In this document: positions 1 to 64,000 of the stretch, piece by piece
How the letters are laid out: each line of letters starts with the position of its first letter
Position numbering within the stretch: position 1 is the stretch's first letter
IMG/VR virus record: IMGVR_UViG_3300029993_000005
Span: 62,001-126,000 of that record
Reading direction: 5' to 3' (one strand)
Length of the DNA: 64,000 bases
Program-made: the position numbers and the translations under genes
Notes under the pieces: generated by a model
The model's database searches: none
Told to the model about the DNA's origin: nothing
The model's input: only the letters and a program-made list of their open reading frames with translations

Positions 1-996
1 CACCCGCCTACGGACTTGGCACACGTGCTTACGTGTCTCTACATCAACGTCTAAGCCCCGGACCCAGGTTTGAAAGAAGTCCTCTGTCTTGATGATCAGT
101 TCTTTACATTCGGATAAATCTTCAGTCAGGACCAGGGCTAAGTCAGATTTTGATTTGTAGTTCTTAATAATTGCGATGTTAGTCAGGGACGCCCAATCAG
201 AAGGTCCTACATCAGCACCATCTTGAATCACCAACTTTACCAAATCGAACTTCGAGTGCGGTATCAGTTTCAAGTCTTCTCTATGCTCCAACACAATATT
301 GTGCAACTTGTATTTCGGCTCGTGATTGACCAATGTTATGTTGAAATCTTGAGCACTATTGAACTCGATATGATGGAAATACTTGGGTAGGGACTCTCCA
401 AAATTAGTCTGATACAGGGTGCCGCAGTAATGCGTGTTACGAATCCTGTGTGCCGTATGTAAGTGACCGCCAATTGCCACAGCCTTTGACTTGGACAATG
501 ACTCATCGGTAGCTAAACGTCCGCTATCACCTTTCGAGCCATAGACCTCGTTGTGAAATATGTTAAGGGCATTAGGATCGAAATTGGTAGAAGGATAAGG
601 CAAGAATCTTACGTCCACACCATCAACGGTTATTGATTTAGGACGGGTAAAATATCGAACATTGGGTTGCTTGAAATTCTGTAGAATTTGAAGGCTGTGA
701 CCGGTGTCCGGGGTCAGTCCGTAGAGATCATGATTTCCAGTCATCAAATAAAACGTAAAATCAGGATTGCTGGAAAACAGTCCCGAGAGAGCCAACATGC
801 CAGGATAGCTCCCCCTAGGCCCGTCAAAGATATCACCAGGAAATATGATTTTGTTCAGGCCTTTTGAACGTCCATAGGCCAGTACTTTATCAACCTCAGA
901 AACTACAAACTGGTCGGGGTCCTCTATGTATTTCGATAGTCCACCAGTTCCATCTGAGGCGGTAAGATGCAAGTCACCAACGCAAAGCAGCTCCAC
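1..996 (-). CDS. SbcD/Mre11-like metallophosphoesterase nuclease (3' end runs off the window)
   Basis: Not in ORF track; translated by hand from GTG at 994-996 with no stop to position 1. Motifs GDLH, GDIFD, GNHD, GHLH and YCGTLYQTNFGE. Confidence 0.85.
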   Translation of the reverse strand, partial: MELLCVGDLHLTASDGTGGLSKYIEDPDQFVVSEVDKVLAYGRSKGLNKIIFPGDIFDGPRGSYPGMLALSGLFSSNPDFTFYLMTGNHDLYGLTPDTGHSLQILQNFKQPNVRYFTRPKSITVDGVDVRFLPYPSTNFDPNALNIFHNEVYGSKGDSGRLATDESLSKSKAVAIGGHLHTAHRIRNTHYCGTLYQTNFGESLPKYFHHIEFNSAQDFNITLVNHEPKYKLHNIVLEHREDLKLIPHSKFDLVKLVIQDGADVGPSDWASLTNIAIIKNYKSKSDLALVLTEDLSECKELIIKTEDFFQTWVRGLDVDVETRKHVCQVRRRV

Positions 997-1592
997 TATT
1001 TGCTCCGTTTACGTCGTGATAAAATATTCCAATAGCCAGATGCCTGGTCCTCCTCAGGTTCTAGCTCAGGTTCAAGATTTGGAAACGGATGAAATGCTGG
1101 TTTCTGTGTCGGATAGGAATGGTCACTATCAGACAAGACGCGATCAATAATAGGTTTGGGTTCTGTATCAAAGAGTCTTTGACGCTCTACAAGTCCTTCT
1201 TTGGACTTCAGCAAAAGCTTGGTGCGCCACTCAGGAATCACACGTAGTGAATCCCGTTCAACCAAATTAATGAAATCTGCGGTCCAACCAAAATTAGTTA
1301 GTGGTGCTTGCATTGTCAGATCAATGGGTATCCACGCAGCAGGAATCTTAATAGCGATGAGGTGTCTGGCTTCGTCAGCGCCATTAAACTTAGGAACCGA
1401 AAACAGAATCTCTGCCTGCTGGTGGCGAGCATGGGGAATCTGCGATGTTTCCCACGTACTAAGTTGGTGACTATTCACCACGTACAGAGGACCTTTAGCT
1501 TTAGCTAGGATCCCGCGTACCTTAGCCAAAGACTGACCCTTCAACAACCACAGAATGTAGCTCTTACGTAAATTAGCAATAATTTGTTTCAT
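996..1592 (-). CDS. hypothetical protein
   Basis: 198 aa ORF, RBS-like GGAG, AGTAAATA box upstream, stop overlaps next start. Confidence 0.7.
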   Translation of the reverse strand: MKQIIANLRKSYILWLLKGQSLAKVRGILAKAKGPLYVVNSHQLSTWETSQIPHARHQQAEILFSVPKFNGADEARHLIAIKIPAAWIPIDLTMQAPLTNFGWTADFINLVERDSLRVIPEWRTKLLLKSKEGLVERQRLFDTEPKPIIDRVLSDSDHSYPTQKPAFHPFPNLEPELEPEEDQASGYWNILSRRKRSK

Positions 1593-1619
1593 TGAGAACT
1601 CCTTTGTATAATTACTTTT

Positions 1620-1627
1620 TATTTACT
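1620..1627 (-). promoter_or_regulatory. AGTAAATA box (candidate phage late promoter)
   Basis: TATTTACT on +, about 28 nt upstream of the 996..1592 start. Confidence 0.55.
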
Positions 1628-1636
1628 AGACTCGAA

Positions 1637-1966
1637 TTAGTTACTATTGTGGAGATAGTGTGCCAACGCATTAAAATCTTTAGCACTTTTGAGTTCGGAT
1701 ATCAATTTAGGATGAATAACTAATATAGGGTTGCGTGCAAATTCAGTAGCGCCAAGAATGTAGACCGCTGGTTCCAACACAAAACCGTGTATTAAATTTA
1801 ACTTTTCTTGTTGGCGATTAATCCACCACTGGGGATGGAACCACTTTTTGTTGAAAATTACTTTTGGAATCGTTCCTGTCTTGGTCGCTAAATCGGAGAC
1901 CCTGAAGTCTAAGCCTAGTATTTGATTGTGAGTCTTAACGTTGGTCCTCAACATCAAGTCCCTCAC
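1637..1966 (-). CDS. hypothetical protein
   Basis: 109 aa ORF in tightly packed minus-strand run. Confidence 0.55.
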   Translation of the reverse strand: MRDLMLRTNVKTHNQILGLDFRVSDLATKTGTIPKVIFNKKWFHPQWWINRQQEKLNLIHGFVLEPAVYILGATEFARNPILVIHPKLISELKSAKDFNALAHYLHNSN

Positions 1967-1991
1967 CTCGTTGATAGATTTAAGAATATTG

Positions 1992-2219
1992 TCAGTAGCT
2001 AGGGATGGGGGGTGGGGGTGGGGACGAAGTATTCATTGAATGGTTGGTAGCCGTTGTGGTCATATTCTGGGTGGTCCCAGTCCCAGTCACCACCCAAGCC
2101 TTTCTAATTTGCTCTCCAATACTCGATGCAAGTTCTGTTTCGTAACATCGTGACCCCACGGACATCTCTTCTATTACTTGAACCGTGTCCTTGCCCGTGC
2201 TCTTCTTATAGTCTGCCAT
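1992..2219 (-). CDS. hypothetical protein, Thr/Pro-rich C-terminus
   Basis: 75 aa ORF packed against 2223..2822. Confidence 0.5.
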   Translation of the reverse strand: MADYKKSTGKDTVQVIEEMSVGSRCYETELASSIGEQIRKAWVVTGTGTTQNMTTTATNHSMNTSSPPPPPIPSY

Positions 2220-2222
2220 TTC

Positions 2223-2822
2223 TCAACCCTCTTTCTCAAACATGCGCTGGTTGATAATAAGCCATGAATGAGGCCCCAACTTGTTCAGGTCTAGGGCAAC
2301 GAGTCTTAGCCAAGCTGTCAACACTGGTGACCCCGAAATGTAGGCTCGTAGTTCCTCAGTGAACTCAACATGGGTTATGGAAGAGACCAAATCTTTAACT
2401 GAGGTCAAAGCCTTAATCTCACCGTAAGTTTTCTTGTGTCGATCTCTGTTGTTCGTGATCTGGATCCTGGAATTAAATCCTTGTTCAAGCCTAGTTGTTA
2501 AAAATGATTGTATCAATTCTAGCAAACCTTTGAAAACTAACAATGATTCTACATGAGGTTCAGGTAGCAACAAGATGGGTGCCAACGAAAAAGAAATAAG
2601 AGTTCCACTTAGATAGACATTTGCTTCCTTGTAGCCTACCTTAGTTCTAGTGAATCTGAAGCTTATGAACTGGGTCAACACGTCTAGACGGGTTTTAACA
2701 CAGTCCCTAACATAAGATTCTTCTGTCGCATGTTCAGCTCTTCTATTTGTGTACGGATGTCCTGAAAACAGAATACATCCATTGTTATTAATTGCTTCGT
2801 CTAGAATTTGTAGGGCATTCAT
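2223..2822 (-). CDS. hypothetical protein
   Basis: 199 aa ORF with GAGG RBS. Confidence 0.65.
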   Translation of the reverse strand: MNALQILDEAINNNGCILFSGHPYTNRRAEHATEESYVRDCVKTRLDVLTQFISFRFTRTKVGYKEANVYLSGTLISFSLAPILLLPEPHVESLLVFKGLLELIQSFLTTRLEQGFNSRIQITNNRDRHKKTYGEIKALTSVKDLVSSITHVEFTEELRAYISGSPVLTAWLRLVALDLNKLGPHSWLIINQRMFEKEG

Positions 2823-2834
2823 TTGGTCCTCAGT

Positions 2835-2921
2835 TTAATGTTGGTGCGTGCGTGCTTGTTGTAATTTATCACTTTCGTTGGCTTCTTGATGCTTGTTTGG
2901 TAATTCCAGTTCACTCTTCAT
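2835..2921 (-). CDS. possible 28-aa leader peptide (MKSELELPNKHQEANESDKLQQARTHQH)
   Basis: GAGGA RBS directly after AGTAAATA box; very short. Confidence 0.3.
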   Translation of the reverse strand: MKSELELPNKHQEANESDKLQQARTHQH

Positions 2922-2932
2922 TCCTCAGCTTT

Positions 2933-2940
2933 TATTTACT
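2933..2940 (-). promoter_or_regulatory. AGTAAATA box
   Basis: TATTTACT on +, at head of the minus-strand gene run. Confidence 0.55.
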
Positions 2941-2980
2941 AGAGTCCTCAATGTTGGGTAGCTAGGTTGGTTCTAGATCA

Positions 2981-3040
2981 AAAAGTTAATATGGAATTTC
3001 TCTATAAGATAGGTAAGTTTCCTGTTTGTATTAACTATAG
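2981..3040. repeat. ~60-bp imperfect direct repeat, copy 1 (copy 2 at 3779-3838)
   Basis: aaaagttaatatgg...ctgtttgtattaact(a/g)tag shared between both copies. Confidence 0.85.
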
Positions 3041-3069
3041 CGTGTGCTGTGCTGTGCTGTGATGTGCTG
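3041..3069. repeat. short (GTGCT)n tandem repeat
   Basis: cgtgtgctgtgctgtgctgtgatgtgctg. Confidence 0.7.
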
Positions 3070-3092
3070 GGGTTCCAGATTTAAGCTTAAAC

Positions 3093-3197
3093 TCGCGTTG
3101 TTGGAACCCTGTAACCAAAGTCGCGTTGTTGGCAGGGGGAGTGGGTAGGCTCAGCTATCGACTCTTCTCTTCTTTTATAACGTAACAACGCGACTTT
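3093..3197. repeat. iteron-like TCGCGTTGTT repeats
   Basis: tcgcgttgttgg at 3093-3104 and 3121-3132; inverted copy aacaacgcgacttt at 3184-3197 pairs with 3117-3130. Confidence 0.7.
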
Positions 3198-3365
3198 AGT
3201 CGAATAACAGCGGAAAAACAGCCAAAAACGCAAAAATACCCAATGATAGATTACCCTTAAACCCCAATCTATCCCCCACCCCACTCCAGCCAATAATGGA
3301 GAATAACCCCCCAAGTCTAGAGGACTATGAAGTTTAAAGTCCTTTTATAATAGTTGGCACCATCG

Positions 3366-3397
3366 TCCAAGCGTACATATTTTTAGATCCGCCGTTT
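3366..3397. repeat. 32-bp perfect inverted repeat, left arm
   Basis: tccaagcgtacatatttttagatccgccgttt is the exact reverse complement of 3858-3889. Confidence 0.95.
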
Positions 3398-3778
3398 CAA
3401 TTAGAGATACGCGCCTACGGCGCAAAACAATTTAGAGACCTTCAAAACTAAAGTCGACTGTGGTTTTAGGGTTTAAAAAAGAAATATGCATGAAGGGGCA
3501 AAGCCCCGAATGCAATTGGCAAGCAGCGCTAGCTGCGCAGCCAATACCAAACAAAACAGAATCTAAAATGAGGTTGTTGTGGTTGTTATATATTGAGGGC
3601 TTACGCCCTCCCTGCCCAAAAATACGGATTCTCCTGCGGGGCATTCGCCCCTTGGTGAATTTCCGTATTTTGTGTTCAGGAAAACCTAAAAACCAAAACC
3701 ACAATCTACATTTTAATACATATCAGAAAATATATCGTAAAAAGCATAAAAAACACTATTAAAACAGGCCTTTAGGCC

Positions 3779-3838
3779 AAAAGTTAATATGGGATTTGTC
3801 TATAGAATAGATAAAATCTCTGTTTGTATTAACTGTAG
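3779..3838. repeat. ~60-bp imperfect direct repeat, copy 2
   Basis: matches 2981-3040; ends in an AGTAAATA box (3837-3844). Confidence 0.85.
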
Positions 3839-3857
3839 TAAATATAGGGTGTAGTGA

Positions 3858-3889
3858 AAACGGCGGATCTAAAAATATGTACGCTTGGA
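3858..3889. repeat. 32-bp perfect inverted repeat, right arm
   Basis: aaacggcggatctaaaaatatgtacgcttgga; overlaps the ATG at 3877. Confidence 0.95.
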
Positions 3890-5967
3890 GAAAACAATTT
3901 ATGGGCACCAACACTAAAAGATTTGGACATTTGATTGAATTTGTAGACTCGCTGCCTGGCATGGGCAAGACTGAAGCAGCAATAAATTTGATGGCTGAGC
4001 ATCTTCTATCGGATGTGCCTGGGCTTCTCATCTACGTGGCACCAACGCATGAACTGCTATTGCGCGTGAAAGATGATCGATTGATTCCATTGCTGCGTCA
4101 ACGCAAAGCCACACCTCGTCAACTGGGGTCCATTCGTTCATACGACAGTAAAGTCAAATCTGATCTTTTTTTAGGATCCGTCGTTGCGTCCATACGTCGA
4201 GACATAGAAGGTGGGTACGAGGCCAAAGGTAATGTAAAAATAAATGCACAGGTGAACGGCGTGTTACTCGTCACGCATTCTGCTTTCTTTCGTTTGCCAA
4301 TGGCTTTGAAAAATAAGGAGCACGTTCAAATTATTTTTGACGAAGCTCGCAAGTGTGTGTTCGAGCCCTCAACACTACCTATGACCGACAAAGAAGAAGA
4401 GCTGTTCAATCAGTATCTTCAAGAGGACACGCTTCCTGGAACTTCAGCCTTCAAGAAAATTGTCTTCAATTCCTCAATTGAGGTCCAAGCTGAACTGAAG
4501 GCCAAGCTCGAAGTATGGAAAAAGAAACGTAAGGTCCATGCTGCAGCTTATGGGCGGTTCATATCCATGGTCGAATCTTTAGAGCTGGGGACCACTGAGG
4601 TCTACTGTTTGCGCCGCGAGTCTAAGAACCACCGCCAAACAACGTTTCAATTTTACGAAGTTCATATCCCATCCAAGATTTTTTCGGGGTGGAAACGCGT
4701 GATCGTCATGTCTGCCTTTTTAAAGAAAACTCAGTTATGGGCCATGTTTTGCCGGTCGACCTTCGTTCTTAATGGAAAGTCTCAACGTATGGGCCAGCGG
4801 AAGGACGGGGCTTGGATTCCAGTACCTGCCGGTCGAAATGACACTGCCTACTATCACCTGAAGGACATAACGCAAACCTTCATCCCAAAGTATAGACAAC
4901 GTGAACAACAGATATTGAAACGTTATGGTCAAGCAGTTATTGTTTCCTTGACTGGGACGAGCAAGACTAAAGCTACGTGGAAACATTTGATTTCCTCGAC
5001 CAAACTCAATGGTATATTTGTTAAAGATAAAGAGGCAGCTCAACACTATCAGGAATCGTTCAAAATTTTCTGCCGAAGTCATGCTAAGCAGGTATCAAAA
5101 CTAACGTCTCTCGATTTAAAACGCATCATAAATCCTACTACTGCTGGTGCAGAAACTTTGAGTGAGTTTGGGCAAGCTTTGAGAGACTGGGTTGACTCTG
5201 TGGAAAAAGTCGCAGATGCTCCGTACCTTTGGTACTTGCGCCACGGTCTTAGTGTTGCTAAACAATGGTTCACTAGTGACACAGGATTGGACCGCCCATT
5301 GTTTCTCGCCAATAAAAATCATATGTCTAAGCTTCAGCGTAGTTATCCTCAGGCCAAGCAGCGATTAGAATTTTTACCACACTCCTGCCATGGTCTGGAC
5401 AACTACAAAGACCATTGCATGGTCCTGTTTCAGGCCGCAACTAATCCTAAAAAAGAGGCTCGTGACTTTTATGAAAGCCAAATACCCTGGTATGACTACA
5501 ATCAAGATCACATCGTTGAGACGGCTATTCAGGCGGTGACCCGCACATCTATACGCGACACCACACAATCGGATCCAGTACTGATTGTTGTGCCTGATCC
5601 TTACCTGGCTGCATTGTTGAGCGAACGTCTTAATGATGCACCTATAGAATATGCCAATGAAAAATATGGTGTTCCCTCATTCAGCATTCTGTATATAACC
5701 AAACCTGATCTGACCGTTACTGAACGTGGACGTAAATTTAGAGACACTGAAAGTGGTAAGACTTCTGCACAAAAAGTTAAAGACTCGCGAGCGCTTAGTC
5801 CTTTTTGGGGCAAACTCAACAGCAAGACAGTCATGTTGTCTAAAGCTCGTAAACAATTCAAAGAGACTGGCGATGATAAGGCATTCGAGAAATGTCAAAC
5901 TCTGTTGAAAGAGCAGGAACTACTGTCTGAACAACATGCTAAATGGGTTCGAGAAAGTCAGTGGTGA
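3877..5967 (+). CDS. SF2-like helicase/ATPase, candidate origin-binding or replication protein (start could be 3901)
   Basis: Walker A SLPGMGKT, YVAPTHELL, LVTHSAF, Walker B IFDEARK, VMSAF, HGLDNY, QAVTRTSIR. Confidence 0.7.
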   Translation: MYAWRKQFMGTNTKRFGHLIEFVDSLPGMGKTEAAINLMAEHLLSDVPGLLIYVAPTHELLLRVKDDRLIPLLRQRKATPRQLGSIRSYDSKVKSDLFLGSVVASIRRDIEGGYEAKGNVKINAQVNGVLLVTHSAFFRLPMALKNKEHVQIIFDEARKCVFEPSTLPMTDKEEELFNQYLQEDTLPGTSAFKKIVFNSSIEVQAELKAKLEVWKKKRKVHAAAYGRFISMVESLELGTTEVYCLRRESKNHRQTTFQFYEVHIPSKIFSGWKRVIVMSAFLKKTQLWAMFCRSTFVLNGKSQRMGQRKDGAWIPVPAGRNDTAYYHLKDITQTFIPKYRQREQQILKRYGQAVIVSLTGTSKTKATWKHLISSTKLNGIFVKDKEAAQHYQESFKIFCRSHAKQVSKLTSLDLKRIINPTTAGAETLSEFGQALRDWVDSVEKVADAPYLWYLRHGLSVAKQWFTSDTGLDRPLFLANKNHMSKLQRSYPQAKQRLEFLPHSCHGLDNYKDHCMVLFQAATNPKKEARDFYESQIPWYDYNQDHIVETAIQAVTRTSIRDTTQSDPVLIVVPDPYLAALLSERLNDAPIEYANEKYGVPSFSILYITKPDLTVTERGRKFRDTESGKTSAQKVKDSRALSPFWGKLNSKTVMLSKARKQFKETGDDKAFEKCQTLLKEQELLSEQHAKWVRESQW

Positions 5968-5990
5968 GGAACCTAAACTTTTAGCCTCTT

Positions 5991-5998
5991 AGTAAATA
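5991..5998 (+). promoter_or_regulatory. AGTAAATA box
   Basis: intergenic, upstream of 6089. Confidence 0.55.
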
Positions 5999-6088
5999 AC
6001 AAGAGTGACAGAAGCAAACGTGCATAGGCACGCACCCAACCAAGATTAAAGCACCAACATTAAATAATTCAACAACCAAAGGAAAATT

Positions 6089-7183
6089 ATGCCATACGAA
6101 GAAGAAGTTCAAGATGTAGAGTTCAAGCAAGTCCAGGATAACCAGGCAGAACAAAACACTGGCACGGGCACTGATACTGAACAAAAACTGTATCGTGTGT
6201 TCCATGTTCAAGTGGGAGGCAATCCGACTGTTGAAGCCCTGTCCCAGATTGCAACTGGCGTCAAGCACATGTTGGAGTCCAAAAGCGCTCAAGAAGTGAT
6301 GGTGTCCAATCCTGATATCTCAATCTTTGAATACGCGCTAGATACTCCGGTAGATAGTCTAATCATCAAGGGCGCTATCACTTTGGAAACCGTAGCCAAA
6401 ACCGCGTGGACAGTCAATCAAGGTTATTGTGGTTCGTTGGGTGATACATCAATCGTTGACTGGGAGCAAGCTGGTACAGATCAGCAACAGAATTATCTGA
6501 AGGCTATTAACAATAGTCTGCGATTCAACTACACGCCAGAGCAACAACACGAAGCTTGGTTGAAGTCCAAGACTGATGATGGCTGGACCTATGGATCAGT
6601 CAAAGACGAGGGGACAAAGAAACATCCGTCAATACTACCTTACGCAGCCTTACCCAAAGAAATTCAAACCAAAGACTATTTGTTCCGTAGTGTAGTCAAT
6701 GGTTTGAAATCGCAACTCCCTGTTCCTTCAGAAACTCGCGAAATTGAGATTGTCGTTGATGATAAAAACAATCCGTTCCTGCCCTGGAAATTCGCGCACC
6801 TTAAACCAGGTCTGATCTTCCGTTTCGTTGGTGCCTCTGACGAACTCGTTTATCGGGCAGTCAGTGAAGTCTATGTTGATTACTTGTCTGAGGCACCGGC
6901 TTTCACCGCCGATGTTGAGACCCTAAATTTGAGTTCAGTACTTGGGACTCTAACAGCTACCGAAGTTACTATCACTGGCACGGGCACGGACACTGGTATT
7001 GAATCCAGTAGTAAGTCGGATACTACGGTTGAGACCAAATCCCAACCCATAGTCCCCAAGTCAAAGAAAGTGGATAAGAAAATAACTGAAAAATGGACAG
7101 CACCCACTCCCAAGCCCACTCCCAAGGCTAAGACAGGTCCAAAGAAATCTGCAGAAAAGAAAGCTAAGTCCAAGTCCAAATAG
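6089..7183 (+). CDS. multidomain protein with RyR (ryanodine receptor repeat) domain and Lys-rich tail
   Basis: PEQQHEAWLKSKTDDGWTYGSVKDEGTKKHPSILPYAALPKEIQTKDYLF fits the RyR pattern HExW...GWxYG...HP.LxPY..L...KD. Confidence 0.75.
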   Translation: MPYEEEVQDVEFKQVQDNQAEQNTGTGTDTEQKLYRVFHVQVGGNPTVEALSQIATGVKHMLESKSAQEVMVSNPDISIFEYALDTPVDSLIIKGAITLETVAKTAWTVNQGYCGSLGDTSIVDWEQAGTDQQQNYLKAINNSLRFNYTPEQQHEAWLKSKTDDGWTYGSVKDEGTKKHPSILPYAALPKEIQTKDYLFRSVVNGLKSQLPVPSETREIEIVVDDKNNPFLPWKFAHLKPGLIFRFVGASDELVYRAVSEVYVDYLSEAPAFTADVETLNLSSVLGTLTATEVTITGTGTDTGIESSSKSDTTVETKSQPIVPKSKKVDKKITEKWTAPTPKPTPKAKTGPKKSAEKKAKSKSK

Positions 7184-7267
7184 TACGTGCCACGTGCTGT
7201 TTTAAGGCCCTTTTAAGGCCCGTGGCGACCCTAAATTGGGGGTCCTTGGTATTTGTACATAAACAAA

Positions 7268-7304
7268 GGAAAAGCTCTAAAATCACCAGTTTTAGAGCTT
7301 TTCC
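7268..7304. terminator. 15-bp perfect hairpin between RyR gene and thyX
   Basis: ggaaaagctctaaaa-tcaccag-ttttagagcttttcc; AT-rich stem, so terminator or operator. Confidence 0.5.
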
Positions 7305-7341
7305 TATTTAAAATCACCAATTAAATATAAGGAATAAATAA

Positions 7342-8037
7342 ATGACGAAATTGACGCATAACGAAATTAAAGTCTTGGATCACGGACATGTCCGACTTGT
7401 TGAGTCCATGGGCAGTGACTTGTCTTTGGTGAGGAATGCACGCGTGAGCTACGATGCAGAATGGCGCACAGGTGAGGACGAAGGTAAGGATGCTAAATTG
7501 ATTGACTATCTAGTCAAGAACCGACATACCAGTCCTTTCGAGTCCGTGATCTTTACATTCGACGTAAAAGCTCCCATCTTTGTTTTTCGTCAATGGCATA
7601 GACATCGTACTTTTTCAATTAACGAGGTGTCCGCCAGATACTCAGAACTGCCTGAAGAATTCTATGTACCGGAACTGGAGGACATCACTACGCAAGCTCA
7701 TGGTAACAAGCAGATGCGAACAACTGATCAGCATGAATTCGCTGGTGCCTTGGCCGCAATGATTAAAGAATCAGGTCGAGCCTCGTTCAAAGTCTATCAT
7801 GAACTATTGGCTTCCGGTTGCCCTCGTGAGCTAGCTAGGTCCGTACTTCCTGTTGGCACCTATAGCCATATGTTCTGTACAATTGATCTTCACAACTTGA
7901 TGCACTTCTTGAAACTCAGATTGCACGAACATGCACAGAAAGAGATTCGTGTTTATGCAGAAGCTATGCTTGCTTTGATCGAGCCTATTGTGCCTATAGC
8001 AGTGGCAGCAATGAAGAAACATTTGTTGGGACTCTAA
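7342..8037 (+). CDS. thyX: FAD-dependent thymidylate synthase
   Basis: RHRTFSINEVSARY (RHRx7SxR motif), HTSPFE, ELARSVLP, HAQKEIR. Confidence 0.95.
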   Translation: MTKLTHNEIKVLDHGHVRLVESMGSDLSLVRNARVSYDAEWRTGEDEGKDAKLIDYLVKNRHTSPFESVIFTFDVKAPIFVFRQWHRHRTFSINEVSARYSELPEEFYVPELEDITTQAHGNKQMRTTDQHEFAGALAAMIKESGRASFKVYHELLASGCPRELARSVLPVGTYSHMFCTIDLHNLMHFLKLRLHEHAQKEIRVYAEAMLALIEPIVPIAVAAMKKHLLGL

Positions 8038-8039
8038 CT

Positions 8040-8837
8040 ATGGGACCCAAACTTGAGTTTATGCGCGGAGACTGCTTGAAGTTGATGTCCCGTATACCTG
8101 ATAATTCTGTGGACTTGATTTTGTGTGACCTGCCCTATGGAACGACTGGCTGTTCCTGGGACTCGGTAATTCCATTTGAACCCCTATGGGCTCAATATAA
8201 GCGGATAATCAAGGACCGGGCACCGCTAGTTTTAACCGCTAGTCAGCCTTTCACCACTGCATTAATAAATTCCAATTTCGATTGGTTTAAATATTGTTGG
8301 GTTTGGGAGAAAAGCACGGCTGGTGATATGTTTAATGCTAAGAATAAACCTATGAAGAAGCATGAAGATATTTTAGTGTTTTCTAGTGGAACTACAGCTA
8401 ATAAATCGTTGAGACGAATGCCTTATTATCCTCAAGGTCTTTATGACGTGAACAAAATTTGTAAAAATAGCGGCAAGGACAGTGCCTTTTCCAGAGGTAG
8501 TAAAAATCCTGAAGCTACGTATACCCAGACTTAGTCTGGGTACCCAACATCTGTCCTGAAGTTCAGCAATCCTTCCAAGAGTGTCCACCCGACTCAAAAG
8601 CCGGTGGACTTGATGGAATACTTGATCAAGACTTATACTCTTGATGGTGCTACAGTACTGGACAACTGTATGGGTTCAGGTACTACCGGCATTGCTTGTG
8701 TCAATACAGGTAGAAATTTCATAGGCATAGAGCAGGATCCAAAATACTATGAATTGGCCGTTGAACGCGTAAAGGAAGCTAAGGCTGAAATTGTCAGAGA
8801 AATTCAAGAAGCACCTTTTCTGATTCATCGTGCATAA
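8040..8837 (+). pseudogene. beta-class N4/N6 DNA methyltransferase interrupted by in-frame TAG at 8532-8534
   Basis: GDCL, DLPYG, then after the stop in the same frame SGYPTSVLKF, HPTQKP, LDNCMGSGTTG, FIGIEQD. Confidence 0.85.
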
Positions 8838-8842
8838 AAGAG

Positions 8843-8872
8843 TTGGCACCAACTGCAAAATAGGTATATAGT
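8843..8872 (+). promoter_or_regulatory. sigma70-like early promoter (TTGGCA ... TATAGT)
   Basis: intergenic; -35-like TTGGCA with 16-18 nt spacer; similar element at 9149. Confidence 0.5.
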
Positions 8873-8912
8873 GAAGTCCTTGAGCTGAAATCCAACTAAA
8901 AGGAAGAACAAA

Positions 8913-9140
8913 ATGACTGATACCTATTTTGCACCCCTGACCCTTCTCCCCTCAGTGATTAATGAATTTGGTGACTACTTGACAAGGAGTGGAGAAATCG
9001 TGACTATTATGTCATTGTCATCTAGCTCCGACTTTAAGAACCTTGGAGTCCACGAGACGGGGGTCCTTGCTGCATGGCATCGTAGCGGTCGTATTCTGAC
9101 TTCAAGTGAAACGTCCAATGACATCGTGCGGCCTATCTAA
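8913..9140 (+). CDS. hypothetical protein
   Basis: strong RBS aaaaggaagaacaaaATG. Confidence 0.7.
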   Translation: MTDTYFAPLTLLPSVINEFGDYLTRSGEIVTIMSLSSSSDFKNLGVHETGVLAAWHRSGRILTSSETSNDIVRPI

Positions 9141-9148
9141 AATAATTG

Positions 9149-9177
9149 TTGGCACCATCGTTAAGTTGAGCTATACT
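9149..9177 (+). promoter_or_regulatory. sigma70-like early promoter TTGGCA-N17-TATACT
   Basis: near-consensus boxes, 17-nt spacer, intergenic. Confidence 0.7.
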
Positions 9178-9224
9178 GGAATCACTGCACTGAATCAAAT
9201 AACCCAACGAAAAGGAAGAACAAA

Positions 9225-9506
9225 ATGACCGCAATCCAACAGACAGAGAAATTCATCGGCTACACGCTCGGTCTTGAATGCTGGGTCAACGATAGATTGA
9301 TTATGACTAAAGTTGAGTATAGCAAGACTGATGCCGGCGTTGTACTTCGCGCAGTGAGCGGACGTAATCTTTCTGCTCTCCCAACATATCAAGTGATGCT
9401 TTCCCAAGCGGAATTTGAAGAACGTCCGGTCAGCGCAGTTGATAAAATTCCGCAGACGATTTGGGCGCTAGGAAAGCTCGGACTTAAACCGGCTGCGATT
9501 GACTAA
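9225..9506 (+). CDS. hypothetical protein
   Basis: same RBS aaaaggaagaacaaaATG as 8913. Confidence 0.7.
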   Translation: MTAIQQTEKFIGYTLGLECWVNDRLIMTKVEYSKTDAGVVLRAVSGRNLSALPTYQVMLSQAEFEERPVSAVDKIPQTIWALGKLGLKPAAID

Positions 9507-9550
9507 TAGGAGAGACGAAATGACGAAGGACCAACGAAAAGGATAATATC

Positions 9551-10129
9551 ATGGATCATCTGCGCGATAATTTAAATTCGAACAGTAAGGTGAAGATGCC
9601 GAGCACAGATGTTCAATCAAAACCTAGCGCTATGGACACGGGAGCCTTGATTCTGACTCTTAATCAGCTAGACGAAGAACATTATATGTATCCTTGGGCT
9701 GATCGCTTTGTTATGGGGTTTCCTTTGCCTAGTTGGCAGCGTGCCTTTAAATGGAGCCTACATCAACAACGGGCGTTCATCGACAGCATGTGGCGGGGCC
9801 TAGACCTTTCCAGCTATATGGTCAATAATTGGCGTATGACCGATAACCAACATTTTGACAAATTCAGCAATATACTGCTTGACGGTCAGCAACGACTGTT
9901 CACCATTGAACGATTCATTACGGATCAACTGGCAGTGCCTGATAGTCAAGGAAAATTGCGTATTTGGTCTGACTTAGGACTGCTTGAACGTCGGCGGTTT
10001 GCTCATACCTTGTTTGCACGCAGCACTGTCGATGTTTGGACAGAAACAGAGTTGTGCGAGATTTACAATCGTCGTAATTTCGGTGGAACTGCCCACCTTG
10101 AAAGTGAACGTGCGGTCTCCAAGAATTGA
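9551..10129 (+). CDS. stand-alone DUF262 (ParB/Srx-fold) protein
   Basis: LPSWQRAFKW, FIDSMWRG, LLDGQQRLFTI, FARSTV, YNRRNFGGT. Confidence 0.75.
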   Translation: MDHLRDNLNSNSKVKMPSTDVQSKPSAMDTGALILTLNQLDEEHYMYPWADRFVMGFPLPSWQRAFKWSLHQQRAFIDSMWRGLDLSSYMVNNWRMTDNQHFDKFSNILLDGQQRLFTIERFITDQLAVPDSQGKLRIWSDLGLLERRRFAHTLFARSTVDVWTETELCEIYNRRNFGGTAHLESERAVSKN

Positions 10130-10160
10130 AGACCTAACGAAAAGGAAAGGAAAGAAAGTC

Positions 10161-10358
10161 ATGAAACCGAAAATGCCATGTATCACGGAACCCGACGAAG
10201 ACTTGGTGCATTACGAGTCTGAGTCACTTATGGGAAACGTCACGCTCTGTGGAATTACAGACTTTTTAGGCAGTACTTCTGGCGAATACACTGACGAGTC
10301 AGTAACTTGCAGTGCCTGTCAAGCCATTTTCAAATTCTGCAATTCTCACCGAGCCTAA
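10161..10358 (+). CDS. small Cys-containing hypothetical protein
   Basis: RBS before ATG at 10161; TLCG...VTCSAC. Confidence 0.6.
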   Translation: MKPKMPCITEPDEDLVHYESESLMGNVTLCGITDFLGSTSGEYTDESVTCSACQAIFKFCNSHRA

Positions 10359-10359
10359 A

Positions 10360-11166
10360 ATGTCCAAAATTCTGTCCTACCACAACGACCCCAAAGTCAA
10401 AGATTTCCACGTAGCCTTGGCTAAGAAGCATCTGGCACAGGACCAATTAGTTGCCAATACGTACGGTCAATTCGAATGGCAAAAATTCAAAGGTTGCAGT
10501 GTAGGGTGCATGGCCCAGGATATTAAACACGATTGGAGTTTTGCACCTGAATCAGAATTACCTCATACTATAGTAGCTGAAAGCGCTGGCTGGCCCATGT
10601 GGCTCGTCTACTTGAACGACGATATTTTCGAAGGACTTCCGGAGGGTGAACGCGAAGTCTTTCATGTTAAGCTTCGTGAAGCTATTCCTGTGGGTATTGA
10701 CCTGGAACCCTTGTTCTGGAAATTAGCCAGTATCCGGCTGTCAAAAATATGGGCTACTTTTTTGAAAACCTCAGGCATCAAGCCGGATGAAGAAATTCAA
10801 GCCAAGATCACGACCTGTTTTAATTATTTTGAACGTGAGTTAGCGAATAGGGCAACTATTGAAGAACGGGAAACGGTGAAAAAGCTGTATTTCGCATCCG
10901 AGGGACGACGCACTGGTAATACGCTGACTAATGATTTAGATGAAACCTTGTTCAAATATTTTGGACGCTGGTCTTTAACCAATTTAGCTGGATGGGCATC
11001 CTCTGGTCGACTACTGATTATAGGTCCCACAAGCTCAGACCTTGAAGTTGAACTAGCCTTCATCGAGCATTGGCGTTTTGAACGCGATACCCTGTTCCGG
11101 TTGCTAGCTGTAATGACAAAACATCAGGTCTTGGTCAACAGTCTGGGAGACGAACCATGTACCTAG
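10360..11166 (+). CDS. hypothetical phage protein
   Basis: start refined to ATG 10360 (MSKILSYHNDP); KGCSVGC motif. Confidence 0.7.
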   Translation: MSKILSYHNDPKVKDFHVALAKKHLAQDQLVANTYGQFEWQKFKGCSVGCMAQDIKHDWSFAPESELPHTIVAESAGWPMWLVYLNDDIFEGLPEGEREVFHVKLREAIPVGIDLEPLFWKLASIRLSKIWATFLKTSGIKPDEEIQAKITTCFNYFERELANRATIEERETVKKLYFASEGRRTGNTLTNDLDETLFKYFGRWSLTNLAGWASSGRLLIIGPTSSDLEVELAFIEHWRFERDTLFRLLAVMTKHQVLVNSLGDEPCT

Positions 11167-11573
11167 TCTTCATTTATCAAGGTCACAGTGAATATGGTGG
11201 CCTCAATGATTTGGCTGGCACCTGTGCGGAAATTACGCTTGATTCGATAACGCCTATTATACAAAATTTCGTTTATGACTCTATGCGTGACGACGGTTTC
11301 AAGTATTTTACTGGCTTTTGGACGGGCTTCATTTTTGTACAAATTATTGATGGCTGCAACCCTGACCTGAGATTTGGTTTCGATCTTTTTATTAGTGACT
11401 CCTATGACAAAGACCTTGGGCGTAATATTTATAAGGTCGAAATTTCGGAACATAAACTGTACGTACCTTGTGGTCCCGACCTAATACTGCCATTTGTCCC
11501 AGGTGCTCAAGACGAAGACTGGGCCTTGAGACTAGGTATCAATCTAAAAAACGCTAGGATCAAATATGAGTGA
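11157..11573 (+). CDS. hypothetical protein
   Basis: 138 aa, overlap-coupled with neighbours. Confidence 0.6.
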   Translation: MYLVFIYQGHSEYGGLNDLAGTCAEITLDSITPIIQNFVYDSMRDDGFKYFTGFWTGFIFVQIIDGCNPDLRFGFDLFISDSYDKDLGRNIYKVEISEHKLYVPCGPDLILPFVPGAQDEDWALRLGINLKNARIKYE

Positions 11574-12111
11574 TATCAAGGTGAATTACGATCTTAATTT
11601 GGTATTCCAGAAGAGCACTCCAAAAGAGCTCCGGTCCTCTATTTATGACTCATTTGCATTGGCATTGGAGCCAACTATTGGTAAATCAACTGGTATAGCA
11701 GAACGAACCTCAACAGTTGAGACTTGCACTACTTATCTTGATTCCTTGATTGAGCAGAAACAACTCGTGGGATACAACGTTGTCCCTGGCGAAATCTATA
11801 GGGTGACGAGGACTAGGCTCACGAAACACAACCAAGTGCAGGAACTACGTACTGAGCTTTCTACAGGGGCCCTTAGCTGGCACCCAGTCGATGACTGGGT
11901 CCTGGGCCTGGAGACTTGGCGTCAAGGTCCTCACAAACCACGACGTAAACTAAGACAGGCAGCCCGTTGTCTTGTGGGCAGAACCCATCATCCAATGAAT
12001 GTTTGGTTCACCCTCGTACAGCCCGTGAACCACATTATGCTGACAATCCAGGCTGAACCTGATGTACTAACCAGTAAATACAAAGACATAGTTTTCGAAC
12101 GTGACTATTGA
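11566..12111 (+). CDS. protein resembling tail-sheath C-terminal domain
   Basis: FALALEPTIG...TTYLDSLIEQKQLVGYNVV...NVWFTLVQPVNHIMLTI resembles sheath C-terminal pattern. Confidence 0.4.
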   Translation: MSDIKVNYDLNLVFQKSTPKELRSSIYDSFALALEPTIGKSTGIAERTSTVETCTTYLDSLIEQKQLVGYNVVPGEIYRVTRTRLTKHNQVQELRTELSTGALSWHPVDDWVLGLETWRQGPHKPRRKLRQAARCLVGRTHHPMNVWFTLVQPVNHIMLTIQAEPDVLTSKYKDIVFERDY

Positions 12112-12758
12112 GGACACCTTCTATGCCTGCCCCAAATAAAAAGAAAAACATTATCGCTAATTTCGTGGACCACCGTGTCTACGTCGATACCTACCGCAAG
12201 AACGTGGTACGGGTTCTACGCAACATTCAAAAAGGATCAGTTGTTGAAGACGATTTGAATAAACTCTTGAATTTCTGCCAAATGTCACTGGCGTTGCTCG
12301 AAGTAGTAAATATAGATCACATACGTCAAGCCTGGACTAATGCAGAACTCATGTCATTCATGCACCCGGAAGCCGAAGACCTAGAAGTGGTGTTGGATCC
12401 CAAGTTGCAACTGCGAACAGTTGATGACGAGTTCACACGCGTAGGTGCTCTATCATCTGGTTACGAGCGTAAGGTTGGGACCCTAGCCTCAGAAATGTTG
12501 GGACTAAAGATTAGAGATACTATGGCTGGGAATGCTCATAACCTACCGGAGCTCCAACGCATGATTGACCATGTTAAGACCTTGAACATAAAATCTGTAA
12601 TCCAAGATCATGTGGTAGAAGGTGAGAAGACAAAACTAACGTTGTTTGCCTTGGGTGTAGACTACCCGCGGCGTTTGGTCGCAATCTCGGATGATAGGTT
12701 TGGTATCTTCTGTAGTCGGGATACCGCTCAGTATATTCTTGATACTTATAAGGAATAA
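12108..12758 (+). CDS. hypothetical protein
   Basis: 216 aa, overlap-coupled. Confidence 0.65.
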   Translation: MRTPSMPAPNKKKNIIANFVDHRVYVDTYRKNVVRVLRNIQKGSVVEDDLNKLLNFCQMSLALLEVVNIDHIRQAWTNAELMSFMHPEAEDLEVVLDPKLQLRTVDDEFTRVGALSSGYERKVGTLASEMLGLKIRDTMAGNAHNLPELQRMIDHVKTLNIKSVIQDHVVEGEKTKLTLFALGVDYPRRLVAISDDRFGIFCSRDTAQYILDTYKE

Positions 12759-12761
12759 TTC

Positions 12762-13358
12762 ATGACCACTTTCTTTCTTAATCTACCCAAAGAAATTATT
12801 GGTGTATGCGCCGAAAACGGTATTGACGGAACTACCTACAGTCTCAATAACGGACAAGCCTTTGACCTATACCAGAAGCTTCAGACAAGCTTAAACGCTG
12901 TGAGTGAACGCCAACTTGAGTCTAAGATAGCAGAACTTCGGAAAGAAATTCTTGAGTTGGGTCAAGTCAATACTCAGATTCAGGAAGAACTTGCTGATAC
13001 CAATGATGAGCTTAAGAGCAGTCAGCTAATGCTTGCACTGACTCGTCAAGAACTGGCCGAGGCTAATAAAACAATTGACGAAACCTCAGAAGGTCAGCAC
13101 CGTAAGTACAGCCTAGCTGAAAACTCAAGTATCATAGGCTTCGATGTCATTTCAGTTGGCACCATAGAGGCTATTGAAGATGAATTCGAACATATTTTGT
13201 TTGCTGATTTGCTAGTATCCTCATGTGACGCTGAGGAACCACGAAGGGTCCGTTTCTTCAACATAGAAAAAGATAGCGGTGTAGATAAGGAAGTAGAATT
13301 TATTGATAAACGTATAGCTTATTTGACAATGGTATCTATGTTGGAGTCGAAACTATGA
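12762..13358 (+). CDS. coiled-coil hypothetical protein, paralog of 14575..15198
   Basis: YSLAENSSIIGFDVISVGTI vs FNLAPNTRVLGFSIKTLGTV. Confidence 0.65.
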   Translation: MTTFFLNLPKEIIGVCAENGIDGTTYSLNNGQAFDLYQKLQTSLNAVSERQLESKIAELRKEILELGQVNTQIQEELADTNDELKSSQLMLALTRQELAEANKTIDETSEGQHRKYSLAENSSIIGFDVISVGTIEAIEDEFEHILFADLLVSSCDAEEPRRVRFFNIEKDSGVDKEVEFIDKRIAYLTMVSMLESKL

Positions 13359-13735
13359 CCTTCAAGAAATCGAAGGAGCACGCTGTGTTTGACGCCGATT
13401 CGATGACGTCGTTCACCGGTAGCATCGGATTCGCTGGGGCTGAGCCGGCCACTGAGGGACAAGCCAACCAAAAGGAACGTGAGAAGAGATCTGAATTCTT
13501 TGGTCGTAGTCTAAGTGCATGGATAGAGAAAGCTCATATGTCGTTGACCTATGAAGCTAGGGTCGCAAGTCCAGACGCCTACACTTACGAATATCAATGG
13601 GTTGCCACCTCGCACACGATTGACGGGTTCCCTGTTGGGGCAGCCAGGGCTTCAACACCAGAGGACGCAGTGTACCAATGCATCTATCACTCGACGCCAG
13701 TCTCAAGAACAGCTATCAATAGACCGGAGTACTAA
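13355..13735 (+). CDS. hypothetical protein
   Basis: 126 aa, overlap-coupled. Confidence 0.6.
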   Translation: MTFKKSKEHAVFDADSMTSFTGSIGFAGAEPATEGQANQKEREKRSEFFGRSLSAWIEKAHMSLTYEARVASPDAYTYEYQWVATSHTIDGFPVGAARASTPEDAVYQCIYHSTPVSRTAINRPEY

Positions 13736-13738
13736 TTC

Positions 13739-14137
13739 ATGAACATCATTAAAGAAGGTGAGAGCGATGACGACAATACGGCGTCAACCAATTTCGATGC
13801 CCAACTCTTGAAGTCCTTCAGTCCTACGGGGAACAACCAGGAAGGCGCGGGCTTGCAGACTGTAACGGATGAAATCATAGGGTCGGCCATGGACGAAGAC
13901 ATGTACCACGTAATTGTGGTGACCCACAGTAGTTTAAATACTCAGCACTGGTATCTTACGGGGAAGCAACTGAAGAACCGGCTTGAAGAAAATTGTTGGG
14001 GAACTGCACAAGTCGTCGAGCCAAACGACCTGAACTTAAACAACAGTGCGGGTGGCTTCAATGGGCTGTTGGTTATTAAAGGTGGAACTCATGTGGTTCC
14101 TAAGTGCGAGACCGTAACCACGTGGAATCTGCCCTGA
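13739..14137 (+). CDS. hypothetical protein
   Basis: 132 aa with RBS. Confidence 0.6.
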   Translation: MNIIKEGESDDDNTASTNFDAQLLKSFSPTGNNQEGAGLQTVTDEIIGSAMDEDMYHVIVVTHSSLNTQHWYLTGKQLKNRLEENCWGTAQVVEPNDLNLNNSAGGFNGLLVIKGGTHVVPKCETVTTWNLP

Positions 14138-14176
14138 TAAAAGTTTAAGTCCCCAACACTCAACCGAGGCTAATCC

Positions 14177-14563
14177 ATGCTCTCACGTTTGCACCCAGCA
14201 TTAGATATGGCTTGGAAATTGATTAGTGACAAATTCCCATTCATTGGCTATTCCGCGTTCATGAGACCCTTGAACTACGAGTGTGTAGAAATTGTGTTGG
14301 CTCCCTGGACTACTGAGTCCCAAAGTCCTGGCGACAAAGAATTAGCGTTGGTGCGTCACGTTGCAGGCCTAATCAATGGGACGATTGCATACGAGAAGAG
14401 GGGGAGCGATACGTGCTTTAAACGTAGAGACTTCGAGTTCGGTCGAGTCCGTTACGAGCTGACGTTACCTCCTAATTTAGGGCTTATGATTCATGTAGAG
14501 ATATTGAAACTTAACGCCATAGGTACTAAAGTGATCGAACATGCAAAATCATTAGTTAAATAA
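14177..14563 (+). CDS. hypothetical protein
   Basis: 128 aa with GAGG RBS. Confidence 0.6.
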   Translation: MLSRLHPALDMAWKLISDKFPFIGYSAFMRPLNYECVEIVLAPWTTESQSPGDKELALVRHVAGLINGTIAYEKRGSDTCFKRRDFEFGRVRYELTLPPNLGLMIHVEILKLNAIGTKVIEHAKSLVK

Positions 14564-14574
14564 GGAGCTGGATC

Positions 14575-15198
14575 ATGATCTATCTTAAAAGCACTAGCTG
14601 CAAACGAAGAATGAAACAACGTCAAATAGAAATCAATGGTGTTGATGATTTGGATGATGAACTGACACTCATCTTGTCCTATGGGACAGCAGAACAGTTA
14701 CTTATTCAGATTAATAACGAGCTGGTCAACGAATCGATTCTAAACCCAATTTCGACACTTAATGAATATGTAATCAAGCAGTTAACAGAAAAACTGGCGG
14801 TAGCACAAGAAAAATTGAAAGTGACTGAACGTAAGCTAGCTGCTGTAGAAAACCAAGTAAGCCACGCGAATGAAACCGAACGGGATGCTACAGATTTGTA
14901 TTCCTCGACGTCCGCAGAGAAAGAAGAATCTGTAGCGAAACAGCAATTCAATTTGGCACCAAACACTAGAGTCTTAGGTTTCAGTATTAAGACGTTAGGC
15001 ACAGTCTTAACTGAGAATAAAGAAGCACCCTTCTTTACCGATGTTGACATAACATTTAAGAATTCCGCCGGTGAAGTGGTGACGCAGCAGACCCGATTCA
15101 TGGAAGTGCATCATGCAGAGCATGTAGAGCGTTGCATACAAGACGGTGTTCCTTATAATATACTTGTGTCTATGGTTAATCCGAGTACTACCAAATGA
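14575..15198 (+). CDS. coiled-coil hypothetical protein, paralog of 12762..13358
   Basis: AAGGAG RBS; shared C-terminal domain. Confidence 0.65.
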   Translation: MIYLKSTSCKRRMKQRQIEINGVDDLDDELTLILSYGTAEQLLIQINNELVNESILNPISTLNEYVIKQLTEKLAVAQEKLKVTERKLAAVENQVSHANETERDATDLYSSTSAEKEESVAKQQFNLAPNTRVLGFSIKTLGTVLTENKEAPFFTDVDITFKNSAGEVVTQQTRFMEVHHAEHVERCIQDGVPYNILVSMVNPSTTK

Positions 15199-15632
15199 TG
15201 ATAGACAAAACACGAATCAAGCTGCAGGAGCTGAATGAACAGTATTACGATGAATGGCTTGTACTGTTCAACGACTACAACGTGTTCGGCATCCCTGACA
15301 CCAATGTTGTATGGCGAAAACTGATGAACCCCAAGTCAACTTTAGCTGGGTTTATTGCGGTCTACGAAAATAAACTCGTTGGCTTTGTCCATTATCTTCA
15401 CCATGAATCAGCACATTCAACTGCCTTTGACTGTCATCTGTCCGATTTATACGTAAGCCCGGATTTTAGGAACTTGGGGTTAGGAAAACAATTAATTGAC
15501 CAAGTGCGATTGGTTGCTAAATTCTGGACTTGGAGACGTGTCTATTGGACGACCGGTCATAACAGTGACGCACGTAAGCTCTATGACAAATACGTCAAGT
15601 CAGATTGCGTGGGCTATCAAATAAAGGCTTAG
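15195..15632 (+). CDS. GNAT family acetyltransferase
   Basis: LSDLYVSPDFRNLGLGKQLI (acetyl-CoA motif A), VYWTTGHNSDARKLYDK. Confidence 0.85.
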   Translation: MMIDKTRIKLQELNEQYYDEWLVLFNDYNVFGIPDTNVVWRKLMNPKSTLAGFIAVYENKLVGFVHYLHHESAHSTAFDCHLSDLYVSPDFRNLGLGKQLIDQVRLVAKFWTWRRVYWTTGHNSDARKLYDKYVKSDCVGYQIKA

Positions 15633-15677
15633 TTCAAGTCAGAAACTGAAGTCGAAGACTGCTAAATAAGTCAAAAT

Positions 15678-16118
15678 ATGGGAAACAGAATGCGTGAAAT
15701 CAGGTATGTTGAATGGGCCGACTACGATGATTGGGCTTCTATGGTAAGAGACTACGATTCAGACATACCTGACCCGGATGTCGCATGGACGAGGTTCTTC
15801 ACTCTAGGTACGGACTTACGATGCTTCGTAGCCGTGGAAGACCAACAGCTTGTGGGTTTTGTTAATTTCTTCCCCCACCAGACGCCGTTCAATACGGGTC
15901 AAATCTGTTACTTAGCTAACCTATATGTTAAACCTGAATTCCGCCGCCGTGGTATTGCCCGAGCCTTAGTCAACGAGGTGATAGAGAAGGCCGTGGCTAT
16001 GAACTGGTTGCGTGTCTATTGGGTGACAGAAAACGAAAATCCTGCGCGAGCCTTGTATGATTCTTACGCCGAGTCAGATTATGTACGCTATCACATAAAC
16101 CTCAAGGGCTTTGTATGA
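15678..16118 (+). CDS. GNAT family acetyltransferase, tandem paralog
   Basis: LANLYVKPEFRRRGIARALV, VYWVTENENPARALYD. Confidence 0.85.
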   Translation: MGNRMREIRYVEWADYDDWASMVRDYDSDIPDPDVAWTRFFTLGTDLRCFVAVEDQQLVGFVNFFPHQTPFNTGQICYLANLYVKPEFRRRGIARALVNEVIEKAVAMNWLRVYWVTENENPARALYDSYAESDYVRYHINLKGFV

Positions 16119-16927
16119 AACCCATGTTTGCAGTTCAATTCACAGATCGTGACGACACCGAACTACACAAAACTGTCGACGCCCTAAAGTCCGCTAGGCT
16201 GGACTATGAGTTGTTCGGTTTAATTCACTACTCGGATGACGTTACCAACCTTGAATCCTTCCCAACTGATCGTCCGGTCATACCACTGGGCTCGACGAAG
16301 ATGCTTGAGCTATACCTAAATGGTAAGTTGCCGTCGAACTGGAAAGTGATTTATGATGTCAACGCTTTTGATCAACAGCGCTACGCTAATCATTACGAGG
16401 GTGAATTGTTGAACTACGATGCCAAATACGACGTATACTGTTATGCTCGTGATTGGTGTTATCTCAAGGATGTATTCGTAAAGCCTGTCAATGACTTAAA
16501 GGTATTCGGTGGTTTTATTCTGGAAGCTCACACCACCCTTGACCAAGCACTAGCAAAAACAAGTCATGCTGAAATCAACTCCTACGAAAAGCTACTGTTC
16601 GCTCCTACCATTAACATCTACCGTGAATTCCGACTATTTATTGTCGACGGTGAAATCGTTGATGCTAGTGAATACCGTAACAACGGGCAGATCAAGCATC
16701 GCAAGGTCAGCGAAGATACTGGGTTCAAGCTTCAAGACTATTTCCAGAGCATCAAAGACCCTAACGCACCGTCTATGTATGCATTAGATATTGGTGAAGT
16801 CGACGGACCAGAAGGTATCGTCTTCAAGGTGATTGAACTTAACTGCTTTCACTGTAGTGGTATGTATGCATGCGATCAATCATTGATCTATCAGGAAGTC
16901 GCACACTACATGGGGCACATGAAATGA
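16115..16927 (+). CDS. ATP-grasp fold protein (DUF4343/R2K-like)
   Basis: VFVKPVNDLKVFGG, EFRLFIVDGEIV, YALDIG, KVIELNCFHCSG. Confidence 0.7.
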   Translation: MKPMFAVQFTDRDDTELHKTVDALKSARLDYELFGLIHYSDDVTNLESFPTDRPVIPLGSTKMLELYLNGKLPSNWKVIYDVNAFDQQRYANHYEGELLNYDAKYDVYCYARDWCYLKDVFVKPVNDLKVFGGFILEAHTTLDQALAKTSHAEINSYEKLLFAPTINIYREFRLFIVDGEIVDASEYRNNGQIKHRKVSEDTGFKLQDYFQSIKDPNAPSMYALDIGEVDGPEGIVFKVIELNCFHCSGMYACDQSLIYQEVAHYMGHMK

Positions 16928-17436
16928 CGCATCTACGCGGAAGCCGACGAGCTACCCGCCTCGTTAAGCGTGCAAGACCACAAACTTCCCAGTCTCTACT
17001 ACTGAAGCCCACCCCTATGCAGAACACCTACATAATGACCGGCCTAACTCCTTATGACACGGCGATGCAACTACTGATCGCCGATCTGTGTCGATCATTG
17101 GAAAACTTAGTAGCCGACGTAAAGACCAGGGCTGCGTGTGCCGATCTCAACCAGGATCTAGAAGATTTGTGTGACAGGTACAAAGCAAGTGACCCTCACT
17201 TTGAGGTGCTCCAGCCAGGATCAGCCACATCGTTCAAACGTGAGGCCAATTACCCGTACCGTTTGATACTGCCCATCCAACTTATCTTGCGCATGAAGGG
17301 TAGAACACGTCTGACTTTCATCAATTGCTATTGTCGCCTCACCGGGGAAGACGATTACGGACGGTTGCCGATTCGCAATCTTGACAACCAACAGTCGGAT
17401 GCAGAAAATCAAGAGCTAAACAGGGAAGCCCCATGA
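16924..17436 (+). CDS. hypothetical protein
   Basis: start refined to ATG 16924 overlapping the upstream stop. Confidence 0.5.
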   Translation: MTHLRGSRRATRLVKRARPQTSQSLLLKPTPMQNTYIMTGLTPYDTAMQLLIADLCRSLENLVADVKTRAACADLNQDLEDLCDRYKASDPHFEVLQPGSATSFKREANYPYRLILPIQLILRMKGRTRLTFINCYCRLTGEDDYGRLPIRNLDNQQSDAENQELNREAP

Positions 17437-17582
17437 CCTCAACATTAACACCCGATTACAAGGTAGAGCCGACGTTCGCGTCTGGTGTCAACATAGTCCC
17501 GGTACTGTCTGGTAGCCCATTCGCGAAATACCCTCAGCTACGCACCATTTGGGCGTCATCCTTCAATCTTTATACGTCATGA
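17433..17582 (+). CDS. 49-aa peptide similar to N-terminus of 18624..19097
   Basis: IVPVLSGSPFAKYPQLRTIW vs IVPATGDPFALYPQLRTIW; both ends overlap-coupled; not in ORF track. Confidence 0.5.
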   Translation: MTSTLTPDYKVEPTFASGVNIVPVLSGSPFAKYPQLRTIWASSFNLYTS

Positions 17583-17959
17583 ACTATATAGTTGAGCCCT
17601 TAACCTTGCTTAATAGTGAGCCCTGCGCGACCCAAACCAAGGTCTGGAAAGCTAAGAAATTTAAAGCTAAAGATGTGGCCTATCGTGTGCTGATGAAGTT
17701 ACTACAGAAGTACCGGATAGTTATCTGCGATATGTCTCAAACCCCATTGGGAAAATCCTTCTGGGAGAAGGCAATGCTTAGCGCACTTCAGTCTGGGCTA
17801 GAGGTTGGGTTCGCTAACTTTGAGGACAAAACAATTAGCCGATGTGTAGAGTCCAAAGAATTCAACCAGTGGTTGTGGGACCTGCAATGGGCTTGGAAAT
17901 ACAACTCGGCCAAGCATCAAAAATATCGATTCTTCATTAACCGTGCTGGTGTATTTTAA
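17579..17959 (+). CDS. hypothetical protein, possible degenerate GNAT-like fold
   Basis: IVICDMSQTPLGKSFWEK resembles the D..QT..G...W GNAT C-terminal motif. Confidence 0.45.
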   Translation: MNYIVEPLTLLNSEPCATQTKVWKAKKFKAKDVAYRVLMKLLQKYRIVICDMSQTPLGKSFWEKAMLSALQSGLEVGFANFEDKTISRCVESKEFNQWLWDLQWAWKYNSAKHQKYRFFINRAGVF

Positions 17960-17976
17960 CTAAAAGGAAATTCAAA

Positions 17977-18426
17977 ATGTCAGACACACGACTTATTCGC
18001 GGCATCAGTCTAAATTATTCGGATATCGAAGCGACTATCAAGAGCGCGGCCTACCATCAGTTCCCCGGAACCACAATGATCGTGTGTGCCCTAACTTTAA
18101 CCTTCGGCGGTCATATCGTCATTGGTTACAGTCGTCCTATTGATGACAAGCTGTTCAATGAGACGCTGGGTAAGACTGCAGCCCGCGACCGTGCAGTAGC
18201 GCATATATGGGACATCGCAGCTGTACAGGTGCGCATCGCAATGGAAGCAGAGACTTGGCAAGGGCCACAAAACCAACGTTCGCGTACACGTCTTATCAAC
18301 AAGGCGTTGGGACTTGCGGCGAGTGACACGGAGCCAACGCCAAAAGTAGTAGCAGTAGCTTCGACAACTCCGGACGTCGAAGACGATCTGCACTTGCACC
18401 TGAGAACTGGTGGGCCATCGGAGTGA
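17977..18426 (+). CDS. N4 gp49/Sf6 gp66-like (Acb4-like) protein, paralog A
   Basis: YHQFPGTTMIVCALTL...GYSRPIDDKLFNETLGKTAARDRAVAHIW. Confidence 0.7.
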   Translation: MSDTRLIRGISLNYSDIEATIKSAAYHQFPGTTMIVCALTLTFGGHIVIGYSRPIDDKLFNETLGKTAARDRAVAHIWDIAAVQVRIAMEAETWQGPQNQRSRTRLINKALGLAASDTEPTPKVVAVASTTPDVEDDLHLHLRTGGPSE

Positions 18427-18611
18427 TTCCAGAAGCTATAGCCTTTCAGTTAGTCCCTGTATACGCGGTGATTATCATTGGAGCGATCTCATGGATCGTG
18501 GTGATTGGTAGCGATTTGTATTTTAAACGACTGGCCTATTCGTGGCGCACTGCGGCATTTGCGGTGACTGTTACGGCGGGTATTGCTTGTGCTATTATTG
18601 AGAGACATTAA
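18423..18611 (+). CDS. small membrane protein
   Basis: two hydrophobic segments. Confidence 0.55.
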   Translation: MIPEAIAFQLVPVYAVIIIGAISWIVVIGSDLYFKRLAYSWRTAAFAVTVTAGIACAIIERH

Positions 18612-18623
18612 CAAGGAAGCAAA

Positions 18624-19097
18624 ATGACAGTGCTAATTGTGCCAGCGACAGGTGACCCCTTTGCGCTGTACCCACAGCTTCGTACAATCTGGCCCACACC
18701 ATTTAAAGAAATGGCGGAAGAAGCGTCTAAGGACCATAGTCATACGGGACAGGTGTGGTTGATTCTGAAAGACAACGATGTGGTAGGTATTACGGGTGTG
18801 TTCGACGATGACGAATGGCCTGATGTCGTTTTATTGCGGTGGCATGGGGTCGTGCCTCAACTCAGGGGCCAAGGTATAGGTCGACTAGCACTGGACCTTC
18901 TGGTGGCTCATGTTTGTCCTAAATTCTATCCTGAGTACAAACGTTTGGTAGAATTCGTACCTCACAATGATTATGGAAAGACCAAGGTGTACCAGTTCTT
19001 CAAGCGCTGCAACTTCGTAGACTATGGACCATTGGTGGACTTAGGCTATGGTCCCAAACTGTGGCAACCTGTTTCCTTAGATATAGGAATTGCATGA
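18624..19097 (+). CDS. GNAT family acetyltransferase
   Basis: VVGITG, LRWHGVVPQLRGQGIGRLAL, FFKRCNF. Confidence 0.75.
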   Translation: MTVLIVPATGDPFALYPQLRTIWPTPFKEMAEEASKDHSHTGQVWLILKDNDVVGITGVFDDDEWPDVVLLRWHGVVPQLRGQGIGRLALDLLVAHVCPKFYPEYKRLVEFVPHNDYGKTKVYQFFKRCNFVDYGPLVDLGYGPKLWQPVSLDIGIA

Positions 19098-19591
19098 CTA
19101 GGGTCAGTACTAACGATATTGTCATGACCCCAGATTGGGTTGCTGCAGATGTTATGTCATACTTCCCAGTCAAGGGAAAATTACTTGAGCCTTGTCGCGG
19201 CGATGGTGCGTTTTACAATCTAATGCCTAGTGGTTCAGATTGGGCCGAAATACGCCAGGGGCGTGATTTCTTCGATTACAGGCATAGAGTGGATTGGATC
19301 GTCACCAATCCACCCTATTCAATTTTCAATTCATTTCTGGACCATGCACTCAATATAGCCACTAACATCGTATTTATTATACCGGTCCCAAAGCTTATGG
19401 CAAGCTATGTTAAGCTAGATAAAATTTATGCTTGGGGGTCAATAAGGGAAGTTAGATACTATGGTACAGGTCGGCAGCTGGGGTTTCCTTTCGGGTTTCC
19501 TGTGGGCGCATTCTGGCTGGTCAAGAGTAGAACGCGGGATACAATGAAGATATCATTCGCAGTCACACCAAATAAAAGGAAGCGCAAATGA
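19094..19591 (+). CDS. small N6-adenine DNA methyltransferase
   Basis: TPDWVA, LLEPCRGDGAF (SAM motif I), DWIVTNPPYS (motif IV); start refined to ATG 19094. Confidence 0.8.
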   Translation: MTRVSTNDIVMTPDWVAADVMSYFPVKGKLLEPCRGDGAFYNLMPSGSDWAEIRQGRDFFDYRHRVDWIVTNPPYSIFNSFLDHALNIATNIVFIIPVPKLMASYVKLDKIYAWGSIREVRYYGTGRQLGFPFGFPVGAFWLVKSRTRDTMKISFAVTPNKRKRK

Positions 19592-19797
19592 GACCGCTTG
19601 AAGAATGTCGTAAATATGAAGTGTTGCTACCAGATGGTACATGGCAACCTGTGCATTGGGAGCAGTTGGACAAAGGTGACACCATTCGCTGCAATCCACC
19701 GTTGTTGGGTGACATTTATCACAGCTATGAGCCTTTTCTAGTGAACCGATTACCGTACTTATCCGCTGAACCCTTACCTGCTGAGGTCAAGTTATGA
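19588..19797 (+). CDS. hypothetical protein, paralog of 25436..25675
   Basis: LEECRKYEVLLPDGTWQPVHWEQLDKGD vs LDQCSKFQILDKDRTWIDVQMVQLEPGD. Confidence 0.6.
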   Translation: MRPLEECRKYEVLLPDGTWQPVHWEQLDKGDTIRCNPPLLGDIYHSYEPFLVNRLPYLSAEPLPAEVKL

Positions 19798-20066
19798 ACC
19801 CGCTTGGCTGTACTGGTTGCTTCACCGCAGAATGCCCACTGTCCTTCTGCCACTGCGGTTGCCATCGTGAAGGTTCGAACATGATGCACTGCATGCCCTG
19901 TTGTAGTTTCGTGATGTGCCGTAAGTGCGGTGAGGCTAAGCCTAATGTGACAATGGACTTGGGTGACTTCAAGTCCACGCCCAAGATTGAAGCGGAGAAA
20001 GAGCGTGAACTGTACGCAGAACTACACAAACGTTTTGGTCCGTGTCCCAGTAAGACTGTGGACTAA
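19794..20066 (+). CDS. Cys-rich (Zn-binding) hypothetical protein
   Basis: multiple CxxC/CxC/H clusters. Confidence 0.6.
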   Translation: MNPLGCTGCFTAECPLSFCHCGCHREGSNMMHCMPCCSFVMCRKCGEAKPNVTMDLGDFKSTPKIEAEKERELYAELHKRFGPCPSKTVD

Positions 20067-20081
20067 TAAAGGGAGAACTAA

Positions 20082-20267
20082 ATGAAGATGTCGGACAAAA
20101 CCTATCACCTGACGGTCAACACTTGCATAATCATTGTCGTCTTACTAGCGGCGGCCGTATCCTTCGCGCCACACCCACACAAGAAATGGGTTGAGCACGT
20201 GGCCGTAATTTTGATGGCTGCCCTATGTTCGATCTGTGTTGGTCTACGACTGTGGGCTAAGAAATAA
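20082..20267 (+). CDS. small two-TM membrane protein
   Basis: GGGAG RBS, two hydrophobic helices. Confidence 0.55.
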   Translation: MKMSDKTYHLTVNTCIIIVVLLAAAVSFAPHPHKKWVEHVAVILMAALCSICVGLRLWAKK

Positions 20268-20295
20268 GGAAACCTATATAAAGGTGTGGAGTAAA

Positions 20296-20556
20296 ATGAT
20301 GAACGATGAACTACAGAAACTCGTAAATGAACACGACAAGGCGAAGATGGTTGCCCAGATTGCTAAGCTGGAAGTTGCTGTAGCCTTCGAGAAAATAAGA
20401 GCCGCGTGTATGCATGATAAAGAAGATCTAGAAATAAAGTCGGATTACTTCCCTGGCAGTTATTCGGATACGGCATATACTGACCGCTGGAACCAGTGTA
20501 AAGTCTGTGGTGCTAAGAGCGTAGTTGAACGAACCAGTCACGGCTACTATGGGTGA
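20296..20556 (+). CDS. hypothetical protein
   Basis: GGAG RBS before ATG 20296; C-terminal CKVC. Confidence 0.6.
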   Translation: MMNDELQKLVNEHDKAKMVAQIAKLEVAVAFEKIRAACMHDKEDLEIKSDYFPGSYSDTAYTDRWNQCKVCGAKSVVERTSHGYYG

Positions 20557-20787
20557 TTGCAAATGAAAATCAGAATGCACAGAGGTTGTCGTACCGAGTC
20601 CCTTGCAACCTTAGAGGACATACCATCAAATTTAGAGGCTGTGACTGATTATCTAGTGAGACACGACCTAGCCATCACTGATGAGGTGACAGTAGAACTC
20701 TACGTAACCATTGCAGGCGAGGATACGTATGTTGTTAGGGTTGGTGATGTTCCATGGGCATTTGCGGGCGGAGGCATACATAAATGA
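20557..20787 (+). CDS. hypothetical protein
   Basis: 76 aa, packed. Confidence 0.55.
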   Translation: MQMKIRMHRGCRTESLATLEDIPSNLEAVTDYLVRHDLAITDEVTVELYVTIAGEDTYVVRVGDVPWAFAGGGIHK

Positions 20788-21056
20788 ATGCACATCAGAG
20801 ACGTAAACTTAGGCGTCATCCAGTAGTGCGTAAGATAAAATACGTTCCTTCCGGTGTCTACGTGTGGGAATTTAATTTCTCTTCAGTGGTTCCTAACCAC
20901 AGCGGTGCAAAATATCTTCTTACCGGCTCTGTGGTGTTATGACCAAAAGATTTATTCTGGGAAAAAATTACACGGCTTGTAGCATGGGAGGCCGCGCAAC
21001 GACGCGAAAAGCGACTTGCCTCTCGCCGTAAGCAAAAGGAGCAATCGGATGCGTAA
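20784..21056 (+). pseudogene. ~90-codon gene interrupted by in-frame TGA at 20940-20942
   Basis: frame continues PKDLFWEKITRLVAWEAAQRREKRLASRRKQKEQSDA to TAA 21054-56, overlapping the next RBS/ATG. Confidence 0.5.
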
Positions 21057-21297
21057 CAGTATGAATAGCAGTCTAACCACCTCGGCGGTACCCATTTTCT
21101 TCTGTGTCGTATTTGTTCTTATTATCGCCTTTGGCGTATATGATCGGATACAACATCAAGCACTTTTACGCGCACATGGGTGCCTGTTATACACGGAAGC
21201 GCCCACCGGTCACTATCGTCTGGTAGGTAAAGTAATAACGCCTGAATACGTGTACGTCTACGAATGCACGGATGGCCTGCGCACAGAGATACGCTGA
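21049..21297 (+). CDS. membrane-anchored hypothetical protein
   Basis: AAGGAG RBS, ATG 21049, one TM segment. Confidence 0.6.
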   Translation: MRNSMNSSLTTSAVPIFFCVVFVLIIAFGVYDRIQHQALLRAHGCLLYTEAPTGHYRLVGKVITPEYVYVYECTDGLRTEIR

Positions 21298-21363
21298 AAG
21301 TTATTGAGTGATTGAATGAATGACAATGGATTCAAACTCAGCTAAGCGAAAGGAAAATAAGAA

Positions 21364-21690
21364 ATGTCAGATAGCACACCTGTTAGGCACGTGATTGTTT
21401 TGCGATACCTCTTCAAGACCCACGAGATTCGTGAATGGCGGAAACCGTACTACATATCACCCAAAGGCAGATGGTGCTTCCGCTGGGGCGCTGGTACATG
21501 GAACGGGTTGAATCCCGCCCGTATTGGTCAATTCGAATACTGGGGTGACTCCGCTGAGATGTATACGACACCCGACAGGTATCACGAGGATCGTGCCCAT
21601 TTCTATTCGTGCGTCGTCAAAGATCTCCACAGAAGGCACTTGGAGGTCGTGCGTAAATACGAAGTCAAATTCCAGCGCAAGGGTACTTGA
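21364..21690 (+). CDS. hypothetical protein
   Basis: gcgaaaggaaaataagaaATG RBS. Confidence 0.6.
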   Translation: MSDSTPVRHVIVLRYLFKTHEIREWRKPYYISPKGRWCFRWGAGTWNGLNPARIGQFEYWGDSAEMYTTPDRYHEDRAHFYSCVVKDLHRRHLEVVRKYEVKFQRKGT

Positions 21691-21717
21691 AATGGCTGTG
21701 GCTACACTGAATAGGGA

Positions 21718-23007
21718 TTGATAATGCATTTCATATTACACGTATATCAACAAATAACTGAATTAGCAAAGACAAACCAGTTGGTGGCAGGGGCTATTTC
21801 ATTGTGGGGTTTATCGGTACTTACGTACACGGCACGTAACATACCGTCTCAAGTACGGAATTTTGTTCTCGGTCAAGTTACCACCAGCTTAGTATTCAAC
21901 AACACTGGGTTCTATGGTAATCGGTACGTGTTCTTGGCTTTCTGCGAATGGTACAAAATAAACAAGGGAGCACACCTATCCAGAACACTATCTTTGGATG
22001 CCACGGATGCCCATGGTGGTGTTGTTATGGGGCCTGGTTATGGCTCACATATATTCTGGGCAGAAGGTCGTCTATTTTGGTTTGCTAAATCCAAGCTTGA
22101 GAGTAAAGCGGATATGGGCATCCAAGAAATAATAACCCTTACCACCTTTGGTCGCTCAAGAAAACCATTCGAAGTTTTAGTAGATAGGTTCAAACCTCGC
22201 GAGGATGCCGACTGTACTAAAATATTTGGGATAACAAATGATGGCAAGTGGGATTTAACAGCTGAAGTACCTAAACGATCCTGGTCATCCGTTGTCTTGT
22301 CACCGGCAACAAAGGATCAAATCACAACACAGCTAGATCAATTCTATGCAATGCGGTCTTGGTATATCGATAACGGGTTGGCACATAAGCTGTGTACGTT
22401 GGTGCATGGTAAGCCTGGGTGTGGAAAGACATCTATGATTAAGGCCTTGGCCGCCAAGTACGGGGCTAATATCTACTCGTTGAGTTTGAACTCAGTAACT
22501 GACAGATCGCTCCCAATATTTCTATCCAATGTCCCTACAGGATCATTTGTACTGATAGAAGACTTCGATTCGTATTCGGCAGTAAAGTCTCGAACGGAAC
22601 CTAAGCCGGATAGCAATAAAGTTACGGACCTGTTCGCAGACGCCGGAGGTTTGACGCTATCTGGGGTACTTAATTCATTGGACGGTGTAGTATCATTGGA
22701 TAATGTGGTGATTTTTATGACCACAAATCATATTGAAAAGATAGACCAAGCAATGCTACGCAAAGGCAGGACTGACTTGATAATGGAGTTAGGCTATATG
22801 GAAACACCGGAGATTCAAGAGTATGTGCACTCAGCTTACGGCAAAGCTATTAATGAGCAGTTCATTCCGGTAGCTGGATGCGAGCTGCAAGGGTTGTTAC
22901 TAGAACACAAGCAGAATTTTGAAACTTTCCACATAGCACTTACAACCAAGTTCGGAGCCAGTAGCACCACGGGTTCCAACATTAGTACCCTGGTAAATAG
23001 GAATTGA
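21718..23007 (+). CDS. BCS1-like AAA+ ATPase
   Basis: N-terminal TM, GPGYGSHIFW (BCS1_N-like), HGKPGCGKTS, LIEDFD, TLSGVLNSLDG, MTTNH, MLRKGRTD. Confidence 0.85.
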   Translation: MIMHFILHVYQQITELAKTNQLVAGAISLWGLSVLTYTARNIPSQVRNFVLGQVTTSLVFNNTGFYGNRYVFLAFCEWYKINKGAHLSRTLSLDATDAHGGVVMGPGYGSHIFWAEGRLFWFAKSKLESKADMGIQEIITLTTFGRSRKPFEVLVDRFKPREDADCTKIFGITNDGKWDLTAEVPKRSWSSVVLSPATKDQITTQLDQFYAMRSWYIDNGLAHKLCTLVHGKPGCGKTSMIKALAAKYGANIYSLSLNSVTDRSLPIFLSNVPTGSFVLIEDFDSYSAVKSRTEPKPDSNKVTDLFADAGGLTLSGVLNSLDGVVSLDNVVIFMTTNHIEKIDQAMLRKGRTDLIMELGYMETPEIQEYVHSAYGKAINEQFIPVAGCELQGLLLEHKQNFETFHIALTTKFGASSTTGSNISTLVNRN

Positions 23008-24038
23008 TAATGCGTGAATTTATTCTCAACCCTGATATAGAACCCCGCCCCTATACTATGTGCGGGGCCGAAAAGCTTGGACATAAACTGGCGTATATAC
23101 TAAAAGAAGCAGCTAAGTCAAAAGACTACACCTTGTTGAGCGCCAACTATGAGCAGCCACGTGATATGAACATGCCTCAGCGTATGACCCTAGGCTTCTT
23201 CGACAATTTGGCTGTTGCTTATTCCGCACACAGGTCTATAGAACTCGACCCAAAGGACCTGTGGTTTATTGTCCTATGCGAATTGGCCGACTACATCAAA
23301 AATAATCATGAACAGCTACGTTCATTGTTCACTAAAGAAAAAGGTAAGGTGACGATCCTTGTGCCGACAGCTGATCATGCACAAATTGATCTGTTAGCAG
23401 TGCTGCGCCAGCTACGTGATTTGGTGCCCTTGGATGTAGATTTGTTTGTACCCAAGCTTAGTACGCAGACTGAAGCCTGCGAACTGGCTATGGTCGCTGC
23501 TCTGTGTGATGGACTTCAACGTTATTATGACTACATGACATTTATGTGTGGCATAAAAGCCATCCGCTTACTGGGGACTCCTGAAGACTGGCTAACACTG
23601 GCACGCACCGCAGTTCAGCTGATGGCCTTGTTTATACCCATTGTTGGAACTACTGATAAAGTAATCTCATATCTGAAGAGCATTCATCAGACGTTCATCA
23701 AACTAAGCAAGTGCTACGATGAAGAGCTGATGTCCAAAGCTGAGACACTAGACTTCCTTGGACAAATATTCTCGACAACTCGCGTAGGTAGCGGCGGACA
23801 GCTCGATATCGATGGCTGGATAAGCAGCCTCTATTTCCCACGCAAGACCAAGCGTTTCGAAAATTTCCAGAATTCACTGGCTATCGTCCCTTACTCGAAT
23901 CTTGAGTCTGGACGTCAGTTCAAGACTATTCATGGTGCTTTTTCGAACTACGATGCAGACGATTTTATCGCCACGGGTTACGGACATTTTGTTTTTGAGG
24001 AAGTAGAAACTCCACCTGAACAGAAAGCAGGAGCCTAA
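23004..24038 (+). CDS. DUF4419-like protein
   Basis: GFFDNLAVAYSAHRSIELDPKDLWFIVL...LRSLF...GKVTILV, CGIKAIRLLGTPEDW, IDGWI. Confidence 0.65.
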   Translation: MIMREFILNPDIEPRPYTMCGAEKLGHKLAYILKEAAKSKDYTLLSANYEQPRDMNMPQRMTLGFFDNLAVAYSAHRSIELDPKDLWFIVLCELADYIKNNHEQLRSLFTKEKGKVTILVPTADHAQIDLLAVLRQLRDLVPLDVDLFVPKLSTQTEACELAMVAALCDGLQRYYDYMTFMCGIKAIRLLGTPEDWLTLARTAVQLMALFIPIVGTTDKVISYLKSIHQTFIKLSKCYDEELMSKAETLDFLGQIFSTTRVGSGGQLDIDGWISSLYFPRKTKRFENFQNSLAIVPYSNLESGRQFKTIHGAFSNYDADDFIATGYGHFVFEEVETPPEQKAGA

Positions 24039-24039
24039 T

Positions 24040-24372
24040 ATGGCAAAAAGATTTGAGGGCTATTCAGAGTTCCAGGCTCGCGTGTTGGACCTAGGTACTG
24101 CCAACCTTATAATGCAAGGCAAATCAGGAAGGCTGATCAGTTTCAATATTGCTGATACGCATCAAACGGCGTTCCCTCGTCATCTGTACGAGAACTGTCA
24201 GGCCATATTCGTGGTCGAACCATTTAAGGGCGAGTTCAAGTCGCCTTTGCCTGAAGGCTCAGCTTTGTACGGTGAGTATTTAGGAGCTGGTCCATTTGTG
24301 TCATGTATCAACTATATATCTGAACCTGTAACTGGGTTCAAGGTGGAGAACAGGGACCTAAAATGCGAATAG
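24040..24372 (+). CDS. hypothetical protein
   Basis: GGAG RBS. Confidence 0.6.
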   Translation: MAKRFEGYSEFQARVLDLGTANLIMQGKSGRLISFNIADTHQTAFPRHLYENCQAIFVVEPFKGEFKSPLPEGSALYGEYLGAGPFVSCINYISEPVTGFKVENRDLKCE

Positions 24373-24845
24373 TTAACTTGGACCAGTTCTTAGGGCTACC
24401 AAACGACACTGTGTTTTGCAAATATCGCCACTGTAGCTTTGGTGCCATACAGATCAAGACCTCTAATCAGGGTGGTGAATCCAAAGACTTCTACACGCAA
24501 GATCTTCTGGAGGTCAAGTGCAGTGGTAGTGGTGAATTATTCAATATTTTGTTAGACGCTGCGAACCACGACCTTTCGTTTGAGTTGGACCTTGACTGCG
24601 TGGGCCGGGATGGCTTCTACGAAAAGGATCAGCTATACGCGGTCTTCGAGCCGGCCGATGTCCAGGCTATAATCAAGCGCCTGCTCGACACGTTACCGTC
24701 GCTCCGGGAACAACCACAGTCCAGCATCCCTCCTGTGGCTCCAACTCTCGTAGACGAAAGAATGGCTGCGATGCAGCAAGAACTGTACGAGGCTATTGAC
24801 CGTGATTTCTTAAAGCGGGCGATTGCAGAACAATCTACCAAGTGA
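24363..24845 (+). CDS. hypothetical phage protein
   Basis: 160 aa, overlap-coupled. Confidence 0.65.
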   Translation: MRIVNLDQFLGLPNDTVFCKYRHCSFGAIQIKTSNQGGESKDFYTQDLLEVKCSGSGELFNILLDAANHDLSFELDLDCVGRDGFYEKDQLYAVFEPADVQAIIKRLLDTLPSLREQPQSSIPPVAPTLVDERMAAMQQELYEAIDRDFLKRAIAEQSTK

Positions 24846-24852
24846 TAAGATA

Positions 24853-25449
24853 ATGAAAACTTATTACGAAACCGGGGAATTCTTTCATCCCGAAAGCGTT
24901 GATGGTGGCGAAGACAACCTGGAGATCATTTGTTGTCAGGAGTTGATGCCGTTCCAAACTGAAAGCGGGATCCGTAATGACTTCATGCATTCTGAATACG
25001 TAGGGGTGTTGATCTCACCAGGGGATTCGTACAAGCTCCCGAGTGTAGAACTGTACTGCATGGCCCTGCACCGCAGCACCCCACGGTCTGCATCTAGATT
25101 TTATGTATGTCGGTCAGCAGCAAAGATGGTCAAGGCTGTTTATCCATTGCCTGACCTGGACTCAGTGATGACGGCCTTGGGCTACATGAAGATCTTGGGC
25201 TGCACGAAGATCGACAAGCCAAAGTCAAAGGCCTGTGCATGCGTAAGTCCTGCTGATAAACAGCAAGGTCCATGCGAGTATCAGTGGATGGTGTGGCCCG
25301 AGGGAAGCACAGAATGGGTACACACCTTTAGCAAGGACTTCGCCCGTCACGTTGCGTACACTGCTGGAGGCTCGAACGTTATTGAGTACATGCGTGTTAG
25401 GCCTGAAAACGTAACCTACAACGAGGGCTTCGCACATGAAATCTCTTGA
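24853..25449 (+). CDS. hypothetical protein
   Basis: start refined to ATG 24853. Confidence 0.55.
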   Translation: MKTYYETGEFFHPESVDGGEDNLEIICCQELMPFQTESGIRNDFMHSEYVGVLISPGDSYKLPSVELYCMALHRSTPRSASRFYVCRSAAKMVKAVYPLPDLDSVMTALGYMKILGCTKIDKPKSKACACVSPADKQQGPCEYQWMVWPEGSTEWVHTFSKDFARHVAYTAGGSNVIEYMRVRPENVTYNEGFAHEIS

Positions 25450-25675
25450 TCAGTGTTCAAAATTTCAAATTCTAGATAAGGACCGCACGTGGATTGATGT
25501 TCAAATGGTACAGTTGGAACCTGGGGATGTATATCGTAGACTCCATCCAACATCTGGACTGCCAGACCCTCAATTCGGGTTACCAGAGAAAAGAATTGTT
25601 AAGAAGGGTCCTTATATAGAAGTTCAGATACTCTTCGAAAATAATCCAACCGACGTTACGGAAACACCTGAATGA
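25436..25675 (+). CDS. hypothetical protein, paralog of 19588..19797
   Basis: shared L..C.K(F/Y).IL....W..V...QL..GD motif. Confidence 0.6.
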   Translation: MKSLDQCSKFQILDKDRTWIDVQMVQLEPGDVYRRLHPTSGLPDPQFGLPEKRIVKKGPYIEVQILFENNPTDVTETPE

Positions 25676-25953
25676 AGACTTTACAAGAAGTATTCGCTGA
25701 AAGCTTCCAACGCGATGACCTAGCCGGGGCCAAGGCCTGGGCCTTACGTTGGAATCGTGAATGGGATCAAGTCGTGCCTGATCACGACGATCCGAATGAT
25801 CCTAGTGATTGCTACAGCCAGCGGGCAATGGCTGGTCACATCTCGGACTACCTGGAAGGTTTCACTGGTACAGAACCTGCGTCATACAGTGCGAGCAACA
25901 AGAACTATATGGTGACAAAGTACGGTTCGGAAATCTATTGGGCAATGGGATAG
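25672..25953 (+). CDS. hypothetical protein
   Basis: 93 aa, overlap-coupled. Confidence 0.6.
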   Translation: MKTLQEVFAESFQRDDLAGAKAWALRWNREWDQVVPDHDDPNDPSDCYSQRAMAGHISDYLEGFTGTEPASYSASNKNYMVTKYGSEIYWAMG

Positions 25954-25965
25954 CTTGCGTGCGGT

Positions 25966-25973
25966 AGTAAATA
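25966..25973 (+). promoter_or_regulatory. AGTAAATA box
   Basis: intergenic, upstream of paralog array. Confidence 0.55.
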
Positions 25974-26001
25974 AGGTAAACACAACCCCAGAGGTTCACT
26001 T

Positions 26002-26346
26002 ATGACCGAGCAGGAAATTCAATGCGAGATTGACAAAATCGAACCGCAGTATGTTGCGGAAAGTCGCGAGGCAGAGACCCTATCGTTGTTCCGTGGTTCG
26101 CTCGCGGCGCTTCGTACCAAAGTAGAGTCTTTGATAGATTCTTACGATGAAGAAACTCTTATTATGTTCACAGCTGACGGCGAGACTTATGTGTTGAGCA
26201 GCACCGACGCTAGAGCTCACGCTATAAAGCAAATTGAAGACAGAGAAGCTAGAGCGCAGAGAAGAGAACAGAGAAAAGTAAAATACGATCGGGAGCTGTT
26301 CGAAGAACTGAAAGCACGCTTCGAACCGGAGGTTAAAAATGACTGA
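26002..26346 (+). CDS. paralog array member 1
   Basis: LFRGSLAALRTKVESLIDSY...ELFEELKARF. Confidence 0.65.
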   Translation: MTEQEIQCEIDKIEPQYVAESREAETLSLFRGSLAALRTKVESLIDSYDEETLIMFTADGETYVLSSTDARAHAIKQIEDREARAQRREQRKVKYDRELFEELKARFEPEVKND

Positions 26347-26671
26347 CAACATCGATATTTCCAAAACTAGTGCGTCCTCCGTCAAAGGAAAGGTTAAGTT
26401 GACAGGCTTTAGTTATTTCGACGGCTGGGTGTCCGAGCTACAGGACATGGTTAATGGTATTGCTGAGACTTACGGGGCTGACGCCCGCATAGAGTTAACG
26501 GATTACGAAGGCCTTGAAGTATGGGTGGTGACCGCCGCCAAGGCCCGTGAACACGTAAAGAATGAGGGGCTGCGATGCGCAGCCCGTATGAAGGCCCTAT
26601 CCGAAACTCAGGAGCAGAAAGAGCGTGAAATATATGCCGTGCTCCATGCCAAATACGGGGCATCGAAATGA
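26339..26671 (+). CDS. paralog array member 2
   Basis: YFDGWVSELQDMVNGIAETYGADARIEL...LHAKYG. Confidence 0.7.
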   Translation: MTDNIDISKTSASSVKGKVKLTGFSYFDGWVSELQDMVNGIAETYGADARIELTDYEGLEVWVVTAAKAREHVKNEGLRCAARMKALSETQEQKEREIYAVLHAKYGASK

Positions 26672-27006
26672 CCAAACGAAAAGAAAACGAATTGTTAGAT
26701 GTTCATGACATGAGTGCTAGTCTGGTCGTACCTAATAACCGCGTCTACGAACTAGAATATTTTGAGGGCTATCTGTTCGAATTGCAGGAACGCGTAACTA
26801 AGCTGATAACTACGTATGGACCACACGCGCGTATAGAGTTTTCGGCAGACAACGATTCAGCTAATGTTTATATCGCGACGCAGGAACAGATTAAAGTCCA
26901 ACTAGCTAGGGACCAGGAGCGGCACAAACAGCAGGCCAAGCTCACAAAAGAACATGAGCTTCTGCTGCTAAAGAATCTGCAAGCCAAATATGGAACTCCG
27001 AAATGA
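26668..27006 (+). CDS. paralog array member 3
   Basis: YFEGYLFELQERVTKLITTYGPHARIEF...LQAKYG. Confidence 0.7.
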   Translation: MTKRKENELLDVHDMSASLVVPNNRVYELEYFEGYLFELQERVTKLITTYGPHARIEFSADNDSANVYIATQEQIKVQLARDQERHKQQAKLTKEHELLLLKNLQAKYGTPK

Positions 27007-27326
27007 AGTACATCACAATCTTGATCATGGCCTTGTCCTTGTACGGTTGCGATGAACACTACCAAGGGACGGTGAAGGGCAAGCAGTATACGCCTGCAAC
27101 TTATGGGACTGGTATCACGTCAAATGGAAAATTAGTCTCTACATCAACAGACGCCCAATATTCGGTGGAACTCGATGGTGGGGCCTCCGACTTTGAAGTA
27201 GACCACCTATATTACAAAAAGCTAAAGCTAGGCGACGTCATCGACTACCATCGACATTTCTGGACCAGTGAAATGATGATATCCCGAGGTGGTTCGGTCG
27301 TCTTCGATAATGAGAAAACACCATGA
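27003..27326 (+). CDS. predicted lipoprotein
   Basis: signal peptide with lipobox-like LYGC. Confidence 0.6.
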   Translation: MKYITILIMALSLYGCDEHYQGTVKGKQYTPATYGTGITSNGKLVSTSTDAQYSVELDGGASDFEVDHLYYKKLKLGDVIDYHRHFWTSEMMISRGGSVVFDNEKTP

Positions 27327-27511
27327 TCAGTGTCACCGGGCTAGGCCCAGACCACAACCTAATGCTTGAAATCCACAAGGACTCTAAGTCAGAATCCTTC
27401 TTTATCTGGACCAGTGACTATTTCAAGGACTCGAACTTCAGCATCGAAGATTTGACGCGTATACGTGATGCACTTACGCGATTCATTGACTTGGAGACCC
27501 AATTCAAATGA
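27323..27511 (+). CDS. hypothetical protein
   Basis: 62 aa, overlap-coupled. Confidence 0.5.
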   Translation: MISVTGLGPDHNLMLEIHKDSKSESFFIWTSDYFKDSNFSIEDLTRIRDALTRFIDLETQFK

Positions 27512-27963
27512 GCCTCGACTGTTCGCACTGCAAGTTGCCTATCAATCAGGGCGACAATGCAATAATGATGGAAGGTGGTATCGTCCACCAACATTGTAAA
27601 CAAGCTCATGTGGCACGGCTAGAATCCACAATTGACATAAGCAACGTCAGCGCTTCTCTTGTGGACGGGAACGTCGTAATATACGAACTCAATTTATTCG
27701 ATGGTAGCCTGTCTGATTTTCAGACCTTGGTGTCCTCTGTTGTAGAAAAGTATGGGATCGACGCTCGTATCGATTTGACCAACGACTGTGGTTATTTAGA
27801 AGTTTGCGTGGCGACGGCCGAGCAGTGCAGGACGCATGTAAAACATAGGGCAGAGGTCGACAAGCAGCGGGCATTTAATAATGAGGCTGCTCGGCAGCTG
27901 GACGGGGAGAAGTACAAAGCCTTGTTCGATGCAAACTACGCCAAGTACAAGGGACTCGAATGA
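27508..27963 (+). CDS. paralog array member 4 with N-terminal CxxC...HxxC finger
   Basis: LFDGSLSDFQTLVSSVVEKYGIDARIDL...YAKYKG. Confidence 0.7.
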   Translation: MSLDCSHCKLPINQGDNAIMMEGGIVHQHCKQAHVARLESTIDISNVSASLVDGNVVIYELNLFDGSLSDFQTLVSSVVEKYGIDARIDLTNDCGYLEVCVATAEQCRTHVKHRAEVDKQRAFNNEAARQLDGEKYKALFDANYAKYKGLE

Positions 27964-28100
27964 TGCTCAAGGCCTTCCTATTAGCTTTATTGCTCTTAGC
28001 AGTGTTCTTTGGCGTCTTCTACTACGAACACCTTCTGTGGGTCGAATGCCGGGCCACCCCGCATACGTGGTGGTACTGCTATCGCACGCTTAGCCGCTAA
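27963..28100 (+). CDS. 45-aa membrane peptide
   Basis: MLKAFLLALLLLAVFFGVFYY...; fills the gap, not in ORF track. Confidence 0.5.
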   Translation: MLKAFLLALLLLAVFFGVFYYEHLLWVECRATPHTWWYCYRTLSR

Positions 28101-28108
28101 GGACTATC

Positions 28109-28360
28109 ATGAGAGATTATTTCTTTGAGACGGGTCAGCCGCTAACTGACGCCGATTCTTTTGGTAGGGCAAAGAATCTTCTAGTGGCCGCCAACCTACC
28201 TGATGCTGAAATTGATTCAATACGGTTATACCACGTAACTGAGCCGCATGAATACGCATGGGTCGAGATCACGTACTGGCGAGGCGGTGGCTTAACCATA
28301 ATGTCTCGTCCCTTTGAGATGTTTGACAACAGTAGTCCAATCTATTTAAAGGCAAAATAA
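28109..28360 (+). CDS. hypothetical protein
   Basis: AAGGA RBS. Confidence 0.6.
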   Translation: MRDYFFETGQPLTDADSFGRAKNLLVAANLPDAEIDSIRLYHVTEPHEYAWVEITYWRGGGLTIMSRPFEMFDNSSPIYLKAK

Positions 28361-29203
28361 ATGTCGAACTTAAGAATTACCCCCGAGCATATCGATGCAA
28401 TGATTGTGAATCAGCAGTACCATCAGTTTCCTGGGACCACGCTGATCGCCTGCGCCCTGACCCTCACTGTAGGCCATCACATGGTTGTTGGCTATAGCCG
28501 CCCTGTCGACGAATCCAACTTCAAGTACAAGCTTGGACAGGCTGCTGCACTAAAGAACGCACGAGACCAGATCTGGGAAGTAGCGGGCACCGCCCTTCGC
28601 CTTGCATTGGCGCGAACAGATGGCTATCGTGATCCAGGCCCGTTCTTTGTGGTCAACGCGCTTGACCTAAGCTACAGCCAGGACGGCAGTCTGGTGCCAA
28701 CTCCAAAAGCAGCAGTAACTTCGACAGGGCCGGCCGTCGAAGACGAGCACACGCTTGCACCTGAGAACCGTGAGCCATCTAAAAAGACGAAAGGTGACTT
28801 AATAGCGCTTCTTCGGGAGCGGAACGCGGAAGCTCTTAAAAAGATTGAAGCCCTGGAGCAGTTGTGTGCGGCTGCTTATCAGATGGCGGGCATAGTCAAT
28901 GCACCTGTGCGGTTTCTCGACGCACTGAGTGATGCTGCTAACGGTGAACTCGGTGCTCGTGTTCTGACTGATAACCTCCTGCCAATCAACGCCAATGAAA
29001 GCGGATCCTTCTACGCCGATATGCCACCGGCTAAGAACAGACGTGTGTACCATATCACAGCAGGCGCTGCCGACTGGAATCCGACGACGGCTCAGCTCAA
29101 GGCTCTTGAGGACCAGTTTAAAGATGCAAAATTTGACGACAACGGAAATGCGTTTGTAGCCACTCGCGTCGAGGCCAACGTTTCGGTACTGGATCTGTTC
29201 TGA
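28361..29203 (+). CDS. N4 gp49/Sf6 gp66-like (Acb4-like) protein, paralog B, with extra C-terminal domains
   Basis: ITPEHIDAMIVNQQYHQFPGTTLIACALTL...SNFKYKLGQAAALKNARDQIW. Confidence 0.75.
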   Translation: MSNLRITPEHIDAMIVNQQYHQFPGTTLIACALTLTVGHHMVVGYSRPVDESNFKYKLGQAAALKNARDQIWEVAGTALRLALARTDGYRDPGPFFVVNALDLSYSQDGSLVPTPKAAVTSTGPAVEDEHTLAPENREPSKKTKGDLIALLRERNAEALKKIEALEQLCAAAYQMAGIVNAPVRFLDALSDAANGELGARVLTDNLLPINANESGSFYADMPPAKNRRVYHITAGAADWNPTTAQLKALEDQFKDAKFDDNGNAFVATRVEANVSVLDLF

Positions 29204-29204
29204 T

Positions 29205-29705
29205 ATGTTCAAGATTGATTTTAGTATGGACGGTTCTTTGATCTCTACAAAGCCACCGACAACAGCCGAGACCCTGCGCCACATTGCTGACCAGTTGTTT
29301 CCCGGTGAAGTGATGGTGGCTAACGTATTAAATAACGCGGCACTTGAACTAGAGACCAGATACACCGAGGCTGAGCTTAAGGCTGCGTTCTGGAACGTGT
29401 TCCACAAGGCCGGGGAGCTCTTCTTCCCAAGCGATTCTGAAGAAGAGGATTTAAACACGGAATTCACTACCGACTGGTTTAACGACCTACTGGAAAACTT
29501 GCACAAGGAAAAGAACATGTTGGAAAAAGACGCCGAAAAGAAGATCAGAGAGTCACGTGACAGCCTTAATCAAACGATAAAGGCACTGTCGTTGGTGGTC
29601 GTCGACCAAGTTGACGGGACTACTGATTTTCACAGTGTGTATCTATCCAAGCTTCGTGATAATTTGGCGAAGCTGCTGGAAATACGTGCTAATCTTTACC
29701 AATAG
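29205..29705 (+). CDS. hypothetical protein
   Basis: 166 aa, packed. Confidence 0.6.
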   Translation: MFKIDFSMDGSLISTKPPTTAETLRHIADQLFPGEVMVANVLNNAALELETRYTEAELKAAFWNVFHKAGELFFPSDSEEEDLNTEFTTDWFNDLLENLHKEKNMLEKDAEKKIRESRDSLNQTIKALSLVVVDQVDGTTDFHSVYLSKLRDNLAKLLEIRANLYQ

Positions 29706-29707
29706 GC

Positions 29708-29863
29708 ATGACAGTAGACCACGCGTTTCGTGAGGGGTACGAGGCCTATCACATGGGAATGACTAGCAGCCAGTACGAAGATATTGGGGACACCAAGCCA
29801 CACTACGCGGAATGGTGGCGCGGCTGGAACCAAGCACGAGATGAAGACGAGTACGACGTTTAA
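29708..29863 (+). CDS. Rmf-like (ribosome modulation factor fold) 51-aa protein
   Basis: AFREGYEAY..G.....PHYAEWWRGWNQAR resembles Rmf AxxxGYxAG...W..GW; not in ORF track. Confidence 0.55.
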   Translation: MTVDHAFREGYEAYHMGMTSSQYEDIGDTKPHYAEWWRGWNQARDEDEYDV

Positions 29864-29911
29864 CCTTGCAGGAACGTCGTTGGTTGGTTCAGTACAAAGA
29901 ACAACTGGCGG

Positions 29912-29919
29912 AGTAAATA
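29912..29919 (+). promoter_or_regulatory. AGTAAATA box upstream of tRNA pair
   Basis: 11 nt before the tRNA 5' end. Confidence 0.6.
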
Positions 29920-29930
29920 CAATGCAGTAA

Positions 29931-30007
29931 GGGCCGGTGGCGCAATTGGTTAGCGCGGAGAATTCATAATTCTAAGGTTGTCGGTTCAAGTCCGGCTCGG
30001 CCCACCA
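29931..30007 (+). tRNA. tRNA with CAT anticodon, probably Ile2 (lysidine) rather than Met
   Basis: full cloverleaf, 7-bp acceptor GGGCCGG/TCGGCCC, TTCAAGT T-loop, encoded CCA; C4:G69 and C5:G68 pairs as in bacterial tRNA-Ile2. Confidence 0.9.
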
Positions 30008-30012
30008 CTTTT

Positions 30013-30083
30013 GTCTGCTTCGTCTAACTGGCCTAAGACGCCTGATGTCAGGAAATACTGGTTCGAATCCAGAGCAGACGCCA
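30013..30083 (+). ncRNA. tRNA-Glu-like RNA with truncated anticodon arm
   Basis: acceptor GTCTGCT/AGCAGAC + G + CCA, D-stem GTCT/AGAC, TTCGAAT T-loop; anticodon arm only CCTG-ATGT-CAGG. Confidence 0.75.
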
Positions 30084-30104
30084 CAAACACAACCGAAGGA
30101 CTCT

Positions 30105-30563
30105 ATGGAAATCCCCGCGAAACAAATTCTGGACTTAGCTTTAAGAGCTAATGAGGTTAACGGATATTTTCACAAGAAAATTTGGGACTGCTTTAGTCTA
30201 GAAGAACAGACTCCAGAAAGACTGTACCGGCACCTGCGCGATTTTCAAACTATTGTCCTGGGCCTGCCCCATCGTACTGGAAAAACCACAGCGGTTGCTC
30301 AAGAGTTACTTCCTGGTGATCTTTTAGTACTAAGTAATACCACGTTTATTCAAGAACATCGTAGAGATTACCCACACCAACACCTAGTAGACATATTGCC
30401 CCGTTACTATCTAACCAAAAATTATCTACCAGCCTGGGCCAAAGGCAAGGTCTACAATCGAGTGTTCATTGATACTTGGAGTCTGCCGAGTCCAGCATTT
30501 TTACGTAATGCCATAAAGCTCTTAGGACATAATATCGATCAACAGTTCATAGTGGTGTTCTGA
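30105..30563 (+). CDS. small degenerate P-loop-like protein
   Basis: IVLGLPHRTGKTT and VFIDTW; start refined to ATG 30105 after GAAGGA. Confidence 0.5.
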   Translation: MEIPAKQILDLALRANEVNGYFHKKIWDCFSLEEQTPERLYRHLRDFQTIVLGLPHRTGKTTAVAQELLPGDLLVLSNTTFIQEHRRDYPHQHLVDILPRYYLTKNYLPAWAKGKVYNRVFIDTWSLPSPAFLRNAIKLLGHNIDQQFIVVF

Positions 30564-30597
30564 TGTTCAATTTTATAGCATAACCTTAGATCGTCAT

Positions 30598-30605
30598 AGT
30601 AAATA
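30598..30605 (+). promoter_or_regulatory. AGTAAATA box
   Basis: intergenic, upstream of glycosyltransferase pair. Confidence 0.55.
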
Positions 30606-30640
30606 AAGGGTGGGACCGTGATAGGTCCCACCCTTTTCTT
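30605..30640 (+). terminator. intrinsic terminator
   Basis: 13-bp perfect stem aaagggtgggacc/ggtcccacccttt followed by T-run. Confidence 0.8.
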
Positions 30641-30661
30641 TTGTTACCTGAGGAATAAATC

Positions 30662-31387
30662 ATGTCCATGGTCTTTGCCAAACTAAATCAGCACCAACGA
30701 GAATTAGCCTATCGAACGGTAAGTGCTTGGTCTTTCTTCTATATCGTCGGTGACTACTTGCTGAACAATAGACCATTATCAATCGTGCGTATGGGTGACG
30801 GCGAACGTTCTATTATAGACCTTTGCATCAAGGCCTCTGCTAACGGTACTACAGTCAATTCACCTATTGATATCTATGATCAGGCAAAGCGTCAGAACAT
30901 GGGCCTTGACGGCTTGACCTACAAAGATTTATACCGTCGATTGCTAAGGGCTGGTAACGACTGTACTTACTTTGCACCCTCGGTGTCAGGTCTCACCCAA
31001 GAAGCTTATTCCTTGCATCATTATTTCCATCAGAGAGAATCTTACATCGATAATTTCTTTGTCAATATTTGGGACTATGAGGCAAAAGCTACATTGTACA
31101 AAGCAGCCGGATCCATACTCTTCATCCACAAGAATCCTAATACTGCGGCCTCAATTACCCGGCAGTGTAAAGACAGATTTAACATCGACGTTGAATTCAT
31201 TCAAATGGATAAATGGCAACAGGCTGAAGCAACAATTGAACAGGCTCGATCCAGCAGTGCCCGCCTAGTCCTGTTTGCTGCGGGTCCCGCATCTAAGTAT
31301 ATTGCATCAGACATCGTGCAAGGCACCAACAAAATTGCATTGGACCTAGGCAATAGCGTTGATGCTTGGACTTTCGGCAACAACTAA
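30662..31387 (+). CDS. GT-D fold glycosyltransferase-like protein
   Basis: LSIVRMGDGE, LVLFAAGPASK, ALDLGNSVD. Confidence 0.7.
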   Translation: MSMVFAKLNQHQRELAYRTVSAWSFFYIVGDYLLNNRPLSIVRMGDGERSIIDLCIKASANGTTVNSPIDIYDQAKRQNMGLDGLTYKDLYRRLLRAGNDCTYFAPSVSGLTQEAYSLHHYFHQRESYIDNFFVNIWDYEAKATLYKAAGSILFIHKNPNTAASITRQCKDRFNIDVEFIQMDKWQQAEATIEQARSSSARLVLFAAGPASKYIASDIVQGTNKIALDLGNSVDAWTFGNN

Positions 31388-31416
31388 AAATTAGCATTAC
31401 GTAAAGTAGAGAAATT

Positions 31417-32517
31417 ATGAATCCTAAAATTCTGTTTGTACTAAAGCACGTCAAGAATCCCTATGACGGATACTCATGGGACCCTAGCGAGACTCTAAAT
31501 ACTTCCTATTCTGAGGGCAAGCCCCCAATGAGCAGCGGGCTTTATAACAGTGCCAGATTTGTTGCCGATATGTTGAGTGCCCATGATATTGAAGTGAAAC
31601 TAGTTACGGTCAAGGACAACAATGCTATTGCTGCTGAGGTTCAATCCTTCGGTGCCGATATAGTCATTATTGAAGCTTTCTGGGTTGTGCCATCTAAATT
31701 TGAAGAACTAAAGACCCAGTGTCCTGACACTAAGTTTGTGATAAGAAATCATTCGGAAACCCCGTTCCTGGCATCTGATGGAATTGCCTTTGACTGGATG
31801 CTGCAGTACGCGGATATGTCAAATACTTATTTAGCCTGTAATTCAAGACGAATGTTTGACGATACGCGATTCTTGGTCCAGACCAATAGCCCAACTATTA
31901 GTCCTCAACAATTAGACTCCAAGGTATCCTATCTGCCTAATTATTATCCGTTGGACTCAACCGAAATTACTAGGGTCCAGGCCTCAGAGTTTGTTGACGT
32001 CGGGTGTTTCGGTGCCATACGTCTACTCAAGAATCATATGACGCAGGCTGTTGCATCCTTGATGTTCGCTAAATCAAGCGGAAAGCGTTTACGGTTCCAT
32101 ATTAACAGCGGTGGTAGCGATCAATCTGGTGAGCAGATACTGAAGAACCTGCAACGCTTGTTTGCCCACTATCCTCAGCATCAGTTAGTTAGTCATGCTT
32201 GGCTTCCGCATCCGCAGTTCAAGGCCCTCTTGCAGTCAATGGACATCATAGTTCAAGTCTCGTTTTCAGAGACTTTCAATATCATAGCCGCCGATGCCGT
32301 GACGTCAGGTGTAGCAACCATTACTTCAGACGAAGTTTCGTGGACCCACAATTGCTTTAAGGCTGATCCAACGGATAGCTCAAACATAGCTAAGACAATG
32401 GAAAAAGCGTATCTCATCAAGAAGGCTATCCCATCATTCAATCCAAGTCTTAAAGGACTGAAGGCTTATAACAAAGAAGCGGTGCAAGACTGGCTATCTT
32501 TTATTGCCTCACACTGA
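31417..32517 (+). CDS. GT-B fold (GT4-like) glycosyltransferase
   Basis: CFGAIRLLKN, DIIVQVSFSETFNIIAADAVTSGVATITS. Confidence 0.75.
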   Translation: MNPKILFVLKHVKNPYDGYSWDPSETLNTSYSEGKPPMSSGLYNSARFVADMLSAHDIEVKLVTVKDNNAIAAEVQSFGADIVIIEAFWVVPSKFEELKTQCPDTKFVIRNHSETPFLASDGIAFDWMLQYADMSNTYLACNSRRMFDDTRFLVQTNSPTISPQQLDSKVSYLPNYYPLDSTEITRVQASEFVDVGCFGAIRLLKNHMTQAVASLMFAKSSGKRLRFHINSGGSDQSGEQILKNLQRLFAHYPQHQLVSHAWLPHPQFKALLQSMDIIVQVSFSETFNIIAADAVTSGVATITSDEVSWTHNCFKADPTDSSNIAKTMEKAYLIKKAIPSFNPSLKGLKAYNKEAVQDWLSFIASH

Positions 32518-32530
32518 TTAGGATTCCGAA

Positions 32531-32896
32531 GTGACCTACTCTGAATGGAAGTCCAGCTTTTGGTACACTTCTGCGCTGACCGGTGATCCGTCCATAACTG
32601 GGTCTAAACTGTTTATCAATCCTCGCACAGGTGAAGGACTAACACTAGGTTATTATCAGTTAAAACACTATGTTGATAGTCAGTGGTTGTCCTTGAAGTT
32701 TCCTCATGCGCAACTAGACGAGCTACAAGAACTACTCCAAATCATTCAGATATTTATCAATGACATGGAGCACAGTATTTATCGCTATCACGGACAGAAG
32801 GTTCCTGTCCCAGGAGTAATGCATGAACGAACTAACGACGAAAGTTATTCCTACTCAGCAATCGGCGGAGATCGTCCACCAAAGTCCAAGTCGTGA
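32531..32896 (+). CDS. hypothetical protein
   Basis: 121 aa. Confidence 0.5.
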   Translation: MTYSEWKSSFWYTSALTGDPSITGSKLFINPRTGEGLTLGYYQLKHYVDSQWLSLKFPHAQLDELQELLQIIQIFINDMEHSIYRYHGQKVPVPGVMHERTNDESYSYSAIGGDRPPKSKS

Positions 32897-33224
32897 GCTT
32901 TCATTAAAGCATGGAATTTATGATCTACTCGTGTCGGTATTCAGACAAGGTGCGTTCTACGAAACCTATCTAAGCCAGGTTCGTGTTGGTGACAGTTTCT
33001 GTTTTGAGAAAAGAGATAAGGATTGGTTTTTATGTGTGACACCGATCAAGAATATGTGTACGTCTAGAGGGGATATGGACAACCCAACATTCTTGTTAGG
33101 TGCCCTAGAAGTGCTGCAGGCCAAGCCTATTGCTATTGAGTACCCAGCTCCAGAGGTCCCTAAACTTGAATCATCCAAACCCAAACTTGAGTTTGAAGAC
33201 GTTGAGTTCAAGTCCTCAACTTAG
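32823..33224 (+). CDS. hypothetical protein (start uncertain)
   Basis: 133 aa; overlaps upstream ORF. Confidence 0.5.
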   Translation: MNELTTKVIPTQQSAEIVHQSPSRELSLKHGIYDLLVSVFRQGAFYETYLSQVRVGDSFCFEKRDKDWFLCVTPIKNMCTSRGDMDNPTFLLGALEVLQAKPIAIEYPAPEVPKLESSKPKLEFEDVEFKSST

Positions 33225-33255
33225 TACAGGGCTCATAGCATCGAATGCAGACAGC

Positions 33256-33263
33256 AGTAAATA
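33256..33263 (+). promoter_or_regulatory. AGTAAATA box
   Basis: intergenic, 6 nt before ATG 33270. Confidence 0.5.
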
Positions 33264-33269
33264 CAAGTA

Positions 33270-33812
33270 ATGCCAAGGAGAACTATAGTGACTAGCTTTG
33301 AAGAAATAGACGATTTAATTATCTGCATCGATGCTGAAGACCCGATGACCTACGATCAAGAATTCATAAATCGAGTGCGTTATGGAAACTTCGTCAAATG
33401 TAGTTCAGACTTTAGCGATGAGTCTAGGGCCTTTGTTCAATCTGATGTAGACCGCGATCCCTTGATGCTCAACAAGTTCTTTATCGAAGTCTACACTGAC
33501 AAGTTTTTGGACTTCGTGCAGGCTACACTTTACAATCATCAGTGGCAAAGAGCTTTAATATTCAGAGAAGAACGATCAATAGGTCCGGACATCGATTTAA
33601 CATCTGAGGACTTAGACCCAACCGAAATTTCAGAAATGATGCTAGTCAGTCATATCTACGAGTTGAAGACCCTGGCTAAAACTGACCTGAGCGTCTACGA
33701 TGACTCGGATGTCGAGGTCGAAACCTCGTCTGAAAAAGATGAATCAGAGCTGGATAAAAAGATGGACGCAGAGACCTCGCTGTTCTTGAAGGCTCCAAAA
33801 TCCGTACACTAA
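33270..33812 (+). CDS. acidic hypothetical protein
   Basis: 180 aa. Confidence 0.6.
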   Translation: MPRRTIVTSFEEIDDLIICIDAEDPMTYDQEFINRVRYGNFVKCSSDFSDESRAFVQSDVDRDPLMLNKFFIEVYTDKFLDFVQATLYNHQWQRALIFREERSIGPDIDLTSEDLDPTEISEMMLVSHIYELKTLAKTDLSVYDDSDVEVETSSEKDESELDKKMDAETSLFLKAPKSVH

Positions 33813-33846
33813 AATCGAATTTAAGTGCATAAGGGAATCCTGTGCT

Positions 33847-35547
33847 ATGCAGCATCCAAATAAAATAGGCAACGCTGTTAAATCGCTGATCAAAGAAACG
33901 GCCTTACACCTGAACCTTAGCTCACGCGAACTTCTTAATTTGGTTGCAGCTTTAAAGCTGCATACCAGTCCTCGTCTTTCTTTTTGTGCCTGCTGTCTTC
34001 ATCTTGAAAGTGTTGCTGACTCTCCTTTGAGACTAGCCTTGAACGAGCACGAAGAGGGCGAAGACATTTTCATAGAGGAGAAGACGGTCAGCGATTTTAG
34101 ATTTGGACTTGTCTATGACATGATACAAGCCTTCTATCTGGGAAAACCCTCGACTTTCTTTGAGACCACAACAATAGAGTCAGTTCCCCATATAGGCGTA
34201 GGCTTAGCTTTTAATAATAAGTCTCAACCGGTACATACACCCGAGGAAGAATCTGATATCAGACTTCAGATCAAAGAATTCGGAACAGCCCCAGTTTTCA
34301 AGGTTCCGATGCTTCCGGGCGAGCGTCCTAATATTCCTTGGAATGCTGAGCAGGATAAATCATTTGCTGCTGTCTTTAATTGGTTGAAACAGAAAAGTAT
34401 TAAACCTGTATTCAGGTTGTTCGGGTATTCAGGAACAGGCAAAACTAGTTTAGCTCGTGAAATTTCCTGGAACGTTGAGACTGGTGCGAACGGAATACCC
34501 AGAGGTACTGTCTTGTTTGCCGCCTACTCGGGTAAAGCAGCAGCCCGATTACGTGAAACTGGATGTGCTAGTGCCTGCACCGTTCACTCTTTAATCTACA
34601 AGCCTCAGATCGATCCTTTGACAGGGAAACCTATAGGTTTCATTCTCAATCAGGATTCTCCTCTACGTTTCGCTAAGCTTCTGATTTTGGACGAAGTTAG
34701 TATGATCGATGACGAGATGGGCCTTGATCTATTGTCATTTGGCGTGCCCATACTGCTTCTTGGTGACCCTGGACAGCTCAAACCTATACGAGGACTTGGA
34801 TTCTTTACCCGAAGCCAAGATGCCCCGGATGTGATGCTTACAACGGTAGAGCGTCAGGCTAAAGATGATCCTATTATTTATTTGGCAACCAGAGCTAGAC
34901 TAGGACTTCGGTTGAAGCCCGGAACTTATGGTGATTCACGAGTACTAGCAGCATCCTCTAATATCACTGATGCTATGATTGAAGCCTCAGACCAAATTTT
35001 AGTCGGCACCAATCGTTCACGTATATCCTACAACACTAGGGTTCGCAGGCTTAACGGAAACTATGAACTAGATACACAGTTTCCGGTTAAAGGTGACCGT
35101 CTGATGTGCATCAAGAACAACAAAGACAACGGACTTTTGAATGGTACGGTCTGGACCTGCAATCAGCCAGAAATCAAAGCAATAATGAGGCTCAAGGACT
35201 ATCGAAATCCTAAACTGGGATTGGTGGCTACGAATATAGAGGGCCTGCACATCAAGCTCCGATCAGAGGATATGTACCATAGCAATGGTAGTCCGATCAT
35301 TGTAAATACAGTATGTAGTACTCATCATTTCGATGAGAATTTACCCGAGCCACCTTGGCGCGAAATAGCGGGTACCGATGCATTTACATTTGGCTATGCA
35401 TCAACTATTCACAAGGCGCAAGGTTCAGAATGGGGCTCTGGAATCTTGATTGATGAATCCTCTATATTCACGGATCAAATAAACGAACATAGGTACACTG
35501 GAATCACGCGTATAGCAAAAAATTTAATAATTAGACTCACTGACTAG
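33847..35547 (+). CDS. SF1B Dda/RecD-like DNA helicase
   Basis: GYSGTGKTS, AAYSGKAA, TVHSLIY, ILDEVSM, GDPGQLKP, GYASTIHKAQGSEW, YTGITR. Confidence 0.9.
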   Translation: MQHPNKIGNAVKSLIKETALHLNLSSRELLNLVAALKLHTSPRLSFCACCLHLESVADSPLRLALNEHEEGEDIFIEEKTVSDFRFGLVYDMIQAFYLGKPSTFFETTTIESVPHIGVGLAFNNKSQPVHTPEEESDIRLQIKEFGTAPVFKVPMLPGERPNIPWNAEQDKSFAAVFNWLKQKSIKPVFRLFGYSGTGKTSLAREISWNVETGANGIPRGTVLFAAYSGKAAARLRETGCASACTVHSLIYKPQIDPLTGKPIGFILNQDSPLRFAKLLILDEVSMIDDEMGLDLLSFGVPILLLGDPGQLKPIRGLGFFTRSQDAPDVMLTTVERQAKDDPIIYLATRARLGLRLKPGTYGDSRVLAASSNITDAMIEASDQILVGTNRSRISYNTRVRRLNGNYELDTQFPVKGDRLMCIKNNKDNGLLNGTVWTCNQPEIKAIMRLKDYRNPKLGLVATNIEGLHIKLRSEDMYHSNGSPIIVNTVCSTHHFDENLPEPPWREIAGTDAFTFGYASTIHKAQGSEWGSGILIDESSIFTDQINEHRYTGITRIAKNLIIRLTD

Positions 35548-35832
35548 GTGGCAATCATGACGACTACGGAGAGCGTGGAAGTTTTAGCTATAGCTGCAAT
35601 TTTGTATGGAGCCTACATTTTTGTACCTTGGTTTCTAAAACTGGTGTTGACTCACGATGACGAAACAGAATTTTGGTTAGGCTATAGCTATGCACGCTTG
35701 GCTATTCTAGATGGACGAGAAACTAGTGAATCCCTGCTGTCCAGATTGCACAACATTGAACACGATCATTATGAACGTGGCATCAAATCAGCAGTTGATG
35801 ACTACGAATTAAAACAAAACGAGCTACGTTAA
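35548..35832 (+). CDS. membrane-anchored hypothetical protein
   Basis: N-terminal TM. Confidence 0.55.
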   Translation: MAIMTTTESVEVLAIAAILYGAYIFVPWFLKLVLTHDDETEFWLGYSYARLAILDGRETSESLLSRLHNIEHDHYERGIKSAVDDYELKQNELR

Positions 35833-36390
35833 ATGACCAATAGAATTTTTGTACAAATTGATTTGGAAACTCTGGGTCTACACATGAGTGCACCTATCGT
35901 AAGCGTTGGTGCAGCGGCCTATGACTATGATCGTGGAATTTTTGATGAATTCCATATGTTCTTTAATCTTGATGAACAGTTCAAAGATGGTCGGTCCATG
36001 AATCAAGACACGTTGTTTTGGTGGCTTAAGCAAAGTGCGGAAGCCCGTGCTAGTCTCGCTGATGACACGGTGCTACGTGAAAGTACATTGGGCGTATGCA
36101 ATGCGTTTCATCGCTGGTGGCTTGGCCTAGCTCCTACCGAAGCCGAACGCAAGAACATCTACCCAATGGGTAATGCTTCTGAGTTTGATTTGGCAATGCT
36201 CCGTAACCTATGGGGTACTCAAATGCCTTGGAGCTACAAAAACGTGTTGTGCTGGCGCACTATTGCTACCTTGCATAAAGACGAATTAGTCTGGGAGGGC
36301 AAAGGTGCGGCTCACAACGCAGTAGAAGATGCTAGGGCACAGGCCAGAGCACATCTAAGATTGATGGCTAACAATCCACGTCTGCGGTAG
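35833..36390 (+). CDS. DEDDh 3'-5' exonuclease
   Basis: IDLETLG, GNASEFDLAML, HNAVEDA. Confidence 0.85.
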   Translation: MTNRIFVQIDLETLGLHMSAPIVSVGAAAYDYDRGIFDEFHMFFNLDEQFKDGRSMNQDTLFWWLKQSAEARASLADDTVLRESTLGVCNAFHRWWLGLAPTEAERKNIYPMGNASEFDLAMLRNLWGTQMPWSYKNVLCWRTIATLHKDELVWEGKGAAHNAVEDARAQARAHLRLMANNPRLR

Positions 36391-36407
36391 ATAAAGAGAG
36401 AACAAAA

Positions 36408-36773
36408 ATGAAGCACTGGAAAGAATGGATTGGCTGTGATTTCGATGGCACTTTATGTGTGTACGATAAATGGCGGGGACCAACTCACGCTGGTGCACCT
36501 ATTCCAAAGATGGTGAAGCGAATACAAAAATTGATTGCCGAGGGCAAAACCGTAAAAATTTTCACCGCCCGTGTAGGTAAGCTGGAAAATGACACCGATG
36601 AGTCCGTAGAAGAGGCCCGCAAGTTTGTATCAGACTGGACCTTGAAGCACATAGGGACCCGTCTTGAGGTCACGAATATTAAAGACCAAGGTATGACACT
36701 TTTGTACGATGACCGAGCAATCCAAGTTTTGAAAAACACAGGCCGCATTGTTGTAGTGAAAGACAAACAGTAA
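36408..36773 (+). CDS. HAD-superfamily hydrolase
   Basis: CDFDGTL, IFTAR, LYDDRA. Confidence 0.8.
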   Translation: MKHWKEWIGCDFDGTLCVYDKWRGPTHAGAPIPKMVKRIQKLIAEGKTVKIFTARVGKLENDTDESVEEARKFVSDWTLKHIGTRLEVTNIKDQGMTLLYDDRAIQVLKNTGRIVVVKDKQ

Positions 36774-36776
36774 ATA
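36769..36776 (+). promoter_or_regulatory. AGTAAATA box upstream of DNA polymerase
   Basis: overlaps the upstream stop, 28 nt before ATG 36805. Confidence 0.5.
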
Positions 36777-36804
36777 GAAAGTTCTACCCTTAGAGGTTCC
36801 CTCA

Positions 36805-39800
36805 ATGTTAGAAAACGTATTCAAGCCAGATGCTAGTTTTGATGCATTCGGCAAACGCGAAGGTTACGATTTAGAACTCCGTATTTGTGATGGTTGGACC
36901 CGGTCTAAACGTAGGATTCTGATCGTAGCTCAGACAGTTGACGGACGTGATTTACGAGCTGGTGAACTGATGTCCGATATCGCTACTTCACAGCCGCTGT
37001 CGAATGCCATCAAATATGCACGTAAAATAGCCAACAAATATCTGAAGGACAGGCAAGTCCCTGATGCCTCATGGGCATTAGTAAATTTTAACTCCTACAA
37101 GCATCTCCATCTTCCAAAAATAAAACAACGAGAAGCTGAGTCCACGTTTGCTGAACGCGTGCACGCTCTAATCAGAAAGCTTAGGCCTACACATATTCTT
37201 ATGTCCGGCGATGAATCAATGTATTCCTGCTTTCCCCAGGTTGAACACCCACAGTACAAGCGAGGATGGGTACACAATTTAGAATTGGATGATCTGAAGT
37301 TCAAGCTAGTGAATACACTGGATTTCTATCGTTTGTTAGAGAAGGATGGAGCCAAGGCTAATCTGTTAGGCTTCTGGTGCCGACACTTGGCCAACTTGAT
37401 GTTGGGACGTAACCCCCATGATTTATCAGGTCTAGAGGTAGAGCCCCGCTACGTTGATACAATTGAAAAATTCGATCAATTGATGCACAGATTCGATACC
37501 GCAGAAAGATGTGCTATCGATACAGAAACACGTAATCTGTCCGTGCTCCACAATAAAATATACACGATTCAGTTTTGCACTAACCACAATGAGAATGTAG
37601 GATACGTCCTGTCAGTTGACCACCCTCTGACTCACTGGACAACCGATCAAATCAAGTATATCAAACAGCAATTACGTAAGCGGTTCATGGCCCGTACAGG
37701 ACCCCTGCTCATTACGTTCAACGGCATGTTCGACTTGCGTATTATTCGTCAATGCCTAAAAATCCCGTTCATGTGGTTGAAAATATGGGAAATCACTTTC
37801 GGTGAACATGGGCTAGACGAGAATTACACAGCACTGAACGGTGTCTGTGCAATGCCTGATCTGCAACTTGGATCAGCGTCTAAGTTCGGTGGCCTACGCC
37901 CTATCTTTGCTAGCTACGGAAATGACTTCTACCTAAGAGCCTCAGAATTCGGTAAGCAGGATCGAAATACGACAGGTACAATCGCACCGAATAATCCAGC
38001 ATTCTTAAAATACGCGGCAACGGACGTATCTAGCATTACCGGAATTTATCACCAACAGCTAGCAAGGGCCGCAGTTCAAGAAATAGCAGGTAAAAACTTC
38101 AAGCCTTATTTTATTCGTCACATGCTGTACCAGATGTCTGACTGTGCCCATGTACTCTCACACATGAGTCAAGATGGCTCCCTAGTAGACCGTAAATATC
38201 TGCGTAAACTTTTAGGTGTAGGATCAGAACTTAGAGCAGAGCTTAAACGCAGCTTAGGCGCGCTGTCCCTGCACAAAGAGGTGAAGCAAGCCAACGCCGA
38301 ACTTCTAGAAGAATCGGGTTTCAGATCGAAGTCATTGTTCAGTAGAGCCAAGACCGCTACTCAATGGATGTTTGGTTTCAACAAGACTGATCACAAGAAG
38401 AAACTGTTCTTCGATATCTTGGGCCTAGAAGCCGTGTCTCAGACAAAGACTGGTCAGGACTCGGTAGATAAGAAATTCATTGCCCATCATAAGGACAAGA
38501 ACAAGATTGTTGGACTCTACGGTGAGTATAAACAGGCATCAACTTTAGTCTCAACCTATGTCAAAGGTTGGTACAAAAAGATGGTGAACAAGCTGGACGA
38601 AGCTACTGATGGATTCCTTCGTGCTAGCTACAGTATTGTTGACACAGGACGCCTGAAATCGTTTGATCCTAACCTTCAGCAAATTCCGAGTAGGGGACGA
38701 TTGGTCAAGATCATCAAGCGTATGTTTATCATACCAAAAGGTTATTTATCCTGGCGGTTTGACTATTCAGCGCATGAGGTCCGTGTGTGGTCAATTGTCT
38801 CTGGTGATGAAGTATTGGCCGATGCTTTTCGTGCGGGTCAAAAACTGAGGCAGGCCTTTATCCAAGATCCAACAGAAGAAAACTTAAAAGCAATTAAGGT
38901 TAAAGGGGACATTCATCTACTTAATGTTTACAGGTTTTTTGGTAAGCAAGTAGATAAAGACCACCCATTGCGTGACGCAGTTAAACGGGTCGTTTTTGGG
39001 GTCCTCTACGGTAAGGGTGCAGAAACTTTAGGTATAGACACTAAGGAAGGTGATCTGTCAGCATTGAAATCTAAGATTGGTGTTCTCTATGACGAGTCGT
39101 TGGTCACTAAAGACAACAAACGGTTATTGGAAATTAATAAGCTTCTAGAAGAACTTGACTTCAAGCTCACGGCTCTATACGAAGAAGATCGTACTGAATA
39201 TGCTCAAGGCATTGTTGACAAAATGTTCCAGGAGTTCAAGGCCGGTGCACGCTGGACCGAGAAGATGCAGAAGATGGCTGAAACAGACTTTATGGTCTAC
39301 GCGCCAAACGGGCGTATACGCCATTTGTTTGCGGCTCTTACCGGTGACCGCAAAATCGTTAGCCGTCAGGTTAGACGAGGTTCTAATGCCCCTGTACAGG
39401 GGTTTGCCTCGGAGATTGGGGTTAAAGGTGCCTATCTTATTCTCAAGTCTTACTATGAAAACTTGAAAATCTTCAAGGAGAAACTAGGAATTACCAAAAG
39501 TGATTGGGAAATGCGTGTGAAGTTCAGCCGTAGCGTGCATGACGCACTATATCTTTATGTTCCCTACGCAATGAGTATTCCATTTTTACATATTCTTCAG
39601 TGGCAGGCTACTTATGGCGTTACTAAAGCTTATAAAGATGAATTCAATATAAAGTTCACAGTCGAACCTGAATTGGAAGTCGAGGTTAGCGCCCGTGACG
39701 ATTTGTCACGTAAATGGGACTTTGCGCTCCCCAATCTGGTGACAATAACCAAACAGGCAGTTGCCGATGCTGAAGAGTTCGGACTTCTTGAAGGCACCCA

Positions 39801-39972
39801 GTCAGAGGTCCTGAAACTTATTTTTAAACCTTGGCAATTGAAGTCCATGAGAGAACTCCTGCAGTCCAAATTCCCACTGCTTAACGTTAAGGACTTAGAC
39901 CAGCAGATCAAGGGTGCGCTCAAGGACGCAACGGTTCCCTACGTCAAACCAATGGAAAAGGAGAAAGTCTAG
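36805..39972 (+). CDS. polA: family A DNA polymerase with 3'-5' exonuclease and degenerate UDG-like N-terminal domain
   Basis: AIDTET, FNGMFDL, YAATD; TGRLKS, PNLQQIP, DYSAHE (motif A), KRVVFGVLYG (B), NAPVQG, SVHDAL (C). Confidence 0.95.
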   Translation: MLENVFKPDASFDAFGKREGYDLELRICDGWTRSKRRILIVAQTVDGRDLRAGELMSDIATSQPLSNAIKYARKIANKYLKDRQVPDASWALVNFNSYKHLHLPKIKQREAESTFAERVHALIRKLRPTHILMSGDESMYSCFPQVEHPQYKRGWVHNLELDDLKFKLVNTLDFYRLLEKDGAKANLLGFWCRHLANLMLGRNPHDLSGLEVEPRYVDTIEKFDQLMHRFDTAERCAIDTETRNLSVLHNKIYTIQFCTNHNENVGYVLSVDHPLTHWTTDQIKYIKQQLRKRFMARTGPLLITFNGMFDLRIIRQCLKIPFMWLKIWEITFGEHGLDENYTALNGVCAMPDLQLGSASKFGGLRPIFASYGNDFYLRASEFGKQDRNTTGTIAPNNPAFLKYAATDVSSITGIYHQQLARAAVQEIAGKNFKPYFIRHMLYQMSDCAHVLSHMSQDGSLVDRKYLRKLLGVGSELRAELKRSLGALSLHKEVKQANAELLEESGFRSKSLFSRAKTATQWMFGFNKTDHKKKLFFDILGLEAVSQTKTGQDSVDKKFIAHHKDKNKIVGLYGEYKQASTLVSTYVKGWYKKMVNKLDEATDGFLRASYSIVDTGRLKSFDPNLQQIPSRGRLVKIIKRMFIIPKGYLSWRFDYSAHEVRVWSIVSGDEVLADAFRAGQKLRQAFIQDPTEENLKAIKVKGDIHLLNVYRFFGKQVDKDHPLRDAVKRVVFGVLYGKGAETLGIDTKEGDLSALKSKIGVLYDESLVTKDNKRLLEINKLLEELDFKLTALYEEDRTEYAQGIVDKMFQEFKAGARWTEKMQKMAETDFMVYAPNGRIRHLFAALTGDRKIVSRQVRRGSNAPVQGFASEIGVKGAYLILKSYYENLKIFKEKLGITKSDWEMRVKFSRSVHDALYLYVPYAMSIPFLHILQWQATYGVTKAYKDEFNIKFTVEPELEVEVSARDDLSRKWDFALPNLVTITKQAVADAEEFGLLEGTQSEVLKLIFKPWQLKSMRELLQSKFPLLNVKDLDQQIKGALKDATVPYVKPMEKEKV

Positions 39973-39973
39973 G

Positions 39974-40399
39974 ATGTCATCCTATCGCTATATTATTGAT
40001 AGGGTTGGAACTCATGAGTGGCTATTGTTTGACCGAATGACCAAGCAAACGCCACTCACGTATTTATTGTACTTAGTGGCTCTGAATGGGAAACTCAATA
40101 CTCAATTGATATTGACGTCCTATGATGCAGTGGCCTCCGCTGCTCACGAGTTTCCTGTTTTAGGCCCCGAGATATATTCCACAAAAGTTTATATCCAAGG
40201 TGGACTACCTGTCTATTCAGAAACTCAGTCTAAGTCAGATGAGTTGTTGACCGCTAATTTCATGGAAGACTTCTTCACCGAATTGATGGACCTTGATCTA
40301 TCAAATCCCGTGGAGCTACCCCGGATGTTTGGCGGTCATACTTATTCAGAAACTTCAAGTCCCGACCAAGACTCACGTCGTATACTAAATACAAATTAA
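39974..40399 (+). CDS. hypothetical protein
   Basis: start refined to ATG 39974. Confidence 0.6.
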   Translation: MSSYRYIIDRVGTHEWLLFDRMTKQTPLTYLLYLVALNGKLNTQLILTSYDAVASAAHEFPVLGPEIYSTKVYIQGGLPVYSETQSKSDELLTANFMEDFFTELMDLDLSNPVELPRMFGGHTYSETSSPDQDSRRILNTN

Positions 40400-40420
40400 T
40401 CCATACCCTAGAGGTTCTTT

Positions 40421-41152
40421 ATGTTTTCCCACGTCTACGGGGAGCTAGTGGTTGCCGCTAGTTCTCCAGCTACTAGTTTCAAAATTTTTGATGATCCCAA
40501 CACAAGATCCGGTGACCACAGTGGACATTCGGATCACAGTCTTTTGTTCAATACAAAATTCAAGACTTTGGCCCGTGGACTATCCGTGGTCAGCCAAAAT
40601 GTAGCATTGCCTCAACGAAACAAATACATGGTACTCGATTGTCTAGCGAATTCTAGTGAGGCCGCACTAACTACTTGTACTGAACTGGCCGTTGGCCTGA
40701 CCTCACTGGATACGAAATTTGAAAATAGTCGTCAGCTCTACAAGGTTCATCAATTAATGCTAGACGTGGGCACAAAAACTTCCGACTTCGTGGCCGTCAT
40801 CAACAATGAAAGCGAACACTGCAATTTCAATCTGTTGGCCTTCGGTGGACTAGAACTTGAAGTCTTCGGTATTTATGACGTAGTAAATAAGAGTATAAGA
40901 CTGATGTGGACTACGGACTCGTCTTTTGTTTCTAAAATAAAGTCTGAGGACTCAACACGCTACATATTTTATCGATTCCCTACGCTCCGTAATCGACCCT
41001 TGTTTATTCACACGCAGTACGTGGTATCCAAACTCTACAAGTGGTCATTGGTCTTTGACGGACGTGATAGTGTATTAAAGTTGTTCAACGCTCTAGAAAA
41101 TTTCTTGTATGGAAATCCTAATCAGCCAGAATGGATTCCAGTTTCTAAGTGA
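40421..41152 (+). CDS. hypothetical protein
   Basis: agaggttc RBS shared with polymerase gene. Confidence 0.65.
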   Translation: MFSHVYGELVVAASSPATSFKIFDDPNTRSGDHSGHSDHSLLFNTKFKTLARGLSVVSQNVALPQRNKYMVLDCLANSSEAALTTCTELAVGLTSLDTKFENSRQLYKVHQLMLDVGTKTSDFVAVINNESEHCNFNLLAFGGLELEVFGIYDVVNKSIRLMWTTDSSFVSKIKSEDSTRYIFYRFPTLRNRPLFIHTQYVVSKLYKWSLVFDGRDSVLKLFNALENFLYGNPNQPEWIPVSK

Positions 41153-41164
41153 AGGCGGCCATCC

Positions 41165-42199
41165 ATGAATGACGCGCTTAGACTTAGCACTCGGTCCCAG
41201 TTTATATCATCCCAGCTAGCATCTTACAGCGGACCTAAGAGGGAACAGGGTGATCGTCTGTTCATCAGCTGTCCATTTCATAGTGAACGAACGCCTAGCG
41301 GCAAAGTTGATCGTGAACGTGGGACCTTCTATTGTTTTGGCTGTGGTGCTAAGTGCTCTTGGGACGAACTGGCGGCCAAGATTGGGCTTCAACCCTTTAT
41401 CAAAGGTAAGCCCAAGGATGAGACATCAACCGATTTGTTCATGCAGAAAGCACTGGCTCTGTTAAAAAATGAACAACCTTTTGTTCAAGATCGTTTACGT
41501 TTCACAGCCATACCCAAGAACAAGGTTTGGCGCTCAATATCCACCAATCTGTTGATTGATCTTGGTGGTCGCTTGTGTATCAAATATAGTAAAGAGTATG
41601 AACGCTGGGGCTCCACCAAATTCATACATTTTCCCGTCATAGTAAATAAAGAACAGTGCGGTTATTTCTTGGCCAGACTAAAGAAGCATCCGGACTATCC
41701 ATCATATATGTTGGCATCAGCGTCAGTTAATCAAAAATGGGTCTTAAGCCGTGGCTTATGGCCTTTTGACTATTCGTTGGAGCTAATGAAGAACCTAGGT
41801 TCAACGTCCATGGTGCTGGTCGAGGGTCAAAGAGATGCCTTACGTTTAATTCTTTCAGGAATCCCCGCACTCTGTATTTTTGGCACCCAAAGTTGGTCGG
41901 ATAAAAAGGCACAACTACTGGAGGTTGCGGGAGTAACCAAACTCATAATCCTCATGGATGGTGACGATGCTGGAATTAAGGCATCCGAAAAAATAAAAGA
42001 TCGAGCCTCGTCTTTGCTGAATGTCGCTGAGATCAAACTCTGGAACATCAAGGGCAGTCCCTACTTAGAATTCGAGGACCTAGCCGAACCTAGTAAGACC
42101 GCAAAACTAAAAGGTGTGGAACTGTGGGACCCTTGTAACGCGCCGCAATGGATAATTGACAAATTGAAATTTAAATACTTTCACAAATTTAGGGAGTAA
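41165..42199 (+). CDS. DnaG-like primase
   Basis: CPFH...FYCFGC zinc finger, TOPRIM LVEGQRDA and MDGDDAG. Confidence 0.9.
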   Translation: MNDALRLSTRSQFISSQLASYSGPKREQGDRLFISCPFHSERTPSGKVDRERGTFYCFGCGAKCSWDELAAKIGLQPFIKGKPKDETSTDLFMQKALALLKNEQPFVQDRLRFTAIPKNKVWRSISTNLLIDLGGRLCIKYSKEYERWGSTKFIHFPVIVNKEQCGYFLARLKKHPDYPSYMLASASVNQKWVLSRGLWPFDYSLELMKNLGSTSMVLVEGQRDALRLILSGIPALCIFGTQSWSDKKAQLLEVAGVTKLIILMDGDDAGIKASEKIKDRASSLLNVAEIKLWNIKGSPYLEFEDLAEPSKTAKLKGVELWDPCNAPQWIIDKLKFKYFHKFRE

Positions 42200-42202
42200 A
42201 CG

Positions 42203-42691
42203 ATGCCTATCACATTAGAAGCACAGTTGATCAAATGGGGGCTTATAGTTCTGGCCCTTGCAGCCGTCCTATTCGGAGTTTTCGAAATGGGCACTAGCCA
42301 TGGATACAAGCAAGGTTGGGACATCCAGCAGAAAACGATTCAGGCTATGGTTGATAAGCAAAATGCGCAGACAACGGCACAGAATTTGGCAATCACTGGC
42401 TTGGAGCAACAAGCCTCAGATGCGGCGGACAAAGCTAGAGAAGCCAGCAATCTAGCAAGTCAGGCCCGTAGCACGGTGATTACGAAGTACAAAACGCAGT
42501 ATCAGACAATTGCCAGCTCCTGTGGCTGGGACGTTCCAACAGTCCAGGCCATCAATGCAATCATCAACTCCGATCCGGACAATGCTGCAGCAAATGCGCT
42601 AGCCCCTTCTACCCCAGCATCTAGCACAGGAATCATTCCAACACCAAGCCTACCGCTTCCTAGTGCACCAGCTACAACACAGACCAAATAA
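42203..42691 (+). CDS. Rz-like inner-membrane spanin
   Basis: N-terminal TM then coiled-coil, directly upstream of a lipoprotein. Confidence 0.6.
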   Translation: MPITLEAQLIKWGLIVLALAAVLFGVFEMGTSHGYKQGWDIQQKTIQAMVDKQNAQTTAQNLAITGLEQQASDAADKAREASNLASQARSTVITKYKTQYQTIASSCGWDVPTVQAINAIINSDPDNAAANALAPSTPASSTGIIPTPSLPLPSAPATTQTK

Positions 42692-42703
42692 TTGGAGTTC
42701 CAA

Positions 42704-43039
42704 ATGAAGACCCTATTCTCTATAATTCTGCTTTCTTTGGTTAGTGCATGCGCCATTCATGAGGATCCCAGCGCTACACCCTTGCCTATTGTTGCACCCG
42801 ATCAAGAAGTCGTTATCCCTAAATCTTTAATGAGTCCGTGTCCTACAATGAATGCTCTACCAGTACAAACGTATAACCAAGGTCAAAGCCTGGACCAAGT
42901 CAAGGCTTGGCAGGATCAGTACACTAGTTGCCGTAACATCCAAATTAAGTTGATCCAGTTGACGGCCAAGGCCTTCAATATTCAGGATCCAACAATCGAT
43001 AACACAATTTCTATTCCTAGTACCAGCGTCAAAAAGTAA
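42704..43039 (+). CDS. Rz1-like outer-membrane lipoprotein spanin
   Basis: lipobox LVSAC, Pro-rich IPKSLMSPCP, second Cys. Confidence 0.65.
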   Translation: MKTLFSIILLSLVSACAIHEDPSATPLPIVAPDQEVVIPKSLMSPCPTMNALPVQTYNQGQSLDQVKAWQDQYTSCRNIQIKLIQLTAKAFNIQDPTIDNTISIPSTSVKK

Positions 43040-43052
43040 AGTTTGAGTCTCT

Positions 43053-43060
43053 AGTAAATA
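43053..43060 (+). promoter_or_regulatory. AGTAAATA box
   Basis: intergenic; context ctctagtaaata identical to the 2933 copy. Confidence 0.55.
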
Positions 43061-43125
43061 GATTACGTGATGTATAAAATCAAGGAACGGCCGTTCCCTT
43101 CCCACAAATATAGAGGACTCTAGAA

Positions 43126-44421
43126 ATGGCAACAAACAACTCAGCAGTTCAACTTGAGATGTTGACTCAAGGTTCAGTATGGAAACGTAATGTAGGAAAG
43201 TTTAAGGGTAAAGAAGTCAAATTTCTTTTCCTCACCAATTCGAATCTTCCGGCTAAGGGTCAGCTCAAACACCCGCCTCAAGTGATCTACGTTGATGAAA
43301 AGAATGCGATCTACAACCGTGAATTGGATAGTTTTTTGTCGGCCTACACGTTCTACAACGTTGACAGCGATCTAGAGTCAAAGCTTGAAAGCCTGTTTGT
43401 TTTCAATGAGTCTCTTATTGAAGATGACGAGGAAGAAATTGAATATCAAATCCCAGAGGGCTCAGATCAAGAATCGGTAGAAGAAGCTCAGGTACAACCG
43501 GCAGAAACCGAAACCCAGGTACAAACAGATATCAAGGCCAAGACTGTAGCAGAGCTGTGGTTGGAACCAGCCGAAGATGCGGTAAAGGGCAGCTTTATTA
43601 TTTCGAAGGTTCCGGGTTACGAGAACCCACCGTCAATTGACGAAAAACAATTGGCACTGGCTTTCGTCGGTTACAGCCAAGAGCCGTTGCTTTCGCACGG
43701 CCTATTGGGCCATCGATTGACCTTTAAACAAACTGATAACATTACGGTTGAATCGATTGATCGTGCATTTGCACCGAATGACCACGTGAATACGGTTGAG
43801 TCATTCATCATTCAACATCGAGACAATATTCAACAAGTGTTGTGGACTACTTGGTTGGGTGTCTACCCGCAATTGACGCTTCAGGGTAATTTCTTGACCG
43901 TGCTCGTTGCTACAGATGACTTGCCTTTGACTGCTAATGATGGTCAACAAGAAACTGACATTGAATTGGATGCTGAACATCAAGACGTGCTGACAAACAT
44001 GATGCAAGAGCTTGGACTATCAGCTTTTGGTGGCTCCGAAGTTGAGAAGGCAGAAACAGAAACAGGTATCACCACGGAAGCAGCTACCACGGAACAATCA
44101 GTACTTGCTGAAGCACCCGTAACTGTTCACGTAACTAGAATTGAGGCAGCTGTTGATCACAGTGGTATTAACGTCAGCACAGACCCCGAGTTGGTAGCGA
44201 CTCCGGTGCCCGCAGTTGTTAATGCTCCTGGACCTGTACTAGCCGAGAATCCAGCCTTGGTTGCCCAAGTAGCTCAACAGGTACACGCACATATAACCCA
44301 ACCTCAGCAAGCCTTAGTATCGCCTGTAGAAGCCTTTGTGCAGGCAATTGCGGTTACTAATGTGCAACCTCAAGTAGTGGTCCATAACCAGCAACAACCA
44401 TTCGTACCACCTACGCTATAA
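43126..44421 (+). CDS. large acidic hypothetical protein
   Basis: 431 aa, GAGGA RBS. Confidence 0.7.
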   Translation: MATNNSAVQLEMLTQGSVWKRNVGKFKGKEVKFLFLTNSNLPAKGQLKHPPQVIYVDEKNAIYNRELDSFLSAYTFYNVDSDLESKLESLFVFNESLIEDDEEEIEYQIPEGSDQESVEEAQVQPAETETQVQTDIKAKTVAELWLEPAEDAVKGSFIISKVPGYENPPSIDEKQLALAFVGYSQEPLLSHGLLGHRLTFKQTDNITVESIDRAFAPNDHVNTVESFIIQHRDNIQQVLWTTWLGVYPQLTLQGNFLTVLVATDDLPLTANDGQQETDIELDAEHQDVLTNMMQELGLSAFGGSEVEKAETETGITTEAATTEQSVLAEAPVTVHVTRIEAAVDHSGINVSTDPELVATPVPAVVNAPGPVLAENPALVAQVAQQVHAHITQPQQALVSPVEAFVQAIAVTNVQPQVVVHNQQQPFVPPTL

Positions 44422-44430
44422 ACCAATGGT

Positions 44431-44438
44431 AGTAAATA
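44431..44438 (+). promoter_or_regulatory. AGTAAATA box
   Basis: intergenic. Confidence 0.5.
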
Positions 44439-44454
44439 AGGCTTATACAAGCCG

Positions 44455-44495
44455 AAAAGCCCGGTACCTGTATTTTGGTCCGGGCTTTTATTTTA
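44455..44495 (+). terminator. intrinsic terminator
   Basis: aaaagcccgg...ccgggctttt followed by atttt. Confidence 0.65.
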
Positions 44496-44529
44496 TCTAA
44501 AACGAATATTTCAAACTCCAGGATTACTT

Positions 44530-45555
44530 ATGATGATCGAAAAAGGCCGCTATGTGGTGGCAGCATTAAAGACAGACAAGGGTCGTGGTACACCATTTCT
44601 ACTCAAGGTTGACTCGGTAGATAAGTCAATCGTCCAAGGCACATTGGAGCGTAACTCACATATTTCGCAGCTCAAGAAAACTGTGGAAGTCCTGGTTAAA
44701 GACGTAGTAGCTGATCTTGGTACTAGTCCTCATTATGGAAAGGCCTACGGCTGCGATACTTCGAATATTTATGCGGGTCGAAAATCGCATGACGATTTTG
44801 GTAGTCTCCATTTCTTCTACAAACCTGAAAAGGAAAAGGCCAAACAACTGACGGATGCCTTCACCAAAGTCAGTAAGTCATTGGTTCATGCTGGTCTAGA
44901 CTTTCTTATTGATCCTTCGACCTGTATATGGGAAATTCTACCGTACCATGGTGAGAAATATGCGGGCATGTATATTCGGTCCAAGAATGTAGATAAGACG
45001 CCGCACAGGTTCCAAATCCGTCCAGAGATGATGCCCTACGGAGAATTTCCTTATGTGATTTATCACGAACTGGGACACCACCTACACCTTGAGTTTGCGA
45101 CAGGTAAAAAGCTGCAAGCCGAATGGGTACGCCTGTACAACACGTCAATTAAAGTCACACCAATCAAGAAAGAGAAAAGCCAAGAATTACTTGACGCCTT
45201 GTTAGCCGGTGAGGACCGACCCTCTGATTTTAAGACAAACCTTAGTGAAGAAGATACGCTGGTTTACAAGTGGATTATTCGTGTGATAGGCCAGCAGCAT
45301 AGTCTTTCTATTAAAGAATTGGACCTGTTGTTTGAGGCCCAATATTTTGAGGATATCCGTGGAATCTGGCCTGTGCGTGGGGTACCCATGAAAGATCTAG
45401 CACCTATTGTTACTGAGTATGCCACTAAAAATTTCAAAGAATTAATCGCTGAAAGTTTCGCCTTCCGCATGGTAGGTAAGAAACTGCCCAAATCAGTTGA
45501 TGCACTGCTGGACAAGACCTTAAGCTATGCAAAGGCAAATCATGACAAATCCTGA
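44530..45555 (+). CDS. zincin-like metallopeptidase
   Basis: YHELGHHLH (HExxH) and distal YATKNFKELIAESFA. Confidence 0.65.
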   Translation: MMIEKGRYVVAALKTDKGRGTPFLLKVDSVDKSIVQGTLERNSHISQLKKTVEVLVKDVVADLGTSPHYGKAYGCDTSNIYAGRKSHDDFGSLHFFYKPEKEKAKQLTDAFTKVSKSLVHAGLDFLIDPSTCIWEILPYHGEKYAGMYIRSKNVDKTPHRFQIRPEMMPYGEFPYVIYHELGHHLHLEFATGKKLQAEWVRLYNTSIKVTPIKKEKSQELLDALLAGEDRPSDFKTNLSEEDTLVYKWIIRVIGQQHSLSIKELDLLFEAQYFEDIRGIWPVRGVPMKDLAPIVTEYATKNFKELIAESFAFRMVGKKLPKSVDALLDKTLSYAKANHDKS

Positions 45556-45871
45556 GTCCGAATGGCGTTCCCACTTGACCTACACTTTTGCTGGTGTTAC
45601 CCATTCGTTCGCACATACCGGACATGAGGTGATTTTAACGGAAGCCGACTTACAGCCATTGACAACCGACCAGTATTTGGGAACCCAGCCAAAAGATAGC
45701 AATCCGGTGGTACTTCCTATTGATAGCCTCGTGGGCCTGACGCTCCCTGCATTTGAAGGCGGCTTCTATTTCCACGAATCATACCTCTATGATCCCGTTT
45801 TGCTCAGAAGCTTGCGTAAACTACATAACAAGCGCAAGAAACAGGCACGTGCCAGAACCGGGAGACGCTAA
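45542..45871 (+). CDS. hypothetical protein
   Basis: start refined to ATG 45542. Confidence 0.55.
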   Translation: MTNPESEWRSHLTYTFAGVTHSFAHTGHEVILTEADLQPLTTDQYLGTQPKDSNPVVLPIDSLVGLTLPAFEGGFYFHESYLYDPVLLRSLRKLHNKRKKQARARTGRR

Positions 45872-46050
45872 TGATAAATCCAGATGAACTGGAAGACGTT
45901 GACGTAGCCTACCGCGATTCAGCTGCAAGAGAAGAGACTGGAGTGTCTCGTTCCGAAAAGAAGGTGCGATTCCAAGATCAGAAGCAACTCCAGAACAAAC
46001 AGAAGTCGAAGATGGGCAACAACTTTCTAAAGCTAAAAGGGCGGCGATAA
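45871..46050 (+). CDS. 59-aa charged hypothetical protein
   Basis: fills the gap exactly, TAATG coupling at both ends; not in ORF track. Confidence 0.55.
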   Translation: MINPDELEDVDVAYRDSAAREETGVSRSEKKVRFQDQKQLQNKQKSKMGNNFLKLKGRR

Positions 46051-46547
46051 TGAACTCTGATTATACCCTGGCACTCGATCCGAATGTCTGGTACTACCTT
46101 TTGCGGAATGCTGGTGGCTTTATCCTAGTATTTGGTCTTGCTGCATCCTTAGCCTTTGGTGCGTGTAAAGCCTTTGAGTTCATAGTATTTGAAATTGATT
46201 GTGGCTTTTTCTTTAAACCTAGACGTGAGTTTAGCTTACCATCCAAGGCTAGTCTGCTCCCAGCTCCCGATGTTACTATCATCACAAAATTTGAGTCTAA
46301 CCCCAAGCCTGTTGGCGCTAGCTCATTGAGATACATGTATGCTGGACTTACACTCTACAATCAAGTAATTCTTGTAGACTTCGGAAAGACTAGACCTAGA
46401 CGCTGTTCTGAAACAGATTATAATAAATACGAATCATTCATTTCTCAAGGTAATAGAATCCATGGTCTATTCGTTATTGATGAGGTCGAAGGTCTCGATA
46501 ACATATGGGAGTGTAGTTATGACTATTTCGAGAAACTTCCAGAATGA
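46050..46547 (+). CDS. membrane-anchored hypothetical protein
   Basis: N-terminal TM. Confidence 0.55.
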   Translation: MNSDYTLALDPNVWYYLLRNAGGFILVFGLAASLAFGACKAFEFIVFEIDCGFFFKPRREFSLPSKASLLPAPDVTIITKFESNPKPVGASSLRYMYAGLTLYNQVILVDFGKTRPRRCSETDYNKYESFISQGNRIHGLFVIDEVEGLDNIWECSYDYFEKLPE

Positions 46548-46963
46548 AAATTCAGGGCTATCATGCATCAGATCGTAAATTTGACAGGCCTTGTACTATG
46601 GAATCAAAATTCCGACGAGATTTGGATTCATCGCGTCACGTGAATGGTTCCTTGGGTATTTGGGTGACCACGGACCCAAATGAAAAATCGAAAGACGCCT
46701 ATGGTAAATATTTATATGAATTCGAAGTGGACTTGAAACCAGACCAAGTTGGTACTTATGGGATTAGTCAGTTACGTAGCCTATCCTCTTTTGCAGAAAC
46801 TAAAACTGATGCAGAGTTCGCACATCTCCAGCTTCGTGACCAGTGGCTAAGCCTAGGTCTTAAGTTCATAAACTTGTTAGAACACGATGGAAAGTCTAAG
46901 CTCGGTATTATATTAGACAAGCGCGTTATTAGCCGTTGGGAACTGATCAAAATCAAGGACTGA
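46544..46963 (+). CDS. possible ADP-ribosyltransferase-fold protein
   Basis: GYHASDRKF...GSLGIWVTTD...AYGKYLYEFEV matches YHG(S/T)...GxGxYxT...YG pattern. Confidence 0.45.
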   Translation: MKIQGYHASDRKFDRPCTMESKFRRDLDSSRHVNGSLGIWVTTDPNEKSKDAYGKYLYEFEVDLKPDQVGTYGISQLRSLSSFAETKTDAEFAHLQLRDQWLSLGLKFINLLEHDGKSKLGIILDKRVISRWELIKIKD

Positions 46964-46965
46964 TC

Positions 46966-47352
46966 ATGCATTACAAAAATAAAGACGTGCCATTGGCTAC
47001 CCCACGTTTAGACTTCACCACGCTAGAGGATTTTGAACTTTTAGCAAGCTGTGCCCCCGCCAACATACAGGCCTTGCATATTTTGGTGGACGCCTCTACC
47101 TATGCAATCCTGTGTGATCAAATCGAGGACTTCAAGTATCTCAGGTTCACTCAAGCTGGATTTAAGACCCCGATTCCACATGATGGTTATGTTTGCTACG
47201 TAGCTAATGCTCTGGTGTTCACCGATGCCTGGCTACCAGTAAATAAACAGTGGGTGAACGACAATGGACAGGCCGGACGTCCTCAATTCTTGATTGTGCC
47301 CGAAGAGAATTTCAAACCATATATTCCGAAACCAAAACAACACGGTGACTGA
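46966..47352 (+). CDS. hypothetical protein
   Basis: start refined to ATG 46966. Confidence 0.55.
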   Translation: MHYKNKDVPLATPRLDFTTLEDFELLASCAPANIQALHILVDASTYAILCDQIEDFKYLRFTQAGFKTPIPHDGYVCYVANALVFTDAWLPVNKQWVNDNGQAGRPQFLIVPEENFKPYIPKPKQHGD

Positions 47353-47353
47353 C

Positions 47354-47563
47354 ATGGACCTAGCCGATGACGATGCAATTAGACTAGCCTTGATTCTAGG
47401 TATTGTTTTGCTACTCATGTTCAGTAACCAAGCATTAATCGCCATAGATGCTGTGCACAACAAACTGTTGAGGTTCAATCGCTGGCTTATCCATAATAAG
47501 CTGAAGGCTCCCGTTGTCTTTACCTTGGTGCTTGTTCTCTTAGTTCTGTTAATGAGACCCTAA
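47354..47563 (+). CDS. small two-TM membrane protein
   Basis: two hydrophobic helices. Confidence 0.5.
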   Translation: MDLADDDAIRLALILGIVLLLMFSNQALIAIDAVHNKLLRFNRWLIHNKLKAPVVFTLVLVLLVLLMRP

Positions 47564-47565
47564 AA

Positions 47566-48693
47566 ATGTTTGATAAGAACTACGATTGGTACGTCGTTGG
47601 ATCAGGATTTACTGGTGCTTCATTCGCTAGGGCGCGTGCTGATAAAGGTGACAGAGTGCTCGTGGTTGAACAACGCAACCACATCGGCGGTAATGCTTAC
47701 GACTATTGGGAAAATGGACAACTACTAGCCAAGTATGGACCTCACTTGTTTCACACGAATTCACAAAAAGTAGTGGATTTTCTTTCACGATTCACCAACT
47801 GGCGTCCCTACGAGCACCGAGTAGCGGTCGAGGTCGACGGACAGTCTATACCGTTACCCATCAATTATAATTCACTTGAACAGTGGTTTGGAACCGAGGG
47901 TTCTGCTGAAATACTTATGGACCTGCGTGACCACTATGGTTTCGACAAGACAGTAAATATACTGCAGCTCCGTGAGGACAACAAGACAAAGCTCCTTGAA
48001 GCAGTTGCTGACCTTATTTATAAGAAAGTGTTCGAACCTTATAGCCGAAAGCAGTGGGGCTCGCATTTCGAAAATCTAGATTCTTCGGTTATGGGTCGGG
48101 TGCCTATTCGGTTGAATCGAGATGACCGATATTTCACAGACAGTTTTCAAATGATGCCTACTGACGGCTACACCACAATGTTTGAGAACATGCTTAGTCA
48201 TCCTAACATTCAGATTTTGCTGAACGCTGATTACAACGATCTCATGTCTGGACCCCAGCCAGTTCCTGTTTTCTATACGGGTTCGATTGATGAGTATTTC
48301 AATTACAAACTTGGTATCCTTCCCTACAGAACCTTAGACTTCGCCAACGTGACAAGTGAATACTATAAGCAGAGCATAGCTACTATGAACATGCCTCAGC
48401 ATATGCTTTATACACGGGCCACGAACCAGACATTGGTCAACGGGTATAAAGGACAGCCTCAAGTTATTACCTTTGAGTCCGCACGTGAATTTGAACTTGG
48501 TACTTCAGATATTCGATATTACCCGGTACCCACGTCCGAGACACAAAATTTGTATAAAGACTACGATAAATATGCTGAGACCTATCTCAAGGGTTGCACA
48601 CCCGTGCATTTCGCCGGACGTTTGGGTAGCTATCAATACTTGAATATGGATCAGGCCTGTGCTCAAGGTCTACAGCGGGCAGCTACACTATGA
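47566..48693 (+). CDS. glf: UDP-galactopyranose mutase
   Basis: VVGSGFTG, EQRNHIGGNAYD, YGPHLFHTN, RDDRYFTD, PYRTLDF, RYYP, GRLGSYQYLNMDQA. Confidence 0.95.
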   Translation: MFDKNYDWYVVGSGFTGASFARARADKGDRVLVVEQRNHIGGNAYDYWENGQLLAKYGPHLFHTNSQKVVDFLSRFTNWRPYEHRVAVEVDGQSIPLPINYNSLEQWFGTEGSAEILMDLRDHYGFDKTVNILQLREDNKTKLLEAVADLIYKKVFEPYSRKQWGSHFENLDSSVMGRVPIRLNRDDRYFTDSFQMMPTDGYTTMFENMLSHPNIQILLNADYNDLMSGPQPVPVFYTGSIDEYFNYKLGILPYRTLDFANVTSEYYKQSIATMNMPQHMLYTRATNQTLVNGYKGQPQVITFESAREFELGTSDIRYYPVPTSETQNLYKDYDKYAETYLKGCTPVHFAGRLGSYQYLNMDQACAQGLQRAATL

Positions 48694-48872
48694 CTACTAT
48701 TATGAAAGTTCGTCGATTTTCCGGGCGTTCTGAAGAACTATGCACTTTTATCAATAGTCGCCACATGTCTGAAGCTGTGGTGAGCATATCCGTAGTAGCT
48801 AGACTTAGAGATGGAGCTCCTTGGACTTATGATATTTTCTACAAAGAAGAACAAAGTGAGTTTGCCCCATGA
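48690..48872 (+). CDS. hypothetical protein
   Basis: 60 aa, overlap-coupled. Confidence 0.5.
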   Translation: MTTIMKVRRFSGRSEELCTFINSRHMSEAVVSISVVARLRDGAPWTYDIFYKEEQSEFAP

Positions 48873-49762
48873 TCATAAGCCAGGCACACAAATTCGCGTT
48901 TATTCATAATCCAAAGGTGGCTGGTACGTCTGTACGCAAGGCTATTGCCAGCTACCATGATTATCCAGAGCGCTTCTGGCACCAGGGATTCTTGGAGGAG
49001 CATAATCGTGTAGTGGACTTAGCACATATCCCTTACAGGGACCTGGATGCACGCATAAAGACTGCGTTATCCAAGTGCTTCGTCTTTGGGTTTGTTAGGC
49101 ACCCAGTGTTAAGATTTTGGGCCTCTTTAGCAGAGTTCCGTAGGCAGCATGCTGATTGGAACGTTGCTAAGCTAAGTGCTGACGAGCTATTGAATACTTG
49201 GTTGACACCAGCCAACATTCGTTACGACTGGCGGTTTACGCATTTCTGCCCTCAGCATTACTTCTTCTACGAGGGCAACAAGTGCAAGGCCGATTACATT
49301 GGTCGACACGAGGACTTCAAACGCTCGTGGTCCAATGTTCAAAAATTAATTGGCTTGGACCTCGATCCTTTGGACAACAATCGAAGTCGGGGATATCTAG
49401 AACCAGAGGCTCTGGAACCAGCCTCTTACGCACACATACAACGCCTGTACATGAAAGACACGCTGCTCTTTGGTTACGAGCGTTGGGACACTAGTTGCGA
49501 TGCCATTGCTGAAGACGGAAGGCCAAGTCCTCAGTGTCAACCAATTCCCAATACGCATGAACATCGTGTGGAACTTATCCATGTCCCTTATTTGGATGCC
49601 AGCACGCTAGCCGATCTACCTTTGGGCGAACGTGTAGCCTTTCTCGAAACAAGGGTTCGTCAGTACGAACGTGAGTTCAAGCTCAGAAATAAACACCAAG
49701 AAGCTCAAGAAATAGGTGATAAACAATTTTCTTTACCCGATGAACAAGTTCAAGATATATAA
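48869..49762 (+). CDS. sulfotransferase family 2-like protein
   Basis: FIHNPKVAGTS (5'-PSB), FVRHPVLRFWAS (3'-PB), HFCPQH, YIGRHED. Confidence 0.8.
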   Translation: MIISQAHKFAFIHNPKVAGTSVRKAIASYHDYPERFWHQGFLEEHNRVVDLAHIPYRDLDARIKTALSKCFVFGFVRHPVLRFWASLAEFRRQHADWNVAKLSADELLNTWLTPANIRYDWRFTHFCPQHYFFYEGNKCKADYIGRHEDFKRSWSNVQKLIGLDLDPLDNNRSRGYLEPEALEPASYAHIQRLYMKDTLLFGYERWDTSCDAIAEDGRPSPQCQPIPNTHEHRVELIHVPYLDASTLADLPLGERVAFLETRVRQYEREFKLRNKHQEAQEIGDKQFSLPDEQVQDI

Positions 49763-49775
49763 ATAGGAACTCACT

Positions 49776-50045
49776 ATGAAACGTCGTTCTTTTCTATCCG
49801 TGCTCGGAATGTCTCCGGCCTTGGTAGCGCTGCCCTCAGTCAGTAAAAATGTTCCTGTGGTTAAAGCTTGGACACAACCGGCTGCTGAAAACATTAGTCC
49901 TCTAGACCGTCTGACAGAACTTGATAACCAGGGTGTTCCTATCCCTATGCGCGTATGTGCCCGTGCTGCAGGCATAAACTACGATTTGTTGCTTAAAGAT
50001 ATTCAAGCTGATGCTTATTACCGTCAACTTTTATCGGAAGCCTGA
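49776..50045 (+). CDS. small protein with twin-arginine-like N-terminus
   Basis: MKRRSFLSVLG. Confidence 0.5.
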   Translation: MKRRSFLSVLGMSPALVALPSVSKNVPVVKAWTQPAAENISPLDRLTELDNQGVPIPMRVCARAAGINYDLLLKDIQADAYYRQLLSEA

Positions 50046-50047
50046 CT

Positions 50048-50332
50048 ATGTCTAGAATAGGTGAACAACAATTAGAAGCATGGACATCTGCAAAAACACG
50101 GTGGCCTGCATACACATTTGCTAGGCACTACAAGGGTGGCACTTATCGCGTACTACGCATAGCTTTCGCTGAAGCTGATCTAGAAATTCAGGTGGTGTAT
50201 GAAAATGGTGAAGGCCTAGTATTCACACGCCCACTGGATGATTTTGAGTCCTATGTATTTACTGATATTTCACTTAAGCGATTCGTTGCTATCGATGTGG
50301 TACCTACTGACTGGCAGTCCGTATCATGGTGA
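50048..50332 (+). CDS. DUF1653-like protein
   Basis: RHYKGGTYRVL...VVYE...FTRPLDDF. Confidence 0.75.
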   Translation: MSRIGEQQLEAWTSAKTRWPAYTFARHYKGGTYRVLRIAFAEADLEIQVVYENGEGLVFTRPLDDFESYVFTDISLKRFVAIDVVPTDWQSVSW

Positions 50333-50898
50333 ATAAAGTCATGTTTGGAGACTTTAGCGCTCTGACCTCCAGAGTAACCCCTGATTTGAATCCTCCACCA
50401 CTAAGTCCTAGCCCAAACCCAATAATTCTAAGGGAAACAATGATACAGACCCTAACGTTCGAAGACTCAACTATCCCTGATACTGATTTTGAGGCAATGT
50501 TTCAACTCGCTAAAGATCGTATTGACTTGTGTAAGAAGAAAAATGAGGAGTACGGGAGTAGTTGGTGTAAGCGTGGTGGGGCCGGTGCTTTCTTCAGTGT
50601 GATACGTAAAACAGACAGACTGGAGACTCAGGCTAGGAATAGAAACTACGATCTGTTTAATGTTGACGAGGACCCGAATAGCACAGAGTCTCTGGACGAA
50701 ACCCTGCTCGATACTGTTGCTTACTATCTTTTGATTCTTGAAAAGAGACAGGCTAAGCGTCAAATGATGGCCAATCTAATTGAACAGTTCCAAGCAGCCG
50801 ATACATACCCTATCGGAGCCTCTGTTACGAATTCAAGTAACCATCAAACTAATACGTTTGATATTAGCTATAACAACGGTATCAAAGATGACAGTTAA
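50326..50898 (+). CDS. DUF1599 / nucleotide-modification-associated domain 1-like protein
   Basis: KKKNEEYGSSW...RKTDRL...ESLDETLLDTVAYYLL. Confidence 0.65.
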   Translation: MVNKVMFGDFSALTSRVTPDLNPPPLSPSPNPIILRETMIQTLTFEDSTIPDTDFEAMFQLAKDRIDLCKKKNEEYGSSWCKRGGAGAFFSVIRKTDRLETQARNRNYDLFNVDEDPNSTESLDETLLDTVAYYLLILEKRQAKRQMMANLIEQFQAADTYPIGASVTNSSNHQTNTFDISYNNGIKDDS

Positions 50899-51355
50899 TC
50901 CTCACATAATTATTTGTGACATTGACGGTGTCTGTGTTGATGCTGATCACAGACTACCGTATCTTATGTCCGGAGACAGAGAATCTTATATCAAGGCCGC
51001 TGTTGATGATAAACCCCTAACCCCAGGCTGTGTCATATACAGAAAGTTTTTGAACGATAAGAACTACAAACTATTGTTCGTCACCAGTCGTAAAGACGTT
51101 CTCAATTATCGTCAAGTCACGTTGAATCAAATTCGCAATTTTGTCAGTCAAGAAATCGAGGACTGGCAACTTTTAATGCGTCCAGCAGATTCTGATTTCT
51201 ATACCGTACCTGACGCCGTACTGAAGCCCCTATTAGTAGAAGAACTGGGCATCAAGATCGAGGACATTTTTCTTGTGTTCGAGGACCGTGATTCGACGGT
51301 TAAGGCTTGGCGTGATCTAGGCTGCATAGTTTATCAAACAGCTAGCTGGGATTAA
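50888..51355 (+). CDS. T4 PNK 3'-phosphatase-like HAD protein
   Basis: CDIDG, FVTSR, LLMRP, DAVLK, VFEDRDSTVKAWRDLG; start refined to ATG 50888. Confidence 0.8.
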   Translation: MTVNPHIIICDIDGVCVDADHRLPYLMSGDRESYIKAAVDDKPLTPGCVIYRKFLNDKNYKLLFVTSRKDVLNYRQVTLNQIRNFVSQEIEDWQLLMRPADSDFYTVPDAVLKPLLVEELGIKIEDIFLVFEDRDSTVKAWRDLGCIVYQTASWD

Positions 51356-51411
51356 CCACGAAACTCAATAATCTCCGGTGCTTAATTTTATAATCTATAC
51401 CGGAGAACTGC

Positions 51412-52032
51412 ATGTTAACTCTATCCCAGATAATTAAGAAAACAGGGCCTCTCCGAATTGAAGGCTCCAAGTACGTGGTTATTACAGGTATGAAGAAGGG
51501 GTTTGACAGCTTGGGCCGTCCCTTTGTTGCAGGTGCTAGTTACACCACACATATCATTGGTCCCTATGGAAAGCCCATAGTAAATAAGATAAGACACCGA
51601 TATGTAACGGTCATCACGTTCTTGGACCGTCAACTGAATGTGCTCGTATCCTGTTCTTGTGACGATGCTCAGTACCGAACGGAATATGCACTGCATAGCA
51701 AAGGTGCTGCAGAAATCGAGTACTCGAATGGGGAATATCCATCACACACGAATCCAAAATTAATTCCCTATTGTTGCAAGCACGTATTAGGTCTCTACAA
51801 CAAGATCAAGAGCCAGCTTCCGCAGCCAGCAGGCAAACCGAGAATTACCTTGAAGACTAATCCAGCACAACCTACGGTCTCACCAGTTAAACCACATATT
51901 AAACTCAAACCAGCACCAACCACTGCTCCAGTACCCAGTCCGGTTAAGCCTCATGTCAAGCTCAAGACAGCACCAACTATTCCAACGTCTACACCACCGC
52001 CGAAACCTCGCATCACGCTCAAGTCTAAATAA
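51412..52032 (+). CDS. SWIM zinc-finger protein with Pro/Lys-rich repeat tail
   Basis: VSCSCDD...CCKHV; KPRITLK/KPHIKLK/KPHVKLK/KPRITLK repeats. Confidence 0.65.
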   Translation: MLTLSQIIKKTGPLRIEGSKYVVITGMKKGFDSLGRPFVAGASYTTHIIGPYGKPIVNKIRHRYVTVITFLDRQLNVLVSCSCDDAQYRTEYALHSKGAAEIEYSNGEYPSHTNPKLIPYCCKHVLGLYNKIKSQLPQPAGKPRITLKTNPAQPTVSPVKPHIKLKPAPTTAPVPSPVKPHVKLKTAPTIPTSTPPPKPRITLKSK

Positions 52033-52063
52033 ACTTTAAACCCTTAATTTAGGTGTACTGATC

Positions 52064-52249
52064 ATGATACGAAGAGAAGCGAAATTTGAAGGTGGTCCTT
52101 TAGACGGGAAAGTACTGACGCTCTACATCGGACAGGTTTCCAAACCGGCACCCGTCTACTCCACGTTCCTAGGTGGCTTAGAACATGAGTACAAGCCAAA
52201 GACAGCTAAGGGCCTTGAATATCTCTATCTAGGTCCGCGCAAAACTTAG
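52064..52249 (+). CDS. hypothetical protein
   Basis: GGPLDG motif, AGGT RBS. Confidence 0.55.
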   Translation: MIRREAKFEGGPLDGKVLTLYIGQVSKPAPVYSTFLGGLEHEYKPKTAKGLEYLYLGPRKT

Positions 52250-52263
52250 ACTAGGGATTCTCA

Positions 52264-53241
52264 ATGAGCACCAGAAATTACGAGCATAGCCATACCTTCG
52301 ACGTAATGAAAAACGTCAATGAACAGGTGGTGGGTAATCTGACTAGTCTTCAGTATCTGCAGACCCTAGATCTATTTCTGTGGAATGCACTGACACCTAT
52401 TCACGCTGAATGCCCATCCTTGTTCAACAATTATTTGGCCAAGATAGTTGCCCACCAATCGATTAACGCCAGCACCAAGTTCACTAGCGATGATCGATCC
52501 AAGTTAGCTATTCACTTGTTCAATGTTCTATCTAATCCTGATCCGAAAAAAGCCCACGAACAGGCACGTTTGATGTACATCAATAGAGGCTTGCTTTTCG
52601 GGTTCTTGGCCCTGTTTTTGAAGAAACTTAGGCGCTACGAAAAACTGCATTCTCCGTTCCTTAGCCTAGACCCAGTGGTCAGAAATTCAGAAATTCATCA
52701 AATAGAAAGAAGTGTGGGGCTCAGGCCAAACAGCTCTCTCTACGCGGTCATTCAGCAAGTTAGACACTGGCATGAAAAGGCTTTGTGGTGGAAGGGTGTG
52801 ATCCTAGAAAAGTACACGAGGATGACGCTGCTCCAAGCAAAGTCAGCGTATGAGGATTTCAATCACTACGTGAAGCTTAATGACGTGGTGCAAATCTATT
52901 TGATGGTCCTGAATCGTGCGGTTGACCGTTGTGACGCACGTCAGGGTGTGCTCACCACGTTCATTCAGAACTGGTACAAAAGCGCCCGCTCAGAAATAGC
53001 CGATTTATCAAAGACACAAACCGATGTTAGCTACGAATCAATAGCTGAAGAGCATGGAGATTCGGCATCAGACATTCTAGGTTTTGCGGAACTAGATACG
53101 GGTAGTGAAATGCTGGAGCACATAGCATACACAGCCAAACAGATTGATAAGCATGGCTACGTTAGAGCGCCATTAGGCATTCCTGAGTACGTGACACGAT
53201 CTCAACGTGAGCTCTTAGAGCTATTTATTGTCGAGGACTAG
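52264..53241 (+). CDS. sigma70-family-like transcription factor (region 2 present, region 4 not apparent)
   Basis: LEKYTRMTLLQAK...LNDVVQIYLMVLNRAVDRCDARQGVLTTFIQNWYKSA aligns by eye with sigma70 regions 2.1-2.4. Confidence 0.65.
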   Translation: MSTRNYEHSHTFDVMKNVNEQVVGNLTSLQYLQTLDLFLWNALTPIHAECPSLFNNYLAKIVAHQSINASTKFTSDDRSKLAIHLFNVLSNPDPKKAHEQARLMYINRGLLFGFLALFLKKLRRYEKLHSPFLSLDPVVRNSEIHQIERSVGLRPNSSLYAVIQQVRHWHEKALWWKGVILEKYTRMTLLQAKSAYEDFNHYVKLNDVVQIYLMVLNRAVDRCDARQGVLTTFIQNWYKSARSEIADLSKTQTDVSYESIAEEHGDSASDILGFAELDTGSEMLEHIAYTAKQIDKHGYVRAPLGIPEYVTRSQRELLELFIVED

Positions 53242-53244
53242 TTC

Positions 53245-53601
53245 ATGACCTATTCAAGTTCCAACTCCAGCCGTGAGGCCAGTCTAGAACTGTCTTTGCA
53301 GGCTATGAAGTCCTTGCTCTCAAGCTATGTATTGCGAGCAAAGCAGGCGGAACAAACAGCAGCCCTGTTAATGCAAGAAAAACTAACGGAGGCTCAACTA
53401 GAGGTTCTTCATTCAACAATTCTAGCTCAGTTAGAACAGCATTCGGCAGAGCGTTCAGTGCAACAACAAGCTCTACTGCAAGCCTCGCTAGTTACCCTAA
53501 ACGCAGCAGCAAGCTCACCAGATGAAACATGTAGGACCCTAGTAAATACAATGTTGAAGGACCTAACACTCGCCCTGTCCCACATGAATCCCAGGGCATA
53601 A
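53245..53601 (+). CDS. helical hypothetical protein
   Basis: 118 aa; AGTAAATA box at 53541-53548 near its end. Confidence 0.55.
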   Translation: MTYSSSNSSREASLELSLQAMKSLLSSYVLRAKQAEQTAALLMQEKLTEAQLEVLHSTILAQLEQHSAERSVQQQALLQASLVTLNAAASSPDETCRTLVNTMLKDLTLALSHMNPRA

Positions 53602-53625
53602 ATTTAAACAACAGAGGTTAAGACA

Positions 53626-55164
53626 ATGGCACAACGCGGATCAGATTTCGACTCAGTTAAAACAAATTCACGTCCAGAGAAAAGTCAACCCTCGGACAAG
53701 GTTACGGTTTTCAAATTTCCACCCAAGAAGTGGATTACTTTCAGATGCGCAGGGCCTATCCACAGCTATGCAACAGGCTGGATTAAGACCAAAAAGAAGG
53801 ATGGTAAGTCAGTTAAATTTCCTGTGGTCATGCCTTCCTATGACCCTGAAACTCAACAATTCGATAGCACGATTTACGATCCTTGGTACGGTGTATGGCA
53901 GGGTCAAAAAGATGTGGACCGTGAAGACCAGTTAGTACAACTCAGCACCAAGTATTATACAAACATGATTTGCCGTTCGGTTCAAAAACAAATGCCAGGC
54001 ACTTTGGTCAAGGCGACCTCAGGCGAGCGCAAATCGGGTTTCAAGGACAAGGATAGCGACACGTGGACGCCGTGGGTTGCTGTGAGCCTTCCTGCAGGCG
54101 CAATCGCCAAGATTAAGGACCTGAAGGGTACCAACGTCGTTGAATCAGCTAAGACAGGTAATAGCAAAGCTTATTCGGTAGCTGATGCTAAGTACGGTTG
54201 TGACATCCGTATTATGTATGATCCGGATAAGAGTCCAGCCGAACAATACTCGGTTCAGACAACCAACAAGCGGACACCCATTACCGAAGAAGAGCAAGCG
54301 TTTTTACGCTGGGACACCTCGGACTTGGCAAGTCCTATGACCAAAGAAGAGACCAAGACAGAGTTCGATAACTGGTCCAAGCGTATGGGTATTAAGGTCG
54401 GTAAAAAGGCCAAACCTGAAATTGATGAAGACGAGGACATTGATTCGGATTATGAAGACGACGAACTGGACGATGAGGAGCCTGTAAGCAAGAAGAAAGT
54501 TGCTAAGAAACCAGCGTCTAAGTCCAAGAAGAAAGTTGAAGAGGACGAGGATGAAGATTTTGACGACTCTGAGTCTGAAGACTTTGACGATTCCGATTCA
54601 GACGATGATTCTGACTTTGATGACGAAGAGGAAGACGAACCTGCACCGAAAAAGAAAGTATCAGCAAAACCTGCGGCAAAGGGTAAGAAAAAAGTTGTTG
54701 AGGAAGATGATGAAGACTTCGATGACGATGATTCAGAGGCTGATGACAGCGACGAAGACGACGAGGACTTTGACGATGAACCGGCACCCAAGAAAAAAGC
54801 CCCGGCCAAAAAGCCGGTAGCCAAGGGTAAGAAGAAAGTTGAGGAAGACGAGGACGAAGACTTTGATGACGAGGACGAGTCAGATTCCGATTCAGATGAC
54901 GGTGATGACTCAGACGATGACTTTGATGATGAAGATGATGAGCCTGCACCATCACCAAAGAAGAAGGCTCCCGTCAAGAAACCTGTAGCCAAAACCACGC
55001 CACCAAAGTCAAAACGCAAACCTGTAGTTGAAGATGACGAGGATGAGGACTTTGACGATTCCGATTCAGACGATGATTCTGACTTTGATGACGAAGAGGA
55101 AGACGAGCCCGCACCCCGTCGTAAGGCACCAGCAAAACCTGTTGCTAAGAAGGTCAAGCGTTAA
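53626..55164 (+). CDS. gp32-like single-stranded DNA-binding protein with long acidic/basic repeat tail
   Basis: WITFRCAG, KYYTNMI, GCDIRIMYD, QYSV core; position next to RecA; acidic tail. Confidence 0.6.
   Translation: MAQRGSDFDSVKTNSRPEKSQPSDKVTVFKFPPKKWITFRCAGPIHSYATGWIKTKKKDGKSVKFPVVMPSYDPETQQFDSTIYDPWYGVWQGQKDVDREDQLVQLSTKYYTNMICRSVQKQMPGTLVKATSGERKSGFKDKDSDTWTPWVAVSLPAGAIAKIKDLKGTNVVESAKTGNSKAYSVADAKYGCDIRIMYDPDKSPAEQYSVQTTNKRTPITEEEQAFLRWDTSDLASPMTKEETKTEFDNWSKRMGIKVGKKAKPEIDEDEDIDSDYEDDELDDEEPVSKKKVAKKPASKSKKKVEEDEDEDFDDSESEDFDDSDSDDDSDFDDEEEDEPAPKKKVSAKPAAKGKKKVVEEDDEDFDDDDSEADDSDEDDEDFDDEPAPKKKAPAKKPVAKGKKKVEEDEDEDFDDEDESDSDSDDGDDSDDDFDDEDDEPAPSPKKKAPVKKPVAKTTPPKSKRKPVVEDDEDEDFDDSDSDDDSDFDDEEEDEPAPRRKAPAKPVAKKVKR
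54580..55106. repeat. 59-bp exact direct repeat (54580-54638 and 55048-55106) inside SSB tail
   Basis: gactttgacgattccgattcagacgatgattctgactttgatgacgaagaggaagacga twice. Confidence 0.9.
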
Positions 55165-55197
55165 ACCTGTTAATTAGCAAGTGTGAAGTGCCCTCTG

Positions 55198-55235
55198 GCC
55201 CTGACCTGAACGCAGATTCACGTCGGGGCTTTTTC
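55198..55235 (+). terminator. probable intrinsic terminator after SSB
   Basis: gccctgac...gtcggggc then tttttc. Confidence 0.55.
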
Positions 55236-55257
55236 ATTATTGTCCTCAAGGATAACC

Positions 55258-56754
55258 ATGGTCACACGAACGACAAAGCCCTATCCTAAATCAGCGGCTA
55301 AGAAAACAATTAAAATGGAAAAACCTGAGAAAGATGCTGTTGACGAGGCTATTGAAAAAATCGTAGGCAAGAAAAGTCCTGCCACGTTTGACCCATATGC
55401 TTTATACACCACTACTATTGACGACATCAGCCGTAGACAAGGCGTTGACTCGGATTTGATGGAGGCCATTGTACCTCTGTCAACCGGCAATCTTATGCTG
55501 GACCTAGTCTATGGCGGCGGTATAAAGCCAGCTATGACGACGCATGCCGGTTGGGAGCAGAGCTGTAAGACCACGGGTGCCCTAACCATCATGGCCTCCG
55601 CAATAAAAGCTAAAATTCCACTGGTCTCACTTTGGGATTTCGAGAATTCAACGGGCAACAGTAAAAAATACGTCGCTAATATTTTGCGTACTGCTGGACT
55701 AAAGGTTTCTGTTGACGATGTATTTGGTAAAAAAGACCCAATGACCGGCAAGTGGTTGATTCAGCCTATGGTTCGTTATCACTCGGAGACTATAGGTGAA
55801 AAGTTTTTCAATTGGTTGTCTGAACTTTTGCGTCAGCTTCCAGACAAGAAATATGTAGCCAAGGAATGGTGGCTTGTTTATGAAGACACAAAAATCAATA
55901 AAACAAGACTGGGTGAACATGCTGTAGCTTCTATGTCCAAGAAATATGGAAAAGGGTTATGGGTGAAGGCTCCAGACGGCAACATGCAAGCTCTAATTAT
56001 GGTTGATAGCTATCCAGCGATGAATCCAGAGTCCAACGACGAGGAAGATTCGGATAGGTCTTTGGGACTCCATGCTCGTATGTTTTCGAAACACCTACCC
56101 AGAGTTAAAGGTAGGCTAGCTAAGAAAATGGTAGCGCTTTTGGGTATCAATCAGATGCGCGATATTCCGATGGTTAAGTATGGGCCAAAAGAACAAGAAC
56201 CTTGCGGCAAAGCTTTGCGTTTTAATTCAGATATCCGTATCAAATGGACTGCCCGTTCGTCTGGGATGCCTTTCAATCCTAAATTTGATACTGAAGAACG
56301 TGTTGAATTCGAACGCTCAATAGTCGATGGTGGCAAAGACCGCTATCGCTATATCCAAGTCCATGGTTTCAAGAACAAGCTGGCTAATCCTAATCGTAAG
56401 GCTTGGCTACGCTTATGGGTCGAGGACGCTACCGGAGAGGCTCGTGGTTTCGATCCCTTCTTTGATACTGCGTCATATCTTCGAGAGACTGGTCAGCTTA
56501 CGGGAAAAAGTCGTCAGTCTATGCAGTTGGATATCAATAGCTTGGGTAAAGCAAAGAAACCAATTGACTGGAAAACTCTGAAATTGTGGATCCTGGGTAC
56601 CAAAGAGGATAAGACAAAGATCAGTATTGCACAGGGCTACAAGGCTATGGACTTGAGACTTTTTTGTTTCAAACAGATGGCTAGCGGTGTAGGTGAAACC
56701 TTGTATGTTGCAAAACGACAGGCTGGCAAAGTTGCTGACTCAGAAGACGAATAG
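55258..56754 (+). CDS. recA: RecA/UvsX-like recombinase
   Basis: LSTGNLMLDLVYGGG, GWEQSCKTT, IMVDSY, INQMRD, CGKALRFNSDIRI, KNKL. Confidence 0.85.
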   Translation: MVTRTTKPYPKSAAKKTIKMEKPEKDAVDEAIEKIVGKKSPATFDPYALYTTTIDDISRRQGVDSDLMEAIVPLSTGNLMLDLVYGGGIKPAMTTHAGWEQSCKTTGALTIMASAIKAKIPLVSLWDFENSTGNSKKYVANILRTAGLKVSVDDVFGKKDPMTGKWLIQPMVRYHSETIGEKFFNWLSELLRQLPDKKYVAKEWWLVYEDTKINKTRLGEHAVASMSKKYGKGLWVKAPDGNMQALIMVDSYPAMNPESNDEEDSDRSLGLHARMFSKHLPRVKGRLAKKMVALLGINQMRDIPMVKYGPKEQEPCGKALRFNSDIRIKWTARSSGMPFNPKFDTEERVEFERSIVDGGKDRYRYIQVHGFKNKLANPNRKAWLRLWVEDATGEARGFDPFFDTASYLRETGQLTGKSRQSMQLDINSLGKAKKPIDWKTLKLWILGTKEDKTKISIAQGYKAMDLRLFCFKQMASGVGETLYVAKRQAGKVADSEDE

Positions 56755-56790
56755 TTAAGAGTTAAGAATTAAAAATTAAGAAATAAGGAA

Positions 56791-57558
56791 TTGAAAATGC
56801 AGAACAGCAAGAATTCAGTTGTCCTATCAACAGTTAGTGAAGAAAATGACGCCGATGATCTGCTGTCTGCACTTTCTACGATGGGGACGTCAATCCCCAA
56901 AAACAAACAGAAAAACATCAAGACTGTAAACTCAGTTCATGAGGAAGCAGCCAGACTAAACAAGGACTCCCTCTCTGACGAGTCTGAGTTCTCTACCTCA
57001 GGCCTATCCGTAGACCTGTCAAAAAAGAAATCAAAGTTCTTTTTTAGGGTCACTGAGTCTTTTGAAGAGGAAATGGCACGTCGTCAAAAGGACCTAGAGG
57101 ATTCACGTGATCCCGGTCTAGTTAATCTAGACGCTGAGGTTGATCTAAGGAAAGAGAAATACAGTAAAGAGCTGCCACCTAAGCTCCAACGTAATATTGT
57201 GGCTGTTCGCGAATTCTTTTTGAAAGAAATAGGTCCCTTGTCCCTAGCTGCGGGTGCGGGTTCAATACAGGCCCGAGAGGTCATGCAGCGAACATTGAAC
57301 GCACCTGTTGGTGAGCAGGCATTCGCCCAGTTTGAAAGGATGTTGAACTCGGCTAATACGATCAAGATGGCACGATTCATCACCAAATATACAGGCCTAT
57401 CAATTAATGAAGCACCTAGTTTAGTGGCATCTATTGCACCTAAGAAAGAAGCTTATTTCTTTCCTAATCAACCACCAGACGAGCGCAGAGTCAAGGCCAA
57501 GACCCAGCCTATCCAAGAAGCCAAGAAAGGTGAGTCCAAGGTTGAAATAGAGGACTAA
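56791..57558 (+). CDS. hypothetical protein upstream of TerL
   Basis: 255 aa, TAAGGA RBS. Confidence 0.65.
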   Translation: MKMQNSKNSVVLSTVSEENDADDLLSALSTMGTSIPKNKQKNIKTVNSVHEEAARLNKDSLSDESEFSTSGLSVDLSKKKSKFFFRVTESFEEEMARRQKDLEDSRDPGLVNLDAEVDLRKEKYSKELPPKLQRNIVAVREFFLKEIGPLSLAAGAGSIQAREVMQRTLNAPVGEQAFAQFERMLNSANTIKMARFITKYTGLSINEAPSLVASIAPKKEAYFFPNQPPDERRVKAKTQPIQEAKKGESKVEIED

Positions 57559-57560
57559 TT

Positions 57561-59816
57561 ATGATCAGGGAAAACTTCAATAATGTAGAGGCAGCAACTG
57601 ATCGCTTATTGGCAGCTAAAGCCGATCAATTCTTTCCCGGCTTGTTGTCTCAAGCGGAACTCCAGGCCGTCCATGACCGAAGGCTCAAGAAAGAACAGAT
57701 TAAGGCAAAGAAAGAAGGGCGCAAGATCAGGACCAAGGATTTTAAGGACTTAAATGCTGATCTTTATATAATACGTAAGGGGGGTTTAGACGACGCAGGT
57801 AACGCCGTTGACGATTTCGATATCGCAAAATATATGTTAGATGCTGAGGATCCTGCTACAGGCACTATACGTGATCTGAAGATCGATACTAGGCAACTCA
57901 AACACGCAAAGAACTACTACGACTTCACGATGAATATCTTGGGACCTGATGCTCCCAAATATAGTATTCCGTGGTCTCGTCAAATGTGGACAGGTCTCAT
58001 ACTATTCGGCGAAGTATGTCCCTGTTGCAGTGACAAGCGCGTATTTGACATTCACAATATTCCGAAGACCCTGCATCCAGAAAAGCTTTTGAAGTCAATG
58101 AAGCTTTTGGAATACGGAATATGTCCTAAATGCAAACGTCACAAATGGGATTTGATAAAAAATCATGGACTAAAAAACTATCAAGAACTGGTAAATGTGC
58201 TGGGCCAACGTAGCGGCAAATCGAGTGGAGCCGCAGGCTATTTTGCTTATAGCACGCATCAATATTTAATGTTTCCCAGCATTGCTGAGTTGGTGCCCAA
58301 CATCATGCAGGCCTCTACTCAGTTGACGTGTACCATGGTCAGCCTGAACTTTAACAAAGCTGTTGGTGTACTATGGGTTCCCTTCAAAAGAATTATTGAG
58401 GCCAGCTCGTGGTTTCAAGATTATTTCTCGATTTTGAAAGCTGAGAAACAAAGAACCGGAGTTGAACTCTATCATTCATCCTCTTTGTACTTAACGTTCC
58501 AGCACAGGAACATGAAGTTTTATCCTTCGGGGCCTAATTCAACTACCCTTCGAGGCGATAGCCGGTTCGCTGCAGGCCTAGACGAATTGGGGTTGTTCCC
58601 GCTGCCAAAAGGTAACGATGAAGAGGATGAACAGAGTGAACGTGCAAATGCGGATGAAGCGCATAAATCACTTACCAATAGTCTGACCACTGTCCAAGGT
58701 GCTGTTCTTCAACTTCTGCAGCAGGGTTATAGTTCGGCTCCAGCCTCGTTAATGTTAAGCGTTAGTTCACCCTACAGTAAGCGCGATAAGATCATGCGTT
58801 TATTGGCTGAATCACGAACCGAGGTTGGCTCGCAGTACATGCTGGGTGTCAATCTTCCCACTTGGGAAATGCACCCGACATGGGGGCGTGACCACCCGGT
58901 AATTGTCAGAGCTTACAATTCGAATCCTGAAAAGGCCGAGCGTGACTTTGGAGCCAATCCACCATCAGTTCATTCCCGATTCATGAACCCGAATCTGGTT
59001 AAAGAAGAGGTGTTCGTCAACGGCAATAACAGTCATAACTTCATCTACAAATATGACAGGCCTGATGAGATATATGGAACGGTTGAAAAAATCCGCACCT
59101 TTAAATATCCGGGATTGGTCACTATCGATGCTGGGGCAGTAGACAATTCATTTACGCTGACAGGTGGACACTACGATTTTGATACAGGTAAATCGGTGTG
59201 TACGACAATTGTTGAGTGCATGCCTCAAGAAGGGCGACGTGTGAATTTCAACATGATGTATCAGTACATCATATTACCCATGTTAAAAGACCTAAATGCT
59301 GTAGCCCTATTAGCCGATCAATGGCAGTCGATTGACATATTGAATCGAGCCCAGGACGACATGAAAAATAATCCTAACGGAAAGCCTAGATGTAGGGCCC
59401 GGCAGTACAGTCCTAGACGCAAGGACTTTGATGGAACTGTAGCCATGTTGAGAAACAAAAATATAATATGCCCAACAGTCACAGTCCTTGATATGACTCG
59501 CATTTGCAATGGTGAGATTGATAATTTCAAGACCGAAATGATCAACAAACCAGTTCAACATTTAGTACTACAAATGACTACTGTTCGTGATGTTGGGCCT
59601 ACACGTTGTCCAGAAAAGGGCGAGAACCAAACCGATGATATTTGGCGTGCGTTTGTTTTATGGGCTGCAAAACTGCATGATCCGAAAATCATGGAACGTT
59701 TAGTCGAGGCCAAAGACTGGAAATACGATGGTTCAGGTGGTCAACGTGCTGCCCCAGCCGCTGTATTTGTTGGACGATCATCTGGAGGTTTCAGACCAAT
59801 GAACGGATTGCGCTGA
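57561..59816 (+). CDS. terL: terminase large subunit
   Basis: LGQRSGKSS (Walker A), AGLDELG (Walker B), VSSP, VTIDAG (RNase H-like), DQWQS, TDD. Confidence 0.85.
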   Translation: MIRENFNNVEAATDRLLAAKADQFFPGLLSQAELQAVHDRRLKKEQIKAKKEGRKIRTKDFKDLNADLYIIRKGGLDDAGNAVDDFDIAKYMLDAEDPATGTIRDLKIDTRQLKHAKNYYDFTMNILGPDAPKYSIPWSRQMWTGLILFGEVCPCCSDKRVFDIHNIPKTLHPEKLLKSMKLLEYGICPKCKRHKWDLIKNHGLKNYQELVNVLGQRSGKSSGAAGYFAYSTHQYLMFPSIAELVPNIMQASTQLTCTMVSLNFNKAVGVLWVPFKRIIEASSWFQDYFSILKAEKQRTGVELYHSSSLYLTFQHRNMKFYPSGPNSTTLRGDSRFAAGLDELGLFPLPKGNDEEDEQSERANADEAHKSLTNSLTTVQGAVLQLLQQGYSSAPASLMLSVSSPYSKRDKIMRLLAESRTEVGSQYMLGVNLPTWEMHPTWGRDHPVIVRAYNSNPEKAERDFGANPPSVHSRFMNPNLVKEEVFVNGNNSHNFIYKYDRPDEIYGTVEKIRTFKYPGLVTIDAGAVDNSFTLTGGHYDFDTGKSVCTTIVECMPQEGRRVNFNMMYQYIILPMLKDLNAVALLADQWQSIDILNRAQDDMKNNPNGKPRCRARQYSPRRKDFDGTVAMLRNKNIICPTVTVLDMTRICNGEIDNFKTEMINKPVQHLVLQMTTVRDVGPTRCPEKGENQTDDIWRAFVLWAAKLHDPKIMERLVEAKDWKYDGSGGQRAAPAAVFVGRSSGGFRPMNGLR

Positions 59817-59869
59817 ACTACTTTTAATTGAGGGCCTGCAATTTTATGGCATATGTAGGAGAATTATAA

Positions 59870-60502
59870 ATGCCGAAGAAAAGCGGTCCGAAAAAGGAAC
59901 GAAAGCCTAATGATAGTTATGTAATACCTAATATTAGACTGAAGTCCACAACTAAAAGAATTCTCGCAATTGACCCAGGTTCTCGCAACATGGCTATTTC
60001 AGTAGTAGCCCTAAACGAAGAGCTCAAACTAGCAGTGGTTGCCAACTCTTTGATGACCAACACCATACATGATTTAACGGTGTTTGGTCTTCAAAGAGAT
60101 GCTTTTCTAAAAGAAATTGATGCTTGGATTACCCATTATAAACCTGATGGAATTGTGATCGAAAGATTTCAAACACGAGGACTCCAAGGTCCATTAATAG
60201 AACAAGTTTCCATCATGTTGGGGCTAATTGCTGGCAGCTACCCGCGTATACCCATCAAGCTCATCACGGCATCTACGTGGAAAAATAAATTTCATCGTAG
60301 GTTCAAGGACCGAGAATTATTGTTAGACGATCTGTACAAGGTGTGTAAGACCACGCCCCATCAACTAGATGCCTGTCTAATCGGCGTCTATGGCCTAGAG
60401 GTAGGCTTGAATTCGGATATTGACTACGACCCAGCACTAATCATTAAGAAAGCTGAGAACTCATCCTTAATCAAGCTAGTTGCGAGGAAAGCCCGACGAT
60501 GA
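59870..60502 (+). CDS. RuvC-like Holliday junction resolvase
   Basis: ILAIDPGSRN, IVIERFQ, ASTWKN, HQLDA. Confidence 0.8.
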   Translation: MPKKSGPKKERKPNDSYVIPNIRLKSTTKRILAIDPGSRNMAISVVALNEELKLAVVANSLMTNTIHDLTVFGLQRDAFLKEIDAWITHYKPDGIVIERFQTRGLQGPLIEQVSIMLGLIAGSYPRIPIKLITASTWKNKFHRRFKDRELLLDDLYKVCKTTPHQLDACLIGVYGLEVGLNSDIDYDPALIIKKAENSSLIKLVARKARR

Positions 60503-60840
60503 TTTCTTACTTAGCCGTCCAGATAGCTGCACAATTAGAATACCGTTATGTGCATTGCGTAGTCTTAAAACCTGGTGAAACTCCCAATCACGAACTCAAC
60601 GGAGAATCAATTAAACCGTCAGAGTTCAAATGGCAAATACTTGTGGACGACAGTCCGACGGATGAGAAAGTTATTCAGTCCGTGGTATCTGACATCATGC
60701 ATAGGATCTCCGTCCTGTGTCGTACAAAAATAGGTGGGTGCTTGGCTTCCGTTACGTTGAGAAATCTAGAGATTTCGGCCTTAACTGATGACCGAAATAG
60801 TTTGTTGGTTACGGCTGAATTAAGCGTGACTGCCATCTGA
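60499..60840 (+). CDS. hypothetical protein
   Basis: 113 aa, overlap-coupled. Confidence 0.55.
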   Translation: MISYLAVQIAAQLEYRYVHCVVLKPGETPNHELNGESIKPSEFKWQILVDDSPTDEKVIQSVVSDIMHRISVLCRTKIGGCLASVTLRNLEISALTDDRNSLLVTAELSVTAI

Positions 60841-60853
60841 ACAAGGATTAAAA

Positions 60854-61117
60854 ATGAAACAAATCCCACAGGCTTTTATTCAGGCCTCAGCAACAGTCAG
60901 CGAAAAGAAAATTCAGGTCGAGGCCAAAGCCAAAATTAAGGCTGAGGTCCAGGACCCAATCAAGGTGCAGGCACGTATTGACATGAGTGCGGAGGTAGCT
61001 GGTCGCGGACTATGTCCAGAATGCAAGAAGCCAATGACGCGCACCAACAGCAATGGCATTCCTATTCTATCATGTGACGAACATCGTATAGCTGTGCCTG
61101 TACCTGACGAGGCCTGA
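60854..61117 (+). CDS. small zinc-ribbon protein
   Basis: CPECKKPM...CDEH. Confidence 0.6.
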   Translation: MKQIPQAFIQASATVSEKKIQVEAKAKIKAEVQDPIKVQARIDMSAEVAGRGLCPECKKPMTRTNSNGIPILSCDEHRIAVPVPDEA

Positions 61118-61161
61118 TGGAACAACGTCGTAATCATAGTTAAAATAATAAGGAGCACTTA

Positions 61162-62004
61162 ATGCTCAATAACAAGAAACCCGATATGTCGTTTGATATC
61201 AGGAACCCTTCCCAAGGCCAGGAATCAAAGCGCGACCCCAAATCGAGTACAGATTCCAAGTCTCAGTCGGAAAAGAATTCAAAAAAATCTAAGCCAGAGG
61301 AAAAACGCGCTAGATCCACTTTTGAAGATGACGAAGAGGTCTATGATAGGCCTAAACCACCCAAACCTAAACGTAGGCTTAGGTCAAAGAATGCTGAAGA
61401 TGCACCCACATCAGTAGCTACGGTAAAGCCCAAAAGACCTAGGGCCTCAATTACGACGGCTTCAGTCACCAATGTTGTGAGCACGGGTGCAGGCACCCGT
61501 AGAAGTTCACGCTTAAGTAAAGGTGCTAGATCATCTATTGTTGGTGAGGACGCTGAAGCACTCCAGCAACTGCTAGAAGACGGTGATAGCGACTCAGCAA
61601 TAACGATGCTGAACAAGCGCTTGATACAAACGTGTATTGACCTGATATCTGAAGTGGAAGCGGGTATCCGTGAAAGCCAGGGGCGCTACGGTGTTCATTC
61701 GTTCAACGGATTAATTCAGTCTATCCGCGAACTGATGATTGATCTTCAAGCAACTCAGGATCGAGGGGCTATAGGTGTCAATCTTGTAGAATCCGTTATT
61801 CGTCCGGCTATGCAAGAAATAGCGATGTCCATCATGAAAGAATATCAATTACTGTACGACGATCTGAAATCCATAGGCATAAGCCAAGAACAATTGGTGT
61901 CGTTCAAAAAAGTCCAGATCGATAGTCGGACTCGTATTGGATCCTCTGTTCAAGATACCTATGAACGTATGAAACAAGAAGCTATTCAATTCCTACAGAG
62001 ATGA
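61162..62004 (+). CDS. hypothetical protein (basic disordered N-terminus, helical C-terminus)
   Basis: 280 aa, AAGGAG RBS. Confidence 0.65.
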   Translation: MLNNKKPDMSFDIRNPSQGQESKRDPKSSTDSKSQSEKNSKKSKPEEKRARSTFEDDEEVYDRPKPPKPKRRLRSKNAEDAPTSVATVKPKRPRASITTASVTNVVSTGAGTRRSSRLSKGARSSIVGEDAEALQQLLEDGDSDSAITMLNKRLIQTCIDLISEVEAGIRESQGRYGVHSFNGLIQSIRELMIDLQATQDRGAIGVNLVESVIRPAMQEIAMSIMKEYQLLYDDLKSIGISQEQLVSFKKVQIDSRTRIGSSVQDTYERMKQEAIQFLQR

Positions 62005-62507
62005 GTACACCAAATGTATCAACCGTTCCAATTACTCCAATCCCTCCTAAACTACCACTAACTGCGGCCGAAATAAAGGCTGTTGTTATTCAGTATTGCT
62101 TAGACAAGAATATGGCGGTTAACGCAGAAGTAGGGTTGTGCAAATATGGAAAACTAAGGGCTGACATACTAGCCCTGACCTTTGCTGGTGACACTACGGT
62201 AATAGAAATTAAAAGCTCAGTTTCTGATTTCAAATCAGACAAGAAATGGCATAACTACTTGCCATTCGCAAATAAATTTTATTTTGCAATGAGTCCTGAG
62301 GTCTACGCCAAAGTGCAGGACTCAATACCAAAAGAAGATGGTATTGGTGTCATGTTGATTACACAAGCAACTCATACTTACGGCAAACCTAGATTGCATA
62401 TAGAACGCAAATCCAAGCATAAAGAAATAGAAGCTAGCATCAATATTGAGCTGATAATTAGACTGGCGTTCCGCAATGCTATGTTCAATCGCCTACACCG
62501 GAAATAG
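62001..62507 (+). CDS. MmcB-like PD-(D/E)XK nuclease
   Basis: RADILAL...IEIKSSVSDFKSDKKWHNYLPFANKFYF. Confidence 0.8.
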   Translation: MSTPNVSTVPITPIPPKLPLTAAEIKAVVIQYCLDKNMAVNAEVGLCKYGKLRADILALTFAGDTTVIEIKSSVSDFKSDKKWHNYLPFANKFYFAMSPEVYAKVQDSIPKEDGIGVMLITQATHTYGKPRLHIERKSKHKEIEASINIELIIRLAFRNAMFNRLHRK

Positions 62508-62522
62508 AGGACTCAAATATTC

Positions 62523-64000
62523 ATGAGTACCAAGCCAGAGGCTTATGCGCGTGATCTAACCTGTGTCTATTGTGGTGGATCCTTGCCGGAAACTCATTCA
62601 GCCTATTCTAAGTTGAGCAAGTACACCAAGGTAAAGACTGGTAACAAGTTGGCATTTTGTTGTTTGAGTCATGCTACGTTGTTCAACAATGCAAAGCGAA
62701 CTCCTGAACAATTAGCCGATATTGGTGCAAAGACAAGTGCTGCACGTAGCAAACCAATACCAGCACACGATCTAAAATGTAATCATTGCGGCACCCCTAT
62801 ACATCTAGGTCACAAAGCCTACAAAACAATAGGTGCCTATAACAAAGCAAAGGCTGGATTAATCAACGTCTTTTGCAGTCTTAATCATGCTCAGCTTTAT
62901 ATCAATGAGCATCGTACCCACCAACAGAAACTCAAACGTAGGTCCACCATTTCTACTGGCTGTGTACAAAATGATAGTTCTAGCCAACGCCATGAGACAA
63001 TGAAGAACCGGGGTTCTTATAACCAGAGCAAGCCTGAACTAAGAATTTTTCATAAGCTGCGTCGAGTATTGCCGAACTTAGAATATCAGTATAGGAAGCG
63101 TGAGGGCTATCCCTATGCCGCTGATTTTTACGACCCCGACTCAGATACTATATTTGAGTATCAGGGCTTCATGACGCACGGTGGTGCTCCCTATGACTCT
63201 CAATCGTCCGAACATGCGTTAAGGGTCAAGCAGTTAAAACTCAGGGCCAAGACCGATAAATGGCTTGCTAAATTAACCTTAAAGATATGGACTAGTAGCG
63301 ATCCGCAGAAACGAGCGGCTATTCGTAAATCCAATATCAACTTTGTTGAATGGTTTACTGAGGAACAGTTTGAGACCTGGTATTCGACATTCCTTGCTCA
63401 ACACCTTGGCTCCGATAAATCAAAAGGACTGGCCTACAAATTTGGATCTCAAGTACTGTGTGCTTACGACGAGCTATTACGTGCCCGCCTATTGAATAAG
63501 TACCCTGATCTTATAACATTCTATCCCTGGGAAGACGTCAACAAGGTGGCTAAACTTCTGCTACCAAAAGACGTAATGTACGCTCGTAAATTAGAGGTGT
63601 GCGTAATACCCAACGATATAGCTGATCAATTCTGTGCCAAATATCACGTGCAGGGTAAATGTCGGGGAACTACTCTATCTATAGCTTTGGTTCAAGGACA
63701 TAGAATAATTGGGGCCATGACCTTTGGGACCCCTCGGTATAACAAGAATTTCGACTATGAATTATTACGCTTGTGTTTCAGCTCAGCCATAGTCGGCGGG
63801 TCCTCTAGAATGTGGAAACTCGCAGTCTCCAAATTAGGCAACCCTTCAGTAATATCCTATTGTGATCTCTCCAAATTTAACGGTAACGTTTATAGACAAT
63901 TAGGTTTCAAGCTCAAGAGAACCCCAATCCCAGGTCTTCATTGGTATAACCCGCTAAATGGACGCCATGTAACTGATAACCTATTACGTCAACGAGGATT
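62523..64000 (+). CDS. Hef-like homing endonuclease with N-terminal Zn fingers (runs off the window)
   Basis: not in ORF track; open from ATG 62523 to the end; CxxC...FC x2, ADFY...IFEYQG, YARKLEV, HVQG, MTFGTPR, YELLRLC, VGGSSR, ISYCD. Confidence 0.75.
   Translation, partial: MSTKPEAYARDLTCVYCGGSLPETHSAYSKLSKYTKVKTGNKLAFCCLSHATLFNNAKRTPEQLADIGAKTSAARSKPIPAHDLKCNHCGTPIHLGHKAYKTIGAYNKAKAGLINVFCSLNHAQLYINEHRTHQQKLKRRSTISTGCVQNDSSSQRHETMKNRGSYNQSKPELRIFHKLRRVLPNLEYQYRKREGYPYAADFYDPDSDTIFEYQGFMTHGGAPYDSQSSEHALRVKQLKLRAKTDKWLAKLTLKIWTSSDPQKRAAIRKSNINFVEWFTEEQFETWYSTFLAQHLGSDKSKGLAYKFGSQVLCAYDELLRARLLNKYPDLITFYPWEDVNKVAKLLLPKDVMYARKLEVCVIPNDIADQFCAKYHVQGKCRGTTLSIALVQGHRIIGAMTFGTPRYNKNFDYELLRLCFSSAIVGGSSRMWKLAVSKLGNPSVISYCDLSKFNGNVYRQLGFKLKRTPIPGLHWYNPLNGRHVTDNLLRQRG

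What the first reader, a model, noticed from the sequence alone, without database searches (positions are those of the whole stretch)
2823..3889. Origin-like or invertible divergence region: 32-bp perfect inverted repeat, 60-bp direct repeat and iterons beside an SF2 helicase
Seen: the only ~1-kb non-coding stretch, at the point where gene direction flips. It holds a perfect 32-bp IR (3366-3397 / 3858-3889) bracketing ~460 bp, a ~60-bp direct repeat (2981-3040 / 3779-3838), three TCGCGTTGTT copies, and outward-facing AGTAAATA boxes. The right IR arm overlaps the ATG of the SF2-like gene. Inference: a replication origin bound by the adjacent helicase-like protein, or an invertible segment that would move the 3837 promoter box away from that gene.
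Basis: partly seen in the sequence, partly recalled or inferred. Interest (0 to 1): 0.65.

Follow-up and report, generated by a model that had tools for sequence, protein, structure and literature searches.

The report
Candidate replication origin, jumbo phage
The repeats are real and mark a 1.1-kb non-coding control region, conserved in relatives of Ralstonia phage phiRSL1, that sits where transcription diverges beside a helicase gene; it is most likely the phage's replication origin with its two promoters, not a flipping switch.

Summary
Present as described: a perfect 32-bp inverted repeat (IR; 3366-3397 / 3858-3889), a 60-nt direct repeat (83% identical), three exact copies of one 10-mer, and outward-facing AGTAAATA boxes. 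The stretch is the largest non-coding gap of a 230-kb jumbo phage from peat.

The boxes are the phage's main promoter-like motif: 47 copies, 46 co-oriented with genes.

Inside the IR lie the genome's only cluster of GC-rich mini-hairpins and the window's AT-richest 60-mer.

Helicase relatives (21-56% identity, including phiRSL1) show the same layout. An XPD/DinG-like helicase is the first gene of a divergent junction. Promoter boxes face outward. GCGAAGC hairpin motifs sit on the top strand in the left half and on the bottom strand in the right half. An IR often reaches the helicase leader.

AT skew switches here in this phage and at the matching junction in phiRSL1, after allowing for gene strand.

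Inversion is not supported. Nine of nine assemblies share one orientation, and no recombinase was found.

Best reading is a bidirectional replication origin with embedded promoters (confidence about 0.4). Rivals are an RNA leader that controls helicase translation, a DNA-looping operator pair, and a new non-coding RNA.

The parts
2823..3900 (.). Whole non-coding divergence region (1,078 bp) between a leftward ORFan gene and the helicase gene
   Evidence: ORF list. No gene is called here on independent contigs. Largest intergenic gap in the genome.
2933..2940 (-). Left-facing AGTAAATA promoter-like box, 110 nt upstream of the start of gene 2223-2822
   Evidence: The motif has 47 copies in the genome, 46 co-oriented with genes. 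It occurs in 27 of 146 upstream regions against 2.0 expected.
2981..3040 (+). Copy 1 of the 60-nt direct repeat. It carries the upstream part of the helicase promoter region but has no AGTAAATA box after it.
3043..3069 (.). (TGTGC) x 5.4 microsatellite
   Evidence: Contigs in two runs end here with loose ends.
3089..3200 (.). Iteron-like array. Two direct 16-mers (3089-3104, 3117-3132) and one inverted copy (3184-3200) share the exact 10-mer TCGCGTTGTT.
   Evidence: These are the only three exact copies in 64 kb.
3366..3397 (.). Left arm of the perfect 32-bp inverted repeat
3411..3671 (.). Cluster of five perfect GC-rich mini-hairpins (3411-3423, 3495-3507, 3523-3536, 3596-3609, 3638-3651), some with longer outer stems. 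An inner imperfect IR lies at 3450-3475 / 3687-3712.
   Evidence: 5 hairpins in 500 bp against 0.23 per kb genome-wide, and no other 500-bp window has more than 2. Fold z-scores of the interior are -8.6 (+ strand) and -7.5 (- strand).
3703..3762 (.). AT-richest 60-mer of the whole window (18% G+C); a candidate DNA-unwinding element
   Evidence: quantile 0.0001.
3779..3838 (+). Copy 2 of the 60-nt direct repeat, directly upstream of and overlapping the right promoter box
3837..3844 (+). Right-facing AGTAAATA promoter-like box for the helicase operon; it lies inside the IR
3858..3889 (.). Right arm of the 32-bp IR, in the helicase 5' leader. Its last four bases are the GGAG ribosome-binding site (3886-3889).
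3901..5967 (+). Helicase-like gene (688 aa). SF2 ATPase with an XPD/DinG-like fold. First gene of the rightward replication module.
   Evidence: Weak Pfam DEAD match. Model with pLDDT 80.6. Foldseek best matches are DinG and XPD, E = 1.5e-8. The start codon is inferred.
2223..2822 (-). First gene of the leftward block (199 aa), with no relatives found outside this phage

Best explanation
The region is the main cis-acting control region of a phiRSL1-like jumbo phage. It is most likely its bidirectional origin of replication, with the two divergent promoters built into it.

Proposed mechanism (inferred, not shown):
1. A protein binds the iteron-like repeats (3089-3200) and the related GTTGT-type motifs.
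2. The very AT-rich stretch (3690-3860) melts, possibly helped by transcription from the flanking promoter.
3. The GC-rich mini-hairpins then fold on the exposed single strands.
4. These hairpins act as strand-specific entry or priming signals for the phage's own primase and helicases, so that synthesis leaves in both directions.

The 32-bp IR brackets this hairpin and AT-rich module together with the helicase promoter. I take it to be the outermost pair of the dyad symmetry seen in relatives. It may also couple helicase expression to the state of the origin.

Shown here: the anatomy, its uniqueness in the genome, its conservation in relatives, and the compositional switch. Inferred: every biochemical step.
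For: 1. Origin-type anatomy in one place:
- three exact iteron copies found nowhere else in 64 kb;
- the genome's only cluster of GC mini-hairpins;
- the AT-richest 60-mer of the window.

2. Position. It is the main divergence of gene direction in the 230-kb genome. To the right lie the helicase, ThyX, a Dda-like helicase and the DNA polymerase; to the left lies an SbcD-like nuclease. The phage encodes its own DnaB-like helicase and Toprim primase.

3. Conservation of layout without conservation of sequence. In relatives at 21-56% helicase identity, including the isolate phiRSL1, the helicase is the first gene of a divergent junction. The gap is 390-610 bp and is flanked by outward GTAAATA boxes.

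4. Hairpin motifs in relatives. GCGAAGC/GCTTCGC occurs at 5.8 per kb in those gaps against 0.27 per kb outside. GCGAAGC lies in the left part (median relative position 0.27) and GCTTCGC in the right part (0.60); Mann-Whitney P = 5e-5. The stable hairpin form therefore sits on opposite strands in the two halves. A 2026 review reports such mini-hairpins as frequent at phage and plasmid priming sites: G4, St-1 and alpha3 origins, and RSF1010 ssiA (PMC13037366).

5. Skew. In a per-gene regression with gene strand as covariate, AT skew is explained mainly by position (0.047 against 0.010). The best switch points are 66 kb (this locus lies at 64.8-65.9 kb) and 190 kb, about half a genome apart. In phiRSL1 the best switch is at 204 kb, which is its helicase junction, with the second at 88 kb.

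6. Strand symmetry. The hairpins are almost purely Watson-Crick and fold equally on both strands: -142.4 against -142.8 kcal/mol, with about 5% G-U pairs. This fits a DNA-level element.
Against: - No experiment or read-depth profile shows initiation here. Only assembled contigs were available.
- Skew cannot tell origin from terminus. At four-fold degenerate sites the strand that runs away from the junction is C>G, which under the usual bacterial rule would mark a terminus. The four-fold breakpoints (about 58 and 206 kb for GC, 74 and 206 kb for AT) are near this locus but not at it.
- The window itself has no GCGAAGC copy. Its hairpins have other loops, and only two fit the GCGNNAGC class.
- No recognisable initiator protein is adjacent. 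The left neighbour has no relatives and differs between relatives.
- An origin does not by itself explain why the right IR arm lies in the helicase leader 2-17 nt before the start codon in five lineages.
- The opposite-strand polarity of the GCGAAGC motifs could equally come from each promoter carrying its own upstream binding sites.
Confidence: 0.4

Rival explanations
1. RNA-level control of the helicase. A long rightward transcript that starts upstream of the left arm folds so that the 32-nt left arm pairs with the leader. This hides the GGAG and may create an RNase III site. Transcripts from the internal AGTAAATA promoter lack the left arm and are translated. This is the design known (from my memory of the literature) for T4 genes e, soc, 49 and I-TevI.
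For: - The right arm ends 12 nt before ATG 3901 and contains the GGAG.
- The promoter box lies between the arms, 13 nt before the right arm.
- A significant IR links the region between the two boxes with the helicase leader in the window, L006, L014, L015 and phiRSL1 (each better than all 300 shuffles). It is marginal in L010.
- The arm sequences differ between lineages.
- The single mismatches in L014 and L015 include G-T pairs on the helicase-sense strand (read).
Against: - No promoter for the long transcript is evident. The sigma-70 scan is at chance level.
- In relatives the left arm starts 1-90 nt from the left-facing box, which leaves little room for a rightward promoter.
- The arm covers a recognisable ribosome-binding site only in the window.
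- There is no consistent strand bias in folding energy across lineages.
- No significant leader IR was found in L011, L017 or L022.
- No RNA data were available.
Confidence: 0.2
2. A pair of inverted protein-binding sites (operators) that loop the DNA to regulate the divergent promoters. The arms are sites for one phage regulator, and the hairpins and iterons are further regulatory sites.
For: - The arms share short sequence motifs across lineages that are otherwise unalignable. One is AAGCGTA followed by C or A and then ATA, seen in the window and L015. The other is CGTACAT-like, seen in L006, L010, L011 and phiRSL1.
- GTTGT-type repeats recur around the helicase promoter in L010, L022, phiRSL1 and the window.
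- The structure is strand-symmetric.
Against: - The shared motifs are short and their orientation is not constant.
- The arm motif occurs in no other intergenic region of the genome.
- No candidate regulator has been identified.
- The idea does not explain the hairpin cluster or the skew switch.
Confidence: 0.12
3. A new structured non-coding RNA gene of about 460-520 nt, closed by the 32-bp stem.
For: - Fold z-scores are -14.9 with the arms and -8.6 without them.
- Relatives also fold better than shuffles, z = -2.4 to -8.1.
Against: - No Rfam match, even at E up to 1.
- Both strands fold equally well.
- No promoter or terminator was identified.
- The segment contains the helicase promoter and leader, which is odd for an RNA gene.
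- No covariation test was possible: the population is clonal and relatives cannot be aligned.
Confidence: 0.1
4. An invertible promoter segment (inverton). Recombination between the arms flips 3398-3857 and turns the helicase promoter away from its gene.
For: - The geometry is that of a classical inverton. The IR encloses the promoter box, which lies next to the right arm, in the window and in L006, L014, L015 and phiRSL1.
- Perfect identity over 32 bp could reflect gene conversion between the arms.
- A distantly related lineage (Matilda and BcepSauron) has invertible segments, but these are kilobase-scale and terminal (preprint 10.64898/2026.10.21.760668).
Against: - All nine assemblies from different samples that span both arms have the reference orientation.
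- A 151-nt contig crosses the right arm in the reference orientation, and no strand-changing joint is seen.
- No Resolvase or Phage_integrase family protein is present in the 97%-complete genome.
- The arms in relatives are only 75-94% complementary.
Confidence: 0.06
5. A relic without function: an inserted MITE-like element, or an inverted duplication that happens to persist.
For: - Terminal inverted repeats bound a 524-bp non-coding segment.
- The window's gap is about twice as long as in relatives.
- The 60-nt direct repeat suggests a past duplication or insertion.
Against: - The segment is single-copy in the genome.
- There is no target-site duplication.
- The IR-plus-promoter geometry recurs in distant relatives at the same place.
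- The region is invariant across about ten samples, while nearby sites vary.
Confidence: 0.05

Closest known systems
RSF1010 oriV (iterons, GC-rich and AT-rich segments, and ssiA/ssiB hairpins on opposite strands recognised by RepB' primase)
   Same: Iteron-like repeats, an AT-rich stretch, and stable GC-rich hairpins. In relatives the stable GCGAAGC form lies on opposite strands in the two halves. ssiA contains a CCGAAGG mini-hairpin (PMC13037366).
   Different: This is a 230-kb phage with a DnaG-type Toprim primase, not RepB'. There is an array of several hairpins rather than two defined sites. No RepC-like initiator was found. Promoters are built into the flanks. Function is untested.
Complementary-strand origins of phages G4, St-1 and alpha3 (primase-recognised hairpins with GCGAAAGC or GCGTTAGC mini-hairpins)
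   Same: Mini-hairpin motifs of the GCGNAGC or GCGNNAGC class are concentrated in a non-coding region. Relatives have them at 22-fold enrichment. The window has GCGCTAGC on the + strand and GCGTAAGC on the - strand.
   Different: Those are single-stranded DNA phages. Here the genome is double-stranded, so the hairpins would need unwinding first.
T4 oriF (uvsY) and oriG (gene 34): promoter plus unwinding element, with the SF2 helicase UvsW acting on the origin R-loop (from my knowledge of the literature)
   Same: A phage-type promoter lies next to an AT-rich element. An SF2 helicase gene is adjacent. The replisome gene set is T4-like (DnaB-like helicase, primase, Dda, SbcD-like nuclease).
   Different: In T4 the unwinding element lies downstream of the promoter, whereas here the AT-rich stretch is upstream of the helicase promoter. 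The helicase is XPD/DinG-like, not UvsW-like. T4 origins have no hairpin array and no long IR.
Invertible promoter switches (fimS, hin/gin, Bacteroides invertons)
   Same: An IR of 20-30 bp encloses a few hundred bp that contain a promoter next to one arm.
   Different: No recombinase and no second orientation were seen.
T4 transcript-specific translational control (e, soc, 49, I-TevI)
   Same: A complementary segment hides the ribosome-binding site, and an internal promoter would produce a transcript that lacks it.
   Different: The arms are 460 nt apart rather than tens of nt, and no upstream promoter is known.

Membership tests
Invertible promoter segment (inverton) | Inverted repeats flank a promoter-containing segment | tested here: met
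   The IR at 3366-3397 / 3858-3889 encloses the AGTAAATA box at 3837-3844.
Invertible promoter segment (inverton) | A cognate site-specific recombinase is encoded by the element or the genome | tested here: not met
   PF00239 and PF00589 give no match at E up to 0.1 in the 97%-complete genome, and the controls were positive. Other recombinase families and host enzymes were not tested.
Invertible promoter segment (inverton) | Both orientations are present in a population | tested here: not met
   Nine of nine assemblies from different samples share one orientation. The k=31 contigs break at the arms and have no power for rare forms.
Iteron-type bidirectional origin | Clustered repeated binding sites (iterons) | tested here: met
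   Three exact copies of a 10-mer (within 16-mers at 94% identity) lie within 110 bp and nowhere else in 64 kb. Protein binding was not tested.
Iteron-type bidirectional origin | An AT-rich unwinding element | tested here: met
   3703-3762 has 18% G+C and is the AT-richest 60-mer of the window.
Iteron-type bidirectional origin | An initiator gene adjacent to or overlapping the origin | tested here: inconclusive
   The conserved neighbour is an XPD/DinG-like SF2 helicase. No known initiator domain was found.
Iteron-type bidirectional origin | A switch of compositional skew at the site that is independent of gene strand | tested here: inconclusive
   The AT-skew switch is at 66 kb here and at 204 kb in phiRSL1, with position outweighing strand. 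Four-fold-site breakpoints lie 7-9 kb away, and the sign does not separate origin from terminus.
Iteron-type bidirectional origin | Initiation of DNA synthesis at the site | not testable with these tools
   Only assembled contigs were available, with no depth profile or time course.
Single-strand initiation (priming) hairpins of the G4 / RSF1010 ssi type | Stable hairpins with GCGNAGC or GCGNNAGC-type loops | tested here: inconclusive
   Relatives carry 36 GCGAAGC/GCTTCGC copies in 6.2 kb of gaps against 25 in 94 kb outside. The window has none of these. It has five other GC hairpins, two of which fit GCGNNAGC.
Single-strand initiation (priming) hairpins of the G4 / RSF1010 ssi type | Signals lie on opposite strands for the two directions | tested here: inconclusive
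   Met in relatives (medians 0.27 against 0.60, P = 5e-5). In the window the polarity is only partial.
Single-strand initiation (priming) hairpins of the G4 / RSF1010 ssi type | Recognition by a primase | not testable with these tools
   A Toprim primase gene exists in the genome. Binding is untested.
Known RNA families (Rfam 15) | Match to a covariance model | tested here: not met
   No match at gathering score, and none at E up to 1, over 2700-4000.
MITE or IS-derived element | Terminal inverted repeats, a target-site duplication, and multiple copies | tested here: not met
   The inverted repeats are present, but there is no flanking duplication and the unit is single-copy in the genome.
Transcript-specific translational repression by long-range pairing (T4 e / soc type) | A complementary segment covers the ribosome-binding site, and an internal promoter lies between the arms | tested here: met
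   The GGAG at 3886-3889 lies in the right arm, and the box at 3837-3844 lies between the arms.
Transcript-specific translational repression by long-range pairing (T4 e / soc type) | An upstream promoter produces a transcript that contains both arms | tested here: inconclusive
   The sigma-70 scan is at chance level. No RNA runs were found.

The most novel reading that the evidence does not exclude
phiRSL1-like jumbo phages may share a previously undescribed type of origin for double-stranded DNA phages. Arrays of extraordinarily stable DNA mini-hairpins (GCGAAGC type, or other GC hairpins in this phage) sit on opposite strands in two halves. They are bracketed by a long-range inverted repeat and by divergent phage promoters. 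After unwinding they would serve as strand-specific priming or helicase-loading signals, with the adjacent XPD/DinG-like helicase as the origin-specific factor.
Probability: 0.2. Interest if true: 0.7.

Novelty: new variant of a known kind. Interest (0 to 1): 0.5.

Why it matters
I found no described replication origin for the phiRSL1 lineage of jumbo phages (Ralstonia, Xanthomonas, Burkholderia and Achromobacter phages and many uncultured relatives) in the papers I searched. This analysis gives a specific candidate of about 0.5-1 kb, with defined parts, that can be tested directly in the cultured phage phiRSL1. It also defines the lineage's main promoter-like motif, TAGTAAATA. If the hairpin arrays prove to be priming or loading signals, a mechanism known from single-stranded phages and RSF1010 would extend to large double-stranded phages. 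If the IR instead proves to be an RNA switch, it would be an unusually long-range example of transcript-specific translational control.

Tried and rejected
- Megablast of 2223-6000 against 50,697 phage records found no match.
- Rfam gave nothing at gathering score or at E up to 1.
- Reads. Only Logan k=31 contigs of peat metagenomes exist, with no RNA runs. The contigs end exactly at the IR arms, as a 31-mer graph must. They therefore say nothing about orientation or depth, and they show no variants.
- Covariation. The population is clonal across about ten samples. The only differences are at 1988-2023 and a 6-nt deletion at 4096-4101. The closest relative has 56% helicase identity and its gap cannot be aligned. 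The metagenome scan found no closer relative. No covariance model was built.
- RNA strand asymmetry. The difference in folding energy between strands changes sign among lineages and is zero in the window, so it is not informative.
- The idea that the IR arms are a second promoter class was rejected. The motif is not enriched upstream of genes.
- Global dyad symmetry tested by self-reverse-complement local alignment only recovered the best single IR.
- Skew at four-fold sites is partly at odds with all-site skew. It is kept as a caveat.
- The left neighbour (199 aa) has no relatives and no Pfam or PHROG match.
- The original phiRSL1 genome paper (Virology 2010) is not held.
- The Matilda preprint on terminal invertible segments is not about this locus.
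Full report
**Source.** The window is bases 62,001-126,000 of a 230,110-bp virus record that is 97% complete. The phage comes from peat metagenomes. No close relative exists among 50,697 phage records by DNA. By protein, the nearest isolates are Ralstonia phage phiRSL1 and jumbo phages of Xanthomonas, Burkholderia and Achromobacter, at about 24% identity to the helicase.

reproduces each repeat.
- IR arms 3366-3397 and 3858-3889: 32 nt, perfect, 460 nt apart.
- A 60-nt direct repeat at 2981-3040 and 3779-3838: 83% identical.
- Two direct copies and one inverted copy of a 16-mer that share the exact 10-mer TCGCGTTGTT. These are its only exact copies in 64 kb.
- AGTAAATA facing left at 2933-2940 and facing right at 3837-3844.

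The IR is the longest perfect IR with arms up to 3 kb apart in the whole genome, and the only long-range one. Nine independent assemblies carry the region unchanged, so it is not an artefact. Gene callers place no gene in 2823-3900.

One correction concerns the helicase start. It is most likely ATG 3901, not 3877. This gives the 688-aa product called on other contigs and fits the N-termini of relatives. A GGAG lies at 3886-3889. The right arm therefore lies in the leader and covers the ribosome-binding site.

**What the parts are.**
- AGTAAATA (fuller form TAGTAAATA) is the phage's dominant promoter-like motif. There are 47 copies against about 12 expected from base composition (my estimate). 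Forty-six are co-oriented with the local genes, mostly 20-120 nt before a start. It tops a k-mer enrichment of upstream regions: 27 of 146 regions against 2.0 expected.
- The motif is also enriched in phiRSL1: 17 copies against 2 for a reversed control pattern.
- The two boxes are thus divergent promoters, and the roughly 900 bp between them is not covered by either transcript.
- Inside the IR lie five perfect GC-rich mini-hairpins. This is the only such cluster in 230 kb, since no other 500-bp window has more than two.
- The AT-richest 60-mer of the window is at 3703-3762, with 18% G+C.
- The interior folds far better than shuffles on both strands, z = -8.6 and -7.5. The energies are equal and few G-U pairs are used. 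No Rfam family matches.

**The neighbours.**
- The helicase-like protein has a weak DEAD match and no sequence match in the PDB.
- Its model (pLDDT 80.6) best matches DinG and XPD helicases (E = 1.5e-8).
- Downstream lie ThyX, a methyltransferase-like gene, a Dda-like helicase and the DNA polymerase.
- Upstream on the other strand lies an SbcD-like nuclease.
- The genome also has a DnaB-like helicase and a Toprim primase.
- The region therefore heads the replication module.

**Relatives.** Helicase homologues at 21-56% identity came from protein, viral-contig and metagenome searches.
- Wherever enough flank is held, the helicase is the first gene of a divergent junction with a 390-610-bp gap.
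- In most lineages the gap is bounded by outward GTAAATA boxes.
- phiRSL1 has the same layout: ORF296 (SbcD-like), a 536-bp gap, then ORF295.
- The gaps cannot be aligned, but they share a 22-fold enrichment of GCGAAGC/GCTTCGC: 5.8 per kb inside against 0.27 per kb outside.
- These motifs show a polarity. GCGAAGC sits in the left part and GCTTCGC in the right part, at median relative positions 0.27 and 0.60 (P = 5e-5). The order holds in all six lineages that have both motifs.
- In one sludge relative (L026) the nested IRs share roughly one centre, so the whole gap is a large imperfect palindrome.
- GCGAAGC is the classic, extraordinarily stable DNA mini-hairpin. A 2026 review notes that such motifs are rarer than expected in genomes but frequent at priming sites of phages G4, St-1 and alpha3 and in RSF1010 ssiA (PMC13037366).
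- The window has none of these exact motifs. Two of its hairpins fit the related GCGNNAGC class.

**The long IR is also recurrent.** An IR between the inter-box region and the helicase leader beats all 300 shuffles in the window, L006, L014, L015 and phiRSL1. It is marginal in L010 and absent in L011, L017 and L022. In those five lineages the right arm ends 2-17 nt before the likely start, and the promoter box lies inside the IR. This geometry fits an inverton. It fits equally an RNA switch in which only transcripts from the internal promoter escape pairing.

**Tests of inversion.**
- No Resolvase or Phage_integrase family protein is encoded.
- Nine of nine assemblies from different samples, several built with k=141, are colinear with the window across both arms.
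- Logan contigs break at the arms, as a 31-mer graph must. One 151-nt contig crosses the right arm in the reference orientation, and no strand-changing joint is reported.
- Frequent switching is therefore unlikely. Rare switching is untested.

**Skew.**
- Cumulative AT skew has its minimum at 64-66 kb, but so does gene direction.
- In a per-gene regression with gene strand as covariate, the positional term dominates (0.047 against 0.010). The best switch points are 66 kb and 190 kb.
- phiRSL1, with gene strands assigned by third-position G+C, gives 204 kb (its helicase junction) and 88 kb.
- In both phages the two points lie about half a genome apart, as expected for bidirectional replication.
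- Caveats: at four-fold sites AT skew follows gene strand. GC skew is positional there, but its breakpoints are near 58 and 206 kb. Its sign would, by the bacterial rule, make this locus a terminus.
- Gene co-orientation and the replication-gene context favour an origin.

**Verdict.** The feature is real, unique in its genome and conserved in layout across a broad phage lineage. I rank the readings as follows.

| Reading | Confidence |
|---|---|
| Bidirectional origin with embedded divergent promoters | about 0.4 |
| RNA switch on the helicase leader | 0.2 |
| DNA-looping operator pair | 0.12 |
| New non-coding RNA | 0.1 |
| Invertible promoter segment | 0.06 |
| Functionless relic | 0.05 |

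These readings are not all exclusive. An origin whose outer IR also tunes helicase expression would fit everything seen. None of the biochemical steps has been shown.

Noticed in passing
whole genome; in the window for example 5991, 12073, 25966, 30598 (+ strand): TAGTAAATA is a genome-wide promoter-like motif with 47 copies, 46 co-oriented with genes. It is absent from upstream regions in about 116-165 kb of the genome, which suggests a temporal class. It resembles the T4 late promoter TATAAATA (from memory). It is also enriched in phiRSL1, 17 copies against 2 for the control.
   Followed up: partly
window 1988-2023: This is the only variable spot among about ten assemblies of this phage. Substitutions and small indels lie at the 3' end of the 75-aa ORF (1992-2219, - strand), and the called product length varies between 73, 75 and 78 aa.
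   Followed up: partly
window 4096-4101: One peat sample (contig L056) carries a 6-nt in-frame deletion in the helicase. This gives the 686-aa variant P0001.
   Followed up: partly
window 3043-3069: A (TGTGC) x 5.4 microsatellite lies inside the control region. Contigs in two runs end here with loose ends that look like repeat-number variants, and unrelated high-depth 31-mers also match it.
   Followed up: no
genome 1-187 and 229,924-230,110; genome 55,256-55,700 (outside the window): The first and last 187 bp of the record are 97.9% identical, so it may be a circular or terminally redundant genome that IMG/VR labels linear. A third, partial copy (83-95% identical) of the end region lies at about 55.3-55.7 kb.
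   Followed up: partly
L010:7518-7999; L022:2320-2412; window 3572-3594: GTTGT-type repeats (CCTGTTGTGT in L010, ACCTGTTGTGAA in L022, GGTTGTTG in the window and phiRSL1) recur in both orientations around the helicase promoter in distant relatives. In L010 the motif sits 11 nt before TATAAT twice, the same spacing as CTCTGTTTGT before TAAATA in the window.
   Followed up: partly
window 29931-30007: A tRNA-Met (CAT) gene lies in the rightward block.
   Followed up: no
genome about 188-190 kb (outside the window): The second AT-skew switch (about 190 kb) coincides with a convergent gene junction at 189.7-189.8 kb, just after the DnaB-like helicase gene. It is a candidate terminus.
   Followed up: no
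window 1-996 (- strand); phiRSL1 ORF296: An SbcD/Mre11-like nuclease gene lies within a few kb of the palindromic control region here and in L006. In phiRSL1 it lies directly beside it. A functional link between palindrome and nuclease is conceivable but untested.
   Followed up: no

What the first reader, a model, noticed from the sequence alone, without database searches (positions are those of the whole stretch)
17977..29203. Two divergent gp49/Acb4-like paralogs (17977..18426 and 28361..29203), candidate nucleotide-signal sponges
Seen: both carry HQFPGTTxIxCALTLTxGxHxVxGYSRPxD...F...LG..AA...A...IW and share a TPK..V.ST.P.VED linker, so they are duplicates. Established: this pattern matches the N4 gp49/Sf6 gp66 family. 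From memory (verify), that family includes the Acb4 anti-CBASS sponge. Both copies replace the usual GESAC/IWxLEGY residues with GYSRP and IW(D/E)(I/V)A. Inference: altered ligand specificity; the long copy adds further domains.
Basis: partly seen in the sequence, partly recalled or inferred. Interest (0 to 1): 0.62.

Follow-up and report, generated by a model that had tools for sequence, protein, structure and literature searches.

The report
Two divergent Acb4-like sponge genes
A 230-kb phiRSL1-like jumbo phage carries two diverged copies of the Acb4 anti-CBASS "sponge" domain with changed pocket residues, and the longer copy is fused to two undescribed modules, one of which copies a piece of the phage's own portal protein.

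Summary
Both ORFs exist at the stated coordinates (149 and 280 aa). They match each other (42% identity over 137 aa, E 2e-29) and both pass Pfam's cut-off for PF13876. That family is the published Acb4 anti-CBASS sponge family.

A family profile built here hits only PDB 9E4W (SPO1 Acb4). The folded N-domain of the long copy has 9E4W as its top 13 structure matches. A homotetramer model passes its controls.

The "GYSRP" and "IW[DE][IV]A" variants are real. They are absent from the 1,331 published family sequences and, in every collection scanned, occur only in this phage. They lie at or next to positions that contact the ligand or form the tetramer joint in SPO1 Acb4. Those positions also vary among homologs known to bind cGAMP, so altered specificity is plausible but unproven.

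The long copy's extension holds two conserved, unannotated modules:
- M1 is a helical module found in about 170 proteins of many architectures.
- M2 is homologous to an internal segment of this phage's own portal protein.

No other protein found combines either module with an Acb4 domain.

Verdict: new, divergent members of a known family with a new fusion architecture. Interest is moderate.

The parts
17977..18426 (+). Short copy (P0001, 149 aa): Acb4-like domain followed by a tail that is probably disordered and ends just after the shared linker motif.
   Evidence: ORF; PF13876 45.1 bits; Shine-Dalgarno AAGGAA upstream.
18019..18246 (+). Acb4-like (PF13876) domain of the short copy, aa ~15-90, with GYSRP at aa 50-54 and IWDIA at aa 77-81.
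   Evidence: Pfam match aa 15-83; aligned in A3; contact table. This copy was not folded.
18334..18384 (+). Shared linker motif of the short copy (PTPKVVAVASTTPDVED, aa 120-136).
   Evidence: BLASTP alignment of the pair.
28361..29203 (+). Long copy (P0002, 280 aa): Acb4-like domain, linker, module M1, module M2.
   Evidence: ORF; PF13876 57.1 bits; the identical sequence occurs in three independent assemblies.
28376..28618 (+). Acb4-like domain of the long copy (aa 6-86): helix 8-14, strands 15-22, 29-35 and 41-46, helix 56-86. GYSRP is at aa 44-48 and IWEVA at aa 71-75.
   Evidence: AF2 model pLDDT 87.9; top 13 Foldseek PDB matches are 9E4W chains, TM 0.62-0.74; homotetramer model passes its controls.
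28697..28744 (+). Shared linker motif of the long copy (PTPKAAVTSTGPAVED, aa 113-128), within a region that is probably disordered (aa ~90-143).
   Evidence: (pLDDT falls after aa 90).
28817..29023 (+). Module M1 (aa ~153-221): helical hairpin with the motif CAAAYQ[LM]AG..APVRFLDALSDAANGE..LLP[VI]. It is a widespread module with no annotation.
   Evidence: Exhaustive search: 180 hits, most over this stretch, 45-65% identity, in proteins of 60-800 aa; model helices 144-178 and 183-193; no Pfam, NCBIfam or PDB match.
29033..29191 (+). Module M2 (aa ~225-277): small strand-helix-strand unit homologous to an internal segment of portal proteins, including this phage's own portal.
   Evidence: phrog_16240 'portal protein' E 4.4e-5; BLASTP to own portal aa 300-343, 36% identity, E 4e-8; matches the portals of four relatives; weak structural alignments to the same region of four solved portals, Z 2.4-4.4; motif alignment.

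Best explanation
Both genes encode members of the Acb4 (PF13876) family of phage sponge proteins. The most likely mechanism has four steps. Early in infection, the N-terminal domain of each protein assembles into a pinwheel-like homotetramer. Pockets at the protomer interfaces bind cyclic (di)nucleotide alarm signals made by host CBASS-type defence. The bound signal can no longer activate the effector, so the phage escapes abortive infection. The two copies arose by duplication within this lineage and share a remodelled pocket and joint region, so they form a distinct subfamily whose ligand range may differ from that of ordinary members. The long copy carries two extra modules on a flexible linker, so one tetramer would display four copies of each. 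Shown here: family membership, the fold of the long copy's domain, a predicted tetramer, the location of the changed residues, the modular architecture and its uniqueness. Inferred: ligand binding, which ligand, anti-defence activity, and any role of M1 and M2.
For: - Family: PF13876 is passed by both copies. A profile of the two copies plus 49 relatives hits only 9E4W, 'anti-CBASS 4 (Acb4)', at E 5.1e-9 in a gapless alignment.
- Fold: the AF2 model of the long copy's domain (pLDDT 87.9) has 9E4W chains as ranks 1-13 (TM 0.62-0.74). dsRBD and ribosome-hibernation folds follow, the same neighbourhood the Acb4 paper reports.
- Tetramer: the model scores 0.72, best of 3 controls 0.11. That mark was reached by 20 of 30 proteins solved as pairs of one chain and by 1 of 23 solved as single chains. 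These counts hold only roughly, because my own alignment and four copies were used. The runs agree in at least 79% of contacts and the partner's pLDDT is at least 76.
- Interfaces: they are a beta-sheet face (aa 19-47) and helix 73-84 against hairpin 37-40 and loop 49-50. These correspond to the beta-sandwich and 'joint' interfaces described for SPO1 Acb4.
- Published function: all eight purified homologs bound 3'3'-cGAMP. N4 Acb4 binds c-di-AMP at 111 nM, and N4 and Bas69 Acb4 act in vivo.
- Context: the genes lie in an accessory-gene region with an orphan DNA methyltransferase, a GNAT, an ATP-grasp protein and many small unknown genes.
Against: - Of the ten SPO1 ligand-contact positions, only F62 is identical in both copies. 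N63 is kept in the short copy only, and I66 is conservatively L in both.
- The lysine that contacts phosphate from the third protomer (K81) is E or D here. The residue that stacks on guanine (F48; F or Y in ordinary members) is H.
- Of 40 near-invariant family columns, the long copy keeps 27 and the short copy 20.
- The short copy sits on a branch about 4.6 times longer than the long copy's and was not folded.
- The tetramer pass may reflect the model's memory of 9E4W.
- No binding or infection data exist for this subfamily, and its only known source is one uncultured phage.
Confidence: 0.65

Rival explanations
1. The Acb4 fold and tetramer are kept, but the remodelled pocket binds a signal that ordinary Acb4 proteins do not, or has lost c-di-AMP binding. 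One possible driver is escape from guard systems such as PanDA, which fire when Acb4 sequesters c-di-AMP. The two copies may split the ligand range between them.
For: Both copies share changes at pocket and joint positions: F/Y to H, A/C/S to P, A to V/I, I to A, A/Q/S to E/D, plus a new Arg and Asp in the beta3-alpha4 loop. These residues lie at the inter-dimer interface of the tetramer model. Ligand range already differs among family members, since 3'3'-cAA is bound only by homologs from phages of Gram-negative hosts. PanDA puts direct selection on c-di-AMP binding. The two copies also differ from each other at N63-equivalent (K versus N) and at an otherwise invariant Asn (N53 versus L59).
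Against: Contact residues vary widely across the family while cGAMP binding is retained in all eight tested homologs, so residue changes predict ligand poorly. No ligand modelling or assay was done here.
Confidence: 0.3
2. Only one copy is a working sponge. The short copy is a decaying or repurposed duplicate that lost the C-terminal modules and is drifting.
For: The short copy's branch is 3.33 against 0.73 for the long copy. It keeps only 20 of 40 near-invariant columns and has lost the invariant Asn before the conserved Phe. It ends just after the linker motif that, in the long copy, leads into M1 and M2.
Against: The reading frame is intact, has a good ribosome-binding site and is identical in independent assemblies. 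The hydrophobic core, the invariant Cys, Gly, Phe and Trp, and the subfamily-specific residues are all kept. No trace of M1 or M2 lies downstream of it.
Confidence: 0.15
3. In the long copy the Acb4-like domain serves mainly as a tetramerisation scaffold, and the working parts are M1 and/or M2. They might bind a host or phage partner, for example a protein that normally binds that part of the portal.
For: M1 is attached to many unrelated N-terminal domains, which is typical of a portable interaction module. M2 is conserved as a separate small gene in related jumbo phages and keeps the portal segment's motif.
Against: The Acb4-like domain is well conserved and shares its special residues with the short copy, which has no M1 or M2. 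Nothing is known about the function of M1 or M2.
Confidence: 0.1

Closest known systems
Acb4 (anti-CBASS 4), Bacillus phage SPO1 gp1.3, PDB 9E4W; Pfam PF13876 (Phage_gp49_66)
   Same: Same Pfam family. It is the only PDB hit of the family profile. The fold matches: short N-terminal helix, three antiparallel strands, long C-terminal helix. The predicted homotetramer has equivalent beta-face and joint interfaces.
   Different: About 21% identity in the core. Nine of ten ligand-contact residues differ in the long copy and eight of ten in the short copy, including K81 to E/D and F48 to H. There is a one-residue insertion in the beta2-beta3 hairpin. The N-terminal helical region is shorter. The proteins are 149 and 280 aa rather than 96 aa.
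Ordinary Acb4 homologs of phages of Gram-negative hosts (N4 gp49, Sf6 gp66, Pseudomonas phage KPP23 ORF061; ~100 aa, 'GESA[AC]...IWxLEGY')
   Same: 40-52% identity over the core. The invariant Cys, Gly, Phe, Gly and Trp are shared, and the PGTT and NF motifs are shared by the long copy.
   Different: Both window copies change 11 of the 40 near-invariant columns in the same way: E to Y, A to R, S to D, and LEGY to VAGT or IAAV. They lack the first N-terminal helix (IExEIQxKGLxAPR). They carry a shared linker, and the long copy carries M1 and M2. None of 79 fetched relatives has these features.
Acb4 fusion proteins (Acb4-Tad2 of Pasteurella phage Pm86; Acb4-PF21825 'Sequestin' of Pseudomonas phage YH6)
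   Same: An Acb4 domain joined by a linker to further small modules that more often occur without it. In the published cases the partners are themselves sponges.
   Different: The partners here are neither Tad2 (PF11195) nor Sequestin (PF21825): neither family is found anywhere in the genome at E up to 10. M1 and M2 have no known function, and this is the only fusion of either one with Acb4 found.
phiRSL1 ORF with PF13876 (234 aa) in the closest cultured relative of this phage
   Same: A long-form Acb4-like protein in a phiRSL1-like jumbo phage.
   Different: It is the ordinary GESA/IWELEGY type, only 33% identical, and its C-terminal extension is unrelated. It is a single copy.

Membership tests
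Acb4 / PF13876 (Phage_gp49_66) | Sequence match to the Pfam model above its gathering score | tested here: met
   45.1 bits (short copy) and 57.1 bits (long copy) against a cut-off of 27. A six-frame scan of the genome gives the same two places.
Acb4 / PF13876 (Phage_gp49_66) | Fold of the solved member: N-terminal helix or helices, three antiparallel strands, long C-terminal helix (dsRBD-like) | tested here: met
   Long copy aa 1-100: pLDDT 87.9 with elements H8-14, E15-22, E29-35, E41-46 and H56-86. 9E4W chains take ranks 1-13, TM 0.62-0.74, with rmsd 1.5-2.4 A over 69-74 columns for most chains.
Acb4 / PF13876 (Phage_gp49_66) | Homotetramer built from a beta-sandwich dimer and a helix 'joint' interface | tested here: met
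   Prediction only. Score 0.72, best of 3 controls 0.11. The mark was reached by 20 of 30 proteins solved as pairs of one chain and by 1 of 23 solved as single chains; these counts hold only roughly, because my own alignment and four copies were used. The runs agree in at least 79% of contacts and the partner's pLDDT is at least 76. The interfaces are aa 19-47, and aa 73-84 with 37-40. Because 9E4W is solved, the pass may come from memory and shows likeness, not binding.
Acb4 / PF13876 (Phage_gp49_66) | Conservation of the SPO1 ligand-contact residues (K36, F48, E49, V56, Y57, F62, N63, I66, T70, K81) | tested here: not met
   Only F62 is kept in both copies. N63 is kept in the short copy, and I66 becomes L in both. 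This does not define the family: ordinary members also differ from SPO1 at most of these positions, and all eight purified homologs bound cGAMP.
Acb4 / PF13876 (Phage_gp49_66) | Binds cyclic dinucleotide signals and blocks CBASS | not testable with these tools
   Needs purified protein and phage challenge assays.
Known Acb4 fusion partners: Tad2 (PF11195) and Sequestin (PF21825) | HMM match of the extension to either family | tested here: not met
   No match in the whole genome at E up to 10. Pfam scans of the long copy and of 83 module sequences give nothing.
Phage portal protein (phrog_16240) | Full-length portal architecture | tested here: not met
   Only aa ~225-273 of the long copy match profile positions 289-337 of 643. 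The phage's real portal is a separate gene (L089:661-2193, E 2.5e-129). M2 is a portal-derived segment, not a portal.

The most novel reading that the evidence does not exclude
The modules fused to the Acb4 domain are themselves counter-defence parts, following the 'guilt by fusion' logic that uncovered Sequestin. M1 would be a new, widespread module that binds a signal or a host target. M2 would be a mimic of an internal portal segment, which by position I take to be the stem/clip region (from memory, not verified here). Such a mimic could decoy a defence that senses the portal, or dock the sponge onto partners that bind that part of the portal. One tetramer would then combine up to three evasion activities.
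Probability: 0.12. Interest if true: 0.8.

Novelty: new variant of a known kind. Interest (0 to 1): 0.5.

Why it matters
Acb4 is a recently described and very widespread phage sponge family. Its ligand specificity is now known to be under two-sided selection: the phage must bind defence signals, yet binding c-di-AMP triggers guard systems such as PanDA.

A phage that keeps two diverged copies with a jointly remodelled pocket is a natural experiment on how specificity evolves. It is also a ready pair of proteins for ligand-panel and structural work.

Separately, the long copy points to two conserved, completely unannotated phage modules:
- M1 occurs in about 170 protein clusters.
- M2 is a portal-derived segment that related jumbo phages keep as its own small gene.

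Fusion partners of Acb4 have already led to one new sponge family, so these modules are reasonable candidates for functional testing.

Tried and rejected
- Single-sequence phmmer of either protein against the PDB found no Acb4. A 51-sequence profile solved this.
- The word-index search with the short copy found only the protein itself.
- Alignment A1 was too divergent for a locus scan. The tighter A2 worked, but it returns only relatives carrying the YH[QV]FP or NAR..IW patterns, so that set is biased towards ordinary members.
- The ESM Atlas search of the C-terminal part gave no score above 0.83 and a poor model, so it was not used.
- The faint DUF6835 and PDB 2NR5 lead for M1 was not confirmed by scanning 83 module sequences or by a profile search of the PDB.
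- NCBIfam gave nothing for any of the proteins.
- Structure searches for M1 gave only generic helical hairpins at Z about 5, below what is informative for helices.
- The first tree run was lost. The quick tree has few columns and long branches, so 78% support for sisterhood is modest. I rely as well on the shared hairpin insertion, 11 shared column changes and the shared linker.
- The contact labels printed were shifted by one residue because one SPO1 residue had been trimmed. One search is the corrected table. The L89 row is unreliable because of a nearby gap.
- Complex prediction was busy twice before it ran.
- Promoter-like and terminator-like sites in 16-31 kb are no more frequent than in shuffles.
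Full report
**What is there.**
- The window is part of a 230,110-bp virus record estimated to be 97% complete.
- Its portal is 69% identical to that of Ralstonia phage phiRSL1 and 64-66% identical to those of Burkholderia phages BcepSauron, BcepSaruman and BCSR5. It is therefore a phiRSL1-like jumbo phage, and its host is probably among the Burkholderiales.
- Each has a plausible start. The genes are tightly packed with their neighbours.
- The same sequences occur with 100% identity in two further assemblies, so they are not assembly artefacts.

**The pair.**
- The two proteins align at 42% identity over 137 residues, E 2e-29. The alignment runs through the domain and into a shared linker motif, PTPK..V.ST.P.VED, with a one-residue gap in the short copy.
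- In the core domain they are 51% identical. For the short copy that is closer than to any of 49 ordinary relatives (best 47%); for the long copy it equals its best ordinary relative (52%).
- In a quick maximum-likelihood tree they are sisters with modest support (SH-aLRT 78%). The homolog of Erwinia jumbo phage PhiEaH1 is the next neighbour (82%). The short copy's branch is about 4.6 times longer than the long copy's. Long branches and few columns make the tree weak by itself.
- Three further shared features support one duplication in this lineage: a one-residue insertion in the beta2-beta3 hairpin, identical changes at 11 columns that are near-invariant elsewhere, and the linker.
- The genome holds no third copy.

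**Family.**
- Both proteins pass the Pfam gathering score for PF13876. They also match PHROGs 322 and 3934, both of unknown function.
Chang et al. (10.1101/2024.12.30.630793) state that SPO1 Acb4 (gp1.3, 96 aa, PDB 9E4W) belongs to PF13876. Acb4 is a tetramer that sequesters four 3'3'-cGAMP molecules, and all eight other purified homologs bound 3'3'-cGAMP.
- A profile of the two window domains plus 49 relatives from viral contigs finds one PDB entry only: 9E4W, at E 5.1e-9.
- The AlphaFold2 model of the long copy's residues 1-100 (pLDDT 87.9) has 9E4W chains as its 13 best PDB matches, TM 0.62-0.74. dsRBD-like and ribosome-hibernation folds follow, the same neighbourhood the paper reports for Acb4.

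**Quaternary structure.**
- Four copies of the long copy's N-domain score 0.72, with the best of 3 controls at 0.11.
- That mark was reached by 20 of 30 proteins solved as pairs of one chain and by 1 of 23 solved as single chains. These counts hold only roughly here, because my own alignment and four copies were used.
- The runs agree in at least 79% of contacts, and the partner's pLDDT is at least 76.
- The contacts are a beta-sheet face (aa 19-47) and helix 73-84 packing on hairpin 37-40 and loop 49-50. These correspond to the beta-sandwich and 'joint' interfaces described for SPO1 Acb4.
- Because 9E4W is solved, this pass shows likeness and may come from memory. It does not show that this protein assembles.

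**The changed residues.**
- 'GESAC' occurs 504 times and 'GYSRP' never in the 1,331 family sequences of Chang et al..
- A degenerate DNA pattern for V[VI]GYSRP[VI]D[DE]xxF finds only this phage in IMG/VR and in JGI metagenomes. It finds nothing in 185,579 reference genomes.
- The SPO1 ligand-contact residues map as follows:

| SPO1 residue | Long copy | Short copy | Ordinary members |
|---|---|---|---|
| K36 | T27 | T33 | T |
| F48 | H40 | H46 | F/Y |
| E49 | M41 | I47 | I/T/N/Q |
| V56 | P48 | P54 | A/C/S |
| Y57 | V49 | I55 | A |
| F62 | F54 | F60 | F |
| N63 | K55 | N61 | D |
| I66 | L58 | L64 | I/L |
| T70 | A62 | A68 | I |
| K81 | E73 | D79 | A/Q/S |

- The Pro of GYSRP and the residue after it therefore sit at two SPO1 contact positions. 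The acidic residue after IW sits at the position of the lysine that contacts phosphate from the third protomer. The lost LEGY lies in the helix that forms the joint.
- In the tetramer model, residues 37-40, 49-50 and 73-84 are at the inter-dimer interface.
- Ordinary members also differ from SPO1 at most contact positions, and every purified homolog bound cGAMP. Specificity therefore cannot be read from these residues.
- Parts of the pattern occur elsewhere. Acidovorax phage ACP17 has 'VWDFAAF' and Erwinia phage PhiEaH1 has 'DDARP'.

**Why two copies might matter (inference).**
- Ligand range differs within the family: only homologs from phages of Gram-negative hosts bind 3'3'-cAA.
- N4 Acb4 binds c-di-AMP at 111 nM, and the PanDA defence system fires when that happens.
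- This gives a selective reason both to retune the pocket and to keep two versions.

**The extension of the long copy.**
- An exhaustive HMMER search with residues 96-280 found 180 proteins. They fall into two separate modules.
- M1 (aa ~153-221):
  - It carries a strikingly conserved motif, CAAAYQ[LM]AG..APVRFLDALSDAANGE..LLP[VI], usually preceded by a long helix.
  - It occurs in proteins of 60-800 aa with unrelated N-termini. Examples are a zinc-ribbon protein of phiRSL1 and long chromosomal proteins of Burkholderia glumae.
- M2 (aa ~225-277):
  - It occurs as small stand-alone proteins. Two of them are 154-aa proteins annotated 'portal protein' in BcepSaruman and BcepSauron.
  - It matches an internal stretch of the portal family phrog_16240.
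  - It aligns to residues 300-343 of this phage's own portal at 36% identity, pairwise E 4e-8, and to the portals of all four cultured relatives.
  - It shares the motif R..HxTxG...W.PT..EL...F..A.[FY]D..G...[AS]TR with them.
- The AlphaFold2 model of residues 130-280 (pLDDT 82.6) shows a helical hairpin for M1 and a strand-helix-strand unit for M2.
- M2 aligns weakly (Z 2.4-4.4) but consistently to the same region of four solved portals: 9RKQ 235-288, 8QEM 286-341, 8QSY 241-288 and 8PHU.
- From my memory of portal domain boundaries this is the stem/clip region. I did not verify that here.
- Neither module has a Pfam, NCBIfam or PDB sequence match. Neither is Tad2 or Sequestin, the known Acb4 fusion partners.
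- Five proteins carry M1 and M2 together. None of the 150 listed hits carries an Acb4-like domain, so this fusion is unique among what was found.
- phiRSL1 has one ordinary-type Acb4-like protein with an unrelated extension, and Motura has one short homolog. BcepSauron and BCSR5 have none.

**Verdict.**
- The most likely function is sequestration of nucleotide defence signals by tetramers. I put this at about 0.65.
- The main uncertainty is whether this remodelled subfamily still binds a defence signal, and which one.
- The altered-specificity idea is reasonable but untested.
- Nothing here required a referred step.

Noticed in passing
L089:661-2193 (G000:C1:126093-127625, just beyond the window's end): The phage's portal gene matches the portal family only over aa 41-387. 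Its aa 426-497 match inteins (Mxe GyrA intein 4OZ6, E 4e-6), and the frame ends at 511 aa with a further ORF in another frame downstream. In phiRSL1 and BcepSauron the portal is one uninterrupted gene of 635-651 aa. The portal here appears to carry an intein or other insertion.
   Followed up: partly
window 62523-64000 and on (L090:124-1731): A 536-aa ORF whose C-terminal third matches HNH/homing endonuclease PHROGs (phrog_3339, phrog_559) lies just upstream of the interrupted portal gene.
   Followed up: partly
window 26002-27963: A tandem family of four paralogous small genes (26002-26346, 26339-26671, 26668-27006, 27508-27963; up to 50% identity) of unknown function lies just upstream of the long copy.
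   Followed up: partly
window 17433-17582 and 18624-19097: A 49-aa ORF upstream of the short copy repeats the N-terminus of the GNAT acetyltransferase gene downstream of it (65% identity over 26 aa). The short copy is thus flanked by a partial duplicate of its neighbour.
   Followed up: partly
window 19588-19797 / 25436-25675; 15195-15632 / 15678-16118; 12762-13358 / 14575-15198: There are three further paralog pairs in the same region (32%, 40% and 22% identity). The 12-30 kb stretch is unusually rich in duplicated accessory genes.
   Followed up: no
window 21718-24038: A BCS1-like AAA ATPase (BCS1_N plus AAA; phrog_7485 E 1.5e-117) overlaps by 4 nt with a DUF4419 protein (E 1e-31). This conserved-looking gene pair has no known role in phages.
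   Followed up: no
window 16115-16927 and 19061-19591: An R2K-clade ATP-grasp protein and an orphan DNA methyltransferase (NPPY motif; phrog_799 E 2e-28) lie close to the short copy. This fits an accessory or counter-defence region.
   Followed up: no
W01 (BcepSauron) 118595-118864; W04 (Motura) 15155-15250; W03 (BCSR5) 46009-46164: Related jumbo phages keep module M2, the portal-segment copy, as separate genes. In BcepSauron the copy lies about 30 kb from the real portal, and there M2 is repeated twice within one ORF.
   Followed up: partly
window 30605-30636: A strong bidirectional terminator-like hairpin (13-bp stem, 8 G-C pairs, T runs on both strands) closes the gene block that contains the long copy.
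   Followed up: no
window 54500-54820 / 55028-55177: Two short + strand ORFs share a 33-residue stretch at 73% identity, inside or beside the 53626-55164 gene. This may be an internal repeat.
   Followed up: no

What the first reader, a model, noticed from the sequence alone, without database searches (positions are those of the whole stretch)
30013..30083. tRNA-Glu-like RNA with no anticodon loop, next to a normal tRNA
Seen: a 71-nt RNA with a perfect 7-bp acceptor stem (G1:C72, U2:A71, G73, encoded CCA), perfect D-stem, canonical TTCGAAT T-loop and a 4-bp T-stem. The anticodon arm is 12 nt (CCTG-ATGT-CAGG) instead of 17. Its 5' and 3' ends resemble E. coli tRNA-Glu (GTC...TTCGTCTA...GGCC.A.GAC; GACGCCA). 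All remaining stems pair without mismatch, which is not typical of a decaying pseudo-tRNA. It lies 5 nt after a CAT tRNA, downstream of an AGTAAATA box. Inference: a non-decoding tRNA mimic, e.g. a decoy for anticodon nucleases or tRNA-sensing defences, a synthetase/ribosome ligand, or an aminoacyl donor for non-ribosomal transfer.
Basis: partly seen in the sequence, partly recalled or inferred. Interest (0 to 1): 0.78.

Follow-up and report, generated by a model that had tools for sequence, protein, structure and literature searches.

The report
Phage tRNA-Glu look-alike lacking an anticodon loop
A jumbo phage from peat carries, right after a normal tRNA gene, a tRNA-Glu-shaped RNA gene whose anticodon loop is replaced by a short capped stub; similar stub-armed copies occur in a few other phages, so it may be a working non-decoding tRNA mimic rather than a dead gene, but this is not settled.

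Summary
Window 30013-30083 folds as a cloverleaf with a 7-bp acceptor stem, a 4-bp D stem, a 12-nt stub in place of the anticodon arm, a 4-bp T stem with a TTCGAAT loop, G73 and an encoded CCA. It lies 5 nt after tRNA-Met(CAU) and downstream of an enriched AGTAAATA box. ARAGORN and Rfam do not call it. It is not an assembly error: the same 71 nt occur in at least seven assemblies.

The host genome is a 230-kb jumbo phage related to phiRSL1 and BcepSauron. The comparative evidence is mixed.

For function:
- A distant jumbo phage (L024) has a second tRNA-Glu-like element with the same kind of stub, at the same position before an orthologous P-loop gene. Its stems are fully compensated.
- Contig L037 carries two stub-armed copies.
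- A narrow pattern found real elements only in viral contigs.

Against function:
- The nearest relative (L009) lacks the element.
- A 2%-diverged variant has two uncompensated stem changes.
- The Lacusarx copy is clearly decayed.

My estimate is about 0.45 for a functional non-decoding tRNA-Glu mimic and about 0.35 for a recent pseudogene. No RNA data were available.

The parts
29912..29919 (+). AGTAAATA box, a probable phage promoter element 12 nt upstream of tRNA-Met
   Evidence: 20 sites in the window against 2.5 expected. Most lie on the coding strand, 25-45 nt before an RBS and ATG. Promoter function is inferred from the resemblance to the T4 late TATAAATA box, which I recall from memory.
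29931..30007 (+). Canonical tRNA with CAU anticodon and encoded CCA
   Evidence: ARAGORN. Rfam RF00005 at 61.4 bits. It has 0 changes in the 2%-diverged X21 variant. It is 97.7% conserved as a module with the upstream 51-aa ORF in relative L009.
30008..30012 (+). 5-nt spacer (CTTTT). Homology with relative L009 ends here.
   Evidence: Sequence read. The blastn alignment with L009 stops at window 30008.
30013..30083 (+). tRNA-Glu-derived RNA gene without an anticodon loop. Acceptor 30013-30019 / 30073-30079; D arm 30022-30039; 12-nt stub 30041-30052; T arm 30058-30072; G73 30080; CCA 30081-30083.
   Evidence: Identical in at least seven assemblies.
30105..30563 (+). 152-aa P-loop ATPase gene starting 21 nt after the CCA, presumably on the same transcript
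   Evidence: ORF with a GAAGGA RBS. The AF2 model is a single RecA-like domain with only weak matches to PhoH2 and helicase domain 1. A 36%-identical homologue in L024 is also preceded by a stub-armed tRNA-like.
30605..30636 (+). Strong hairpin plus T-run, the likely terminator of the tRNA-Met / tRNA-like / P-loop unit
   Evidence: 13-bp stem with 8 GC pairs, followed by TCTTTTGTT.

Best explanation
The element is a tRNA-Glu-derived gene for a small non-decoding RNA.

Proposed pathway (inferred):
- It is transcribed with tRNA-Met(CAU) from the phage's AGTAAATA-type promoter.
- It is released by the tRNA-processing enzymes. RNase P cuts in the 5-nt spacer, and the 3' end is trimmed to the encoded CCA.
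- The product keeps the tRNA-Glu acceptor end, the D arm, the 4-nt variable region and the T loop. The anticodon loop is replaced by a capped stub and the acceptor/T helix is one pair short.

Consequences. It cannot read a codon and probably does not enter normal translation. The most likely mode of action is binding: it would occupy a factor that recognises the body of tRNA-Glu. The leading candidate is a host tRNA-directed defence nuclease or modifier, for which a loop-less copy would be an uncleavable competitor.

Shown: the anatomy, that the sequence is real, its tRNA-Glu ancestry, and the existence of similarly truncated, structurally intact counterparts in other phages. Inferred: transcription, processing, stability and the binding or decoy role.
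For: (1) All four stems are perfect, CCA is encoded, and the element sits 5 nt after a conserved tRNA behind an enriched promoter-like box.

(2) L024 is a 223-kb phage contig sharing only 30-36% identical proteins with the window. It has a tRNA(CAU), then Cpn10, then a tRNA-Glu-like element with an 11-nt stub (CCCG-AUU-CGGG), directly before the orthologous P-loop gene (37.2 bits, E 2e-9). Compared with the window, 4 stem pairs changed on both sides, 2 on one side and none is broken. The model that found it would also have found a normal tRNA-Glu there, since it scores E. coli gltT at 44.7 bits. The truncation was therefore not selected for by the search.

(3) Viral contig L037 carries two stub-armed copies 0.9 kb apart. 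They share a GCGCA core in the stub and differ by 3 fully compensated pairs.

(4) On a model-fitted alignment of five elements plus one real tRNA, 98.2% of cells pair, 13 of 19 pairs change on both sides, and the covariation score is 0.807 against 0.256 in shuffles, with 0 of 500 shuffles reaching it.

(5) Three stubs end in GNRA tetraloops (GAAA, GCAA, GCAA). A plain deletion in a pyrimidine-rich Glu anticodon loop would not produce these.

(6) A narrow pattern found tRNA-like elements in IMG/VR only. Its 4 hits in 596 Gb of bacterial and archaeal genomes are not tRNA-like.
Against: - The nearest relative, L009, seen in three samples, has the same ORF and tRNA-Met module but no tRNA-like after it.
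- The 2%-diverged X21 variant has exactly two changes in the element. Both break pairs (U7>C, G10>A), neither is compensated, and the cloverleaf stops being the MFE fold. tRNA-Met and its leader have none.
- G18G19 is lost in L024, L038 and Lacusarx. L038 has no T-loop consensus. The Lacusarx copy has no acceptor stem and lies among other tRNA debris.
- The elements are no closer to each other than to real tRNA-Glu. The covariation could therefore be inherited from separate functional parents.
- Three of the members were found with a pattern that required a short arm.
- No RNA run could be listed, so expression and processing are unproven.
- No partner protein is conserved across the members.
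Confidence: 0.45

Rival explanations
1. It is a recently inactivated tRNA-Glu pseudogene. A 5-nt deletion inside the anticodon loop and a 1-nt deletion in the T stem killed a phage tRNA-Glu. The stems are still perfect only because too little time has passed. The similar elements elsewhere are independent casualties of the turnover of phage tRNA clusters.
For: - The arm is exactly a 5-bp stem plus 2 leftover loop nucleotides. L024 has 5+1+5 and L037_A has 5+2+5. This is the footprint of a loop deletion.
- There is a second length defect in the T stem (alignment).
- The relative BcepSauron has 9 tRNAs in the syntenic region while the window has one, so tRNA loss is ongoing in this group.
- L009 lacks the element.
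- The X21 variant shows two uncompensated stem changes in 71 nt, about the same rate as the flanking genes. tRNA-Met plus its leader show 0 in 144 nt.
- Lacusarx shows that tRNA-Glu-type debris, including a short-armed piece, does accumulate in phage tRNA clusters.
Against: - It requires independent loop truncations at the same genomic position in two phages that share only about 35% protein identity.
- It requires two more truncations within one 14-kb contig.
- No relative has an intact tRNA-Glu at this site.
- Two indels with no stem substitution is an unusual decay spectrum.
- GNRA-capped stubs are not simple deletion products.
Confidence: 0.35
2. It is a cis-acting processing element. The tRNA-like fold serves only as an RNase P or RNase Z/E handle. 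It separates tRNA-Met from the downstream P-loop mRNA and gives that mRNA a defined, stable end. The released RNA itself has no role.
For: - The element lies between a tRNA and an ORF that starts 21 nt after its CCA. No separate promoter box precedes the ORF, and a terminator follows it.
- The other members also lie shortly upstream of a same-strand ORF.
- Such a role needs only the acceptor and T arms, which would explain why the D-loop GG and the anticodon loop are dispensable.
Against: - In L009 the P-loop genes follow tRNA-Met directly without any such element.
- The invariance of the tRNA-Glu-type D stem and the 4-nt variable region is not needed for RNase P.
- In dense phage genomes almost any intergenic element is just upstream of an ORF.
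Confidence: 0.12
3. It is a chargeable Glu acceptor outside translation. GluRS would aminoacylate the mimic. The Glu-RNA would feed a tRNA-dependent transferase, or would titrate GluRS or Glu-tRNA-using enzymes.
For: It retains G1:C72, U2:A71, U11:A24, G73, CCA and a 4-nt variable region. I recall these as E. coli GluRS identity elements outside the anticodon (from memory, not tested here).
Against: - The anticodon bases are major GluRS determinants and are absent.
- U13:A22 replaces U13:G22.
- CCA and the acceptor identity pairs are not conserved in L024, L037 or L038.
- No Fem/L-F-transferase, LanB-like or synthetase gene was found in the window.
Confidence: 0.05

Closest known systems
Canonical bacterial or phage tRNA-Glu (E. 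coli gltT used for comparison)
   Same: Same 5' and 3' ends (GUC...GACGCCA), UC at positions 8-9, a GUCU/RGAC D stem, a GGCC-type D loop, a 4-nt variable region, the UUCGAAU T loop, G73 and CCA. It is the best-scoring tRNA for the element's covariance model.
   Different: There is no 7-nt anticodon loop: the arm is 12 nt, not 17. The T stem is 4 bp with position 65 missing. U13:A22 replaces U13:G22. ARAGORN and Rfam RF00005 do not detect it.
Phage tRNAs that counter tRNA-targeting defences (T5 tRNA-Tyr against PARIS or retron Eco7; anticodon-loop variant tRNAs; PMC11555353, PMC11455837, PMC13096335)
   Same: Both are encoded in or beside phage tRNA clusters, are sporadically distributed among close relatives, and are derived from a host-type tRNA.
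   Different: Those are complete, decoding tRNAs that replace the cleaved host species. This RNA cannot decode and could act only by binding or competition. No link to a defence system was shown here.
Non-decoding tRNA mimics: the tmRNA tRNA-like domain, bacterial and phage YrlA (Rfam RF02553), mascRNA, plant-virus 3' tRNA-like structures
   Same: All have a tRNA-like acceptor/T/D architecture without a functional anticodon, and all are handled by tRNA enzymes (from my own knowledge of these families).
   Different: YrlA has no free CCA end and is joined to a Ro-binding stem. tmRNA carries an mRNA module. Neither is detected here. This element is a free-standing 71-nt cloverleaf clearly derived from one isotype.
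T4 stable RNAs 'species 1 and 2' (rnaC, rnaD) in the T4 tRNA cluster
   Same: They are small stable RNAs of unknown function, co-transcribed and co-processed with phage tRNAs (recalled from memory, not tested).
   Different: They are longer (about 120-140 nt) and are not simple single-isotype cloverleaves. No sequence comparison was made.
tRNA pseudogenes and debris in phage tRNA clusters (for example Sphingobium phage Lacusarx, L035:2364-2637)
   Same: The Lacusarx piece shares the tRNA-Glu D arm, an 11-nt stub, the AAAC variable region and the T arm. It is 78% identical to the L024 element.
   Different: The Lacusarx piece has no acceptor pairing and does not fold as a cloverleaf. The window element has 19 of 19 perfect pairs.

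Membership tests
Canonical tRNA (Rfam RF00005 / ARAGORN definition) | 7-bp acceptor stem with discriminator base and CCA | tested here: met
   GUCUGCU/AGCAGAC, G73 and CCA are present.
Canonical tRNA (Rfam RF00005 / ARAGORN definition) | 5-bp anticodon stem with a 7-nt loop containing U33 and an anticodon | tested here: not met
   The arm is 12 nt (CCUG-AUGU-CAGG), so no anticodon can be placed.
Canonical tRNA (Rfam RF00005 / ARAGORN definition) | 5-bp T stem with a GTTCRAnYC loop, and D loop G18G19 | tested here: inconclusive
   The T loop and the GG are present, but the T stem has 4 bp because position 65 is missing (alignment to gltT).
Canonical tRNA (Rfam RF00005 / ARAGORN definition) | Detected by the family model at its threshold | tested here: not met
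   There is no RF00005 hit even at E<=10. ARAGORN at default settings does not call it. Only a shifted, mismatched fold appears at an 80% threshold.
tRNA-Glu isotype (E. coli GluRS identity set, recalled from memory) | G1:C72, U2:A71, U11:A24, and a 4-nt variable region lacking residue 47 | tested here: met
   All are present in the sequence. Whether they are sufficient for charging was not tested.
tRNA-Glu isotype (E. coli GluRS identity set, recalled from memory) | Anticodon U34 U35 C36 A37, and U13:G22 | tested here: not met
   The anticodon loop is absent, and the pair is U13:A22.
tRNA pseudogene | Relatives keep an intact orthologue while this copy alone is damaged | tested here: not met
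   L009 has nothing at the site. X21 and L024 carry the same kind of short arm.
tRNA pseudogene | Substitutions accumulate without regard to pairing | tested here: inconclusive
   The window copy has 0 mismatches in 19 pairs. The X21 variant has 2 of 2 changes breaking pairs. Distant copies keep their pairing, but this may be inherited from functional parents.
YrlA / Y RNA tRNA-like domain (RF02553) | Match to the family model, with a Ro-binding stem and no free CCA end | tested here: not met
   There is no hit in the window. The element has a free acceptor end with CCA.
tmRNA | tRNA-Ala-like domain plus a tag reading frame | tested here: not met
   ARAGORN finds no tmRNA in the window.
Stub-armed tRNA-Glu-like phage RNAs (group proposed here) | UC-GUCU...RGAC D arm, a 10-13-nt hairpin in place of the anticodon arm, an AAAY variable region, paired acceptor and T stems, and a phage genome context beside tRNA genes | tested here: met
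   The window, L024, L037_A and L037_B meet all of these. L038 meets them partly. Lacusarx lacks the acceptor stem.
Stub-armed tRNA-Glu-like phage RNAs (group proposed here) | Common descent of the truncated state, with expression as a stable RNA | not testable with these tools
   The sequences are too short and too diverged to resolve monophyly. No RNA run could be listed.

The most novel reading that the evidence does not exclude
Some phages may encode a dedicated, uncleavable tRNA-Glu body double. It would be processed like a tRNA but carry a capped stub instead of an anticodon loop. It would neutralise a host factor that docks on the tRNA-Glu core, for example an anticodon-loop tRNase or another tRNA-directed defence effector. 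That would make it an RNA-based anti-defence decoy and a new Rfam-type family, restricted to phage tRNA islands.
Probability: 0.2. Interest if true: 0.85.

Novelty: new variant of a known kind. Interest (0 to 1): 0.62.

Why it matters
tRNA-targeting nucleases are now recognised as a major arm of bacterial immunity. The known phage answers are repair enzymes and replacement tRNAs. A loop-less tRNA body that works by competition would be a third, purely RNA-based answer. It would also explain some of the unannotated 'junk' in phage tRNA clusters that gene finders skip.

If it is instead a pseudogene, the finding still has use. It documents how phage tRNA genes die by loop deletion, and it shows that tRNA finders miss these remnants. 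It also gives a concrete, testable set of six elements in five phage genomes or contigs.

Tried and rejected
- Assembly artefact: rejected. The identical sequence is present in at least seven assemblies, and a gap-free diverged contig spans it.
- Coding sequence: the 172-aa ORF from 30045 is only an upstream extension of the P-loop gene. The real start is 30105 with an RBS, as in the L009 orthologue.
- ARAGORN's relaxed 'tRNA-Arg(CCT)' call: rejected as a shifted fold with mismatched stems.
- Search for an exact parent tRNA: nothing in viral contigs or in 185,579 genomes with the same acceptor and D stem.
- blastn of the 71-mer against phages gave only weak tRNA-Gln and tRNA-Arg hits. Against E. 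coli genomes it gave none.
- Relatives sought through single proteins, and IMG/VR or JGI scans with the tRNA-Met 3' half, returned only the same phage.
- phiRSL1 has no tRNA in the syntenic stretch. BcepSauron's nine tRNAs include none close to the element.
- An RNA-repair link was considered, because L009 and the X21 variant carry an RNA ligase gene just upstream. The window has no homologue of it.
- The P-loop protein as a polynucleotide kinase or tRNA enzyme: not supported. It has a generic RecA-like fold, and its core relatives sit after the primase.
- Further P-loop contexts carried no tRNA-like.
- No RNA-seq run could be listed.
- Literature searches found no description of such elements.

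Full report
**What is there**

Window 30013-30083 (+) reads GTCTGCT TC GTCT AACTGGCCTA AGAC G CCTG ATGT CAGG AAATA CTGG TTCGAAT CCAG AGCAGAC G CCA. All 19 stem pairs are Watson-Crick.

Two refinements matter.
- The 12-nt arm can be written as an intact 5-bp anticodon stem (CCUGA/UCAGG) with only two loop nucleotides left. This is the footprint of a 5-nt deletion inside a 7-nt loop.
- The T stem has 4 bp because the nucleotide at position 65 is missing. The model alignment to E. coli gltT shows this. Acceptor plus T helix is therefore 11 bp instead of 12.

ARAGORN and the Rfam tRNA model do not report the element, even at E<=10. A relaxed ARAGORN run gives only a shifted, mismatched 'tRNA-Arg'. 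The element lies 5 nt after tRNA-Met(CAU) at 29931-30007 and 21 nt before the ATG of a 152-aa P-loop gene. A strong terminator hairpin follows that gene at 30605-30636.

The AGTAAATA box at 29912-29919 belongs to a motif found 20 times in the window against 2.5 expected. Most copies lie 25-45 nt upstream of start codons on the coding strand. I read it as a phage promoter element. That is an inference.

**Is the sequence real, and is it tRNA-Glu-like?**

The identical 71 nt occurs in two IMG/VR contigs, JGI contigs, an ENA assembly and Logan assemblies from different peat samples. Twenty-four DNA runs hold the stretch. An assembly deletion is excluded.

Aligned with real sequences fetched here, the element shares 43 of 69 positions with E. 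coli tRNA-Glu, including both ends and the D arm. A covariance model built from it (R1) gave these scores:

| Target | Bits |
|---|---|
| E. coli tRNA-Glu | 44.7 |
| Phage MD18 tRNA-Gln | 38 |
| E. coli tRNA-Gln and tRNA-Met | about 26 |

The stub's stem (CCUGA/UCAGG) is identical to that of the MD18 tRNA-Gln. The ancestry is therefore Glu/Gln-type, most likely Glu.

**Genome and close relatives**

The window belongs to a 230-kb jumbo phage from peat. Its DNA polymerase is 57% identical to those of Burkholderia phages BcepSauron and BcepSaruman and Ralstonia phage phiRSL1. BcepSauron has nine tRNA genes in the syntenic region upstream of the Dda-like helicase. The window has one tRNA plus this element.

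*Relative L009.* This is the nearest relative found. It has 57% identity in the P-loop protein and appears in three samples. Its upstream 51-aa ORF and tRNA-Met are 97.7% identical to the window's. Homology stops at window 30008, and tRNA-Met is followed directly by two P-loop paralogues with no tRNA-like.

*Variant X21.* Contigs of a 2024 soil metagenome were laid on the window and reveal a variant about 2% diverged. It spans 29707-30275 without gaps, so it has the same short arm. It has exactly two changes inside the element:
- 30019 T>C (U7, partner A66);
- 30022 G>A (G10, partner C25).

Both break a pair, and neither is compensated. With them the cloverleaf is no longer the MFE fold (-19.1 against -23.0 kcal/mol). 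tRNA-Met and its leader have no change in 144 nt. The contig's upstream overhang matches the end of the RNA ligase gene that L009 carries at that place. The window has no homologue of that ligase. Taken alone, these data favour a decaying relic.

**Distant counterparts change the picture**

A profile search with the P-loop protein found a small family. One member, P0007, is 36% identical and lies on a 223-kb phage contig, L024. Several of its neighbouring proteins are 30-36% identical to window proteins.

The gene order in L024 is tRNA(CAU), Cpn10, an uncalled element, then the P-loop gene. Model R1 finds the element at L024:3810-3880 with 37.2 bits, E 2e-9:

GCCCGCG UC GUCU AGCGUUCUA GGAC A CCCG-AUU-CGGG AAAC GC(U)CGG UUCAAAU CCGGC CGUGGGC G.

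It again has a tRNA-Glu D arm and an 11-nt stub, a 5-bp stem with one loop nucleotide left. Compared with the window, 4 stem pairs differ on both sides, 2 differ on one side, and none is broken. R1 scores normal tRNA-Glu even higher than this element. Finding a truncated element at this position is therefore not a product of the search.

Further members came from blastn with the L024 element and from a pattern derived from three of the sequences.
- Two copies lie 0.9 kb apart in viral contig L037, which encodes a terminase and an HNH endonuclease.
  - Copy A has the stub CCUU-GCGC-AGGG.
  - Copy B has an 8-bp acceptor and a stub ending in GC-GCAA-GC.
  - The two share a GCGCA core and differ by three fully compensated pairs.
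- One copy lies in L038, with a 6-bp acceptor, the stub CCC-GAAA-GGG, a non-canonical T loop and an enclosing outer helix.
- One copy lies in Sphingobium phage Lacusarx.

The same pattern hit four places in 596 Gb of bacterial and archaeal genomes. None of them is tRNA-like by R1. None of the elements is called by ARAGORN or by any Rfam family at E<=1.

On a model-fitted alignment of five elements plus one real tRNA:
- 98.2% of cells pair;
- 13 of 19 pairs change on both sides;
- the covariation score is 0.807 against 0.256 in shuffles, with 0 of 500 shuffles reaching it.

**Why this is not conclusive**

- The covariation may be inherited from separate functional tRNA-Glu parents. The elements are no more similar to each other than to E. 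coli tRNA-Glu.
- Three members were found with a pattern that demanded a short arm.
- The Lacusarx copy has no acceptor pairing and does not fold as a cloverleaf. It lies between tRNA-Pro and tRNA-Val among other tRNA fragments, including a second degenerate Glu-like piece. Short-armed debris therefore does arise.
- G18G19 is missing from L024, L038 and Lacusarx.
- The P-loop protein gives no functional lead. Its AF2 model (pLDDT 83) is a single RecA-like domain with weak matches to PhoH2 and to helicase domain 1.
- The P-loop protein's core relatives sit after the primase, where the window has a candidate paralogue at 42203-42691. That paralogue is placed by position only and was not aligned.
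- No tRNA-dependent enzyme was found among about 50 window proteins scanned.
- No RNA-seq run could be listed, so transcription and processing remain inferred.

**Weighing**

For a maintained RNA:
- the same truncation at the same genomic position in two phages that share only about 35% protein identity;
- two truncated, mutually compensated copies in one contig;
- GNRA-capped stubs in three members;
- restriction to viral sequence;
- perfect stems, an encoded CCA and a promoter context in the window copy.

For a relic:
- the deletion footprint of the arm;
- the extra T-stem defect;
- absence from the nearest relative;
- the two uncompensated changes in the sister variant;
- the decayed Lacusarx copy.

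I put about 0.45 on a functional, trans-acting, non-decoding tRNA-Glu mimic. I think competitive binding of a tRNA-Glu-recognising factor, such as a defence tRNase, is its most likely mode, and that mode is entirely inferred. I put about 0.35 on a recent pseudogene, about 0.12 on a cis-acting processing handle for the downstream mRNA, and about 0.05 on a chargeable Glu donor.

**Comparison with known systems**

The element works, if it works, like other non-decoding tRNA mimics: the tmRNA tRNA-like domain, YrlA, mascRNA and viral tRNA-like structures. It also resembles the phage tRNA-based counter-defences described for PARIS, retron Eco7 and Septu (PMC11455837, PMC11555353, PMC13096335).

It is not a member of any of these:
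- it fails the tRNA family models;
- it has a free CCA end, unlike YrlA;
- it has no mRNA module;
- unlike the counter-defence tRNAs, it cannot decode.

Literature searches found no description of anticodon-loop-less tRNA-Glu-like genes in phages. I rate it a new variant of a known kind, pending proof of function.

Noticed in passing
window, 20 sites (e.g. 3837, 5991, 25966, 29912, 33256, 36769, 43053, 53541): (T)AGTAAATA is eight-fold enriched. It mostly lies 25-45 nt upstream of start codons on the coding strand. It is probably this phage's own promoter consensus, reminiscent of the T4 late TATAAATA box. One copy (30598) directly abuts the terminator hairpin at 30605.
   Followed up: partly
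L009:6194-7225, and the 5' overhang of the X21 contig at window 29707: Relatives carry an RNA ligase gene (PF09414) inserted just upstream of the 51-aa ORF and tRNA-Met module. The window has no homologue of it. The stretch around tRNA-Met is a swap site for tRNA- and RNA-repair-related cargo, and homology between relatives breaks exactly at the tRNA's 3' end (window 30008).
   Followed up: partly
window 29931-30007: The CAU tRNA has G1:C72 and C4:G69 / C5:G68. From memory, these resemble determinants of lysidine-modified tRNA-Ile2 rather than initiator tRNA, so 'tRNA-Met' may really be tRNA-Ile(CAU).
   Followed up: no
window 26002-27963: Four consecutive small ORFs (114, 110, 112 and 151 aa) look like paralogues by eye. 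They share a '...YG.(D/H)ARIE(L/F)...' core and Lys/Glu-rich tails. None of the four matched a Pfam or PHROG family where tested.
   Followed up: no
window 42203-42691: A 162-aa ORF directly after the primase occupies the position where distant members of the P-loop family (P0013, P0014, P0015) sit in other phages. The tRNA-adjacent gene at 30105 is therefore probably a duplicated replication accessory ATPase.
   Followed up: partly
L037:10307-10409 (-): Between the two stub-armed elements lies a 103-nt tRNA-like gene with a roughly 30-nt insertion (Rfam tRNA 34.1 bits; ARAGORN silent). All three tRNA-type genes of this contig are therefore non-canonical.
   Followed up: no
L035:2364-2637 (Sphingobium phage Lacusarx, record 66996-67269): This unannotated stretch of the tRNA cluster holds a probable CAU tRNA (Rfam 41.4 bits at 2373-2445), an isolated T-arm/3'-acceptor fragment, the short-armed Glu-like piece, and another degenerate Glu-like tRNA with a 10-nt loop.
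   Followed up: partly
L038:366-480: The L038 element is enclosed by an 8-bp outer helix (UGCGACUG / CAGUCGCA) and has an 11-nt loop in place of the T loop. It may be part of a larger, different RNA.
   Followed up: no
window 30662-32517 and 47566-49762: A GT-D-like and a GT1-like glycosyltransferase lie just downstream of the locus. A UDP-galactopyranose mutase and a sulfotransferase-family protein lie further on. Together they suggest sugar-modifying functions in this phage.
   Followed up: no
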